NCBI GenBank assembly: GCA_040285825.1
Contig: JAUPSS010000002.1
Span: 930,001-994,000, forward strand
Source of the DNA: Eukaryota sp. TZLM1-RC
Taxonomy: Eukaryota; Protista; Metamonada: BaSk clade
Direction of reading: 5' to 3'
Length of the DNA stretch: 64,000 nucleotides
A program made the translations under genes and the position numbers. Numbering within the stretch: position 1 is the stretch's first letter; the number at the start of each line of letters is the position of its first letter. The notes below the pieces were generated by a model. The model was not told the DNA's origin. It ran no database searches and was given only the letters and a program-made list of their open reading frames with translations. Positions 1 to 64,000 of the stretch are shown in pieces.

Positions 1-290
1 GTTCGCCATGTGGATCACCAATTTGCCCATTTGCTACATCGTTGTATGGACGGCATGGAAAAACCGCCATGAATTTCATTGATGATCTGGTAAAAAGAAG
101 AATGAATAAGCGTTTTGATCGTCGTTTGTGGTTGAATTGTGTTGTTCTTACTGTTTTTAAAGCAATTCCTCAAATGATTTCGAAAGCTCTGATGTATGTC
201 AATGCTCATTACGAAGACATTGTTGTTGTAGGCATTGATGGTGTGGAAGCTTGTTTTGAAGATATTGATTTTTAGTTTGTATTTTTGAAA
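1..290 (+). mobile_element. 3' tail of RLE-type (CRE-like) non-LTR retrotransposon, cut by the window start
   Basis: PFATSLYGRHGKTAMNFIDD resembles the post-endonuclease motif of CRE-like elements. The C-terminus (KAIPQMISKAL...EACFEDIDF*) is homologous to the tail of the element at 50205-51597 (KAIPEMLTKAL...DACIEDIEF*). Confidence 0.7.
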
Positions 291-489
291 ATAGATCTTC
301 TGTGCTTAAAATTGTAATGCTCGGATGTTGTACAAATTATTTTAAGATTGCAAAAATAAATACAAAATGTACAATTACAGTGCAAAAAAATTAAGTGCAA
401 AAGTTTTGAAAAATCTTGATTCATTTCATCCACATCCTCCAGTAATCTCAACGAATTACTACTATTTGACATTAGTGTGCTCTTAGCCG

Positions 490-1249
490 ATGTCCACGAC
501 ACCTTTCGAATACCCTCCAGATTTTGATATTAATAACTGGATTACTCAGCTTGACAGTGTTCACGTTTCACAAGAAGATATTGATAATCTAGTTATGGAC
601 TATCTAGTTGTTGAAGGTTATAAAGAAACAGCTGAAGCATTTGCAACTGAAATTGGTCTGTCTTCTTCTATGGAACCTTCCTTAATTGCTGAAAGGATGC
701 AAGTACGGTCTGCCATTATTAATGGAGATATCCTCAAAGCCACTGATGCAATTAATGATATCGATGTTGAAATACTTGAGAAGGAGTGTGTTTGGATCAT
801 GACAACGTTCTAATCCCAGCAAAAAGCTATTTTTTGGTCTACAAATTCAGCATTTAATTGAACTGGTCAAGTTGGGAAAGATCGAAGATGCGCTGCATTA
901 TGCACAGCAAGAGGTAGCTGTTCACTATTTTGATCCTGAATACCAGTTTGATTCCTTCCTCCCCACTTTGGAAGAAGTAATGACCCTTCTAATGTTTGAA
1001 GATCCGACGACTTCCCCTCTTGCACCACTTCTAGATAACTCTAAGAGGTTACAAGTTGCTTCAGATGTCAATTCATCAATATTATCAGTTTTCTCTCAGT
1101 CTACTAAACCCAAGCTCTACACACTTCTCGAAGCCCTCTCCTCCCTGCAAGAAAAGCAGATGGGGAGAAAAGATTTTCCAAAGATAACTGCTGATAGTGT
1201 GGTTAATTTTTTGAAACAATCTAAGTCTGAAACAGAAGCAATGAATTGA
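490..1249 (+). CDS. GID8: CTLH/GID complex subunit GID8/TWA1 (LisH-CTLH-CRA); exons 490-785 and 820-1249
   Basis: LisH motif DIDNLVMDYLVVEGYKETAEAF. Removing intron 786-819 joins EILEKD to KKLFFGLQIQHLIELVKLGKIEDAL in frame. CRA motif RLQVASDVNSSIL. Confidence 0.88.
786..819 (+). other. 34-nt spliceosomal intron in GID8
   Basis: GTGTGT...TTCTAATCCCAG; it contains the in-frame stop, and its removal restores the conserved CTLH frame. Confidence 0.8.
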
Positions 1250-1401
1250 CTATAAGAATTTGTGTACATAAAGAACAATTTTCCCTACAATGGTTTATTA
1301 CAATAGTTTATTAAACACAAATTGCGCAGGCTAATACAATTCTTAGAAAATAAAAGTATCCGACAAAAACTTCTTAATAATTAATAATCCAAAATAAATA
1401 C

Positions 1402-3531
1402 TTACATCTTGATCAAATCAACCATTAAATTCCGTAATTCAAACATTGATGTAGTGTCTGATTCATTATTCACAACATTCAACAATAATGTAGCTATTGA
1501 TCTTACCCTATCCTCTTTACTATCTATCCTGAGCAATTCTTCATCTTTAGCAATTCCAACCTGCCCCTTGAATGTTTCCTTCAACCATTCAACAGACCAT
1601 TCTTCCTTAACAGAAGGCTTTGGAACGGAAGGAGGAGGAGATGGTGAATCATCAGTGACTGGCTTTCCAGAAAGATATGAAATCATGTCCTCAACACCAT
1701 TCACTTTTGGCAAACATCGATAATAAGCTAAGGCACTGTCGATCCTGTCTTTATGATCAATTACTTCAGTTAGTGGATATTCGCCAAGCCTTGAAAGGTC
1801 AAAAATAGAGGCAAAAGGGCCACAATACACAGCAGATTCGTCACAATTGTAGCGTTGAATATGCCTCGAAAAGAACATTCTCCCTCCATGATCATCCAAG
1901 TTACACACAGTGGAAGGAACCGTAGCTGCAACTCCATAAGGATAAGGCTTCTCTTTCTTTACTTTTTTGGGAGTTTTCACCTCCTTTTTCTTTATTTTGC
2001 TTGGTGTTGTGGTTGTGGGAACTGGTGAAGGGTAGGCAGGTGGAGGATTAGCAACAGATACAGCAACAGACTGTTCTGAATCAGCAAATATGTGAGGGTA
2101 TTTGTGTAAATCACCAGTCTTTTGTGCTTCTTGAAGGAAAAGTTTTGAAACAAGGGGAGAAAGATTAGTCGCCGTAATGTGGAATAGTGACGAAGGATCA
2201 GTAAACTGAATTGCGTTTTTAAACATTTGATCAATTTCTAATTTAAAATCAACAAGAGATTTAAACCGTTGAGAATCAATATCATTTCTCAAAGTATTAT
2301 AATCTATTGGCTTCTTCACATTATCTGGAGGTCTAGCAAATACTAAATTAGTGTCTTCATTCTCGAGGGTGGATAATATCTGCCTTAACCGGGTCTGTAA
2401 CTGTCTCATAGAAGCAGAAGGAACGGTGGTGAGGATCTGGTCAGGAGGGAGTGAACGGCGAGATTTCTTGGCAGGTCGTTCTTTTTCCATAGAGTCTAGT
2501 CTTTTCCTTGTTTTTTGCGGTGGAATTACGACCCTATGACGTGAGAGCTTCGTCCACAAGTCTAATCCATCAAACAAAAAGTTTCTGGCCATGTTGAAAA
2601 TTTCAGAATTAGGCTGGTTGTACCTGAATGCATTCATAGCAATAAGAACAATATCAGACCGCACCTCACCTAATGTCAAGTATTCATCCTCTTCTGCTTT
2701 CTTTTTCATTGTTGAAATGTCCATTGGTTGAGGTACATAACTAAGGTAGTCTGGGTAATCGTGAATGGGAACGGGGTGAGTAAATATAGACCAATAATCA
2801 ATAGTGATTAGTTCGTTGCAAAGGTTAAAAACCCAATCAATCATTTTGATTGGTTCAGAAAGTAGAAGCCGAGCTTGACTTTCTTCTTCAGTCAATCCCC
2901 TGATTTGAGTTCTCTCCATTTCGACTTCTATCAGTGACCGCCCGTAATCACTCAAGTCTTTTGCTGTTTGGTAGAATAGAGTACTTGGTGCATTAAACTT
3001 CAAAGCATTGTTAACCATTAGCTCAAAATCAATTAAAAAAGATTGAACTGTGGTGTACTCTCCTCTTCTTACCTTTTCCCTCATTGTACGAAGATCCATT
3101 GGTTTACGAATGATTCTGTAATAAGAGGGAACTTCTGCCTTGGAGACTGGTTGTAGAAACATTGCGAGCTGATCAGCTCGTTCTAGTTTAGAAAGTAGTT
3201 CTTCAAGGAGGTCATCCAGAGGTAGGGAGCGAGGGTGAAACCTAAGTTGTTCAATGTCTGGGAATGCCTTGCGTGGGGCAGACTTGGAAACTTTGGGTGG
3301 GGGAGGAGAGGCAAGGGGGTCAGAAAGATCGTCATCAAGATTCTTTAAAGAACTAACAGCTTGAGCAGCTCGTTGGGCAGCAGAACGCTTTTGTCGACTT
3401 GAAGTAGAAGAACGAGATGAAGAGGCCGAAGGAGTACGAGTAGAATGACGCGGGGTGAAGGTGGAATCATCTTTTTCTGTTGTAGAGCGTTTTTTCTTTG
3501 AAAGTTTTAGTTTAAGGGAAGGTTTATCCAT
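1402..3531 (-). CDS. Protein with three tandem bromodomains and a BRD7/BRD9-like C-terminal patch
   Basis: Three repeats of the F..PV...P.Y...I..PMD...NA..FN pattern (the third is degenerate); YCGPFASIFD patch near the C-terminus. Confidence 0.85.
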   Translation of the reverse strand: MDKPSLKLKLSKKKRSTTEKDDSTFTPRHSTRTPSASSSRSSTSSRQKRSAAQRAAQAVSSLKNLDDDLSDPLASPPPPKVSKSAPRKAFPDIEQLRFHPRSLPLDDLLEELLSKLERADQLAMFLQPVSKAEVPSYYRIIRKPMDLRTMREKVRRGEYTTVQSFLIDFELMVNNALKFNAPSTLFYQTAKDLSDYGRSLIEVEMERTQIRGLTEEESQARLLLSEPIKMIDWVFNLCNELITIDYWSIFTHPVPIHDYPDYLSYVPQPMDISTMKKKAEEDEYLTLGEVRSDIVLIAMNAFRYNQPNSEIFNMARNFLFDGLDLWTKLSRHRVVIPPQKTRKRLDSMEKERPAKKSRRSLPPDQILTTVPSASMRQLQTRLRQILSTLENEDTNLVFARPPDNVKKPIDYNTLRNDIDSQRFKSLVDFKLEIDQMFKNAIQFTDPSSLFHITATNLSPLVSKLFLQEAQKTGDLHKYPHIFADSEQSVAVSVANPPPAYPSPVPTTTTPSKIKKKEVKTPKKVKKEKPYPYGVAATVPSTVCNLDDHGGRMFFSRHIQRYNCDESAVYCGPFASIFDLSRLGEYPLTEVIDHKDRIDSALAYYRCLPKVNGVEDMISYLSGKPVTDDSPSPPPSVPKPSVKEEWSVEWLKETFKGQVGIAKDEELLRIDSKEDRVRSIATLLLNVVNNESDTTSMFELRNLMVDLIKM

Positions 3532-5099
3532 TTGACCAAAAATGCACTAGAGAACAAGAGAGTAAGTGGGGATGTACTCAGACGAACTTAAAGAATGGAA
3601 TAGATCACTTGATGTCCAAACCTTTAATGTAAGAGGAAATCCAATAACTCAAATACAGTGACAATCAAATATCCTTAATGTTTGTACATTCTAACTTGTT
3701 ACGATCGATATCTTGTCCTTTCTATTGTATTCTTCTCTACAGAAATCAGACTAGCCATCGCAACAAAGTTTGGCATCTCACAATCTGATTCTTCTCTCTC
3801 ATACATGGACTAGGATTCTCAACATCAAGAAATACAGTTACTGGGTTATAACAAGTTGTTCACTTTGAAGATGTTTTTCCAACAACTCTCCTGATTAATC
3901 GATGATGCTTTAAATTCGTTGTCTTATTCCCACCTCACCCCTTATGTTTACTAATGTTGATGTATTAGATTCACAAGCTTTTGGACATGTTGAATTAACC
4001 AATTCTAACAATCCCAATTCTAACTAACAATAACATCAATCAAGCTTCCAAAGCTTGGGTAAGGCTTTCAACTCCGTTTGTCACCAAACATCAGGATAGT
4101 GCTTTCTTGCTTCGACTGCTTCTCAGTTTATTCTAATCACCACTGTGAAATAAAATCTTTTTCAATTTTCTGAATTTTTGGTGAACTCTCGATACCCTTG
4201 ACCACTCCAATTCTGTTAATCTCAGCCATTCATATTGTTTATCTCTTTTTAGTTGGTCTTCTGCATTAAGTTTGAATCTTTTTTACTACAACAATAAACT
4301 AAATCTCTTTTACCAGGGTCAATATGTACTATATGTTTTGATGATAGACATTCAACATCCAAATCATCCAAATTGTTTTCAGTGGTTGCATAATTTGCAC
4401 TATCACGCTCGAATGACATGCCAATACAATCCTCTCTTGCTAGCTCAATACAGGCTGCAAAACCATCAGTTTTAAAGTCGTTGTTAAATTTATATCCTTT
4501 TTAGTAAATGGTCTATTAAATTCAAATAAATATGACCAAAATAAAATTTGTTCTACTGGACTCATACGTTGAATGTCAGCTATTGAATTCCACTCCGAAT
4601 TATTTTTTTCTCAGTAATTTGATCATCTGTAAGACAGATCGTCAAACAAACCAGAGACCTTGGCTTTCAACTTCAAAAAATCCAGGCCTCTCATGTCGAG
4701 CAATTGGGATGGCATTAAGCGTTTGTCCTATCACATTATCAATTTTTATTGCAGTTTTAGTAAATCATTGAGGATGATATTGTACAGTGGAAAGTTACCA
4801 ATTCAGAAAGTTAACTACAACATTTGCTTCCTCATCTTTTGAATTTTTAAAAATAATGAATCTTGAAAAAAATTGAGTATTATAAAATAAGATACGAATT
4901 CCGAAAGAAGTGCAGTTTGGAATAATAATTTTACCCTTATGAATTCAGATTTTTCCATTTTCTTGATTCAAGAATTCATCACTAGAATGTTTGATAAAAT
5001 TGTAAATTTGCTTATCATTAGTAGCAAAAAGATTATTAAGTAGTTTTTAAGTAGTTTTCTTATGATTAAGATACAATACCTAGAAATATTTTTAACCTT

Positions 5100-5200
5100 T
5101 CATGTCTGTCAGTGCACATTACGAAGACATTGATGTTGTTCGGTTTGATGGTTTGGAAGCTTGTTTTGAAGTTATTGAGTTTTAGATTGCATTTGTAAAA
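5100..5200 (+). mobile_element. Short 3'-terminal fragment of the CRE-like family seen at 1-290
   Basis: CATTACGAAGACATTG...GGAAGCTTGTTTTGAAG...TTTTAG aligns with about 192-290. Confidence 0.7.
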
Positions 5201-5424
5201 ATTAATTTAGTATCTAAGGAAAATTATTTATCATTTTGCAGTATTATTTCGACAATTTACTTCTCAATGCTGTTGTAGTATCGTCACAATGTTTGAATGA
5301 AGCTCGAGATTTCTCGGAAATGGTTGTTCTATATTGTCTTTTCAATGGAGTATATTTTAAAGGAATAACTCATTTATAATCATTTATCAAAAAATCTACA
5401 AAGTCACAAGACTAAAAACGTCAT

Positions 5425-8400
5425 TTAATCCAAGATTGACAAAACGGAACCACTAGACAAAACCTTTAACAAATCTGAATCTGAAAGAACAAATCGGTCC
5501 CTTGGAAGAATTCTTAAATCATGAGCATTTAATAGAGGTTGTAGGGAAGCTCGCTGTGAAAGTTTATTTAAAACTTGATTAGCTTTTACATAACCCATAT
5601 CAGAAAGTTCTTGGGCAAAAAATCTGGCATCAATTAAATTTTCAAACTTAAAACTTAACTTCATTGCAGAAATATAAGCTAAAAGTTTATGGTTATCATC
5701 CAAGTTGGTTTTAGCAAATATAATCGCCAACTCCAGGATTTTTGTAATTCCAAAGGACTCTGAAACAGATCCCATCACAGACCGTCGTTCTAATTCAGCT
5801 GAAATAGCAATAAAATAATTGATAAATTCAGTTTTAATCTCACTATCAGGAATAACTGAACAGCATTTAAAACCTTGTAAGAATAACTCCCTTGAAAATT
5901 CCAATTGAGAACCTTGAGTGACAAGATCTTTTCCTTTAACTAATAAATTAGACAGTTTTTGGTTAATATTAGATTTCAAAACAGTTACAGAAAGTGGAAC
6001 TTCAAAATTGAGAGCAGGAAGATTTCCAATAGATAATTTAAAAAAACCAAAAGTACCAATTCCCGAAATAAACGATTTTAATTCTTCTAAATCCTTTAAA
6101 ATTGGAGATAAATGTTGAGCAGCAATAGAAATTCCCTTATCACTACCAGAGTAAGCAGCCAAAGGTCCACCAATTTCTTCAAATCTGACCAATTTTGACC
6201 CGCCAACACGTGGAATTTGAGCTGGTGACGTCACGGAAGGGGGAGGTAGCTCCAACTCTAAATCAGAAAGATCAGATTCCCATGCACTGGGACCTAGAGC
6301 TTCTGGTTTTGGTTCTTCAAATTCAAATTCCAAGTCCCAAGCACCAGTAGTTTGGGGTTGTAACTTTGTAATTTCTTTAGCAAGAACAGGTTTTGGAGGA
6401 ACACCATCAAAAATATTGAGAGAAATCCCTAACCTAGGCCAATCAGAACACGTGTCTATTGATGTGACTTTCTCGAGAGGTCTACAGAACTGATTAGATG
6501 ATTGATTTTGCTCAAAATGATCGGCTAACTTCTCAAATCCTAATGAATTTAGTAACTTTGTCATGTTGTCTACATTGGGAGACAAAAGACTAGTAAATAA
6601 AGCTGCATCTGAAAGTTCTTTAGCATCATCAGATTGATCAGAAATTGAATCAACAGCAGAATCAATCAAATTTGATTGAATTGAATTAATTCTATCGTAA
6701 TCACCACAAAGAGAGCTCAAAAAAGCACTCTTGACAGCTGATTTTGCTTCTTTACGTTCATCTTTTTCCAGTAATTCAAAAGCGGTACTTATCTGGCCAA
6801 ATTTAATAGCTGAATTTGTAACTAAATCCAAATCAAAAATACTCTTTTCTACACACTTGGCTGCCACTTTTAACTGACCACAATTAAGAGAAGTCCTTAG
6901 AATTCTTGACAAAATTGATTGACCTAAATTCTCTGGTAATTCAGGGTTATTGACATCAAAAGGTTTGGTTTGAGAAGAGAATTGAATCAAAATACTGGCC
7001 AGAGCAACTCCAGAAAGTCCCAAATTTTCCAACCTATCAGCAAGAGAAGTTAAAGGTAAATCACTTCGTTCTGATAAAGGACTGCTGGCAATGAGTGATG
7101 CAAGGTAACCTGCTTCTACAGGATTAGAAGAATAGTCAACAGACAGACTCTTGACAGCTAAAGATCCCACTTGCGAGATAAGTGGCAATAACAAATCAAT
7201 TTCCTGAGAAATTAAACCAGATTCCGCAGCCAAAAGTAAAGAAATTCTATTATTCAGAGTCATATAACCAACAGGAGCCGATTCTGCAGCTTCGGGAGCA
7301 ACCAAGACCCCACAATCTCCATTTGGAAGAAGGAATTTGACTTGGCGGTGAGAAGAATACACAAAGACGTCACCAATAGGCTCATTAATTCCACTTATTA
7401 ATAAGGGAATCCACACAGCGGTCGACGTGTGGATAGAGATCCATTCAAAATTAAATGCCACCCTATAAAATGATTGGGAATTAAATTCAACAATAGAAAC
7501 ACCATGTCTAGCACATAAAGAAACCTTGGAGTGATCTTGGTTCCAAAAGGCATCACGAACATTAGATGCAGAAACTTCACCAACTAGAGAGCAAGAAATA
7601 ACTTCAGCAGTGGTTTTAATTCTAAACAACCGAACTGAATCATTAAAAGCAAGAAGGAAATGTCCCTGAGGAGCATTCAATAACTTAGCCTCAGCCAAGC
7701 TCCCAAAACCTGATTCTGGAGGAGATAAATCGACAATTTCCTTATTAGAAACATCAATTAAACTCAATTTACAATCAGATAAAGCGACTAACCGGTCTCT
7801 TGAAGTCCATTTACCATTACCAAAAGTAATTGGATAAACACGACTAGACCTATTATTGCCGACTTCTTCAACAGAAAAGTGAAATGAACCATCCCTTTTG
7901 CGAAGGGAAACCATCACGTATTGGCCACGTGGCGAGGGTTCAATACTCGAGATATCACAGTCAGATGGACAAGATTTTGCAAGAAATCCATCACAAAGAG
8001 AACCAAGAGAACCATCATCAAGTTTAGTCAAAGCCAAATTCTCCTCATCCAAATAACAGATTCCATTAAAATAAGGGAAATAAGAAGCAGCAACTCTTGA
8101 TCTTCTTAACCTAAACACTATAAAGCCCTTGTCATGACCAGCAGCTATCAAACCATGTCTAATTGAACCAGATAAAGACCAAAACCTTGTGCCAGTAACA
8201 CTGGACTGAGTTTGAGGGGAAGGTTCAAATTTGTAGGCCAATAAACAGGATCTTTCTGCCCAATTCCAGACCCTTAATGACCGATCCTCAGAGTTGGATA
8301 ACAATAATGCTGGGTTTGAAGGGTGGAATTGAACGGCTGAAATGTTATTAGAATGTCCACGTAAGCACCCCATTTGAAACACGTGATCACTTTCCAATTT

Positions 8401-9144
8401 CCATATTCTAAGAGTTTTATCATCACCACCGGAAACAATCACGTCATCAGTTGGATGCCAAGCCACGGCATTAACTCCAAGTTCATGCCCTTCTAATAAA
8501 AATTTAATAGAGGTACCATAAACAGAAAGAAAGCCTCCTTCTCTATCACTTACTGCAGAAATAGGTCCATAACTTTTGCTTGCAGTGGGAGAGGTTTGGC
8601 GGTCCAGCAAATGGCTTATATCCCAGATACGAATGGTCGCGTCTAAGGAAGCTGAAGCAACAAGTGGTTTGGATGGATGAAAAGCTGCTGACATGACGTA
8701 GTGAGAATGGCCTTGGAGAACAGCAACAGTTTTTCTGCTCTGGAAGTTGAAAATGCGAACAGTTTGGTCGTCTGAAGCAGAGAGTAACCATGGTTGTGTA
8801 CGATGGAACTGAAGGTATCGGATGTAGTCACTGTGTTTGGTAATGGTGGCGAAACAAGATCGAGTGTGTAGATTCCATAATCGGATGGTTTTGTCGTCTC
8901 CCCCAGAAGCAAAAAGGGGTTGATCGGGGTGAAAAGCAATACCTCTGACTGGACCTTCATGACCATGAAATTGATCCAACAGAGTACCTGCACGGAAATC
9001 CCAAAGCTGAATAGTACCATTGTGAAGAGAAGAAAGTACCCAAGGAAGAGTAGAATGAAAGGCTACACCTTTGACACGAGAAGAAGTAGTTTCAAATGCA
9101 ACACGAACCCGACAATTACGCTCATCAGGAGAGGTTGGTGACAT
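5425..9144 (-). CDS. COPA: Coatomer subunit alpha (alpha-COP), divergent
   Basis: N-terminal FETTSSRVKGVAFH...LSSLHNGTIQLWD and following WD40 repeats, acidic W-D linker and C-terminal helical domain; first ATG at 9144. Confidence 0.93.
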   Translation of the reverse strand: MSPTSPDERNCRVRVAFETTSSRVKGVAFHSTLPWVLSSLHNGTIQLWDFRAGTLLDQFHGHEGPVRGIAFHPDQPLFASGGDDKTIRLWNLHTRSCFATITKHSDYIRYLQFHRTQPWLLSASDDQTVRIFNFQSRKTVAVLQGHSHYVMSAAFHPSKPLVASASLDATIRIWDISHLLDRQTSPTASKSYGPISAVSDREGGFLSVYGTSIKFLLEGHELGVNAVAWHPTDDVIVSGGDDKTLRIWKLESDHVFQMGCLRGHSNNISAVQFHPSNPALLLSNSEDRSLRVWNWAERSCLLAYKFEPSPQTQSSVTGTRFWSLSGSIRHGLIAAGHDKGFIVFRLRRSRVAASYFPYFNGICYLDEENLALTKLDDGSLGSLCDGFLAKSCPSDCDISSIEPSPRGQYVMVSLRKRDGSFHFSVEEVGNNRSSRVYPITFGNGKWTSRDRLVALSDCKLSLIDVSNKEIVDLSPPESGFGSLAEAKLLNAPQGHFLLAFNDSVRLFRIKTTAEVISCSLVGEVSASNVRDAFWNQDHSKVSLCARHGVSIVEFNSQSFYRVAFNFEWISIHTSTAVWIPLLISGINEPIGDVFVYSSHRQVKFLLPNGDCGVLVAPEAAESAPVGYMTLNNRISLLLAAESGLISQEIDLLLPLISQVGSLAVKSLSVDYSSNPVEAGYLASLIASSPLSERSDLPLTSLADRLENLGLSGVALASILIQFSSQTKPFDVNNPELPENLGQSILSRILRTSLNCGQLKVAAKCVEKSIFDLDLVTNSAIKFGQISTAFELLEKDERKEAKSAVKSAFLSSLCGDYDRINSIQSNLIDSAVDSISDQSDDAKELSDAALFTSLLSPNVDNMTKLLNSLGFEKLADHFEQNQSSNQFCRPLEKVTSIDTCSDWPRLGISLNIFDGVPPKPVLAKEITKLQPQTTGAWDLEFEFEEPKPEALGPSAWESDLSDLELELPPPSVTSPAQIPRVGGSKLVRFEEIGGPLAAYSGSDKGISIAAQHLSPILKDLEELKSFISGIGTFGFFKLSIGNLPALNFEVPLSVTVLKSNINQKLSNLLVKGKDLVTQGSQLEFSRELFLQGFKCCSVIPDSEIKTEFINYFIAISAELERRSVMGSVSESFGITKILELAIIFAKTNLDDNHKLLAYISAMKLSFKFENLIDARFFAQELSDMGYVKANQVLNKLSQRASLQPLLNAHDLRILPRDRFVLSDSDLLKVLSSGSVLSILD

Positions 9145-9473
9145 GTTTAGTAAAGAGATTTTTATCAAAAACAATAGTTAGATTTTATCGCAGAAATCAA
9201 TCAAATAGTGGATTTATAAGGTTGATTTACACAATCTTCTTTTGATTAAAATAATGAATGTTTGTGCTGTTATTCATTTCTTGATGAATGTTCTAAATGT
9301 AGTGAAGGTTCATGAATGCAAGAATTCTAGGTTAATCAATACCCAAGTGTCAAATCCAAATACATTGCAAGTAAATCTAATGTTAAATAAAATCGATGAG
9401 GACGATTTCTAGGACAGATTCAAAAGACAAAGGAAGTTAAAACTGATTCTTCACTTTCGTTTGCACGAAAATA

Positions 9474-10375
9474 TATATGCAGCTCGGCTGTTTTAAATCA
9501 AGATCTTCACTCATTGTTATTGGAAAAGGGTGTTTGTGAAAACAAGTCATCAGATTCTTCACTTTTTGTAACCATTGTACCACGAAGATTTGGATTGTGT
9601 GCCACTAATGAAGCATTTGTAACAAAAATGAGATTATATTTGAGAATCCCCATTAATCAATTATTATCAAAGGAAAAATGTATTTGTTCAAATTCACCTC
9701 AACTCACTTTGCGCCATGCTCTGAATTGCTCTAAATTGATAACTTATCGTTCTTCATTACATGATGCTGTTAGAGACACTGTTTTCAATATGGCACAAAC
9801 TGCAAGAATATCGTGTATCAAAGAGCCTCTGCTGAAGGAAACACTTTCTCTGAATAATTTTGGTTCTGATGATAGAGGTGATGTATACTGTGATTGGATT
9901 GATAATTCTGAAGCTATTGTTGACTTTGTCTCATGTAATGTTGCAAATGATACTTTGGTTCACAGAAGAAAACTTAATCCTGTGACTGCTCTTGATTTTA
10001 AAGCAAAAGAGAAACATAGAAAATATGATAAAGATATTGAAGAGGCTAATGCCGATAGAAATACACAGCTGGTTTTTATTGCTTTCCCGTTTTCGATAAA
10101 TGGAAAATTATCAGATGAAGCAGAAACTTTTTTTGAATGACTTCCAAAAAATGGTGCAAGAAAAAACAATGAAAAAATTTGATATTTTTTTATGGCGTCC
10201 ACGGATTCAATTTGCCATTATTAATAGATTACCTCGGTTTTTCAATCGAATAAGAGAAGCTTTAGCTAGACAGCAAGCAGATCAAAATTTTGTAGAGGAA
10301 ATCTTGGTTCAATGATAGTCGTCCCATTAGTTATGAGTTAATTTAATTAAGTGTGCAAATTTAATAAATGTTCAT
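9474..10375 (+). mobile_element. RLE-type (CRE-like) non-LTR element, family A; about 900 bp with zinc knuckle and endonuclease only, frameshift near 10135
   Basis: CxC...HALNC, HDAVRD, RGD...VD...KEKHRKY, FPFSINGKL motifs; near-identical to the reverse complement of 26210-27115. Confidence 0.85.
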
Positions 10376-10750
10376 TATTGTGAATTTCTATCAAAACGCA
10401 CTTCTGGCTTTTCACCAAATCATGCAATCTTGATAGAAAAGCTGAAATAATTTATAATAAAAAAAGTAAATGATCACTAAAGAAGAAACAGTATATTTAT
10501 ACTTATATTCAAAATCCAAATAGATATTTAAAACCAACCTAAATATCACAGGATGAACATGAATACAAAGTGCTATTTACACAAAACTAGAAAAGACAAA
10601 AAAGAAAAACAAAGTAAGACTTAGTTTGTCTTCCTTCTTCTACCTCTAGAAGAAGAACGTTTTCTAGACTTGATTGATTGGGTTTGTGCTTCAGGATTTG
10701 GATTTTTGATGACTTTGGGTCTTCCTCGGCCTCGTTTTTTGACTGGTTGC
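10376..10750 (-). repeat. Inverted, internally deleted duplicate of 18087-18562 (3' end and downstream region of the FHA-like/AT-hook gene)
   Basis: The reverse complement aligns at high identity; about 100 bp are missing between two CTAG microhomologies. Confidence 0.9.
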
Positions 10751-10803
10751 ATAAATATTGTCAAAATTAATAGGATGCAAATCGTCCCTGATTCCTAACT
10801 AAG

Positions 10804-10992
10804 TGTTAGTCTTTACACTATTCTAGAGTGTAGTTAGACTTATCTATATATTCTTGTATATTAGCTTAATGTTTATTGTTCTGTCATGGAGACTTCACTA
10901 GTGATGGTATTGAAATTCACTATAACTCATTTCCCGTCATAATAAATTATTCTCTCTCTGTTCATATGTCTGATTCTAGCCCACAGGCATCA
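10804..10992 (+). repeat. 5' LTR of element 1
   Basis: Direct repeat of 14280-14468. Confidence 0.95.
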
Positions 10993-12977
10993 ATGATTAT
11001 TGGCCGTTCTTCGGCTAACGAACAACAGGCTTCTCTGGATACTGCCTCACCTCTGGGTGAAACCAATCTCGGCCGTAGGGATTCCGCCTCCCATCTCGCC
11101 TACAATCCTCAAGATTCAGAGGAAGACCCTCTCACTCCTGCCAAGGATTCGTCTTCTCCTGAAGAAGCCAACGCAGACACCTCGAAAGGGGAATCTACCT
11201 CAACGGCTTCCAAGGAGTCGACAGATTCTACTGGTCAGGTTCGTCCCTCCTCTCCTTCTCCCAAGGTATCTACTTCTACTAAAACCAAATGGCAGTATAC
11301 CATGGAGAAATTCCGGAGGGATTTAGAACTATGGAACTTCCTGGATCTATACGCCTTAAAGGTAGAACTTGCTACTCGTGCTCTTAAGGACCATTTCAAG
11401 CAGTTCATGATTCAGATGTTTCTAAACGAGTCTCCTTCTCGGATTTCTTCCGTTGAAGAAGATGGAGACAACTTTAAGTTCTTGCTGATGCCCCAACCCT
11501 ATGATCCATTGACTCATCCAGATCCGGATTGTCTCATGGATTTCTATCCAATCCGTTTGGATAGAGAATCAGCAGTCGAACCTAATCCAGACCAAGTTTT
11601 CGCCGCTCGTAGTGCTGCTCGGTCAGGAGCTCTCGAGAGTATGGAACTCGTTGGAAACCCCTCCTACTCTCAGAAGCCTCCCAGCTAATCCCGAAACCAC
11701 TCCCATACCTTCTCATCAAGAGAAAGTAGCTGTTCATGGTGAGGATGCAGATGGTAACCCATGCGTCTTCTGGGTACCCAGGAGTCAAGTTCTCTTTCCT
11801 GCTCCCTCCATCCCCAAACCCCTCTTTGGAGATTTGTCCGTTTCGGATCTCGACACTTTTCCTCCCATCTTTCTCCAATCTAACGTGGTGGATTTCGACT
11901 CTCTTAACGTGCCTAAAACATCCGAGTCCACCACCAAAATCAGGGACAGCCCCTCTCGCTGTTTCGCTACAATCACTCGAAATCCCTCCAAACGCTTCTT
12001 AAATCCTTTGAGTACATCTGACCCTGAATCTTCGAATATCAATAGAATTTTTAGTTTGTCTTCTGTTTGTGCCAATAAATCAATTAATTGTCCCCAGTTG
12101 ATAGAACTCTGGTTACAGATCAATAACATAGAGGTGTTTGGTCTCATTGATAGTGGAGCATCCATATCTGTCATCGCAAGAGACCTATCCACAAAATGCA
12201 AGATGGAAGACAGCTCTGAATCTGTCAAATTCATTGGTGTTATCGGAGAACCATCAAACTCTAACGGCAATGCCAAAGGAATCCTATCCTTCAATATCGG
12301 TAGCATTGCCAAAGTTGTGCATCTCACCAAATCGTTACCAATCGTTCCAGGCAACAACATTTTAATTATAGGAATAGACATTCTATATGAACTCGGCCTC
12401 ATGAACAACGACAGGGTATACATTCATCTCGATGAGCTTCACAGAACACTAATGTTACCTGAATCTGAGTTTGACCACAGAATTTCACAGATATCTGAAG
12501 GTGTCAAAAACATTCAAAGTTCACGTAAAATGTCAGGATGTCAAATAAAGCTCGATGTGATAAGTTGGTACACACCTCGGGGGAAGACAACTACTGGGCA
12601 GACATGCTATCCAGACAGGTCCCAACGACCGATCCTGTACGCATAAACACAATCAACACTCATTCATCAGCGAGCGAGATCACCTATGAACCGTTTCACC
12701 CAATCTATTATATCAGAAACTATAATCCATCAGACGACTCTGCTCTTCCAGACTTAGACGATCTTCGGGGAACCCACAAAATCCTCATTTTAAAAGAGAA
12801 ATGTGCATCTGCAATCCCCATGTTCGATCCTTGGTTGAGTAGAATCCGTTCAGACAAAGACAAGCTGTTGCAGCTCACGAACGTTCATTTGATAACTGTT
12901 CCGTCAATCATCTTGACCTCTATGTTAACGAATCAGGCAAAATCATCATCCCGTCATCACTCATCAACGTCACGCTC

Positions 12978-14279
12978 TTGATTATACATGGTTATGTATC
13001 AGGCGATCATCCTAGTATGTCTGAGAGTTTACGCAGGCTATCCTCTAGCGACTACTACTGGCCCAGTATGACTGATGATATGAAGAAACACGTGCGTTCT
13101 TGTCCATTATGTCAGAAAACGGCACCTGTTCCCAAATCTATCATTCCATCCACCGGATCTCTCTGGACTGACAAACCCTTCGCGAGACTGAACGTGAACA
13201 CTATTGGTCCTCTTTCTCCAGATCAAGAGGCCAATAAGTACATCTTAGTTTTCGTGGACAGTTTCACTCGGTATACAATACTCGTACCCTTCAAAAAATT
13301 AAACGCAAGATTGACAGCCGACGCTTTGATTTGGAGTGTGTGTGCAATCTTCGGTATACCCTACAGCATTCACAGTGACAACGGCCCAGAATTCGCCAAC
13401 AACGTGTTTAAATCACTCTGCGAATTCTTATTTATCGATGTGACGAACGGTATTCCAAATTTCAGTCAATCAAATGGCCTAGTTGAACAACGTCATAGAG
13501 TCATATTACAAAATCTTAGGAAGCTCCTAATCGATTTTAACGCCCATGACAACTGGTCAGGATATATTCCTCACCTACAATTCTTAACGAATTCTTCTAA
13601 GAGCTCTGTCACAGGTTTCAGTCCATTCGAGCTTATGTTTGGGTCAGACGTCAGTCCCAAAGCTGATCCTTTATCAATTTTCTCCACCATCGAAAAGGCT
13701 ACCACTGAGTTCCCTTTCATTCTGGATATCCAATCTAAATTCAATCGATTGAAAGAAGGACGAAAAAAAGGAGAAATCACCCAAACATCGAAATCACCGG
13801 AGGAGAAGCCAAGCACGAGTAACCTGCTATTCGAAGTTGGATGCTTAATCCTCAAATCATCTAGTGACTCCAAATTACATGGAAATTATCTGGGCCCATA
13901 TCTGGTCATCGGCAAACCTAGTAAATCAACTTTATTAATAAAAAATTTAATCACAGGTGTCGAATCTAAGGCTAGCATTTCACAATGCAAATTATACCAT
14001 TCTGACAAGCCCACTGATGATGAGTTTTATCGCATCGTGGCCTCAGGTGATACTGAGGAACATCTTTTATTGGAAATTCTCAGCCGGGATGGTAACGAGT
14101 GTCAAGTCGTATACGCTGGAGATATACGAGGCACTGAGCCTGTCGACCGCATTAAGAACACTAAGGCCTACCAAGCCTTCCTCCAGACTAATAAGTCGCG
14201 ACCCCCTGCTAGTCAACCTGCTCGCAAACAACCTCGTAGAAGAGCCAGAGGAGATCGTCGAAAGGAGAGGAAGAAGTAG
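12978..14279 (+). CDS. Integrase of LTR element 1 with GPY module and chromodomain-like tail
   Basis: H..H..CxxC, VNTIGP (first catalytic Asp appears as Asn), HSDNGPEF, SNGLVEQRHR, YLGPYLV. Confidence 0.85.
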   Translation: MIIHGYVSGDHPSMSESLRRLSSSDYYWPSMTDDMKKHVRSCPLCQKTAPVPKSIIPSTGSLWTDKPFARLNVNTIGPLSPDQEANKYILVFVDSFTRYTILVPFKKLNARLTADALIWSVCAIFGIPYSIHSDNGPEFANNVFKSLCEFLFIDVTNGIPNFSQSNGLVEQRHRVILQNLRKLLIDFNAHDNWSGYIPHLQFLTNSSKSSVTGFSPFELMFGSDVSPKADPLSIFSTIEKATTEFPFILDIQSKFNRLKEGRKKGEITQTSKSPEEKPSTSNLLFEVGCLILKSSSDSKLHGNYLGPYLVIGKPSKSTLLIKNLITGVESKASISQCKLYHSDKPTDDEFYRIVASGDTEEHLLLEILSRDGNECQVVYAGDIRGTEPVDRIKNTKAYQAFLQTNKSRPPASQPARKQPRRRARGDRRKERKK

Positions 14280-14468
14280 TGTTAGTCTTTACACTATTCT
14301 AGAGTGTAGTTAGACTTATCTATATATTCTTGTATATTAGTTTAATGTTTATTGTTCTGTCATGGAGACTTCACTAGTGATGGTATTGAAATTCACTATA
14401 GTTCATTTCCCGTCGTAATAAATTATTCTCTCTCTGTTCATATGTCTGATTCTAGCCCACAGGCATCA
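14280..14468 (+). repeat. 3' LTR of element 1
   Basis: Direct repeat of 10804-10992, preceded by a PPT. Confidence 0.95.
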
Positions 14469-14793
14469 CAAGCTGATCTTTTCCGCATCCACCAACCAAT
14501 AACAATGCAAGAAGAAAACATTAAGGTTTTAGTCCAGCCTCAACCACCATAGTGTGAACTATGGCATATTTGACTTTACTCAAAGATTTGTAGATTGGGA
14601 AGATGTAGTAGTAATTACTCAAAACTGAACTGTTTTGGCATTAAATGAAGAAACTTCCAAATTTGATTGACAAAAATGGAAATGTGGATTGTCAAAGAGG
14701 ATCTAAATGTGGATTGTCATTTTTTAAACTTCATTGTTTAATTCATTCTTTACTGTTCTACTCTTAGTCTTTCTAGTCTTTAATCTATTGCTT

Positions 14794-15685
14794 ATGCCAC
14801 CCAAAAAAGCCAAAGGTGCTCCTAAGTCTGCAAAAGTCAACAAGAAAGAAACTCAAAAGGTCATTGAAGACAAGACTTTTGGTCTCAAGAATAAGAACCG
14901 CTCTTCTAAGGTACGTTGTCTTCTTATCCATCTTATGCTAGGTTCAAAAATATGTTGAGAATGTCAAACAGCAAGCTATGAACAAGAACAAGAAAGGTGG
15001 TCCTACCAACACTGAGGCAGAGAAAGCCCGTCTCCGTAAGAAGCGTGAGGAAGAAGCTGAAATGGAAGCACTCCTCAACCAAGTTGTGGTTCAGCCCAAG
15101 CCTAAGTTTGGGCAAAACCCTGCTGATGTTCCATGTGCTCAATTTGCAGCCACGGGTTCATGTCCGAGAGGCTCCAAATGTAAGTTTCAACACGGACATC
15201 GTGCTGCTAAGGAAAAACTCAACCTTTATGTTGATCAGCGTGAACAACTCAACGCCTCCGAGGCTCTTGAAAAAGTCACAACGGACATTGTTTGTAAACA
15301 TTTCCTAGAGGCTGTCAATAACAATTCTTATGGGTTCAACTGGAGATGTCCTGAAGGAGGTCACAATTGCAAATATCAACACAAGCTGTTGGAAGGATGG
15401 GTTCCAGTCACTAGTGGTACTCCAGCTGACATTGATGAAGAAGAGCAGGAGCCCATAGAGGAAATGATAGAACGGGAAAGGTCTTTGATTACAACACATA
15501 CACCCGTTACAGATGAGACCTTCAGAATCTGGAAGGAGCGTAAGCTAAAGGAGAAGTCTGAGAAACTCCAAAAAGAGGAAGAGGAAGCTATGGAATCGTT
15601 TAAATCTGGTCGACGTGATCAAGGAACAGTTTCTGGAAGGGCGTACTTTAAGTTTGATCCAAGTCTTTTTGATGACCAAGACTAG
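14794..15685 (+). CDS. TMA46: ZC3H15/TMA46/DFRP1 CCCH zinc-finger protein; exons 14794-14910 and 14942-15685
   Basis: MPPKK...IEDKTFGLKNKNRSSK|VQKYV; two CCCH fingers; TDIVCKHFLEAV...YGFNWRCP; TPVTDETFRIWK; SGR motif. Confidence 0.92.
14911..14941 (+). other. 31-nt spliceosomal intron in TMA46
   Basis: GTACGT...TGCTAG; removal restores the conserved KVQKYV in frame. Confidence 0.85.
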
Positions 15686-16185
15686 CTGTGTGTTTTTCTT
15701 GTTAAGTTGCATGGTTTAATGTGTGGTGTTCGACTGTACGTTTTTTGTAGATTGGGTTACGTTTTTTGGTTGTTTAAATAAACTTTGTTTATTGCATTTT
15801 TTGGTCTCTATCAGTTCAAACAATGTGTTTAGAATGTTTGACCTTTGAATGTTCGTCAAATGATTTTCTCCATCGAAAACTCCACTATAAGTGCGTTTAA
15901 GGGGACACTATTGTCAGCTCTATAACTTCAATTCACTCAAGTCGAGATTTCTTAAATGAATCTCATTAGATTTAGAATTATAAGTCACAGTGAGAGAAAT
16001 GTATTAACCCATTACAGGAGGACGATTCTGACGCCATTAAAGGGTCAAGTATACGAAAACATCCGCTACATTATAAAGATTTCATTTTGACTTTGGCAAT
16101 TTCTTAAAATAGAATTCTTCAAACAAAAGAAAACTGGCAAAATTTTCGTTTTTTCCCAACCTATCCATCAAGGCAGTCACCTAGT

Positions 16186-18315
16186 ATGAGCACTTTCGTC
16201 GAGACATCGCCTATGGACCATCTGTCCATAACTCCTACTCCAGCGGTGACTAAGCAGCGCATTTTTAATTATCCTATGCGTCCTCCTGCTTCTATCCGTT
16301 CAAAGTACCCAGCAAATGCCTCCACGGTAGAACCTTCTCCTCTATCTCGTGTATCTGATAGAGGTCCTTCTTCTGTTGGATTTTTACCACATACTCCAGC
16401 TTCAAAAGGGATGCTACAGTACCCTTTTCAAACACCACCCTCCATTGCTAGATCAGATATTTCTGATGATGAATGCCATGGGTGCCTTGATGTTCTGGAC
16501 CCCCGTACCCTTGCTGTTGTTGACCATCACTTTATTTTCCATCTTCCCTACAAAATTGGTTCTTCATTAACCAACAATTTAATTATTAAATCCGATAATT
16601 CAATTGTTGATTGTCATGCTGAAATTGTAGCTGATCCCGACGGTCGCCTTGTTCTTCTCCCTCTTGAAGATTGTCACTTTTACTCTCTTGGTCAACTGTT
16701 TTCAGGTCATGATTCATGTGAATTGGTTGATAATTTGGTGTTTCTTATTGGAGACACCCCTGTAAGATTCTCAGTTCCCGAACCCTGTCATTTGCCTCCA
16801 ATGCTAACTCCCAGCAGCGCTCCTGTTGCAGCACTTAAGTTGATGCCAAAGGTTTATTCTCCAATCGCCAAGCTTTTGTCTTTTGAAGAAACTGTTGATC
16901 CTAGGTGTGCTCAACCACTGGAGCTTCCTCCTGATTTAGTTCGAATGGCATTATTGTTATCCGCATCTAGGAAAAGGGAAACTCAACCGAGACCAATCAA
17001 TCCCGATTTTGATCGATTTGTGGCAGAACCAACTTGTAGAAGTAATTTCTTACCCCCACTTAATAAAATGGAGTGGAAAGAGCTGAAGGGACAGGCTATG
17101 CAAATTGGTTCTTTTGAAATTGAGCAATCCACTCCACAATCAATGCTTGGTACCAATCAAGTTGAGTTTCCTCATGATGAATTACCTGCACTCAAACCAT
17201 TGGAACCTTCATCCTTGTCACCCTTGCCGTCAAAACCATTCCTGATTACTACTGAGGTTGACACAATGACCCCAGAACGTGTTGAATTTTTGGATAAGGC
17301 AACTGGGAGGAGCAGTAGTTCAAAGCTTTCGGTTAAGTTTATTGGAAGTCTTTCACTAGGAGTTTCCAGTAATCAATCAATTCAGCACTTGCCATCTTGT
17401 ACAATACAAGCCCCTCCAGCTCGTGATTCACAGAGTCAATGCATTCTTGAACTCAATGAACAGGGTCTTCAAACTGATGTTACCAATCTCGAATCAAAAG
17501 AAATTAATACTGAATTCACCACTCCATCTACAACTGATGCCGAAGTTCAAGCATCAATGACCGTACAACCAATAATGCAGTCATTCCTTGATACTAACTT
17601 GGCTGAGGGTAGTTTTGATGTAGAAAACTCTATGAACCCTTTCACCTCTGATTTAACCACTAAGTCAGCTAATACTTTAGGCAAAATTGATTTGGAAACA
17701 ATCCCTGTAACATGTGATAAAACGGAGGATGTTGAGAAGCATTTGGCGATGGTCGAACGTCCAACGACTGTCAAGGATTCTATGAAAGCTTCTGACAACA
17801 TTACTGTTAATGGCACGATTGGTAAAGATTTCAATGAACAAGAACAAGCCACAGAAGTTGTAGAAGAATATTATGAAGAAGTAACTGAAGAAGAAACCCA
17901 AGAATCAGAATCGGAAGATGAAACATCTGTGTCTGACAATGTACGTGCAGAATCTCCTCCTCCAAAGAAACCTCCCAAACGAGGCCGCCCTCCCAAATTT
18001 GCACAAACGTCCCCTCCCGTTACTCGCGTTCGAGCAAGAAAAGCTGTCCAGTCAACTGCTTCAAAAGACAGTAAAGAAGGGGAAACGCAACCAGTCAAAA
18101 AACGAGGCCGAGGAAGACCCAAAGTCATCAAAAATCCAAATCTTGAAGCACAAACCCAATTAAGCAAGTCTAGAAAACGTTCTTCTTCTAGCGCAATTCA
18201 AGATGTTGAGCCCAAATGTAAGTCCACTAGATATAGACTTCGTTCAACTGATTCCCCCTTTAGTCCTATTAAGACCACTAGAGCTACTAGAGGTAGAAGA
18301 AGGCAGACAAACTAA
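16186..18315 (+). CDS. Largely low-complexity nuclear protein with a degenerate FHA-like domain and C-terminal AT-hooks
   Basis: 709-aa ORF; YKIGSS...NLII...HAEI...LVDN...LIGDTPVRF (FHA-like); KRGRPPK and KRGRGRPK motifs. Confidence 0.65.
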   Translation: MSTFVETSPMDHLSITPTPAVTKQRIFNYPMRPPASIRSKYPANASTVEPSPLSRVSDRGPSSVGFLPHTPASKGMLQYPFQTPPSIARSDISDDECHGCLDVLDPRTLAVVDHHFIFHLPYKIGSSLTNNLIIKSDNSIVDCHAEIVADPDGRLVLLPLEDCHFYSLGQLFSGHDSCELVDNLVFLIGDTPVRFSVPEPCHLPPMLTPSSAPVAALKLMPKVYSPIAKLLSFEETVDPRCAQPLELPPDLVRMALLLSASRKRETQPRPINPDFDRFVAEPTCRSNFLPPLNKMEWKELKGQAMQIGSFEIEQSTPQSMLGTNQVEFPHDELPALKPLEPSSLSPLPSKPFLITTEVDTMTPERVEFLDKATGRSSSSKLSVKFIGSLSLGVSSNQSIQHLPSCTIQAPPARDSQSQCILELNEQGLQTDVTNLESKEINTEFTTPSTTDAEVQASMTVQPIMQSFLDTNLAEGSFDVENSMNPFTSDLTTKSANTLGKIDLETIPVTCDKTEDVEKHLAMVERPTTVKDSMKASDNITVNGTIGKDFNEQEQATEVVEEYYEEVTEEETQESESEDETSVSDNVRAESPPPKKPPKRGRPPKFAQTSPPVTRVRARKAVQSTASKDSKEGETQPVKKRGRGRPKVIKNPNLEAQTQLSKSRKRSSSSAIQDVEPKCKSTRYRLRSTDSPFSPIKTTRATRGRRRQTN

Positions 18316-18577
18316 GTCTTGCTTTGTTTTTCTTTTTAGTCTTTTCTAGTTTTGTGTAAATAACACTTTGTATTCATGTTCATCCTGTGATATTTAGGTT
18401 GGTTTTAAATATCTACTTGGATCTTGAATATAAGTATAAATATACTGTTTCTTCTTTAGTGATCATTTACTTTTTTTATTATGAATTATTTCAGCTTTTC
18501 TATCAAGATTGCATGATTTGGTGAAAAGCCAGAAGTGCGTTTTGATAGAAATTCACCATAATCAAATATTAATTTTA

Positions 18578-19510
18578 AATTAAAAAAAATTTATTTTCTA
18601 CGAAGAATCAAATAAAACAAAACAAACCAAAACACATAAGAAACTAAATTCTCCACGCCAACTCTTGATGAATCCTTATAAAGTTTGGACATCATTAAAC
18701 TCAAGTACTTGGGAACACTTCTGTACAAAGCGAAAATGATACGATTCTTCCATAAATTCCCTGCAAAATTCTTACCACTTGAACGACATAAATTACCAAA
18801 ATCATTGATGAAATTCAAGGCCGATTGTCCAATGTTGCCAAAAATCGAAAAGGCAAAAGGAACAAACGAAAACTTCGAGTAAAGATTCTTATTTAAATCA
18901 TTTAATATTTCAGTATATTTATCTCTCTTACGATCTTCAGCCTTGTTTAAATGACCATTAGTACTAAGTAAAACATCATCGCGATAAACAAAAGCAAAGG
19001 GATCAACTGTAGTGAAATCAACAACAACTTGAGAGGAATCCACAAAAGGAGCAATTAAATCACCTCGACGTGAATTAAAGAGATTATCATCACTATAATG
19101 CTTCAACAAAGGTTCTACTTTGCAACTAAAATTGTAACACTTGAACATCTCATATGTCACATCACGAACGGCATTATGAAGAACTGACCTATATTGGAGA
19201 AATTTCTTACAGCTCACAATATGACGGAAATTGGCAGTAGGTTTTTTGTTACAAATACAATAAGAATTGTCCAAAAGACCACTTGTATACATCCCTAATC
19301 TCAACCGCATGTTTTGTTTCCAAGCTTCATTTGTTAAGTGAAGACCAAATGGCCTTGGTTGCTGAGATATTAAACTAGTGCAGTTCTGAATGTCTGATAA
19401 AAAGGCAGCAAAGACGGGATTATTAATCTTAGTCACACTAAGTCGTTTAGAAAAATCCAGGTCTTCAAAACCAATAAGAACAGACTTCTGTAATTTCACA
19501 ACAGCAAGAT
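18578..19510 (-). mobile_element. RLE-type (CRE-like) non-LTR element, family B, 5'-truncated
   Basis: CIC...HIVSC, HNAVRD, RRGD...VDFT...AEDRKRDKY, FVPFAFSIFGNIG; flanked by the 11-bp repeat ATATTAATTTT (18567-18577 and 19511-19521), a likely TSD. Confidence 0.85.
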
Positions 19511-19572
19511 ATATTAATTTTCATTTTTTACTAGTGTTTCTTGTTTTGAATTTTTAACATACCTGTGTTACA

Positions 19573-20307
19573 ATGTATCACAGACATCCCTGCTTTAGAG
19601 ATTGTACTCAACAACTACGAGCATCATTTCCTTCGTCCTCGACTTTTCTTGACTCACACAAATCACCAACTGCTACATCTTCTATTCAGCTTGATATTAA
19701 ACCTTTTCAAGTTCTTTGGGATAAACTCAACTCAGCTTCTAATGCTGCTCAAGTTGCACTTTTTACTAGACAAATTAAATCTCTTTATCAATCACACGAC
19801 CCTCATCCTCTTTTGGATGGTGTCATTTCCTGTCTCACCGAACGTGCTTCCTTGACCAGTAGGAAGTTTCTTTCTTCCAATACTAAGCCTTTTATCTCTT
19901 CCTCGCATTCTCTGAAACCTGATCAGTTTGACACTATACGAAAACGACTTGTTCAGTACGATGAAGATTCCAAGTGTGACTCTACTGCTCAACAATCTCA
20001 ACTGGTTTCCCACCAAGTAGCAGTTGCTCGTGATGTGTCATCTCTGTCAACTGATGTTTCACACCTCGAAACTATGGTACGTGATGTCGTGATGCTCAAT
20101 CAATTCATAGCAGAACAAGTGGATAAGCAGTTTCAGGATGTTGTGATGATCCAGAGGGATGTTAGGGAAGCAGTCAACAATGTTGATTCTGGAGTTGATA
20201 TTTTGTATAAAAGTTTGTCTTTATTGAAAAAAACCAAGAAAATACCATTTTTCATATTGGTTGGGGCCTCTGTGTTGCTTTTGTTGATGGATAGAATAAA
20301 TCCCTAG
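19573..20307 (+). CDS. Syntaxin-like Q-SNARE with C-terminal membrane anchor (possibly syntaxin-18-like)
   Basis: Heptad SNARE motif with central Q (QVDKQFQDVVMI...NVDSG) followed by the hydrophobic tail FFILVGASVLLLLM. Confidence 0.75.
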   Translation: MYHRHPCFRDCTQQLRASFPSSSTFLDSHKSPTATSSIQLDIKPFQVLWDKLNSASNAAQVALFTRQIKSLYQSHDPHPLLDGVISCLTERASLTSRKFLSSNTKPFISSSHSLKPDQFDTIRKRLVQYDEDSKCDSTAQQSQLVSHQVAVARDVSSLSTDVSHLETMVRDVVMLNQFIAEQVDKQFQDVVMIQRDVREAVNNVDSGVDILYKSLSLLKKTKKIPFFILVGASVLLLLMDRINP

Positions 20308-21099
20308 TATTTTCTTTACTTTTTCAAGAAAGTTGTAGGGTACCAAATAATTTTAAACATTCTAAATTTAAAATCACTTAAGTTTTTTAGTATTTTTAGA
20401 GGAATATGTTTGTCACGGCGTTTGTCGTAGTTTCGATTTGTATAGTGTTTTAAGGCCAGTTTTGTTTAAGCAATAGTGAAGTGATTGACATGATTATCAT
20501 CCAATTACGGAACAAATGGCAAAGTCTCAAGACACTCTAAAATGGTGTAAGCAACAAACATGTACCGTCAATAGGCTGAGGTATTTGGAAAACCTCATAG
20601 ACGAGATCATGTTTTGTGTATCTTCAGACTTTCGTGTTGTTTCGCAAGCACAAGTCTGAAGGAAAGTTTGACTTTCTTGATAATGACAGCAATCTCATCA
20701 CATTTGAATATCTATACAAACTTCTTAATATCTATACAAACTATCTATATGAGGTATTGTAAAATAGGGGTTTAAGATGAGTGCTACGACATGCATTTCA
20801 GACAGTGTTATTGAACATTTCAAAGAAATAAATTAATTGTTATTAATATTAATAACTACAATAATACTTGACACATTTAAAGCTCTTCTTTAAAGTGCGA
20901 TTGAATTGGTCAGAGACTGGCTAGTTGATTAAAAAAATGCTCGCTGAACATAAGAATGAGTCTGAGGAATTACATGTTGATTGTGGTATCAGTAGTTCTT
21001 CTTGTTTTGTATATACAAAATTTACTTAATCGTTTTGATTTATGGATCTAGGAAGATCTATTTGAAACCGAAATTTAATCCAATTGGAAAAATGGAAAA

Positions 21100-21810
21100 A
21101 TATTCTTTATTGGTTGAAGAAAGAAATCGATTGACAGATACCTTAACAATACAATAACCCAAATTCGTGGGAAAATTATTTCCAGTTTTAAAGAAGATGA
21201 AAATCAAAAAACAATAGACACATTCATGGAGTCTAAAGTACAATATTCAATGAACTATGCCATATTGAACTTAAAGAATATGAACGCTGATCATCATTGC
21301 TTGTCCTTGTTGATTGATCTACCTCCTAGAATCATTAAATTTGCAATTAATTCTTCCTTAAATGTCTTACCTCATGCTGAAATCGTTATCGATGGAAAAT
21401 ATGTCGAAAATCCCAAATAATTCTAAACTTTTGTCTCCTGGGTGTCAGTTATGTCAATTTGGACCTACAACGTTGTGTCACATTTTCTGCAGTTGTCCAA
21501 GTTATCAAATCGCCGAAATACATAATAGACCTAAATTGAGACATGATTCATTTTTAAATAATTTTGTTAACCTCCTACTTCCTTTTCTAGATCATATGAT
21601 GTTTACCTTATATTTACATGGCACGCTTGGACCACTTGCTTTATCTTTCTTGGATGATTCTGTTGAAACTGTGAAACAACGTATAGGAAAATTTTTTTAA
21701 CAAAATGTTTTGACAGAACAGAATTGTATTTTCAATTTTTAAAGGTGTTGTCCCCTATTATCTGAAGGAAAAACTTCCAGTCAATTCTTTTTGGCTGATT
21801 TGGGTATGAA
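21100..21810 (+). pseudogene. Heavily degraded RLE-type non-LTR fragment
   Basis: CQLC...HIFCSC zinc knuckle, RHD motif and GTLGPLALSFL; multiple stops and frameshifts. Confidence 0.55.
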
Positions 21811-21903
21811 AATTTAGAAATTTAATTTTGTTGTTTAGTTTCTCGTTGGAATAAATTCAAATGTTGAAAAACAGTTTATTCCAAACTTTCAATATCTGTA
21901 TCA

Positions 21904-22566
21904 ATGACTTCTTCTGGTCAACTTTCCAAGCAGGATTTTGCACAAGCTGTAGGTTTTGCATTAGACTTTTTATTACTTTACCCGGCTACAAATGATGCTG
22001 TTGTAAGTGCTGCATCCATCACAAATGCTTTATGTGAACGGTACCCTAAATTGTCAAGGTCCTCCGCCGCCTCTGTCACCCAACAAGCTCTCGAAAAAGC
22101 CTTTGAACATTACCCAGATATGGGATTATCAATTACTCGCATTGATGGTAACTCCTCTGTCCCTTCCAAAACAGGCAAGTATTACGTTTCTTCCCCTTAT
22201 TTGGTCCGTAACCCTGATGTCTCTGAACAAATGCGCTTCATTTATGCTTTGATTACTACATTGATTTGCTATGGAGGTTCTATCAAATTTGCTGATCTAC
22301 GACAAGAATTAGAAGATGCAGGTCTTTGTTCAGATACTCCTCGTTCACAATGTAAATACAAGACAAAGTTTTCAAAGTTGATTAACCATGCGAAAAAGCT
22401 TGGAATTGTTACAGTTGATAGGAACCAAGTAATTGAGTTAAGTCCAAAATATATAAATGAAAAAGATGTGAAAGCCGTTTGTGCTAATTTTGGCTTTGAT
22501 GCGTCATATTTGGTGGAAAGCTACAATCCTAAATTTCGTCACTTGTCACATCTAATGGAAGAATGA
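21904..22566 (+). CDS. MAGE/NSE3-like protein (possible SMC5/6 subunit)
   Basis: 220 aa; pattern resembles the MAGE tandem winged helix (FLLL...GLSITRID...YYVSS...LITTLICYGGSI...LRQELEDAGL). Confidence 0.55.
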   Translation: MTSSGQLSKQDFAQAVGFALDFLLLYPATNDAVVSAASITNALCERYPKLSRSSAASVTQQALEKAFEHYPDMGLSITRIDGNSSVPSKTGKYYVSSPYLVRNPDVSEQMRFIYALITTLICYGGSIKFADLRQELEDAGLCSDTPRSQCKYKTKFSKLINHAKKLGIVTVDRNQVIELSPKYINEKDVKAVCANFGFDASYLVESYNPKFRHLSHLMEE

Positions 22567-22625
22567 GATTAAACTTAATAGTTTCCTAATTTAAAATTCC
22601 TTTTTATTCTAAATGATTTTACATT

Positions 22626-23888
22626 TTAACTTAAATCATATCCTGCATTTTCTAGAGCTTTTACAGCCCAATCTGGATTACCATTCATTTGTAAGAATTC
22701 CCTGCAAAAGATATTAAAATTACCAGAATAAATTGCTGCTCTTATAGCCTTACATAACCTTAATTGAAAAGCGATGTTGTGAATAGTCAATAAAATTGCA
22801 ATTGTATCATCTCTATTCACCATTGCATTGAGACAAGCTCTTGAATACCTTCTACAAGTACTGCAAGGGCAATCATCATCAATTGGTCTAGTATCGTTCT
22901 TAAACTCAGCTTTTCTTAATTGTAATTGACCCCAAGGGACAAGTGCCGAACCAAATCTAGCGGTTCTCGTTGGGTAGACACAGTCCATTTGATCAACTCC
23001 CAGAGCAATAGAGACCACAATGTCAATACTATAACCAACCCCCATGACGTATCTTGGTTGGTTTGCTGGCAACCTTTGAGAACAAAACGTCACTACTCGG
23101 CAAAATTCACTTTTTGATTCACCTCCAGCCAACCCACCAATGGCGATCCCAGGACATTTTCTTTCCAAAATAAGTTTAATGGACTGGGATCGAAGCTTTT
23201 CATCAAGACCACCTTGAATGATGGGATAAAGGTTCTGGGTCAGATGCCTTTTGGATTCATAGTGAACCTTCAATGCACGATCCAACCATCTTATACTCCT
23301 TTCCATACCCTCTCTGTGTCTTTCCATGTCTGAGCATAGGGTATGAACAGTATCGTCGAGTTGCATACAGATATCGCTGCCTATAGCATGTTGAGTCCTA
23401 ATGGATTCTTCAGGAGTAAGTAGAGAGACAGAATTATCAACAGGAGATTGAAATTGTACACCCTCTTCACTCAACTTGCTTAATTGTAAAAGAGAGACCA
23501 TTTGAAATCCTCCAGAATCTGTTAGAATGTTTCTGTCCCAAGACATGAGCTTATGGAGTCCCCCCTGCCTGGTCAAGGTTTCTGCCCCAGGACGTAAAGA
23601 TAAAAAATAGGTGTTGGCTAAAAGAAGATGGCAGTCAAGTTCTTCAATTTCTAAAGAAGTGATGCCTTTCAACGTCCCTTGTGTTCCCACTGGCATGAAA
23701 ATAGGTGTAGGGACAGGGCCATGAGGAAGAAATAAGGTTCCACATCTGGCTGGTCCACAAGTTTTATGAACTGTGAATTTCAAGGCAGGTGAAGAAAAGG
23801 TTGTTGTTGCAGTGGGATCATCTACATTGACAGGGGGTATATCAGTAGGATACCAGGAACCAAAACCTTTAAAAGGATCAACTGTCAT
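22626..23888 (-). CDS. QTRT1: Queuine tRNA-ribosyltransferase catalytic subunit
   Basis: TPIFMPVGTQGT, LTDSGGFQMVSL, MQLDD, IIQGG, DCVYPTRTARFG and CxCxxC...H zinc site. Confidence 0.96.
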   Translation of the reverse strand: MTVDPFKGFGSWYPTDIPPVNVDDPTATTTFSSPALKFTVHKTCGPARCGTLFLPHGPVPTPIFMPVGTQGTLKGITSLEIEELDCHLLLANTYFLSLRPGAETLTRQGGLHKLMSWDRNILTDSGGFQMVSLLQLSKLSEEGVQFQSPVDNSVSLLTPEESIRTQHAIGSDICMQLDDTVHTLCSDMERHREGMERSIRWLDRALKVHYESKRHLTQNLYPIIQGGLDEKLRSQSIKLILERKCPGIAIGGLAGGESKSEFCRVVTFCSQRLPANQPRYVMGVGYSIDIVVSIALGVDQMDCVYPTRTARFGSALVPWGQLQLRKAEFKNDTRPIDDDCPCSTCRRYSRACLNAMVNRDDTIAILLTIHNIAFQLRLCKAIRAAIYSGNFNIFCREFLQMNGNPDWAVKALENAGYDLS

Positions 23889-23971
23889 TGTTACAGATAT
23901 TGTCTATAACGATATAACGATGAAATAAGTGCCGTTTTTAAACCGATGTAGAGGGACTGAGTTTTTGAGAA

Positions 23972-24480
23972 GTGGAAGATTTTCTCCTTGATACCTTTTT
24001 CTTTGAACCTTCATCAACCTTGGCCATTTGTACAGATGGTGCTTCTGACAGCTCTCGAAAGCTCCCTGACTCTTACCTTGCATCTCTTGACCCCAAGATG
24101 GTTAATAGTTCAATCATTTACTCTATCTTGGACTATATAAACCAACATACTGCCAATGTTGACTCTGTTAACAATGAAACGAGCATCTTTAAGTGTACAT
24201 GGGCCCTTACCAACTTGTTTAGCACTGTGTTCTCTGTTGATTTTATTTATGAAGTACCAATGTGCAAAATAGAGCCCAAATCATTTGGTGTATAAGTAAC
24301 ATTCTGATGGCGTTAGTTATAGACAAGATGCCCTACATTATGGAATTCTTGATTCTGCCATCTCTATCTTTAAACACTTCTTTGATTTGGAGTGTTGGTC
24401 CGAATTGCTAAGTGTTTCATTTATCTTTGCTAATCTATGTAGAAACAAACCTCATCCGTCACCTGCTGTTTAAAAACAAA
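23972..24480 (+). pseudogene. Disrupted importin-alpha/ARM-repeat-like fragment
   Basis: CTWALTNL and, after stops and frameshifts, FANLCRNKPHP resemble importin-alpha ARM helices. Confidence 0.45.
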
Positions 24481-25149
24481 TCAAAGAGGAAGTTTTGGAG
24501 TTGGCTTTTTGGCACAATTCTGAGTCTATTATATATGTGGTGATAGAATTATGTCATTGCATGCTATTCCTTACTGATGAAATAGGCGAAGTAGTTAAAT
24601 TTTTCAGCAAGAAATTTGATAAAACATTAGATTTAACATTGTATACACACGGTGTATCAAAACCAAGATATAAAGATTTTATGGGTAGAAATGTTACAAT
24701 TCACAGACCAAATTACAAAATATTATCCGAAATTTAATTATAAAACAAAATACACTCCTGAGGTTGAACTTCACATTCTTCTAACATCATACAGCAAAAC
24801 GAGAAAAAGGATAACGAGGTTACGGACTCAGTTCCCACCTCCTCCTTTAACCTGTTCTTCACAGAACAGCAGAGTTCTTTCTGCCGAACTCCTCAGTGTG
24901 GAACAGTCGCCTACATAACAAAAATAAACGGAAGGTCAGGGCACCGGTTTCCGAACGGAATCGTCGTTCTGATCCTTCTGTGGGGCTAGAGTACTGCACT
25001 TTTTTGAGTCATCATGTGAGTCATGATATGGGTGCTGTTGAATCAGCCATGATTTTAATCACTTTAGATTTGGAAAGTTTTTCTTGTTTCTGTTATTTTT
25101 TCAATTGTTATTTTTATGTTTTTGAGTTTATTGATTTTTGCGGTTCAGG

Positions 25150-28100
25150 CATTTGCATTTTACACGGGATGTTTAGTCTTGTTTTGAACGTAATTTTATA
25201 CCACCACAAATATCTGCCCAATTATATGAATCATTAATGGCCAGAATTCGTTATATTTCAGCTGAGTATTATGGGCTAGAAATGGTTAAACCAAAAAGTG
25301 CGTTTCCACAGGATTTTGAAGACTTTGTTTATGGCGAAGGAGATTATAGATTATCGACTTTTTTTGAACAACAAAAGTTGAACAAAACTATAAGTTATGT
25401 AGACCATTTGAGATATGGGCCTGAGTTTTTTCCAAGATTCCCAACTGATGAATTCAGTAGACCACCTGAGTATATGGCCCCAGTATTGTTTGCCAAATTT
25501 GAAAATAATTTGAAATTAAATTATGAAAAACATATTAATCGATTTATTAATGTGCTCTTTGACAAACCAGATGTGGAAAATGTGTTAGCAGAAATGCACA
25601 AGCTGGGTGGATACTCTACGCCATTATCTACAATTAATTCACCATATAGATTTAGGCTTCGTCAATTCAAAAACTTGTTTTTAGTTGATGATAGAGATTG
25701 CTTGAGTTCTTTGTTTCATCATCCAGCAAATATTGCAGACCTTCTTAATGATGAATTTGTTGATTTATATGAACACCATGATATAAGAGATAAAGAACGT
25801 AGAGACATATTTGAAGGTCTTATTGAACGATTTACTTGTCAAATTGAGAATTTAGTCACTGGCGAGAATTTATTTGACAACATATTTCCAATGGATATTC
25901 ATTTTCTTGGAGACGCTGTTGAAAAAGATCCTCAATTATTCCTATAACCAGCAATTACGATTGCTCAATATATTGCCAGCAGAGGAGGGAAATCTTATCA
26001 CGTTACCGCTGTATCAACCAATGTAGGTCCAGGATATTTTCCTATTGATACAAGAACAATAGGGACACTTATTAGCCAAACACTGATGGACGATTTGTTG
26101 CCTGATGAGAGATTAAAAACGGTCAATACACAAGCCCAAGTTGCTAGATTCAAACCACCTGAGCAATTTGACTTTTGGTCTACTATTCTCGATTTAAACC
26201 AACCAATGTATAAATATTTATTGAATTTTCACACTTAATTAAATTAACTCCTAACTAATGGGACGACTATCATTGAACCAAGATTTCTTCTACAAAATCT
26301 TGATCTGCTTGCTGTCTAGCTAAAGCTTCTCTTATTCGATTGAAAAACCGAGGTAATCTATTAATAATGGCAAATTGAATCCGTGAACGCCATAAGAAAA
26401 TATCAAATCTTTTCATTGTTTTTTCTTGAACCAATTTTTGAAAGTCATTCAAAAAGGTTTCTGCTTCATCTGATAATCTTCCATTTATCGAAAATGGGAA
26501 AGCAATAGAAACCAGCTGTGTATTTCTCTCAGCATTGGCCTCTTCAATATCTTTATCATATTTTCTATGTTTTTCTTTTGCTTTAAAATCAAGAGCACTC
26601 ACAGGATTAAGTTTTCTTCTGTGAACCAAATATCATTTGCAACATTACATGAGACAAAGTAAACAATAGCTTCAGAATTATCAATCCAATCACAGTATAC
26701 ATCACCTCTATCATCAGAACCAAAATTATTCAGAGAAAGTGTTTCCTTCAGCAGAGGCTCTTTGATACACGATATTCTTGCAGTTTGTGCCATATTGAAA
26801 ACAGTGTCTCTAACAGCATCATGTAATGAAGAACGATAAGTTATCCATTTAGAACAATTCAGAGCATGGCGCAAAGTGAGTTGAGGTGAATTCGAACAAA
26901 TACATTTTTCTTTTCATAATAATTGATTAATGGGGATATTCAAATATAATCTCATTTTTGTTACAAATGCTTCATTTGTGGCACACAATCCAAATCTTCG
27001 TGGTACAACGGTTACAAAAAGTGAAGAATCTGATGACTGGTTTTCACAAACACTCTTTTCCAATAACAATGAGTGAAGATCTTGATTTAAAACAGCCGAG
27101 CTGCATATATTATATACCAACCAGTGTTCAAACAAAGAATTTACAAATTCAACAACATTATCCCCACAGCTCGATTTAATATTGCAGTAGAATTTGTTCG
27201 TCAGGATTTACAAGGTCAGAAATGTAAGCCAGACAACAAGGCTAGTGTTTCGGATTTATTTATTGATGATGTGGATGTTGATACTTTTCAAGACAAACGA
27301 ATTGTTGTTTGTGATCCTGGAAAACGTGATTTAATGTATTTTGGGAGTAAAAAACGGATCAAGAACTAGCCATGGTGCCTGAACATGAAACTGAACAGCA
27401 AAGAAATAGTCGGGTGATGAATCAAGATAAGAAGTACAAATGGTTGAGAATGACTCAGATGTCCTGGTCTTTGAAAAATAAGATGAATGAAAAGCAAAAA
27501 CGATGGGCGCTAAAGTATACTGAGGTAGATTACGACAGGAACCAAATGTTAGAGTCTAACGAAATGAAAATTGAAGATGCAAACACCGAATTATCCGCGT
27601 TTGCTGCAAATTCAGCAACTTTTATAGATTTTTCCAACTTTGTGGTTGCCAAACTTTGTATCGGCAAGTTTTTTTGACAATTGACTTTTACAGTCTTAAC
27701 TTGTGGAGCATTCATAAAATGCAAGCTGTTATTCACAAGCAAAAGAGTGAAAGTTGGTTGTTAAAAAATCTTGTTCAGCAGTTTGGCAAGCCAAAAGACA
27801 TTTTAATTCTAATGGGTGATTATGGTAAAAAAAAGGTTCCAAGAATTTGAAACACCAGAGACCTACTCGTGGCATTGGATGGATTCAATTTCTGAAAAGA
27901 AATGGATTTGAAGTATTGATGATTAATGAAGCTTTCACTTCAGCAAAATGTCCTGTTTGTTTTGAAAAGGTTGCTACGTTTTTGAGAGTAACAAATCCCA
28001 GATTCTATAGAGGAGAAAAGACTCCAGTTACTACGTGTCATGGTTTATTAGCTTGTAACTGTGAGAGTTGCAAATTCAGTAACAAAGGCTCAACAAAGCT

Positions 28101-28197
28101 CTTCAATAGAAATAAGCTGGCTTGTCTGAACATGTTTGCAATTGCTGAAGCCAGAATGAGTGGTAATGAAAGGCCTCAGTATCTGTCTTGTAGATAG
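25150..28197 (+). pseudogene. Fanzor (eukaryotic TnpB-derived nuclease, Fanzor1-like) relic 1, full domain span but split by a CRE-like insertion
   Basis: FENNLKLNYEKHINRFIN; PGYFPIDT; RuvC-I VVCDPGKRDL; MGDYG...PTRGIG; RuvC-II INEAFTSAKCPVC; HGLLAC; RuvC-III FNRNKLACLNM; several stops and frameshifts. Confidence 0.85.
26210..27115 (-). mobile_element. CRE-like family A copy inserted into Fanzor relic 1
   Basis: Reverse complement of 9474-10375; 12-bp TSD ACCAACCA(A/G)TGT at 26198-26209 and 27116-27127; removal restores LDLNQP(M/V)FKQRIYKF. Confidence 0.9.
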
Positions 28198-28233
28198 TTT
28201 TTTTAATTATGGGAATTTCCCATACGATATGTT

Positions 28234-29769
28234 ATGAACATCCTCCTTGTTGCATTTACATGTTTCTCTCTTATAACTGCACTTGATTATAGTCTTGATG
28301 TCAAAAATTCCTTCGAAAGCGCTTATCTTGCGTATCTCCACTTGGCATTTCCCAATGATGAGCTAAAGCCCTTTTCACACAGCAGTCAATCAATGTTTAA
28401 TATGCCCTTATCAATCATAGACAGTCTAGACACTTTGTATATAATGGAACTTCATCATCTCCACCCACCAAAGACGCTTATACGACCTTACATAACTAAG
28501 TTCCATCCTTCTAACGTTTCCCTCTTTGAGTTTAACATTAGAGTTTTGGGTTCTTTAATCTCAATGTACGACTTAACATATGACCAGTATTACCTCAATC
28601 AAGCAGTTTTGATTGGAGAGCGGTTATTAACCGCCTTCCGTTCTTCCTCTAGTTACTTTCCTTTTGCAAATTTCAACCTTCTCACCCAGACAGGCTCTTA
28701 TCACAGCTGGACCAACAACAAGGTAGTTCTCTCAGAAATTGGTACTCTGTCCCTTGAACTTTACGCACTTGGTGATAGAAGCAGTGATGTGAGGTTTTCC
28801 AGGGTAGCTAATGACTTGCTGCAGAAGTTTAACATCACCAGCCAAAATGCAGATCGTTCTACTTTTCAAGGCAATTTAGTGTACAACTTTGTATTCCCCA
28901 CATTACTAGATTCTGAGTTTCTACAAACTTCTTCCGAAACTTTTACATTAAATGGACTGGCTGATAGTTATTTCGAATATATAATTAAGAATTTTATTTT
29001 GCTTAAAGGTGACCCAGTCTATGGAACACTTTCTGTCTCAATAATAACAGAAATCATTAATAATTTAATTTCATTTTCCAAAGAAGGTTATATGTTTTTG
29101 GGCGAGTTGAATGGAAGTTATCTTTCTGGAAAACAAGAACATTTGGCTTGTTTTTTTCCTGCAACTTTACTTAAGTTTTTGATAACAAAAGATCGTTATT
29201 TGCCCAGTTTATTCGACGACACTCAGTTGAGTAATTCTCTACTAATCAAAACATCTATATCACTAACAGAAACTTGCCTCAGATTATATAATCAAGGATT
29301 ATCACCTGATGGCGTTTCCTTTGAAAAAGATGATCAACTTGAAGATGTTGTTTTGGAAAAAAAGTTTATTAGTTTTTTGAGTGCTGACAATGATAACTAT
29401 ATTAAATCAAATAAGAAACAGAAGACTATTGCATATAGTATTTCTGATTCCAGATATTTATTACGCCCTGAAGTCATTGAGTCTGTTTATTTTGCTTGGT
29501 GTTATACGAAAGATGAAATGTATATAGAAAAAGCCAAGAAGTTGTGGAATTCCGTAAAGAAATTACAATTACCAAATGGTGCATTCACTTGCTTAAAGGA
29601 GTTTAATCAAGAATTATCTGAATCTAATATAGATGATTGGCAACCCAGCTGGTTCTTAGCTGAAACTTTAAAGTATTTCTTTCTTTTGTTTAAAGAAAAT
29701 GATTATTATTGTAAGTATTATGTTTTCAATACAGAAGCACATCCCATTAAAATGTTTAAATACAACTAA
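28234..29769 (+). CDS. Class I alpha-1,2-mannosidase (GH47) with signal peptide
   Basis: DELKP, IDSLDTL, SLFEFNIRVLG, ADSYFEY, EHLACF, LRPEVIES, SWFLAETLKY and FNTEAHP motifs. Confidence 0.95.
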   Translation: MNILLVAFTCFSLITALDYSLDVKNSFESAYLAYLHLAFPNDELKPFSHSSQSMFNMPLSIIDSLDTLYIMELHHLHPPKTLIRPYITKFHPSNVSLFEFNIRVLGSLISMYDLTYDQYYLNQAVLIGERLLTAFRSSSSYFPFANFNLLTQTGSYHSWTNNKVVLSEIGTLSLELYALGDRSSDVRFSRVANDLLQKFNITSQNADRSTFQGNLVYNFVFPTLLDSEFLQTSSETFTLNGLADSYFEYIIKNFILLKGDPVYGTLSVSIITEIINNLISFSKEGYMFLGELNGSYLSGKQEHLACFFPATLLKFLITKDRYLPSLFDDTQLSNSLLIKTSISLTETCLRLYNQGLSPDGVSFEKDDQLEDVVLEKKFISFLSADNDNYIKSNKKQKTIAYSISDSRYLLRPEVIESVYFAWCYTKDEMYIEKAKKLWNSVKKLQLPNGAFTCLKEFNQELSESNIDDWQPSWFLAETLKYFFLLFKENDYYCKYYVFNTEAHPIKMFKYN

Positions 29770-29884
29770 ATATTTTTAACACATTTTAAATGATTTTTTA
29801 ATTATTTTAATTATTTTATTATTTTTTTAAATAAGATATTAATTCATCAGCTATTTCTTTTCTTTTTACAATCAAGAATAAATT

Positions 29885-31903
29885 CTAGAGTTTTTGTTTT
29901 AATCTGAATAACACAATCATTATCCTGGTCACTGGTGATCCATTTTTTGAATATTTTGCAGATTTAATTAATTTGTATTCAATAAATACAGGTGTAATTG
30001 ATCTATTTGTGATTAAAAATCCATCAGACAGTATATAAACTTGGGACAATTCATCTGTGGGGATAATGCGAACTTCAAAAGGCGATTTTAATTTCAGAAA
30101 TCTGTTCTCTTTTACAAGAGTAGAGGTATTAATTTCAGATTCAAGATGAATTAATTCAAATAGAGAAATAATGTCATCATAAGAAAAATTCAAATAATAT
30201 TCAAATTCTTGCTTAAAGAAATCTAAATCCGCAATTGGGAGCTTCATAAGCGACTCAATAAAACCAATAGCAGTAGGAATAATATTTAAAAAAACTGAAT
30301 TGAAACAATGAAAAGAGCAATTATTTCCAAAAGTTTTGACCATCAAATTCGAGATGAACTGATTTTCAACATCCTTATTGTGAAATGGACAATGTGAATT
30401 ACGATGCAAATACATTAAAAAATTTAAAAAAGAAGAACAACTCTTTTTTGATAAACAATGATGAACAAAAATCAAAACTGTTGTTAAATTCTGAAAACAA
30501 TATTTCAGTAAATCAAACAGCTCTTTTTTGGACAGAAATTGTTTTAAACACTGTGAAAAATTGACATTAACTGGATCAATATTCACAGACAATGTGGTAA
30601 ATAATGTTAATAATTCATCGACAGAACTAAAAAAAGAGTTAATTACCTCAGGATGTGCTTCAGGTAATGATTCATTATTTGGAAACGGAGCAGGAAATCT
30701 TTTCACCTTGGGAAAACCAAAAAAACTTAATAACAACCGCTGAGAATCCAAGAAATTATTCAAATTATCAAAAAAAGAAAAGACACAGTCCAAATTTAAT
30801 TCAATACCATAATCTTTTGATTGATTCAAATTTAGAATGGAAAAAACTCTTTTACAGAAAGCACTCCTTGACTCCCGTACATTGGATACACCATCTTTGA
30901 GACTGATTAACTGGCTAGAAAAAGAATCCCTTGAGGAAACTAAATCAGACAGCTGAGAGTTTAAAGTGTTTGAAGAAGATATGAGTTCGTCCAAGGATCC
31001 AATCAAATTTTTCTTTTTTGACCGTTCGACTGAGAAAGGATCAGAATTTTTCAACCCAGAATACCTTTTCTTTAAAGACTCTAACCTTACATTTACAGAC
31101 TCTAATAGTACACTTTGTTTTTCAATGGAAGTCAAAAGAGCAGAAAGATCACGTGATTTTTTGAGCTCTCCATTATTAATTAAACTATCTAATTCAGCTA
31201 TTGAAGCTTCAACTTGGCTAATGTCATCACCAATTCGTAATTGCTGGTACTTGACCTTTGAAATCTTCTCTTCAAGTTCATCTACCTTCGCTTGTAATGA
31301 TTCCGTTGATGTGGATGCCTCACTGAGCATTGAATCAAGACGACTAAGAGGCTTTTGACTGGCGTTTATAACAAGATTTCGAGGAATTAAAGTAAAGAAG
31401 TCATCTGAATTCTGCTGAAAAAGTGAGACTAGCGTTGATTGATCTTCAAGTGAATCTTCATACTCTTTCTTAACAGCAGAGAAATGTCGTGTGGTTGTTG
31501 CAGATACTATAGTGTTGATACAAGAATAGATTGGATATGTGGTCGTGGGTGATTCGGCTGAGAAATGCTTCGACAAACATCGCATCAGAATTGGTAGTGC
31601 ATGATACGAAATCGCCTCCAAAGAAATAAATAAATTTAAATGACAAAGGGAGGTCATGGTGGACGAGATGGTGTTCAAAATGGAGACATCAGTGTGACGT
31701 TTGAAGAGAGGAACAAGAACACGAATAATGTTAAGGTTGCCAATACTCTCGGTATCAGTACCAGAAGCAACGGAAGTTATTTTATGGCAAAGAAACTTTA
31801 AAACTTTGACATCATCTAGAAGAGGAATAGCTGTCGTGATAATAGTATGAATATCTTTATCAAGAACATCCAAAAGAGAAGAGGGCAAATCGCTAGTAAC
31901 CAT
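29885..31903 (-). CDS. Hypothetical protein with ARM-like N-terminus and long coiled coil
   Basis: Long ORF with first ATG at 31903 (the upstream extension in the ORF track lies inside the hAT element); heptad-rich middle. Confidence 0.6.
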   Translation of the reverse strand: MVTSDLPSSLLDVLDKDIHTIITTAIPLLDDVKVLKFLCHKITSVASGTDTESIGNLNIIRVLVPLFKRHTDVSILNTISSTMTSLCHLNLFISLEAISYHALPILMRCLSKHFSAESPTTTYPIYSCINTIVSATTTRHFSAVKKEYEDSLEDQSTLVSLFQQNSDDFFTLIPRNLVINASQKPLSRLDSMLSEASTSTESLQAKVDELEEKISKVKYQQLRIGDDISQVEASIAELDSLINNGELKKSRDLSALLTSIEKQSVLLESVNVRLESLKKRYSGLKNSDPFSVERSKKKNLIGSLDELISSSNTLNSQLSDLVSSRDSFSSQLISLKDGVSNVRESRSAFCKRVFSILNLNQSKDYGIELNLDCVFSFFDNLNNFLDSQRLLLSFFGFPKVKRFPAPFPNNESLPEAHPEVINSFFSSVDELLTLFTTLSVNIDPVNVNFSQCLKQFLSKKELFDLLKYCFQNLTTVLIFVHHCLSKKSCSSFLNFLMYLHRNSHCPFHNKDVENQFISNLMVKTFGNNCSFHCFNSVFLNIIPTAIGFIESLMKLPIADLDFFKQEFEYYLNFSYDDIISLFELIHLESEINTSTLVKENRFLKLKSPFEVRIIPTDELSQVYILSDGFLITNRSITPVFIEYKLIKSAKYSKNGSPVTRIMIVLFRLKQKL

Positions 31904-31938
31904 AGAAATCAAATCAATGTGTGAATAATTGTTATTAC

Positions 31939-32566
31939 CAGTGTTCGGAATTTTGACCACGCGGTGGCACCAACCACCATGTGCCACCGCGTGGTCTATT
32001 TTTGGTGGTGTATTTTTTAGCCTATAAAATGCTGTTATTGTCAAATCATTATGAATAAAACATGTTGATTTTTACAAACTAAAACTAAACCCATAACTCG
32101 ACTATCGAAAGAAAAACGCATTTGAGATCATATCATTCCTTCTCAATGTCCTCCGAAACATAAAGATTTCTGAAATAACAAGGATCGGTATGATTTCTTC
32201 ATCCAGTGAATAATCTGCTGCTTGCTCCTGCTCGTTGACTGCCTCTGCAACTTCTGCCTCTGCAATTTCCTCCATCTCTTCCATCATTTTTACTATTTCA
32301 GCATTCATCCATATGAATAAAAGTCACATATGGCATGTATGCGTCCTCCCGAATATTCCACTTCATCATAAGCATTATTAGGGGAAATGTATTCAACTAC
32401 AGGGTGTTTGCTACCAGCCCATGGTATTTGGAACAAAGAAAGGAGATAGGAATAATGAAATGAAATTGACCACCAAGAAAACCACTATGGTGGCACCAAC
32501 CACCACGTGGCACCACGTGGTCCACATGGTGGTAAAATTGGACCACGTGGTGGTGTCCGATCACTG
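31939..32566. mobile_element. Non-autonomous hAT-type DNA transposon (628 bp)
   Basis: TIRs CAGTGTTCGGA / TCCGATCACTG; perfect 8-bp TSD GTTATTAC (31931-31938 and 32567-32574); subterminal CCAC..GTGG repeats. Confidence 0.88.
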
Positions 32567-32673
32567 GTTATTACACACATCAACTGTGGTTTGCAAATTT
32601 CGCGGATTTCGACCAAATCCATTTCCCACACAATAAATTCCCACACAAAATTCTTCATCTTGCTCTAGTGGTT

Positions 32674-32830
32674 ATGGGTTTGAAGTATGACATGCTTCTC
32701 AACCCTGAAACCGACATACGTACTCTCAAAAACCATGCCTACTTATGGATTGACAAGACACAATCAGAAGTGGCTAAGTTCTTCCTTGTGTCTCAGTCTA
32801 CGATCTCGAGGTGGCTGGAAAGAGTTTTTT
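32674..32830 (+). pseudogene. HTH fragment resembling the N-terminus of an IS630/Tc1-type transposase
   Basis: KTQSEVAKFFLVSQSTISRWL; no catalytic domain follows. Confidence 0.4.
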
Positions 32831-33027
32831 CTCTATCTCATAAAAAACAGCCTAAAATGCGTGTTTATTGTAACAATTGGAATAAAGATTATTAAATATA
32901 TTTGTATGTAAAAGTATTACCGAAAACCACAACTATTCTGTACTATGTGGCTCTTCTACATTGTCTGCTTTCATGATCTGGTCTTCCACAGATGGTGGCA
33001 TAAATGCTACCGACGAAACTCTTTTTC

Positions 33028-35470
33028 TTAACGAATTGAAGTTCTAAGATCTGCAATAACATCATTAGCTCGTCGAGAGATATACTCAGTCGCTAAGCGC
33101 TTGAAACGTTCAATATCCTGAGCAATGGTAGAGAATATTTGGTCATTTTCTAAGTCTTCTATTTGAAGCTGCGATGGCTTGCGCATTGTCTGGAACAGAT
33201 GGGAAAGGTGTTTTGGCAGAACCGTAAACAACACCTGCAAAACACTGAGACCAACTTTCCCAAGCTGTCAAAGGCCCATCTAACTCTGGGTTCAACGACT
33301 GCAGATCCTCCACAGAAATAGATCTTGCCTGTTTGACAATTTGAATTGCCAACCAGTTTGAATATTGTGGTGCCGTAATATTATCAGGTGATACACGAAC
33401 CGAAAAGTTACGTCAGGTGTTTGCATGTCATCAGGAAAAGCTGCAGTAGAAATGGCATCAAAAGACATCAGTAGAATATATGTGTGGAAGTTTTGAATGT
33501 GTGTGAAATTGGCTTCAGGAATGCATTTTGAGTGAAATCTACAGTACCGAAAGTGTGAATATTGACGAACAAGTCTCTTATCCTCTTTTTGCTTCAACAA
33601 CCATACCAATACACAGACTCTTGATGTTAACTGTGGAGCTAAAAAGGGTGTCGACTACAAGGAATTGCCCTATGTAGTTTCTATGAAGCTTAGCTGACGT
33701 TGATGAAGCGACTTGACCAGTTGACCTGGAAAGAAGAATGGACTTCAGTAAAGTTCTTTATAGAAGGAACTTCGGAAGCTTGACGACGCTCAGCCTCTTT
33801 CTGCTTCCTTTTAAATCTTGCAAATTCAGATTGAATCTTGGTGATGTATGACGCCTCAGATGTCGATCTTTCAAAGGTTTTAAGGATCTTGCCTGGGTCT
33901 GACCTGAAACTAGTATCCGAACCAAACATGAGCTCATATGGTGAGTTTCCTGTGGTCGAACCCTTGGATGAGTTGATCAACAGTAGTACTTATGGGATGT
34001 ACTCAGATTATGCATCGTAGGCATCAGAGTCTACGACCAGCTTCCTCAAATTGTACAGAAAGTCGCGGTGACGGCGTTCGACTACACCGTTGAACTGACA
34101 AAGGTGAGGGGCAGAGTTAGAAACTTCCATGCCCAGGAACTCGCAAAGAGAGTCGAAGACGGCTTTTAAGTACTCAGGACCGTTGTCGCTATAGACTACA
34201 AACGGGATCCCAAATATAGCACAAATTTTCCATATGAAAGCTTCAGCGCTAAGATTGGCATTGATCTTTTTCAGAGGTGCGATGATCGTTGACCTCGAGA
34301 AGCTGTTCACAGATACTAAAATATACTTGTAACCATCTTGGTCTTCATAAAGAGAAACAATAACATCGATGTTTACTTTAGCGAATGATTTGTCAGCCCA
34401 TAACAAATCATCAGTGGGAACATGCAGTTTGGAAACTGCTGCTGTCTTCTGGCAAGACGGGCATTTTGGGACGATGAAGCATTCCTTAGGCACTCTTTCG
34501 TCAATTTTCTCGGTATAATAAATGGAATAAAACTCCCTCTTGTCTGAATGATATAGGTGAATGACTGAGTGTGTGTTGTGGGACGATATTATTCTAGATA
34601 GTATATCGACCCAATGGTTTTCTTCCCATTTGGTGTTAATAATGTCGAATATGATCTCAGAAAAGATGGTTAATCAACTCAGCACTATTCTGTTCTTGTT
34701 GGGTGTGGTGAACATGTAAGTCAGGTTTGGATGATATGGGAATATAATCAGACGGCCTTTTTGAGGTAGTTCTCGAAACCATTTTCGGTTAGCATCAGCA
34801 AAATAGCGTAAAGCTGTGTCTGCACCCTGGGCCAGTTTTGCTGTGAATTTGTTAACAATTGGCTAAAAAAGCTGATTGGTGTACATTTCCTATTGAACGA
34901 TGTTGTACCAAGGTCTTCAACTGGTTCGATCTGTTCCCATATGACGCCGTTCATGGCTATATCAGAAGTGTCACAACTTATCAAGACATGGCATTCTGTA
35001 GGCGGTAATTTGAAAGACATGTGCTCAACTATTGAACGTTTTGTTTCTCCCAGGTGGAAGTCGTGCACTGCAAGCGACGAGGTTTACCATGAATTAGCTT
35101 GATGGTAGGTGTAGCAAGGTTTGTTACCTGATGAAGCCATTTTCTTAAGAAGTTGACTGAACCGCTAAGACCTCGGGCATTCTTCACTGTCTTTGGTCTT
35201 GCAAGATTCAGCAAAAAGTCAGTGTGCGTAAAGTCGATCATTTTGGACTTGGTTTGGAACCTGTTGCAAAGTACTGTTATTGGGTGTCTTGAAGACACAA
35301 AAGAACACTTGAGCAGCCCAGAGCTATTTGTACCAATACGAATTTGCTCAAAAAAACGTCTAAAATATTTAAGAAACTCATTAAAGGTTCTGATCACTAT
35401 TATAATGTCGTCTATATAGATGAATACTCCATCACCGGAGAAAATCTTGGACATGACATTTTGCGAAACG
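33028..35470 (-). mobile_element. Degraded LTR retrotransposon 2 (RT, RNase H and integrase fragments)
   Basis: FIYIDDII, ISCDTSD, YSDNGPEY, NGVVERRHR and SPYELMFG in several broken frames; LTRs not recognised. Confidence 0.85.
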
Positions 35471-35544
35471 GCTAACAAATACAAATTGTAACAAATACTT
35501 ATAAGAACTTGTGGCGAATTCAGCAACTTTAGTTTATTTTTTGA

Positions 35545-35809
35545 ACTATGTGGTTATCAAACTCCGGTAGAAGGCGGAATTTTTTTAGATGCTTTCCAAA
35601 AATTTGGTTCAACAAAATACAATGAAGAGATTTGATGCCTTTTTCTGGAGGTCACGAATTTAATTTGCTATAATTTAAAGACTATCTCGGTTCTTTCATA
35701 AAAAAGTGAAGCAAAGGCGAGAAAACAAGCAGATTGGGATTTTGTAGAGAAAATCTTGGTTCAATGATTTTAGTCTCATTAGCTCTGATTTAATTTTGTT
35801 AAGTGTTGT
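35545..35809 (+). mobile_element. Degraded 3' fragment of CRE-like family A; its tail is interrupted by LTR element 3
   Basis: Aligns with about 10100-10355 (...AAATCTTGGTTCAATGAT...TTAAGTGT); the tail appears to resume after 52365 (AGTTCAATTAAAT). Confidence 0.75.
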
Positions 35810-35888
35810 TGTTGGCGCCCTAAGGCTTATATAATATGAATAGAAAATAAATCAGACTTCTCTTTACTACAATAGACTTTAGGCAACA
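35810..35888 (+). repeat. 5' LTR of element 3 (79 bp)
   Basis: Direct repeat of 52283-52361; TGTTG...CAACA ends. Confidence 0.93.
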
Positions 35889-38800
35889 GTAATTATTGGT
35901 CATATTAAAGTCAAGGTATACCGCTCATAACCCCAGTACTTTACTAGTAAACAGCTTCCAGAGACCTTTACAGCATATCAGACATCTTTCAGCAAGATAT
36001 CTTTGACCCCAATTCCTCACCTAACATGCAGCAACAGGAACCAGCAACATACACACATACACATAACGAAGTGGGTAACGAGGTAACGGACCCGGCTTTC
36101 TCTCCCCTCAAAAGAAAAGATGAAACAGACGAGGCAACGAGAATGGACCCGGCTCCCTCTCCCCTCCCAAATGTAGAACCTGTCTCAAAGGGAACGGATG
36201 GAAATTTCACCTTAGACACGTCTTCCCCACAAGGAGAGTATGAAGAAATACAATCTCAACTAGATGAAATGGAGGGAGAAGATTACTCTTCCGAGAAGTT
36301 CTATAAGCTATTAAGAGAGGATGCAAATAGCTTACCTCGAACATACAGATTTTTGTCTGTTCGAGCAGCTTCCTCCTCTGTGGAGCTATACTCCTAAAAG
36401 AGGCAAAAACGTTGGTTTCCAGACCCTCGGTATGGTTGGGGATACTCAAAAGGTATTACAAATTCCCCTCAACGAAAGGAATGAGCTCATCAAAGCTCTT
36501 GATAAATTGAGCGGAGAGACCTTCAGGGCGTAACGCAGAGCGACGTCCCAGGATCTCTGGCATGGACAAAAGAATTACCAAGATGATGTCCATTTCCATC
36601 AAAGATAGATTGGATTGGAAGGTCTCCTTCCTTGACCAATATGGCAGAAGAATAAGGTTTTTCTCCATCGAGCTGAGAAGTAGGGCCGATTCAGAAGACA
36701 TCCTGCAATCCAAATTGCCTGCCTGGTTTGATCCTAACTTTAATACGGAAATTCATAACTACACGGAGCTAACAGAGGGCGCTCCCACATATTTTAGGGA
36801 ATTCATGGAGCAGGAGGACAGTAGTGAACAGGACAAGCTTGAACCAGTAACACCCTGGTTCGACGCAGACGCTCTGAACAACATTCATACGGATCGATCA
36901 GCTGTATCCACGTATAGGAGCTATCCTAACAACTACATTCAGCAACATGGTAACTCGTTCACGAAACAACGAGATTTTAGACAATGGGTAATGGGAGATC
37001 CATCCACATCTCTCCACCTTCCCAAATTGCCTGTTGTGGCTCCTATGATTTCCGAAAAAAGCCAACCAATACAGGTCTGCTCTATCGACAGCATACCCGA
37101 ACACGGTCCAACAGTGAACGTTCCGGAACCTGTAGCAAGACAAGACGTTACACCTCAGGAAGAACCAACTTCCACTCAACCCATGGAAAGTGAAATTGGA
37201 GATGACATAGAGTTGAACGGGCCAGTCGTTGGAGAAACGGCTCCTCCTCAACACTTAGTAAGAAACTTTTCTTCCGATAGACCCCTGCATATTGAGGACC
37301 TGCAATCCTCAAGAAGCGCTATTGACATGAGCATAGCTAGTAGCCTTCATAGACAGATTGACCCACGGTTTAAGGATATCGACTATAAAAAACCTCGATT
37401 ATCCGCTGATGACCCTATCTATAAGATGTCTATCATAGCTTTTCTTTTAAAATTATCAAACTTGGGATAAATACGGGCGAAAGATAGCTAATAGAAGCTT
37501 TGAAGCCCCAGGTCAATCCGACTAGACCAGAGCCTTCATGATAGCTACCCAGCATTTTGGAGAAGGCCAAGCAGAGATAACCCAAGATAGGATTAAAGAT
37601 CTTTCCGAACATATACGCGACGAGATCACTAGGGACACAACACAGCCTTTGGTAAGGATTGACCTAGCTATAACAGATAAGCTCGGACCACCAATGCACC
37701 ATTATGATTCATTTAGGAGCATGATGATGAGCACTTGCCCTACAGGAATATCTAGCATGAGCGACCCTAGCCTTCTATCTAGATGGCAGAGTCAAGGCTT
37801 ACTCGGTATTGACTATACCGACGCTGACGTCATGGTATTTCGGCTTAAAAGAACGCAATTCACATCATATCATGAAGCATGTACAGCTCTAATGAAGCCT
37901 AGAATTAACTGGAGGAAAATCCACAATAGACATGATGCTGACAACGAGTTTGGTCGTTATGTAGAAGATTTTGGAGACGTCTTAAGAATGACCACCTACA
38001 AGACCGACCTGACCATTCCTTTTTTGATTAGAGGAAGCAGTGGGCTGATAACCATATCTCCCGCTCTAATAGCCGAATACTCCCTTATGGGTTTGGACAA
38101 CTTTGCAATATCAAGCGAACTCCTCCCAGTATGGACTAAGGAATTTGTGTGGAATTCGCTTATCAGAACAACTCTACTCGATTTAATATAGACAACTAGA
38201 AGGCACTTCCTTGCTTGGTGATTCACAGCACGAAACAAGCCCACTATGGACATACTAATGAACAGGGCCAACGAAGAAGATATTTTTTTGGGACTCACGG
38301 CGATGAGAACTTATTCAAGAGGGATAACCCCATCAGCCCAGGCTCCAGTAAAACGAGCAAGACGATCAGGTGGAAAATCGAGAGCAACCCCTCAACACAA
38401 GTACATTCCTGAAAAGCATGAACGAGAAGGTTCGAAGTTTTGTACATTCTGCAGTAACGTCGAAGGTGACAACCCTGTCGGCCACACTGTATTTGAATGT
38501 AAAGACCCTCGTTGTGCTAGAAGCAGAGTACCCAAAGAAGAAAGATTCAGATTGGGAGAACAGGAGACGCCTGATAGTAGAGGCAGTGTAGAAAGGGGCT
38601 GAGCTGGCCGAGGTAGACGTGTACATAGATTTAAATTTAGAGGCCGTGGAGGCCGTTTTAGAGGACATAAAGGAAGAGGTCAGTATAGACCTTTATATAA
38701 CACCAACACAACAGAGGACATATCATCAAACGCATCCTTCACTGAGACAAAACCGACCCGTTCAAGTACGGTTCCTCACAAACGAATCAACAACAGCAAG

Positions 38801-39907
38801 CGGAACAGCAAGACAGGCAACTTTCCTCATCGGGTACATATCAATGCAATCAATTAAAATCAATCAACAACCGATTTAGGAAACCCGGTCAACAACTTTC
38901 CAACAGCTCAACAAAATCTTTTCATTCCTCCACAAATTCACCAAACCAGCTCTGATATCAATAGTATTTTTGATATTAATTCTACGGTTAGTGAAAACCA
39001 CATCAGATCCCAGCGTTCTCCATTTCTAAGACTGGAGATATCAATAAACGATATCAAAATGATTGCAACTATTGATTCGGCTGCGTTTTGTTCAGTTATT
39101 ACTGCAGACTTAGCTGAACAATGCCATATGTCAATCAATAGCAAAGATACTATTCAGTTTTTACCAGCTAATAATGTATCTACAAAATCGCTTGGGAGTG
39201 CAACTGGTATTCTGTCGTTTAACGTAGGAAGCATTGCGCAACGAATTCACTATAAACATACTCTTTCCATAATCCAGGGTTCGAACAAATTACTAATAGG
39301 GACCGACATGTTAAAAGCACTTGGGCTTCAGACGAATGATGGTCTTTTCATTAGATTAGACAAAGAACACCGCACTTTGTTAAATGCAGAATCAGAATTC
39401 GACTCTAGAATCGCTCAACATTCGATTGGGAACTTAGATAACCAATCACCAAGTCGTTCTGATTTTGAGGAGCAATTAACAAGATATGGATGTGAGATAA
39501 AATTAGATGATAGTAATAATAAATTACAATTAACGAGTCTACTTGAAATTTTCAGCGATGTTTTTAGTGAAACTCCAAACAAAAAAGGTATTAATTGTAG
39601 TCCTCTTACAATCTTCTTTCGCGATGAAAACGTTATTGTATGCAAACCTGCTAGACGGTTAAACCCAAGCAAATTAGAAATGGCCAACAAAATATTCGAC
39701 GATTTGACAGAAATGGGTTATGCAGTTGAATCCAATTATAGATTCAGCTCTCCTATTGTCCTAGTTATCTACCCAGATGATAGAAAACCTAGATTAACTG
39801 GTGACTTTAGTGGTAAAGATGGTGGTAATGCCCATGCAATTTCTGTCGAACCTAATTTACCGCGGATTAGTGACATATTAGAATTTTTAAGTAGAGCTGA
39901 CTACATT

Positions 39908-42900
39908 TGTTGGGTTTCGTGCACAAGTAAATAGCATTACAAACGGAGACAGATGTTTATCAATGCAACAAGGAAAATCAAAGATAAAATTACAACAATC
40001 TAAATATAGCAGTGACACGTCATCACTTAAACTACTATGGCTAAGAGCCAACACTACCTCTTCTTTCTTTTTCCACGGGTTTTCTTCTTAGGAACATCTT
40101 CAATGAGCAGCATAAAACGTTTGTAGGCAGCAGTATTCTTGATTGAGTCTACAGGTTGTACAGTACTGGTTCCATCTGACCAGATTATAGTAGCATCGTT
40201 GTTTTCGATAGAATCGATGGCATCTATGACATGTTCCCCTTTATCAGCGGCGACGTAAGAATCAAGAATTTCTTTAGGCAGGGAGGAAGTACAAGGTTTA
40301 ACTAAGTGGATTGAGGTTTTAAGCAAGTTCTTAGTAATAGGATTCTTCACTAGGATCGAAGAGTTGGTAAGTTGTTTTTCAACAACATAAGGTCCTACAA
40401 AATGGCCATGAAGCTTGGCTGGTTTGTCTCGAAGAACAAACACACGATCACCAGGTTGAAGCTTACAGGTTAAAGGAGCACTAGGTTCAATGGCAATAGA
40501 ATCCAGATCTATTTTATTCCAAGAGTCGGTAAGGGTTTGAGTCAAGGAAGTAAGATGAGCAAGGTAATCAGGAAGGTCAGGTTGGTTAGCAGGAGGTTTG
40601 AGGGATTCAAGCATCTCATGAGGAAGAAGTCGAGGGGAAGTATTAGTTCCAAAGAGTAAGAAATAAGGAGAGGTTCCAAGAGATTTCCTAGGGTGAGAAT
40701 TTACAATAAGCTGGCAGATTGGTATATAATCTGACCAGTTCTGGTAGTCAGCGAAATCAAGTAACAGTTTTCTCAGGGCTTGGAGGACAGTACGATGTTG
40801 TCTTTCGACAAGTCCATTAGATTGATGAAAGTGAGGAATGGACAAGGTGTGTTCAATATTCAAGAATTGACAGAGTAGAGAAAAGACCTTATTAGAGAAT
40901 TCAGGTCCATTATCGGAATGGATCGAACGAGGAGCTCCAAAGACGGAGTAGACGTGAACAAGGATAGAATTTACCACAGTAAGAGCGGTAACATCGGCAA
41001 CTGGGACAAGAATTGAAAATTTGGAAAAGGCGTCTACGAAGTGGATAACATATTTGTTACCATAGGAGTCAACAGACAGAGGACCAATAGTATCACAATG
41101 TAGATACTCGAAAGGGCGTTTAGCGGAGTTAAGAGAACCTGTAGTGGGAATAGAGTTCTTAAGAATTGGAGAAATTTTCTGGCAGGGAATACATCCAGCG
41201 ATATGAGAGAATAGATCGGCTTTCATGTTAGGCCAGTGGAAGTCGGAATCTTTTAGTTTCTTCCAGGCAATATCTATGGGTGGATGGCCAGATTCTACTG
41301 AACCATGAGTCAGTAGTAGGATCTCGGGACGGAGAGATGGAGGGATCAAAATCTTAGGCTGAGAGGAATTTAGCATTTTTAATCCACTACTTCTGTGAAT
41401 GTAGGAGTCAGCGAATAGAGAATCAGAATCGGACAACTTCTGTTGTTCTTTAAAAATCTTACTTAGGAACTTTGAACTAGGAGATGGGTTTTGGTTAGAT
41501 AGCAGCGACTCAGAGGATTCGGACTGTTGAGACTCAGAAGTTTCGGCAACTATACAGAAGGCAGTTTCCATGTCGACGTCGGAAGAGCTGGATATCTCAA
41601 TGATTTCTTCAGCAGTTCTAGGGTCACAAGGAGGAGGTGAGGAATCTGATTGTCCAGATTGGCTTCTAAGGAATTGTCGATGGTTGACAAGTTCAGGGAA
41701 CCATCGTTTTAGTGAGTCAAAACGAGAGAGGGCAGGTTCAATAACAAAGAAGGGATGAAGAAATTTTCTTCCTTCGCTATCGTGGTAGACAAAACCGCTA
41801 TAACTTCCGGTTCTAGTAACTGGAAGAATTCTTTCGTAGATCAAGAAATCTTGGCGAGAAGGACGAGGGCGAGGAGTACCTATAATAAGCGGTTCAATGT
41901 CATCGATATGGCAACAGTACTGAGTTGGGTGAAAGGATTCGGCTAGTAATGGTTCAGAAGTTGAAAGGTCAGCTAAAGCGTAGCTGATTCGAATTGAGTG
42001 AGACCCAGGATCAATTTGATCAGACCAAATGGTTTCGAAGCAAGGAATAGGGAAGTCACAAGGGGCCATTTCGTCATCGGCAAAATGGTGGATATACCAT
42101 ATACAGGGTTTGAGGAGACACAAAGGTATAAAGGTGGTAATATCTCGAGAGGGATCGAGCAAGTAAGGTCGGTGGCGGATATGATCAGAGAGGACTCGGG
42201 TGTTTTCATATCCATTCCAGTTTGAGTGATCACGACTAATCCTGTTCGGATCGAGGGCAGGAGTTCCACAGGTAGAGTACAAGGGAGTGGAGTTGTGCAA
42301 GGCCCAGTGATAGAGTTGTTCGTCTAAGACAGTGATAGGGAGGTCTAGCGTGGGAATGCTGGGGATATCATGAGGATATTCGTCGTTGGTGTCAGTCTTA
42401 GTAGCACGGGTATGGAGATCTAGAAGACTGAGACGATGAGGGTGAGGAAGTTTCCAGCAGGCAGAAATATATTTTGAACGGTCAGGGTCAATTAAGAAGT
42501 CTTCAAATCGACGAGAGATAAATCGGTTATGATCGATGTTGAAAGGATACATATGTGTAGGCAAAGGTAGGAGATGAAAGATATTAAGGTGATAATATAA
42601 ATCGTCCAAGGAGACTGAGGAGCAGAGGCGATTCAATCTGATTATTAGTGCATTAGCGGGAATGGTATCAGGATGATAATTCAGAGAAGGAATTTTAGGA
42701 TGGTGGAAGTAAAGTTTCAAGTTCAAATTGCCATGTTGGATCAGGTCATTAAGATTATGAGTTGAAGAGTCAACAAATTCACGGACATGCATTCTGGGTA
42801 AGTCAGTTGAGAGGATAAAGAAAAAGGCCATACAGTTACGATCAATGAGGTCTCTGTGGACGGAGTTAGTTATTGGTTCAAAATGAGAAAAGTGTTTTAA

Positions 42901-45900
42901 GGCGTTAATCTCGGCGAAGGCGGATTTGGGATGTCTTGAAGCAGAAGGGTGAATTACTTTGGCAGCGTCTTCATATGAGAGGTTATACCAGGTTATCGGA
43001 TCTAAATCTAACTCGGCTAAGTTAAGGTAGTTGAACAGACTAGAAAAGGAGTTTCCATGAACAGAGTTAGGGCGGAGCAGTGAGCAGCATTTTTCGACAG
43101 CATTTTTAGTACGAGCAGTACTATTTTTGGTCTTTCTTTCTTTTCTTCCGGGGGTTTTCTTAGGAGAATCTAGGTTAGTACGAGATAAGTAATCAGCCCA
43201 AAAATTCTTGGGGCCTTCGATATGTACTATGTCGAATTCGAAAGATTGAAGGACTGGAATCCAGCGTAAAACTACGCGATTTTCGTCAGGGCAAGACAAA
43301 AGATAAGATAGATTTTGATAGTCGCAAAATATTGTGAGATGTTTAGTCATCAGGAAGGAGGAAAGGTTAGGTTGGTTCAAGGTCATCACTATGACAAAAA
43401 GTTCCTTTTGCATAGTGGACCAGTTCCGTTGGGAGGCGGTTAAGATCCGGGAATAAAATGATACGGGAGCTACCTTGCGTTTGGATAGGCAAGTTCCTGG
43501 TGGTGAAGGTTCAAGTTCCTTCCAAATGATGCCGGCGATGGCTTTGTCAGAGGCATCTGTTGAGATCAGGATTGTAGAATTGGCGTCTGGTAAGGCGAGA
43601 GGGGTACTGTTAATTAGCATGGTTTTAATATTTTCAAAGCATTTGATTTCTTTTTCACCGAGTTTGATCTTCTTCGGTTTCTTTTGTAAGAGAGCGGTAA
43701 GGGGAGCAAGTTCAGCACTGACAGAAGGTAGCCAGTCGCGAATAAAGTTAATCGAACCTACGAAAGAACGTAGTTCGGGAACAGAGGTTGGAGGAGAAAG
43801 CTTGCTTAAGGTTTCGATTCTAGAAGGACATATTTTTCGAGTTCCATTCTCGAAAATGGTTCCTAAAACTTTGATGGGGTGGTCTTTAGTTTGAAAGGCG
43901 CATTTGTGGAGTCCTATGCGCACACGGTACTTTTGAGCTAATGCGAAGAGTTTGTCGAGGCTAGCAAGAAATTCAGGTTTGGAGTTAGCGGCAAGGATTA
44001 AGTCATCCATGTAGATAAATATTCCATCTAAGTTGAATATCCTTTTCATCAGATTTTGAAAGATCGCAGGGACATTCTTAAGTCCAAAGGAGGCGCGAGT
44101 GAACATCACTTTTCTTCCAGGTATTGAGATAGCGGTCTTTGGCTGATCGTCGGGGTGAAGGTTAAGTTGCCAAAAGGCTTTGGGTAAATGCAAGGTAGCA
44201 ATGTAAGTTGCGTTTGAAAGAAATCTACAAACATCAGAGATTCTAGGGAGATCAGCGGGTATAGGTACGGTTTTGGCATTGATTCCGTCTGAGCCAGAGT
44301 AATCGCCAGTGAGTCTGGGTGGTTTTCCTGGAGCTTGTACCAAACAGATGGGAGAAGAGAAAGGTCCATCGTAAGGGACGGCGAATCCATGTTCAATAAG
44401 TAAGTCAATCTGTTCGTTAGCGATGCGAAGCTTGTCGGGAGGCAAGTAGCGGGCTTTCTTCGAGACTATTTCAGATTCGTCATAGAACTCAATAGTCATT
44501 GGAGGGCAATCAATTCCACGGGAGTCAGGAAGTTTAGAAAAGATTTGAGGGCAATCAATTCCACGGGAGTCAGGAAGTTTAGAAAAGATTTGAGGATACT
44601 TTAGAAGGAGGTCTTTAATATTTTGAGTTAGAGTCGAGTCGTCTAGTAAGAATTTAGCCTTGTCAAGGTCAGGCAGGGTTACAGCAGTGGATACAGTTAA
44701 AGCAGGAGGCATGAATTGGTCGGGTACAGCGTTTTCGTCTTGAATAGATAAGTTTCTTTCTGTTAAGTTTATGAATAGGTAATTGTTGGTAAGTAATCCA
44801 AGTGATTTCAAAAGATCACAACCTATTAAGCAGGAATTAGGGCAATCAAGGACAGCTAAAGTAGTAGAGACATAAGTTAGTTTGGCAGTTCCACCAAGAG
44901 CAAAAGCAAGGGTTCCGGAGACTAGCTGGCATTCCACTGAGTTGTTATCAGCTAGGTTGAGTTTTAGAGAACTTCCAGTTGGTTTCAATCGAGCTACCTT
45001 TACAAGGTCTCGGGATATACAGGATATTGTTGCACCAGTATCGATCATTCCATAAATGATCTGGTCTTTTCCAGCGAAGATTCGTAAGTGTAAAAGTTTT
45101 CGGTCCATGGGTTTATTTAGTTCTTTCAGAGGAATGGTTATCTTAGGATTAGGAATAACAACAGAGGCGTGAGAAGGGTCAGAAGGAAGGTAGGGATTTG
45201 TAGATGTTGAAGGAACTTTATCATCGTGATGATTTAGATTACTTCTCTTAGTAACAGAGTTTCCAAGCTCAGTTACTCCACCGTCGTGCCGAGCACAGTC
45301 AGCGTACACCGGTTCCAAATCAGAGTCGAGGTCGGGATTAGCTTCCAGCGACAAGGATTTGTTGGATGAACCAGGAGCTTTTCCTAGCGGTACCAGAGAG
45401 GATGTATCTGTTCTAAGAGTAGTTGGTCTAAATTCATCAGATATAGAAGCTTCCTTAGCAACACGAGATAAGGGTGTAGAAACAAAGGACGAAGAAGAAT
45501 TAAGACGAGATGGTTTTGCAGGAGATTCAGAAACAGAAGAAGGATAAGAAGGGCAGGTAATGAGATCTAAGTTCTCAAAAAGGTTAGCGAATTCAAAGCA
45601 GTCCGAGTCAGAGAAATGTTTTAGGGATAAAGGAGATGAGGGAGATGCGGAAGAATAGTCGGAAGAATTATCGGAGTTTATTAAAGGATTCAAGATTACA
45701 TTATAGGAAGTTTCAGATTCCGAACTAGATGGAGAGTGAGTTACATAAATAGGGAGATAGGTATGATCAATGTCATGATCTTCTTTAATTCCATCCTGGA
45801 TAGAAGAAATGATGGAATTAAGTTGGGGATTACGTTTTCGAGTAGGAATCTCTCTTTTTCCTACTGGTTCACGAGGGTTAGGGTAGTGAGGCTGGGAGTT

Positions 45901-47243
45901 AGATTTGTGTTGTTGAGAAACACGGCAGCTGAGATCAGGACAATCCTTGATCATATGACCAGGCTGTTTACAGAAGCGACAGACGACGTCTTGAGAAGAT
46001 TTGGAGGCAGACTTAATAGGTGTTTTTGAAGAAGTGGAAGGAGTTCGGGGATTACGAGGAGTTCTGAAAGAGGGATTACGGTTATGCTTGGGATGAGACT
46101 GATTGGAGTGTCGTCGGGAAGAGAAACGAGAAGAAGGACGAGAGTGATAATTTTGTTGGTCAATATTGCGAGGACCAGGTGCAGAAGAACGCTTGTTGAA
46201 GGAGTAGAATTCTGAGTAAGGTAAATGGTGTCTAGGTAAAAGTTCTTTAAGGCGAGAGATCAGTTCCGGTAGGTCTTGGATGTCTTCATTACGCATATCA
46301 TGTTTCAAAATGCGTTTCACAGCGTCAGGACGAATACCATTAATAAAGAAGTGGAGTTTAGATTTGGAGTCAGTAAAAGAAGGAGCTAGGCGAAGGATTT
46401 TCAGAAAGGCAGTAGTGTAAGCAGCTATAGCATCAGAGGCGGAGGACGAGTTCAGGTTTAGACGAAGGCGCTCAAGTTGAAGGTAGACTTCTGAGGTGTC
46501 TTCAACCTCACAACAGGAAATAAGGTAGCGAGCAATGGAGTCAGGGTCATTGGGATCCACGTTCTCCATAACCATAAAGGTTTCGAGGACTTCTGGAGAA
46601 ATAGTATGAGGTAAATGTGGGGAGATGAGAGCGGCCAAGTCATCATAATCAAGAGAAGAGAAGGAACGGAGACCAGTGAAATTGTTAATGTTGGTCTTGG
46701 AACTAACAGATTCAGTGGGAAAAGCTTGAAGTTCAGCAGTGGCTTCTTCATCTTCTTTATCGAAAAGCAGGTTATAATGGACTTGCTCAGGGTCATCTTC
46801 CTCTAGAGCAGAGGTCTGAGGTACAGTTGTTGAAGGGTTAGCGTGAGACCGGATGCTTACGCTTCTACGGTCGTCAGCTTGAGACTTGCACTGGTCAGTA
46901 GGGATTTCAGCTTTTTCAGCTTCGGCGGAACGAGGACGGGAACGGGAACTGGAATGGGGACGGGAACTAGCATGGGAAGCCATGCGGACAGCATAGACCC
47001 TAAGCTCCTCAACAAACCGGGAGACAGCTTCTCGACCGGAGGCACGGAGGAAGGGAGCAACTAGGGTTAGATGATCCTTGGGATCCACAGTAATTACTGT
47101 TGGGTTTCGTGCACAAGTAAATAGCATTACAAACGGAGACAGATGTTTATCAATGCAACAAGGAAAATCAAAGATAAAATTACCACAATCTAAATATAGC
47201 AGTGACACGTAATCACTTAAACTACTATGGCTAAGAGCCAACA
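39908..47243 (-). mobile_element. LTR retrotransposon 4, full length and young, nested antisense in the RT of element 3
   Basis: 146-bp LTRs at 39908-40053 and 47098-47243 (2 differences); perfect TSD CATT; PPT GGAAAAAGAAAGAAGAGGTAG; single ORF. Confidence 0.97.
40054..47127 (-). CDS. Gag-Pol polyprotein (2357 aa from the first ATG): gag-CCHC, protease, RT, RNase H, unknown insert, integrase, chromodomain-like tail
   Basis: CRFCKQPGHMIKDC; MIDTGAT; LHLPKAFWQ...FGLKNVP...YMDD; STDASD...KEL...WADYLSR; H..H..CxxC, CDTIGP, SDNGPEF, GLVER; GPYVV. Confidence 0.93.
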   Translation of the reverse strand: MLFTCARNPTVITVDPKDHLTLVAPFLRASGREAVSRFVEELRVYAVRMASHASSRPHSSSRSRPRSAEAEKAEIPTDQCKSQADDRRSVSIRSHANPSTTVPQTSALEEDDPEQVHYNLLFDKEDEEATAELQAFPTESVSSKTNINNFTGLRSFSSLDYDDLAALISPHLPHTISPEVLETFMVMENVDPNDPDSIARYLISCCEVEDTSEVYLQLERLRLNLNSSSASDAIAAYTTAFLKILRLAPSFTDSKSKLHFFINGIRPDAVKRILKHDMRNEDIQDLPELISRLKELLPRHHLPYSEFYSFNKRSSAPGPRNIDQQNYHSRPSSRFSSRRHSNQSHPKHNRNPSFRTPRNPRTPSTSSKTPIKSASKSSQDVVCRFCKQPGHMIKDCPDLSCRVSQQHKSNSQPHYPNPREPVGKREIPTRKRNPQLNSIISSIQDGIKEDHDIDHTYLPIYVTHSPSSSESETSYNVILNPLINSDNSSDYSSASPSSPLSLKHFSDSDCFEFANLFENLDLITCPSYPSSVSESPAKPSRLNSSSSFVSTPLSRVAKEASISDEFRPTTLRTDTSSLVPLGKAPGSSNKSLSLEANPDLDSDLEPVYADCARHDGGVTELGNSVTKRSNLNHHDDKVPSTSTNPYLPSDPSHASVVIPNPKITIPLKELNKPMDRKLLHLRIFAGKDQIIYGMIDTGATISCISRDLVKVARLKPTGSSLKLNLADNNSVECQLVSGTLAFALGGTAKLTYVSTTLAVLDCPNSCLIGCDLLKSLGLLTNNYLFINLTERNLSIQDENAVPDQFMPPALTVSTAVTLPDLDKAKFLLDDSTLTQNIKDLLLKYPQIFSKLPDSRGIDCPQIFSKLPDSRGIDCPPMTIEFYDESEIVSKKARYLPPDKLRIANEQIDLLIEHGFAVPYDGPFSSPICLVQAPGKPPRLTGDYSGSDGINAKTVPIPADLPRISDVCRFLSNATYIATLHLPKAFWQLNLHPDDQPKTAISIPGRKVMFTRASFGLKNVPAIFQNLMKRIFNLDGIFIYMDDLILAANSKPEFLASLDKLFALAQKYRVRIGLHKCAFQTKDHPIKVLGTIFENGTRKICPSRIETLSKLSPPTSVPELRSFVGSINFIRDWLPSVSAELAPLTALLQKKPKKIKLGEKEIKCFENIKTMLINSTPLALPDANSTILISTDASDKAIAGIIWKELEPSPPGTCLSKRKVAPVSFYSRILTASQRNWSTMQKELFVIVMTLNQPNLSSFLMTKHLTIFCDYQNLSYLLSCPDENRVVLRWIPVLQSFEFDIVHIEGPKNFWADYLSRTNLDSPKKTPGRKERKTKNSTARTKNAVEKCCSLLRPNSVHGNSFSSLFNYLNLAELDLDPITWYNLSYEDAAKVIHPSASRHPKSAFAEINALKHFSHFEPITNSVHRDLIDRNCMAFFFILSTDLPRMHVREFVDSSTHNLNDLIQHGNLNLKLYFHHPKIPSLNYHPDTIPANALIIRLNRLCSSVSLDDLYYHLNIFHLLPLPTHMYPFNIDHNRFISRRFEDFLIDPDRSKYISACWKLPHPHRLSLLDLHTRATKTDTNDEYPHDIPSIPTLDLPITVLDEQLYHWALHNSTPLYSTCGTPALDPNRISRDHSNWNGYENTRVLSDHIRHRPYLLDPSRDITTFIPLCLLKPCIWYIHHFADDEMAPCDFPIPCFETIWSDQIDPGSHSIRISYALADLSTSEPLLAESFHPTQYCCHIDDIEPLIIGTPRPRPSRQDFLIYERILPVTRTGSYSGFVYHDSEGRKFLHPFFVIEPALSRFDSLKRWFPELVNHRQFLRSQSGQSDSSPPPCDPRTAEEIIEISSSSDVDMETAFCIVAETSESQQSESSESLLSNQNPSPSSKFLSKIFKEQQKLSDSDSLFADSYIHRSSGLKMLNSSQPKILIPPSLRPEILLLTHGSVESGHPPIDIAWKKLKDSDFHWPNMKADLFSHIAGCIPCQKISPILKNSIPTTGSLNSAKRPFEYLHCDTIGPLSVDSYGNKYVIHFVDAFSKFSILVPVADVTALTVVNSILVHVYSVFGAPRSIHSDNGPEFSNKVFSLLCQFLNIEHTLSIPHFHQSNGLVERQHRTVLQALRKLLLDFADYQNWSDYIPICQLIVNSHPRKSLGTSPYFLLFGTNTSPRLLPHEMLESLKPPANQPDLPDYLAHLTSLTQTLTDSWNKIDLDSIAIEPSAPLTCKLQPGDRVFVLRDKPAKLHGHFVGPYVVEKQLTNSSILVKNPITKNLLKTSIHLVKPCTSSLPKEILDSYVAADKGEHVIDAIDSIENNDATIIWSDGTSTVQPVDSIKNTAAYKRFMLLIEDVPKKKTRGKRKKR

Positions 47244-48314
47244 CATTGCCACACTTGATTTACCAAAACCTTTCTGGCAAATGAACGTAGCAGAAAAAGA
47301 TATCAAAAAACATCATTTTCAATACCTGTGAGGTCCGTCATGTTCAAAAGAGTTTGCTTTGGTTTAAAGAATATCCCAGTAGTATTTCAAAATGTAATGA
47401 TGGAAATTTTCCAAATAGACGGCGTTTTCATATACATAGACGACATCATAATAGTCGGTACTTCATTTGATGAATTCTACAGACGACTACAAAGAGTGCT
47501 CGAATGCGCCAGGAAAAGACGGGTAAACATTGGTTTACGAAAATGCAAATTCGTCACAGCCAAACACCCCATTGACATATTAGGAAGCACCTTCCAGAAC
47601 AAAACTAGGTTTATCAGCAAGAAAAGATTGAAGCCCTTATGAAAATACCCAGACCAAAAACAGTGAAAGAGGTTCACTCCTTGGTTGGATCAATCACTTA
47701 CATAAGAGATTGGCTTCCTGGAATTTCTGAATTAATAGCTCCAATCAACGAGTCAATAAAAGGAAAACCTAGAATTATCAAATGGACCAATGAGCATGAA
47801 GATTAGCTTAAAGAAATCAAAGATTTAATTGTAAACCACATGCCCGTTGAATTACCAGCTTCGGGGAAGCGAGTATTAATAAGTACTGACGCTTCAAATG
47901 TAACAGTAGGAGACGTAATTTGGCAAGAAATTGAACCCTACTCCCCTGTAGGAAACCCGCTAAATGAAAGGAAAATGAAACCTTTGTCATTCTATAGTAG
48001 ACTACTTACAAAGAAAATGGTCCACTTTACAGAAAGAACTATATGCAATACTTTTGATTTTAACTGAAAGTTGTTTAGAAAGCTACCTATTGACTAGACA
48101 TTTAACAATTTTCACTAATCACAAAAACATTGCATTCCTGGCCACAGCTTCAGAGAAAAATAGAATTGTAAAGAGATGGCTGCCGATACTATCTGAATTC
48201 GACTTTGATATAGTCCATAAACCTGGTGAAGATAACCATTGGGCAGATATGCTATCGAGGAATATTGATTTGGATCAAAACGAGGAAACTCCTTCTATTT
48301 GTAGTATAAATATA

Positions 48315-49500
48315 CCAGATACTAACAAATCTAAACAAATCTTCTACAAAATTAGTTTCATTGTCGTTAATCTGTCCGGTTTCATTCGAATCTCTATCAT
48401 GACAGTTCAATAGCCCAACTTTCCTCCAACAATTGGAAATACATTCTCTGGTCACCATAGACCAACTAGAGGAGATAATGGGGAGAACGTCAACGATGCC
48501 TATACGTTTTTGGGCTTCGTCCTGTGTGACTCTTTCAGTAACAATAATTGGCAATATTTTTCTTAGAAAATGTTTTGAATAAAAGCGCTTAAACACTGCA
48601 ATAATTCCAGCATCGAGTGGTTGGATGTGTGAAGTGGCATTCTTTAACAAAAACTCAGTCCTCACATTAGACAAATTTTCAGTTAAAATGTGAGATGGGG
48701 CATTATCAATGAGCAACAGAATTTGTCTTCCATTTGCTCTCATTTTTTCATTCAGTTTCTTACAGTAATCGGTAAAAATTGATGAAGTCATCCAAGCCTT
48801 TTTGTTAGCATACCACAATAAGTTCAGTGAATTGGCAGTGTTTGGTTTCATACCGCGAGGCTTTTGAGACTTGTTGATGATACCGAGAGGCATTTTCTCT
48901 GACCCATCTGCATTTACACAAAAAACCAGAGTGATTCTTTGCTTAGAATCACGCTTAGAAAGATTCGAACCAGCCATCACCGTGTTGTAACTGGTCGCTT
49001 TTTGGAATATCCAGGACTTCATAAAGCTTTTCTGCCTCTGTTAGAATAACATCTTCAGTGATTGTCATGAGAGCTGAGTTTGACTCAACAAACAGTGCAA
49101 GAGCAGCATCAAGGTCACGGTGTTTTACAGAACGAACTCTCTTTGCAGATGGTCTCAAATTTTTGCCCAGGGCAAGAGCTTGCTCAAGAACTTGTGAACG
49201 TCGCTTCAAAATCTTTCCAATAGTTGTACGATGGGGTTTTGAGGGCAAGTTGAAAGTCTCTTTAGCCCAGGATGCCAAAGCAGTATTCTTTAGATGAGGA
49301 TTTTCGTCAGCATATTGGATGAGGAGTGCTGACTGTTTGACACCTATCTCTACTGGTTTCGGTTTTGGTGGTTGTGACATGAAAAAGAGAGAAGTTATAA
49401 AGCGAGAAGTTACAATTATAAATGACTAAGGGAACCAGAAAAAACGAGAATTTATAGAGAGTGAGAAGTTATATAGCGAGAAGTTATAGAGAGGTTACTG
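48315..49500 (-). mobile_element. pogo/Tigger-type DNA transposon remnant (CENP-B HTH + DDE_1), internally deleted and one-ended
   Basis: Terminus CAGTAACCTCTC (minus strand) next to TA at 49501-49502; subterminal GAGAAGTTATA repeats; GWFESF joined directly to SKQRIT..CVNADGSEK; LLLIDNAPSH; QPLDAGII. The left boundary is approximate. Confidence 0.88.
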
Positions 49501-50204
49501 TACTTTACTTTCGAATTACGAGATACCTCCACTAGACGATGATTTTGATTCGAACTTTGAAGATATCCCATCAATTTCATCTTTAAGTAGACACCAAGAC
49601 TTACCTATTTTTTCTTCTTGGTTCTCTAAAATAAGATCTGAACAACAAATAGCCAAAAACAACAATGACTCTTTATTTGAAAATGCAATTCTAGATGAAA
49701 ATACTCAAATTTGGAAAAATAATAAAAATCAAATTTTAATTCCAAAGAGCCTTAGAAAACAGGCACTATTATTAATACATGGTTTAGTTCAATCTGGTTA
49801 CCCCAGCAAAAACGATAGTTTACAAAAACTATCCAAAAGTGACTTCTACTGGCATAATATGAGAAAGGACCTCATAAATCATGTAAAAAGTTGCTCAACT
49901 TGTCAAAAAACAGCTCCAGTTAATAGGTCAAAAACACCTTCCACAGGATCTCTATGGGCAGATCATCCATTTGCCAGATTAAACGTCGATACAATTGGAC
50001 CTCTGAACACTGACAACGAAGGAAATAAATATATATTAGTATTTGTAGACTCTTTTACTGGATATACAAATTTGGTCCCTCTGAACGAACTCAATGCCTT
50101 AGAAACCGCAGATGCTTTGATTTGCAACGTTTGCGCAATTTTTGACATACATATGTTAATTCATAGCGATAATGGGCCTGAGTTCGCCAATGAGACTTTC
50201 AAAA

Positions 50205-51597
50205 TAGTTGTTTTTAAATTATGACATTTATTTTCAACGCTAACAAAACATTAAACAAAAAACTAGAACTCAATATCCTCAATACACGCATCAACATCAT
50301 CAAATTTTTTATACGCGCGATTTTCATACTCTATTCCTAATTGTAACAGTGCTTTGGTCAACATTTCTGGAATTGCTTTAAGAATACTAAAAACAATTCT
50401 ATTGTGCCTTTGCTCTTTTCAGCAAAGCAAAGTGGAGTTTCATCCTTTTTAGCAAAATCAATTGCTGAGTCTTTACAAACATCAACAGTGACAACATCAA
50501 CAACATTGATCACACCATCAGACCCAGGGGTAATTAAATCAGCACGGCGTTTCCCAAAAGTATTTTCATCTTCATTTTCAGATGACAACCTTCGCACAAG
50601 TGGTTCAACAAAATCTTCAATGTGATGACTTTTGCACATAGCGTATAGTTAATCTCTAACAGCATCGTGAACAACTGAGCGATATGTAATATTAAATTTG
50701 CAATTAAATAAATGATTCAGATTGATGAGCTGACACAACGACAAATCAAATCATTTGACACACTACATGGCCACAGAAAACACTTCATCCTGAAGGCAGT
50801 TGTCCATTGATGATCAATTAATAATAAGCCATATACATTTGGAATCTGGGAAATGAGACAACTTGAGCTACTTTCCTTAAGATCAATTAGAAAGTTTGCA
50901 AAAACGGGATTTTTTTCTTTAGCCAAGCTAAGACGAACAGTGAAATCCAAGTTTTCAAAAACTTTTAATATCTTTTTTCTGCAATTTAGTGTATGCAAAT
51001 TTCAAGGAAATCAAACTGTTGGGTGGAATTTCTTGAAAATCAGCAGGAAAGCATTTGGACCATATGTGAGGAGAGATTCATTCAATTTCATTCTGCAAAG
51101 ATACTAAATAGTCACTAACACAATATTCTATTAAATGTTGGTTTTCAGGAAAACGTTTCAAAAATTCAAAGACGAAATTTTTGCCTCTACCGATAAATGC
51201 AGCTTTACACAAATATTCAGATTTGTGAAAATCCAAGCCTCAAAATTCTGTGCTGCAAAAAATATGACTGCGTAAATAAGAACAATCAATGTCAAGCAAA
51301 TTAGCCAAAAACTTTGTTCTTAATTCATTGAAAATTCTGCAAAATTCAAGAGAGAGAGATGGTGATGTTGATCGTAGGATATGAGTAAATTTCCCTGAAT
51401 AACAAATTCTGAGGAAGAAAAATTTAAGATGTTTTTCAATATTTAAATCTGAAAGAACAATCAATTCCTCTTCAAAATTATCCAAAAGAGAGGAAAGTTG
51501 ATTTCGAATTTCATCAAAATTGCCTAGATAACAACCTAAAAAACGAAATCCTGATTCAAAATAATTGATAAAAGGAACACTTTGACCATCAATAATG
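50205..51597 (-). mobile_element. RLE-type (CRE-like) non-LTR element, 5'-truncated and degraded, nested in the integrase of element 3
   Basis: RT-end GFRFLGCYLG, HILRS, RRADL...VVDVVTVD...AEKSK; the host integrase stops at FANETFK and resumes at REAERHQ...FNIGDYV. Confidence 0.85.
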
Positions 51598-52282
51598 AGA
51601 AGAAGCAGAGCGTCACCAAACATTTAATACTGCGTCTTCAGTAGATAATACTAATTCGTGTTTTATATTATTTAATATTGGTGACTACGTCTTCCGTAAA
51701 ACCAAGCAAAATAATAAATTGCATGGATCTTGGAATGGACCATTCTTAGTTATTGACCTTCCTTCCAAATCCACTTTATTATTGAAGAATCTTACTACTG
51801 GCACAGAATTAAAAGCTGCCAAGAAAGATTGTAAGATCTATAACGCAGAAAATCCACAGGACATTGAGTTCCTCAAGGCAGTCGCAGCAGGCGATGCCGA
51901 AAAACACGTTATAGAGAAAATCCTCTGAGAATACCACTCTGATTCAGGTAGTTTCTGTTCTGTTCAATGGTTTGGCGGTGAGACAACAGAAGAGCCTCTC
52001 CATTCGGTTAAACATTCAGAAGCTTATAAGTTATTTAGTAAGGAAAACAAGAATATTAGAAAACGTACCACTAGTCGACGTCAAGGTACCTCCAATGAGT
52101 CTACGCCTTCTAAGAGGCCTAGACGTAGTTATAGATTAGGAAGCGGAGCTAATTCTTGGTTTATATCGATTACTTATTTTATATCGATTTTTTATATATT
52201 TATTTATAGTTATTTCGTTACTTGTTTATAGTTTAGTTCATATTCATATAAGCTGATTTATTTTGAAGAAGACAAGAAGCAG

Positions 52283-52361
52283 TGTTGGCGCCCTAAGGCT
52301 TTTATAATATGAATAGAAAGTAAATCAGACTTCTCTTTACTACAATAGACTTTAGGCAACA
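52283..52361 (+). repeat. 3' LTR of element 3
   Basis: Direct repeat of 35810-35888, followed by TSD TTGT. Confidence 0.93.
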
Positions 52362-53178
52362 TTGTAGTTCAATTAAATTTACACAACTTCGGCTTGTCTA
52401 ATTCACAACTATGTTTTACATTTATGATATTTGGAACACTAAAAAAATGCAGGCTGATATACACAAGTAAAAGACTGAAAGTTTGTTATTAATAAGTCTT
52501 GTTCAACATTTCAACAACCTAAAATACACTTTAATTCACCTCTGCAACCCTTTTTAATGGGTGATTATTAAAAAACTATTTAAACAAATTGAAACATCTT
52601 AGACCAGAATTTATATTCAATTTCTAAATAAATTGTGAATTTGATATATTGAATTAAATATAAAAAAATATTAAATATAAACATATTGAATATTTGTTAA
52701 CAATGACAAATGAAGCTTTGACTTGATCAAAATGCCCTGTTAGATCTGCAAATGTTGGCACAATTTTGAGGGAAAACACAATAAGAAAAGGAATATCACA
52801 CCAACACTTGTCATGAAATATAAGCTTGTGATAGTGGAAATTGCCTAGTTAAAACCTGGTCCCTGGAACGCTTCTGGTCATGTTCCATAGTAGTGCTCAC
52901 TAATTGGTAGTGTTGAACTATAATATATATATATAATAATATATAATATTAGAGATGGTAGTATTATAGGTGATTTAAATCGGAACTAAAAGTGCTAATA
53001 CTCACCACATAACTAATAGTTCCAAAATAAAATATTATCGATTCATCTTTTATTATAGTGTTCGTGCAAGTGTTGGTGAAAGAAGTGGTGTGGTGAAAGA
53101 GGATTTTATAATTATGTGGACAATACAAAAATCATCCTGTTTTTCAAAATCTTGACCACTTACACCACACTACCTCAA

Positions 53179-55266
53179 ATGGATGTTCTCACTGCTCGGC
53201 AGGCACACGAGCACTTCATCAATGGGCGGTATCTCGAAGCTCTGCAACTGCTGCAGCAGATTCCTAATCACAATTCAGATCCACGCATAGCACATAACAT
53301 CTCAGTTTGCAACTTTTTCATCAATAATGATGCATCATCATTCCACAATGACCTGCAAAATATCTCTATTGACTCTTCAATACCTTTGTACAATACTGCT
53401 GTTGCTCTTTACCATCAGTGGCGCTTTCAAGATGCTATCAATTTTGTGCAACCTCTGGTATCTTCTTTTGACTCTCTGACAGACACGCTTAAACAATCTC
53501 TTGCAATCCTTCTAGTTGAGTGTAATCTCGCCCTTGGTAAACTAGACCAAGTTGCATCTTCTCTTGACCTTCTCTCGTGTCTTTTTTTCCCAGATGATTC
53601 CACCTCTGTCAATGACCTGTCCACTCCTCTCCCCCAATTCCCTATACATGCCACCACTCTCTCCTTTTTACATTCGCTCTACCGTTGTCAGAAGGTTTTG
53701 AGTTTTCCTTCCTCAGCACCCCATTTGCCTGCACTTTTGAAAACCGTTAAGAAGGAAATTAAAGGAATTCTTGCTAGAGTTCCAGAAGACTCAACATTAG
53801 GATCCATTGCCAGATTATTGAAGGCTCATCTAGATTTTCGGAAAGGTTCACTACGTAAAGCAATAAGGGTTCTTCATGGCTGTCCATGGCAAAGTATTCC
53901 CTCTGCGTCCCTCGTACCTCATTATACCGATGTAGCTGCGTTTAACAACCTCGCTGCAACATATTTGGCATTTCGAAAACCAAATCTAGCTGTTTCCTTT
54001 GCTTCTAGGTCTCTTGCTGCTCTGGCCAGTGCTAGTAAAGTTTCCGTGAAATTAATCCCCAATGACGTCACGATTACGATTAGATTGAATATGGTCTCCC
54101 TTTTGTTTGGTCTCCCCTCACACAATCCGAGTTTGAATCTTTTATCTCTTCCTTTCTCTACAATTACATCAACTCATGCCTTGTTATCTTCAGTTCCAGA
54201 AGCTAAGAAGGACCCGTCTATTCTTCTGTCCCATGCTATATCGTGCCTTCATGCTGCAGTGATTGTCCCTGGCTCACCTTTGGAATTGGAGGAATTAATC
54301 AGAAAGAGCCCATTTTATAGCGAAGAGAAGCTGTCTGAACTATCATCAATCGCGACTGAGCTGTTCTCCACATCATCAAAACCCGCTATGACTTCCCTAA
54401 TTTCTGGAAACACATTACCCATTGCCCCTCTGTTGGCTCGAAAGGTTGGTTCTAGCAAACATAGAAAACTTATTGCTCATTCACCAGGAGTTTTTCCAGT
54501 TACTTTTGGACCAGTCTATGTAGCCGTTGAACCTCGTATTTCCTTAGAATCGTCTCCTGTTCCTTTGAAAAGGAATGAGTTGGTTGCTCATGCAAGGGCC
54601 TGTGCTCTCCTCTCTTACCAATTATTACTCCGCCACTCTGCTGTTATCGATGCAGCCAAGCAAGGTGATGTGGTTGAGAGGCAGATTGTTTCAACTATTT
54701 GGCCACTGACCACCGATCTTGGTTGCGGGTGTGCTGGATTCGCTGGAGATGCTAGTGATGTCAAAAGTGATGTTGGTCCTGAAGCAGAGTTGATTAATCG
54801 TTTTGAATCAATGCTCTCTGCGTCTAAATTGGTTTTGGGTTATAGTTTCCTTGCAGAAGACAATCCTGCATGTGCCTTAACATTCCTTCCAAGTACACCA
54901 CTCACTCACTCCATTGGTGACTCTACAGTCCAGTCAACTGTTGTTTTGCAACTTTTATACCGAGCTGAAGCCCATTGTAGATTTGGTAGGGGTAAGGAAG
55001 CACGGACTACTCTTGCATTAGCTCCTGATCATATATCTTCAAGTGAACGTGTTGCATTGCTTGTCCAAAGTGCAGCTAGCTACTTGGTGTCTGGTTCAAA
55101 TGATGATGTTGAAACAGCTTTCTCAATGGTCCAACAAGCTAGATCAATGAGTCCAACATCAACAGTTGCACTTGTTCAACTTGTCTATTGTTGTCTTCGT
55201 TTGTCAAGGTTTTCGGAAGCTTCGGCACTATGGTCGTCTAAGGGTTTGCCATATTCCTTACAATAA
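53179..55266 (+). CDS. CNOT10: CCR4-NOT subunit 10-like TPR protein
   Basis: AHEHFINGRYLEALQLL...DPRIAHNISV; LKAHLDFRKGSLRKAIRVL; FNNLA...KPNLA; LYRAEA, matching CNOT10 motif order. Confidence 0.78.
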   Translation: MDVLTARQAHEHFINGRYLEALQLLQQIPNHNSDPRIAHNISVCNFFINNDASSFHNDLQNISIDSSIPLYNTAVALYHQWRFQDAINFVQPLVSSFDSLTDTLKQSLAILLVECNLALGKLDQVASSLDLLSCLFFPDDSTSVNDLSTPLPQFPIHATTLSFLHSLYRCQKVLSFPSSAPHLPALLKTVKKEIKGILARVPEDSTLGSIARLLKAHLDFRKGSLRKAIRVLHGCPWQSIPSASLVPHYTDVAAFNNLAATYLAFRKPNLAVSFASRSLAALASASKVSVKLIPNDVTITIRLNMVSLLFGLPSHNPSLNLLSLPFSTITSTHALLSSVPEAKKDPSILLSHAISCLHAAVIVPGSPLELEELIRKSPFYSEEKLSELSSIATELFSTSSKPAMTSLISGNTLPIAPLLARKVGSSKHRKLIAHSPGVFPVTFGPVYVAVEPRISLESSPVPLKRNELVAHARACALLSYQLLLRHSAVIDAAKQGDVVERQIVSTIWPLTTDLGCGCAGFAGDASDVKSDVGPEAELINRFESMLSASKLVLGYSFLAEDNPACALTFLPSTPLTHSIGDSTVQSTVVLQLLYRAEAHCRFGRGKEARTTLALAPDHISSSERVALLVQSAASYLVSGSNDDVETAFSMVQQARSMSPTSTVALVQLVYCCLRLSRFSEASALWSSKGLPYSLQ

Positions 55267-55336
55267 ATAAATAAATTGTAATATTTGGTTTTTTATTTAA
55301 ATATAAAATACATATTAAATATACGACAGATATAAA

Positions 55337-56485
55337 TTATCTGAATGATCTTCCAAAAGAATTGAGAAACTCGTCACCTACAATCAAATCAGTTCTTGAC
55401 CTAGCTTCATCTGTTTCTTTCCTTTTATGGCACCTCGATTGTTGCAGGAGGTCTTGCCTCAATTTGATTGCAGCTTCACGTTCCTCTCTAGCTTTCCTCT
55501 TTTGGAGTATTTCTAACTGTCTCGCTTGCTTGATTAGGCAAGCATCGTGCATGTGTTGCTGCTTCTTAAATTCTGAAATAATTCTCTTCTTCTCATTCAT
55601 TTGATGATCCCTCTCATTCAAAATTCTGGATAGTTCTTCATTATTCATTCCCTTAAAGTTGTAAGGAACTTTTCTATTAGAATTTAAACAAGAAATGGTA
55701 CAATTAGGATCTTCAGTCATTAGTTGAGAATTGACCACAGTTTCTTCATGAATTTGACTCAATTGCTTATCTAAAGCAAGCTCTTCTTGCTTTTTACGAT
55801 GCATTTCATTAGCCAAAGCCATATTGTCACTTAACAAAGACATCATTTGGTTTCTATTTGCCTGATCAGTTTCTTCTTGAAGTCTGTTAACTTCTTGTAC
55901 AATGTCAAGGAGCTTTTGGTCATACATTGCATCCTCAAGGGCTCTCCTTTCAGCTTCCTCCTTCTTTAAATTGACTTGCTCCCTAGTCCATCTTGCCATC
56001 TGTTCTTGTTGCTTCTTGGTCCTTTCATGATGATCAAGATCTTCCCCTTCAAATATAATGGCCGAAGAAGGTCCAATTTGTACACCAGGGTCATTCTTCA
56101 TGAACTTTTCAAAGGCAGAAAGTTCATTGTGTTGAGCTTTACGATTGTTGAGGTCGTAAGTGTCAGACATCTCTGGACGTTGGTGAATCGTCCTAAACTC
56201 ATTGAGATTTTGAAGCAATTCACGTTCTGTTTTGGTTTGTTGAGCGGTTCTGGCAAGGAGTTGACGTTCGAGGGAGAGAAGATGCTTGTCATGAAGAAAG
56301 TCTTCCACGGCTCGAGTGGAAGCCATATTACGGTTTTCTTCAATTTGTTGATCTAAAGCTTGGGTATCAACTCCAATTGATAGAGATTTAGTATCATGAA
56401 TACGTTGAAGTCGTGATTCAGCTAATTCTTGGCGACGTTTAAGAGACTGGGCAGCCTTGGAGTCATTGTTTGAGAGGGTGAACAT
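55337..56485 (-). CDS. RIB43A: RIB43A-family axonemal ribbon protein
   Basis: RRQELAESRLQRIHDTKSLSIGVDTQALDQQ, YDLN, GPSSAIIFEGEDL, MTEDP, FKGM, FGRSFR. Confidence 0.92.
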   Translation of the reverse strand: MFTLSNNDSKAAQSLKRRQELAESRLQRIHDTKSLSIGVDTQALDQQIEENRNMASTRAVEDFLHDKHLLSLERQLLARTAQQTKTERELLQNLNEFRTIHQRPEMSDTYDLNNRKAQHNELSAFEKFMKNDPGVQIGPSSAIIFEGEDLDHHERTKKQQEQMARWTREQVNLKKEEAERRALEDAMYDQKLLDIVQEVNRLQEETDQANRNQMMSLLSDNMALANEMHRKKQEELALDKQLSQIHEETVVNSQLMTEDPNCTISCLNSNRKVPYNFKGMNNEELSRILNERDHQMNEKKRIISEFKKQQHMHDACLIKQARQLEILQKRKAREEREAAIKLRQDLLQQSRCHKRKETDEARSRTDLIVGDEFLNSFGRSFR

Positions 56486-56934
56486 GAGGAACCAGTAATT
56501 TCTGGTAATTTTCACATTAATTTTCTTTAGTGTGGTGGTTCAGCTTAAGCGTGATGTCTATTAGTGTTGAACAGGTGGCATAATGATAAAGAGCTCATCA
56601 ATAAATTGTTGATCAATTGCAAATAAACTTAAATGTACTTACTTAATATATTACTGAACTTACATTTACTTACTTAATATAAATATATATTAACATTCTA
56701 GCATTAATACAAAGAAGATGAAACCAGCTAGTTCCATTGCACAACAAACTGACATTGAGATAACATCTTTTCGGGAAAAATTCTATGTTTGTTATCAATT
56801 TCATTAAGAAACAATTTAGAGGGCAGTGTCATCTTTAAAGTGCATATTATCTTTTGGGTCATATACGATGGACTCTATGTGGGGTAGGACTGACAGTTGT
56901 TGGAGAATGTTGATGAATTGTTACGGTAGGAATG

Positions 56935-57940
56935 TCTATGTTTTGAACGTAATTTGCCTCTTCCACGTATCCTTCCAATTTATACGAATCATTGATGACC
57001 AGAATTCGCTATAGTTCTGTTGATTTTTATGATCAACAAATGTCAAAACCAAGAAGTGCAATTCCACAAGACTTGGACGACCTGGTTCATGAAGAAGGAG
57101 ATTATAGATTAACGACTACTTTTGAACAACAAAAGTTGAACCAAACTCTAAGTTATGTAGACCATTTGAGATATAGGCCTGAATCTTTTCCACAATTTCC
57201 AACTGATGGCTTCAGTAAGCTCCCGAGTACATGGCCTCGGTAATGTTTGTAAATCTTGAACATAATTTGAAATTAAATGATGAAAAACATATTAATCGTT
57301 TCATTAATGTCTATTTTGACAAAATAGATGTGGAAAATGTGTTAGCAGAATGTACAAACTAAGTGGGTACGCAACGCCATTGTCTAATTGTATAGATATA
57401 GACTTCGTCAATTCAAAACCATGTTTTGAGTTGACGGTAGAGATTACTTGAGTTCTTTAAGACTTACATCTGAAAATATTTCAGGCCTTCTTGATGATGA
57501 GTTTTTAGACTTATGTCAACATCATGATATTAGAAACAATGAAGGTGACGAATTCTTTTATGGTCTTATAACACCATTTACTTTTCAAATTCAGAATTTA
57601 GTCACGGATGAAAGTCTGGTTGAAAATATATTTCATGTGGATGTACGTTTTCTGGCAGTGTTGTTGAAAACAATCTTCAAGTATGAGTAAAGAAATACCT
57701 TATTCTCAGTCTCCAATTTCGTTTATTCTCACTCCAAATTCCCAACTGTTCACACCACTATGAATGAGATTACAATAAAGCTACAATATGCAGAAAGAAT
57801 GGTGTGAAAAAGTTGGGAATAGGGAGTGAGATTAGGGCGTCCCATTCTTATAACCAGTAATTAAGATTGCTCAATTTATTGCCAGCAGAGGAGGGAAACC
57901 TTATCACACTACCCCTGTATCACCCAATGTAGGTCCAATG
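56935..57940 (+). pseudogene. Fanzor relic 2: degraded paralogue of the N-terminal half of relic 1
   Basis: Aligns with about 25175-26030 (EGDYRLTTTFEQQKLNQTLSYVDHLRY; IAQFIASRGGK); no RuvC half follows. Confidence 0.8.
57684..57844. mobile_element. About 160-bp fold-back (MITE-like) insertion in Fanzor relic 2
   Basis: Absent from the paralogous site near 25938; internal imperfect 31-bp inverted repeat at 57727-57757 and 57800-57831. Confidence 0.65.
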
Positions 57941-57991
57941 TAGGTTTTTGTTTTAGCATCAAAATAGAATAATTAGATTCAATTTAAGTAG

Positions 57992-59251
57992 ATGTACACA
58001 CCTTTTCTATCTAAATGTTCACGATTAGATCTAAGTTTATTGTCTATAGGGACGTTGCTGTTCATACTCATTGCTTCTTCTTTTGCCTTTTCTTCCCTTT
58101 CCCGACCAATTAACCATACTTTCTTCATCTCATCCTCAATCAATGGTTCATCAGTGGTTCCCCTAGGTGAACTGTTTCGTAAAAACTATTTTCTCCATGT
58201 CCTTGTTACTCCTGTCTCCACTCAACCTTTAGACACTCAATTCCCAGCACATTTAACACTCAATAGCAGATCCAATCAACCAAAATCTTGGGAATCAACT
58301 CACAACTGGCATGTCAAATGCAATGGGTACAGCTGTCAGTCATTCTCTGTGATAAACCTTTTGTATCCATCGGAAGGTGAATATGATCTGTTCCTAGATG
58401 TAAACTTTAATAGTAACCTGTCTTTTAAAGTTGGAGTTTTTTTCGAACAAGAACATGTTTTTTATATTTTTGTGGTGTCAAAAATTGTCTTTTCATCGGT
58501 TTTTGTTTTACTAGTCTCTATGTATGCTTTCAGATATGCTTCAGTAGAGCTCAAGGATCAGTTTTGCACTATCATTATTGGTATTTTCTTTACTGCAAGC
58601 AACCTTTTATCTTTTTTTGCTGATGTTTTTTATTCAGGTAATTCAAACTCAATACTTTTTTATGAGGGCATTTCTTTATTTTGTTCTTATTTTTTGATAT
58701 TTTTTTGGTTTTCTTCTTTAAATTACTCATGTTTAATCAATATTTTTGTTTTGCTTCTACTTGTAATTCCATTTTCCATTCATTTCCTTTATTTGTGTTT
58801 TCAATTAAATTTTTTACTCTACAAACCCTTAGAACCCTTTGGTTTTGACTCCATCACTTTTTCCGTTTTCAACCTTGATTTCCAACAACTTTCTTATATT
58901 TATGTAACAATACTGTTTTTGCTTTTTAATTTTCTGCTTTTTTCAGGAGTCTTTTTGCTATCAAAGTTTTTAGTTCCAATCAAGCTCTCAGTCAGCGATT
59001 TCAAATGTTCTATTTGGAATAAGTCTTGGTCAGTTGGCTTGTCTTTGTTCTTTCTTTGTTTTGTCTTTGTTGATTTATTTCAACAAGTTCATTATCCGTT
59101 TTCTGGTCTTTCATTAACTCTGTTTATGAGTGTTGTCGTCAACACTTTTGTGGTCGTTTTGTTGATCTTGTATCTTCCTGTTAAAGATTCAAATCCTTAC
59201 AATGCTGCTCTCATTAATGAAGAGTCACTATATAACAACTCTGGAGTGTAA
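57992..59251 (+). CDS. Multi-pass membrane protein, TMEM181/Wntless-like
   Basis: N-terminal TM helix, luminal C-x4-C loop (HVKCNGYSC...LLY...YDL), about 7 further TM helices ending NTFVVVLLILYLP. Confidence 0.6.
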   Translation: MYTPFLSKCSRLDLSLLSIGTLLFILIASSFAFSSLSRPINHTFFISSSINGSSVVPLGELFRKNYFLHVLVTPVSTQPLDTQFPAHLTLNSRSNQPKSWESTHNWHVKCNGYSCQSFSVINLLYPSEGEYDLFLDVNFNSNLSFKVGVFFEQEHVFYIFVVSKIVFSSVFVLLVSMYAFRYASVELKDQFCTIIIGIFFTASNLLSFFADVFYSGNSNSILFYEGISLFCSYFLIFFWFSSLNYSCLINIFVLLLLVIPFSIHFLYLCFQLNFLLYKPLEPFGFDSITFSVFNLDFQQLSYIYVTILFLLFNFLLFSGVFLLSKFLVPIKLSVSDFKCSIWNKSWSVGLSLFFLCFVFVDLFQQVHYPFSGLSLTLFMSVVVNTFVVVLLILYLPVKDSNPYNAALINEESLYNNSGV

Positions 59252-59299
59252 TTATTGTTTAATTAAAAGTAAATTGTTTATTGTAATTATTGATGTAAA

Positions 59300-59990
59300 T
59301 AGAGATTTTCTTCCACATTGTTTCAGTGATTTGAACCAGATTTTTGATAACTTGTTCTCCAACTTTATACCTCCCAACACAAAGTAGTTGAACCTTCAAC
59401 AAATGGGTTGTTTTGCAGGCATTTGTTACGAAGCTGCAACAAAGAAAATCAGAACCCTTTGTGCAAGGAATAAGTCTAATTTGCAACAGCACTTTGCCGA
59501 AGTACTGAAAAAGATGAAAAAAGGATGATAGGTGAAGATGAAAAAGAAAGAATCATTTGGAGTCCCCAATAACTACCAAATGAAAAGAGAGACGATCCCG
59601 AAAGAGCCTCAACAATTTTCACAGGCTGTCTGGACATCCTGAAAAACTCTACCTTGCTGTGGGTTCTGCTATTTTCCCATCTCATTGCCGAAAAATCAAT
59701 CGAAATGGATCAGCAAGGGCTTTTAGAAAATGGTTGTGTTATCAAAAGGACGTGAAGCACTTGCCAACCAGTGAATTCAATACAAGCAAATTGTCCAGTT
59801 GTTGCATGGCCGAGAATATTCAAGCAGGCTCATGGCAGATGCGTATTTGTACTGAATGTCAATTAGTATATGACAGAGATATTTCCGCTGCAAAAAATAT
59901 TAAAATTAAGAAGAAAGCTTGAATTGTGGCCGGAAAGATACATTTGCCCAGAAGCTCTGTTGATGAGATGAATGGGGAACCTAAGGATAC
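59300..59990 (+). pseudogene. Fanzor/TnpB relic 3: C-terminal RuvC-II, zinc finger and RuvC-III fragment
   Basis: AVGSAIF...SEFNTSKLSSCC...RICTEC...DRDISAAKNI; the upstream part is eroded and the left boundary is approximate. Confidence 0.8.
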
Positions 59991-62619
59991 AGAAACAGAA
60001 ACTTTGGAAAAACTGTTATTTTATTTTGAGTTTTCTATTTTATTTTTAATTTTTTTGAAAAACAAATGCCTTATTAGCATTTGCTAGATCCACTTAGATA
60101 CATCAAGTCGCGAGGCTTTGTTCTGTGAAAGCAGCAGGTGTATTTAAGTGAGGTAGCCCATTGATGAAGATCATGATTGTCTTTGTCAAATGACGCTACA
60201 TGTCTTTTACAGCCTGTGAGTAGACATTGAGAATGTTGAAAACAAGAGTGAATTTCAAAGGGAATTGCATGATAAGTGAAATTCACAGTAGCATAAAACC
60301 ACACAAAGACCATACTTTTCAAAATCAGAATCTTTTAGAATCACGTACTAAAGTGTTTATTTAACTTTTTGTCAACATTTCTTATTTTAATAGAAGTAAG
60401 AAGTTGTAAATAAACAAAATTTTATTGTTGACTGACTGATCTTTTCTCGACTGTCACGCCCACTGCACTGATGACTATAACAGTGGCGGCATCTGTTAAT
60501 ACCTTCTTCTCTCCTGTAGTCCAGTCGGAACTGGAGAGTCAGCTTACGAATAAGCAACGTATTGCAGTACTTGCTACTAGGCTGACTCGACTTCTTGTCC
60601 TACAGCGCCCGGACCTGAGCAGTTGGCTCACACTGCAGCAGTTCTGGGAACTGTGTTGTGATTTTGTGATGTTTTCGGTGCCTCAAAACCAACAGCCCTT
60701 CGTTAGGGAAACTGTTGTTTAGGACACTCTTTTTATTCTGTCGTCACGCCCGAGTTGGCCTTTCCCACCACTGTGCTCATCAAGCCGCCGTACTAAAGGC
60801 CGAGGGTTTCACCCGTGGTGTTATTCCTCTTTTGTTTCTGCGACAGCTTGTCGATTTGCGGAAGCGCACCGCCGTCATTTGACAGATAAACTGGTGTGCA
60901 AAAAACTTCTTTGCAATGTGCTTCCGTTGCTTGGGGTGTCCAGCAACCAGAACCTATGCCTCTTGTGTCTTTCGCTCAGCAACATTCTCACCTATAGTAG
61001 CCGCTTTGCCAACCAGTATCATGAGTTTATCAGCGCCAGATAAAAGCTCTGCTAGACATCAGTGGTGATGTGTCCAACAATAATCACTTGTGTATGACCT
61101 TTGAGCGTATCTTTTAGAACCTGTGATGCAACTATCCAATGAGGTTGCTGCTTTTGTCTTCCGTTGTGGCTTAACTATACTGTCATTCCTGGAGGGTGTC
61201 TCGCCCGACAGTATGAAAAGAAAGCCTTGTCTCCCATCGCGGGTTATGGCACATGCTTTGTGACATTAAACAAACAAACTTTCTACGCTTGTGCTTCTAA
61301 AAACCATGGCGGTAGCTCCTGGTGTGCCCTTACCGCTATTTCGGCTTATCTCGGGACAGATACCCAGAATACTCTGTGGCCACTGACGGTGTGAGCTTGT
61401 GTTTTCCATTTTCACGCACCGTCAAGCCAACTCGTAAAGGCGCACCAAAATAGAGGTGAGAAAAGCCCGAGCTGCAGGCGAAGCGGAGGACTTTCACGGC
61501 TCTAAAACCAAACGTTCCAAGACGATACAGCAGAAAGTCAGCAGGCGCAGAAGACCAGAAATGCCTCCCAGTCAGCAACAAAGGCCTGTCCAGACTGCCA
61601 ACCCTTTCTTTGTGGCCATGAACCCCAATCACAGTAATCTAGTGGGTTAGGCAGATGGTCAAGCCTGTGGGCCACTCAGATCAGGCATTGTCTTATCACC
61701 AAAGCCTCGCTCCATGACAATTCCTCCTCCGTTGAGCCAACTGACTCCAAATTGTTATTTCGTTCAGGGCCCTTATCAGTATTTGGTTGCAATGGCAACA
61801 AAGTTGGTCGATGTTACTCATCCTGCTGAAATAAGACAGTGGCTTAATATGAATCCTGGAAGAGATAACACTGAAAGACAAAGTTTATTGTACCACAAGC
61901 TACATCAAGGAAAAAGAAAAGCTATACGCCGTCTATAAGCCAGTTTGGGTTTTACTTTTTCACCCCAACCACTTTCTACCCAATGCCTCTGAAGTTCAAT
62001 TTTCTCCTACTTGGCTTGGATATTGTTCAGTTACACAGTCACGCTTTCGAAGACACAAAGACTAGAGCAGTTAACACTTGTCTGTTTCTAAATGCATTTC
62101 AACAAACAATTGCAAGATATCTATTTGTTTAAGAATCTGTATATACACATAAATTTTCTTTATTTACCTCAACTGATTGGCTAATCAATAGGTTAATGAG
62201 TAATAGGTAATTCTCAGTAATGGTCACAATACTTTTCACGTTGTGGATGTTTTTGGGACCAAGACAACAGTTTAAATCCTTCAATTTTAAGCAGCATCCA
62301 TTAGTAATGAGCATCACAATTTTGATACTGAACAAAAGCATTGTTTTCTTTATTCTAAAACCGATATTCACCAAGCAGAACCAACAACAAACTCTCATTA
62401 AATGCACTACTATGTGATATTATACAAAACTGTCGTAATTTATGATTCAAAAATAATTTATGTGATGAATAAAGTTCAATTGAAGAATTTCTGGCTGAAC
62501 ATCTACATCAAATAATTCGTATTCTTGATGAAACGAGACTGCGCTTCTTCTATCATCATTTCCAATCTATTGTCGAAAAACCTCCATTAAAAAATGTAAA
62601 AAAAGGAATAAATAAAACA

Positions 62620-64000
62620 ATGAAGGACCATGACAAGCGTACTTTGATTTCTAAGTGTGTTCACAATAACCACTTAGCTACTTTCAGAGGAACATCCTTC
62701 CTTAAATTTTTTTTGCTGTGTCAATATGAAAATACTGAGTATAGGAAATTAGAGATTGATTTGATGAATGGTTGTGATTTTGATGCCTTTCAGATTAAGA
62801 AACATTTTCTCCAAGCGAAACTGCGTATTTAATGCGTGGAGACGACTATGATGTGTATTTCGATTTTAATGATTTCTGAATTCAATTACCAGATTTAAGC
62901 GCAATACTTTCCAAAGAATCAATTAAATTAGTTTTAAGGCGGATGTATGTTGAGAAATCAAACGAAAATATTTCAGATTTGGAATTAGCAAAGATTGAAG
63001 CTAAAATAGTAATTAAAGATATGGATATTTCGAATTACCCTTTGAAACAGAGAATTAGTTTTAATTACCTGAATTTTTTTATCCAATTGTACAAGCTCTT
63101 GAAAATGAGCTTGGTCAAAGAAAATTTCAATTTCCAGATAATAAATCAATGAATTGAGTTTCGCACTACACATCCAAACAAATTGCCATTAATTATGGCA
63201 ATAATCTAAGCAAGCACTTCCATGAATATATTTTGCGCTGGTTAAACATTATCACCTTGAAGAAGTTCCGACCAGAACAAATTCAGGAAAACCATTTGAA
63301 GAAAGAAGTATTGACTGAACTCAACAAAGTCAGGGAAGCCATTATCGGTGGAAACTTTGATGAACTTCCTATCAATGATCACATTGCTTTTCCTTTTCCC
63401 CAGTCAGAGTTGACTTTCAAGTTTTTTCCTTATGTGAAACATTGTTTAATTCCCACTTTTATTAAGGGTAAAAATCTTAATTATACTCAATCAGCCAAGC
63501 CATTGCAATTTTTCTCTCATGCTATAAATATTAACAGAAGCATTCAATCATTCTGTTCCCAGGATGGCAAACTTTTGTCAGTCAGTAATCCTTTTCCATT
63601 GACAACTACATTAATTCCACAGCATATAAGACTCGATGCTCATTGCCTCAATGAAATATTTAGCAAGTTCAAAGGGAGAGCAGATGACATCAGATCATCA
63701 GTTTTTACCGAAATACTAACTGATATGGGATTAGATTCATACAAACGTGAGACTAAAGGTTGCTTTCATTTGAAATTCTCCTCAAATGCAACAGACGGGA
63801 TTGCTTGTTCAGTGGTCTTAATTCGTAAAGACCTGGTTGATGAAAATGGGAATGTTTTCAAAAATTTTACTTCCAAAACGTACCCAGAACGATACATTCC
63901 TTGCTGAAAATGTCGAAAAGTTGAAGTTAAAAAAAGAAAAAAGAAAAAAGAAAATTGGAAAAATGGAAAGTACAATTACCTGATGGTGATTACTCAGGTC
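62620..64000 (+). pseudogene. Fanzor1-like relic 4: N-terminal half, frameshifted, runs off the window
   Basis: FLKFFLL; YGNNLSKHFHEYILRWLN; FPLTTTLIPQHIRLDAHCL; ATDGIACSVVLIRKDL. Confidence 0.75.

Follow-up and report, generated by a model that had tools for sequence, protein, structure and literature searches.

How does an LTR retrotransposon begin minus-strand DNA synthesis when the position next to its 5′ LTR offers no site for a tRNA primer? Three elements, E1, E3 and E4, raise this question in the 64-kb stretch of DNA from Eukaryota sp. TZLM1-RC that we call the window (Table 1). The 5′ and 3′ LTR copies are 97.5–98.6% identical; the 3′ copies define where each LTR stops, as do 4-bp target duplications (AATG for E4, TTGT for E3, and TAAG/CAAG with one mismatch for E1). 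All three elements also have TG...CA LTRs and a polypurine tract. Contigs from X1 and X2, two runs of one sample, join over the E4 site from 39897 to 47243, confirming the borders of E4. E1 is a copy with a deletion, and E3 is decayed and nested. The single open reading frame of E4 encodes a zinc knuckle, protease, RT, RNase H, about 560 amino acids of unknown kind and integrase, in that order; protease, RT, RNase H and integrase between direct LTRs are the arrangement of Ty3/gypsy elements, and among solved structures Ty3 Gag-Pol/RT is the closest relative (E 1e-41). The insert of about 560 amino acids had no usable match in Atlas. The RNase H region has the four acidic residues of the usual catalytic set. 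The closest proteins came from Eukaryota sp. TZLM1-RC (RT identity 64–74% for the top four), TZLM3-RCL and GEM-RC1. Judged by sequence, the elements are Ty3/gypsy, closest to those of skoliomonad metamonads, and their host is probably a skoliomonad-like flagellate. TZLM3-RCL and GEM-RC1 are described as skoliomonad metamonads with genomes that are 28–55% repetitive (PMC11316075); the available text of that paper does not discuss LTR elements, and the word "retrotransposon" occurs 0 times in it.

Table 1. Features of the three elements in the window (positions count from its first letter)
Feature	Position	Strand	Remarks
E4 5′ LTR	47098..47243	-	146 bp, TG...CA; in-frame ATG 30 nt before LTR end (47127)
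E4 9-nt complement of the site, within 5′ LTR	47210..47218	-	sole Tf1-like candidate; one difference in 3′ LTR copy
E4 palindrome over last ACA of 5′ LTR and PBS position	47087..47100	-	12-nt core 47088-47099
E4 single gag-pol ORF	40054..47127	-	reads palindrome as T-V-I-T-V
E4 polypurine tract	40054..40074	-	ends in TAG directly before 3′ LTR
E4 3′ LTR	39908..40053	-	target duplication AATG; inserted in RT region of E3
E3 5′ LTR	35810..35888	+	79 bp
E3 self-pairing 12-mer	35887..35898	+	one G-U pair type; non-coding in E3 family; same letters in X1 and X2 contigs
E3 polypurine tract	52265..52282	+	
E3 3′ LTR	52283..52361	+	target duplication TTGT
E1 5′ LTR	10804..10992	+	189 bp; gag ATG 27 nt before LTR end (10966)
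E1 self-pairing 12-mer	10991..11002	+	one G-U pair type; reads S-M-I-I-G; 4 close relatives: T-I-I-I-G/D
E1 polypurine tract	14260..14279	+	ends in TAG
E1 3′ LTR	14280..14468	+	

We examined what follows each 5′ LTR. The E4 LTR is followed by GTAATTACTGT, and the terminal CA is followed by GTAATTATTG in E3 and by ATGATTATTG in E1. At all three junctions the last CA of the LTR opens a 12-mer of the form CA-N8-TG that pairs with itself. In E4 it is the core of a perfect 14-nt palindrome taking in the final ACA of the LTR, and the 12-mers of E1 and E3 contain one G-U pair type each. No TGG occurs 0–4 nt past any of the three 5′ LTRs, where a tRNA-primed element would carry it at 0–5 nt; the first TGG stands at +9 in E1 and E3 and at +11 in E4, which reads TGT at +9. 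An unrelated locus, L001, served as a positive control, with TGG close behind its LTR. An earlier note on this DNA had drawn attention to these junctions, and its sequences and coordinates were correct. We also reproduced its observations that TGG is lacking, that the 12-mers are self-paired once G-U pairs are allowed, and that the LTRs (146, 79 and 189 bp) are otherwise unalignable, sharing only 7–11-nt words. Self-pairing of this kind is rare: on both strands of the window, 12 of the 8,664 12-mers starting with CA pair fully with G-U allowed, a count that includes the junction sites themselves, and the three 3′ LTR ends form only 3, 1 and 3 of the 6 pairs. Kinship among the elements means that their three sites are not independent of one another, and the cube of the background rate would overstate the case. 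These results confirm that a self-pairing 12-mer stands in place of a tRNA primer site.

The gag ATG lies within the LTR in E1 and E4 (27 and 30 nt before its edge), so that the protein reads through the site and relatives can be surveyed through their N-terminal peptides. The possible translations of a perfect CA-N8-TG palindrome were listed frame by frame, and 104 skoliomonad proteins were scanned for them. A compatible peptide lay within residues 2–16 in 13 of 21 families with apparently full-length N termini, against 347 of 7,732 background stretches; this family filter replaced an earlier one (6/15) that missed known full-length proteins. The narrower class CA-N-TA-NN-TA-N-TG accounted for 11 of those 13 families, against 34 of 7,732 in the background, and the other two matches are probably chance. 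In a second set of 157 proteins 7 of 18 families matched, one by chance and three repeating earlier families; LNLNC, TSRDE and PDISD are the probable chance matches over both sets. PDISD, from the E3 family, was rejected because the start of that protein aligns with the window some 87 nt past the junction. No match was seen in 8 of 21 families in the first set and 11 of 18 in the second, some of which visibly begin downstream; the misses include one large GEM-RC1 family, and the P0006/P0088 family is a plain miss. Twenty more distantly related proteins showed no compatible N-terminal peptide, a result that is uninformative if their gag begins downstream.

The compatible peptides were TVITG/V, TVRTG/V, SIRIG, TIIIG and SLING and, from the same palindrome class in a second reading frame, NNNYC (six of seven members in the first set, two of three in the second). 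Three single copies broke the pattern (SIRSG, SSING and NINYC). We did not count NNTYC (1/7) as compensation, as a single base change also yields it. E1 reads S-M-I-I-G, and its G-U wobble is probably decay, because the T-I-I-I-G/D of its four close relatives fits a perfect palindrome.

Within these peptides residues 2 and 4 covary: V occurs with T, I or M with I, and L with N. With the codons inferred from protein, these pairings fit G-C, A-U and U-A pairs at the outer position of the palindrome; junction DNA of relatives comes from the E3 family in one sample. Permutation of the outer pair gave P = 0.00075 for 13 hand-listed families and 144/5,040 for the seven distinct tripeptides, where the set was chosen from the matches, includes the three elements of the window and counts E1 as compatible despite its wobble in DNA. 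Of the four residues compatible with a self-paired centre, I and R occurred at the middle position, and matched changes appear to have occurred at the central pair among relatives as well. On an RT–RNase H tree we counted at least three outer-pair and at least four central-pair changes (I versus R), rough figures given a quick tree, related families and 5′ ends that can recombine away from pol. Positions +2, +3, +6 and +7 (TA..TA) were nearly fixed. The available DNA points the same way. The E3 12-mer is unchanged in the X1 and X2 contigs of the one sample while 35900 and 35904 differ, and a single X2 contig (depth 8) changes position 6 of the 12-mer to a G-U-compatible base; all three departures from the palindrome in DNA (E1, E3 and this contig) are of G-U type. 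From the relatives' peptides and these three variants we infer that self-complementarity rather than the letters is maintained.

These observations suggest a mechanism in which the element's own genome supplies the primer. The site starts at the last CA of the LTR, with no TGG where a tRNA would bind, and its pairing capacity rather than its sequence seems to be conserved. Two packaged genomic RNAs would then pair head to head through it, as the predicted energies (−9.6 to −14.2 kcal/mol for the dimer; −1.1 for the E4 hairpin and zero for those of E1 and E3) and the central-pair changes indicate. In such a duplex +8 of one strand lies opposite +1 of its partner, so that a nick 6–8 nt past the LTR would leave a 3′-OH 0–2 nt from the partner's U5 edge. 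The element's RNase H would make this cut, by analogy with Tf1, whose RNase H cleaves an RNA duplex to generate the primer (PMC7175516) and so offers a precedent for a plausible enzyme. The nicked strand could then prime minus-strand DNA on the partner RNA. The cut should fall on a single strand, since the second strand transfer requires an uncut template that still has the site, and plus-strand copying of the primer would regenerate the site, because it is its own complement. In their 4-bp target duplications, polypurine tracts and TG...CA ends the elements are ordinary. We put the probability that the palindrome pairs two genomic RNAs, of which the copy nicked by RNase H primes the minus strand on the other, at roughly 0.55. 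If plus strands copy the primer, families with G-U pairs should yield mirror (A-C) copies; none occurred in the few E3 contigs, a data type that drops rare variants. An 8-bp AU-rich duplex would hold a primer weakly, which speaks against dimer priming.

The palindrome may instead serve as a dimerisation or packaging signal only, while synthesis starts by another route: at a tRNA site that is split or distant, from the 3′ end of the RNA itself, or on a protein. Palindromic dimer sites are reported in Ty3, Ty1 and HIV-1, and Ty3 has a split PBS (PMC11381356); all the covariation evidence is equally compatible with this reading. Against it speaks the fixed register on the last CA of the LTR, which holds in all three elements and in the fungal GalEa elements discussed below. 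The PBS position must moreover carry the 3′ end of a primer, and a dimer formed there would be expected to block any other. We regard a signal without a priming role as unlikely, if a serious contender. A separate observation against dimer priming is that the known palindromic dimer sites stand beside a PBS and do not prime.

A host RNA is an improbable primer, whether a non-tRNA primer shared by the elements, family-specific tRNA fragments or a tRNA whose site has shifted to the TGG at +9. A single 10-mer is able to pair with all three sites of the window at −6.2 to −8.7 kcal/mol, E1 and E3 do carry TGG at +9, and half tRNAs serve as primers in Copia lineages (PMC6317226, PMC10886601). In elements primed in this way (Ty5, copia, Osser, Bianca) the site is complementary to an internal part of a host tRNA. 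Yet the same 10-mer would bind three inferred variants at just −1.6 to −3.9 kcal/mol, E4 has TGT in place of TGG, and nothing conserved follows the TGG, since the residue after the motif varies among relatives (A, H, P, S, L, R and Q). The single shared primer that the earlier note offered as its second option is unlikely because at each of +1, +5 and +8 the inferred states, however the codons are spelled, call for more than one partner base, provided that the relatives' peptides mark the same site. The 64-kb window contained no Rfam or ARAGORN match and no tRNA gene. One 11-nt stretch downstream of E3, similar to the anticodon arm of initiator tRNA, was not kept in X1/X2 and was dropped.

Self-priming of the Tf1 type, in which the transcript opens with 9–11 LTR-encoded nt that anneal to the site and are released by cleavage to act as primer, is slightly less probable again. 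The absence of a convincing complement inside the LTRs, as the earlier note had it, held for E1 and E3, whose best complements are at chance level (62 and 339 of 500 shuffles as good), and failed for E4, where a 9-nt complement occupies LTR positions 26–34 (2 of 500). This complement includes one G-U pair and falls below the 10-nt criterion of PMC6317226; it is weaker in the 3′ LTR, with one difference (72 of 500), and as a transcript start it would leave a U3 of 25 nt. Tf1-type priming does not, in addition, require a palindrome. The closest outside relatives, P0014 and P0018, carry chromodomains, as Tf1/sushi elements do. A chromodomain after the integrase marks the chromovirus branch, and Pfam gave no such match in the last 102 amino acids of E4, in P0147 or in P0009. 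For E4, its 9-nt complement counts against the dimer reading.

Still less weight falls on a symmetric double-stranded DNA site for a dimeric protein, or on a by-product of coding constraint at the Gag N terminus. The near-fixation of TA..TA and the position of the site within gag in many families would suit either. Protein constraint is disfavoured because the palindrome is read in two frames and is non-coding in E3; I and R interchange at the middle residue, and the G-U type of every departure in DNA matters to RNA only. Least credible is a 12-mer that folds back within a single RNA and primes after cleavage, as a 4-bp stem is possible in E4 but the fold gains at most the small energy given above, and a hairpin loop would give no reason for matched changes at the centre. 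Pairing of two RNAs is favoured over the hairpin because that energy is small and the changing centre would be left unpaired. The earlier note's first option, a fold-back or a genome dimer, thus gains support in its second half, which the central-pair changes favour, and none in its first.

Dimer priming would be of wider consequence. A survey of plant elements gives three primer types for LTR elements (PMC6317226), namely whole tRNA, half tRNA and Tf1 self-priming; we see about an even chance that these elements follow a fourth route, in which the palindrome, its centre 4 nt beyond the LTR, joins the two packaged genomes and cleavage turns one into a primer for its partner. A retroelement would then need no host primer, genome dimerisation would be coupled to initiation without any host RNA, and family-specific palindromes would limit recombination between families. 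Such a route would have evolved in Gypsy as well as Copia lineages, with the register unchanged, and would account for the GalEa site, and annotation of LTR elements by their PBS would miss whole clades. GalEa, Skipper and Tcn2-5 are groups that lack both a PBS and a mechanism. The natural matched-pair variants provide ready-made mutant and rescue designs, which also makes the GalEa question testable.

We searched other sequence collections and the literature for comparable sites. Neither the 26 nor the 35 pattern matches in viral contigs included a relative, and none of 117 in prokaryote genomes was one. Among metagenome contigs 10 of 135 were relatives, all distant (23–37% identity), and none of their LTR-like repeats was followed by the motif of the window. 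Among the openly available papers that we searched, none was found to report a Gypsy element whose PBS is replaced by a palindrome or to propose priming by a dimer; Kojima 2024 (PMC10886601) mentions neither palindromes nor self-priming. A palindrome replacing the PBS is already known, unexplained, from GalEa Copia elements, so the Gypsy case is what is new within this literature. The earlier suggestion of a possibly undescribed priming mode stands in part: the same-register palindrome was already in print, though without a mechanism.

The closest parallel is the Conserved Hairpin Site (CHSeq1/CHSeq2) of fungal GalEa Ty1/Copia elements (Donnart et al. 2017, PMC5445492). These are described as having no PBS and a palindrome directly after the 5′ LTR; its mechanism is given as unknown, and in the available text the authors found no fitting model. 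In both systems the palindrome includes the last A of the LTR, A at −1 pairs with T at +9, and T occupies +2 and A +7; this comparison covers the article, and its supplement on the extended site may bear on it. Our elements differ in being Ty3/gypsy elements of a metamonad-like protist, with integrase after RNase H. The palindrome here takes in the C of CA (12 bp), has different letters, shows apparent matched changes at outer and central pairs and often lies within gag. A downstream CHSeq2 partner with an A/A mismatch, sought in the three elements, gave at best 4, 4 and 5 mismatches of 9 (3, 2 and 2 with wobble allowed); five GalEa families likewise list no CHSeq2 in the text available (PMC5445492). 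As Gypsy elements without a partner, the three are not members of the CHS group, although they may work alike.

Other systems share single features with the elements of the window. Dictyostelid Skipper (PMC5006619) and bivalve TRIMs (PMC6934838) are likewise described as having neither a tRNA PBS nor a Tf1-type complement, with unusual priming proposed only. Unlike our elements, Skipper has a polypyrimidine stretch, and the biv-TRIMs encode no protein and carry spaced inverted repeats. With Tf1/sushi elements, those of the window would share independence from tRNA and an own RNA cut by RNase H on an RNA duplex, which we propose here by analogy (PMC7175516, bioRxiv 10.1101/2022.12.06.519325, PMC6317226, PMC11042837). 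In contrast, the Tf1 primer is the first 11 nt of the transcript with a complement in the LTR, and its PBS is reported as not palindromic (PMC5445492); here no consistent LTR complement exists, and the site is complementary to itself. Dimers of Ty3 and Ty1 RNA form via 5′ palindromes (PMC11381356), and the dimer sites of Ty3 (PAL6), Ty1 and HIV-1 resemble ours as short palindromes, close to where the genomic RNA begins, that can pair two copies (PMC11381356, PMC3592414, PMC5454406). Theirs are about 6 nt long and lie in loops away from the LTR edge, beside a tRNA PBS, whereas here a palindrome of 12 nt occupies the PBS position itself.

The three Ty3/gypsy LTR elements carrying the junction motif, E1, E3 and E4, end their polypurine tracts in TAG or CAG abutting the 3' LTR (3/3), and in E1 and E4 the terminal TAG is also the pol stop codon. 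Judged from its coding sequence, E1 is a non-autonomous deletion copy, since most of RT and RNase H is missing relative to the related protein P0154, the alignment skipping from residue 534 to 996. E4, despite its open gag-pol ORF, may be inactive: relatives have LDL at the first of the RT aspartate motifs, where E4 has LHL, and the ORF span contains a 45-nt tandem duplication (44498-44587).

Pfam and Atlas searches of the insert between the RNase H and integrase of E4 gave no match, and the C-terminal part of another related protein, P0111, could be aligned across this region (37%). Inspection by eye suggested a worn chromodomain at the E4 C-terminus (40057-40362, minus strand). A Pfam search did not find a chromodomain there; Pfam did report this domain in the outside relatives P0014 and P0018.

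E4 itself lies in the RT region of E3. Contigs from X1 and X2, two sequencing runs of one sample, were continuous across both this insertion and that of the DDE_1 transposase in E3. The fourth Gypsy fragment has lost its 5' end, beside the partial copy of the 903-bp repeat, and therefore offers no junction in which the motif could be tested.

Features of the elements, other repeats and host gene
Feature	Position	Strand	Remark
903-bp repeat	9473-10375 and 26210-27110		two inverted copies, 96%
903-bp repeat, extra partial copy	35580-35806		
E1 deletion point (RT/RNase H loss)	12556-12578		alignment with P0154
Final triplets of polypurine tracts	14277-14279 (E1), 40054-40056 (E4), 52280-52282 (E3)		
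Short repeats	27919-27991 and 52703-52775		each encodes C-x2-C
Fourth Gypsy fragment	33590-35493	-	up to 72% to related protein P0095
E3	35810-52361		nested element
E4 single gag-pol ORF	40054-47127	-	2,357 codons open
E4 insert between RNase H and integrase	41470-43149	-	about 560 aa
DDE_1 transposase	48252-49040		within E3
Further stretch	about 50203-51599		breaks up E3 integrase
RIB43A gene	55337-56539	-	surrounded by long uninterrupted ORFs

The RIB43A gene and its setting are consistent with a flagellated, intron-poor host. The C-x2-C motif of the two short repeats is, we presume, reminiscent of the TnpB/Fanzor zinc ribbon.
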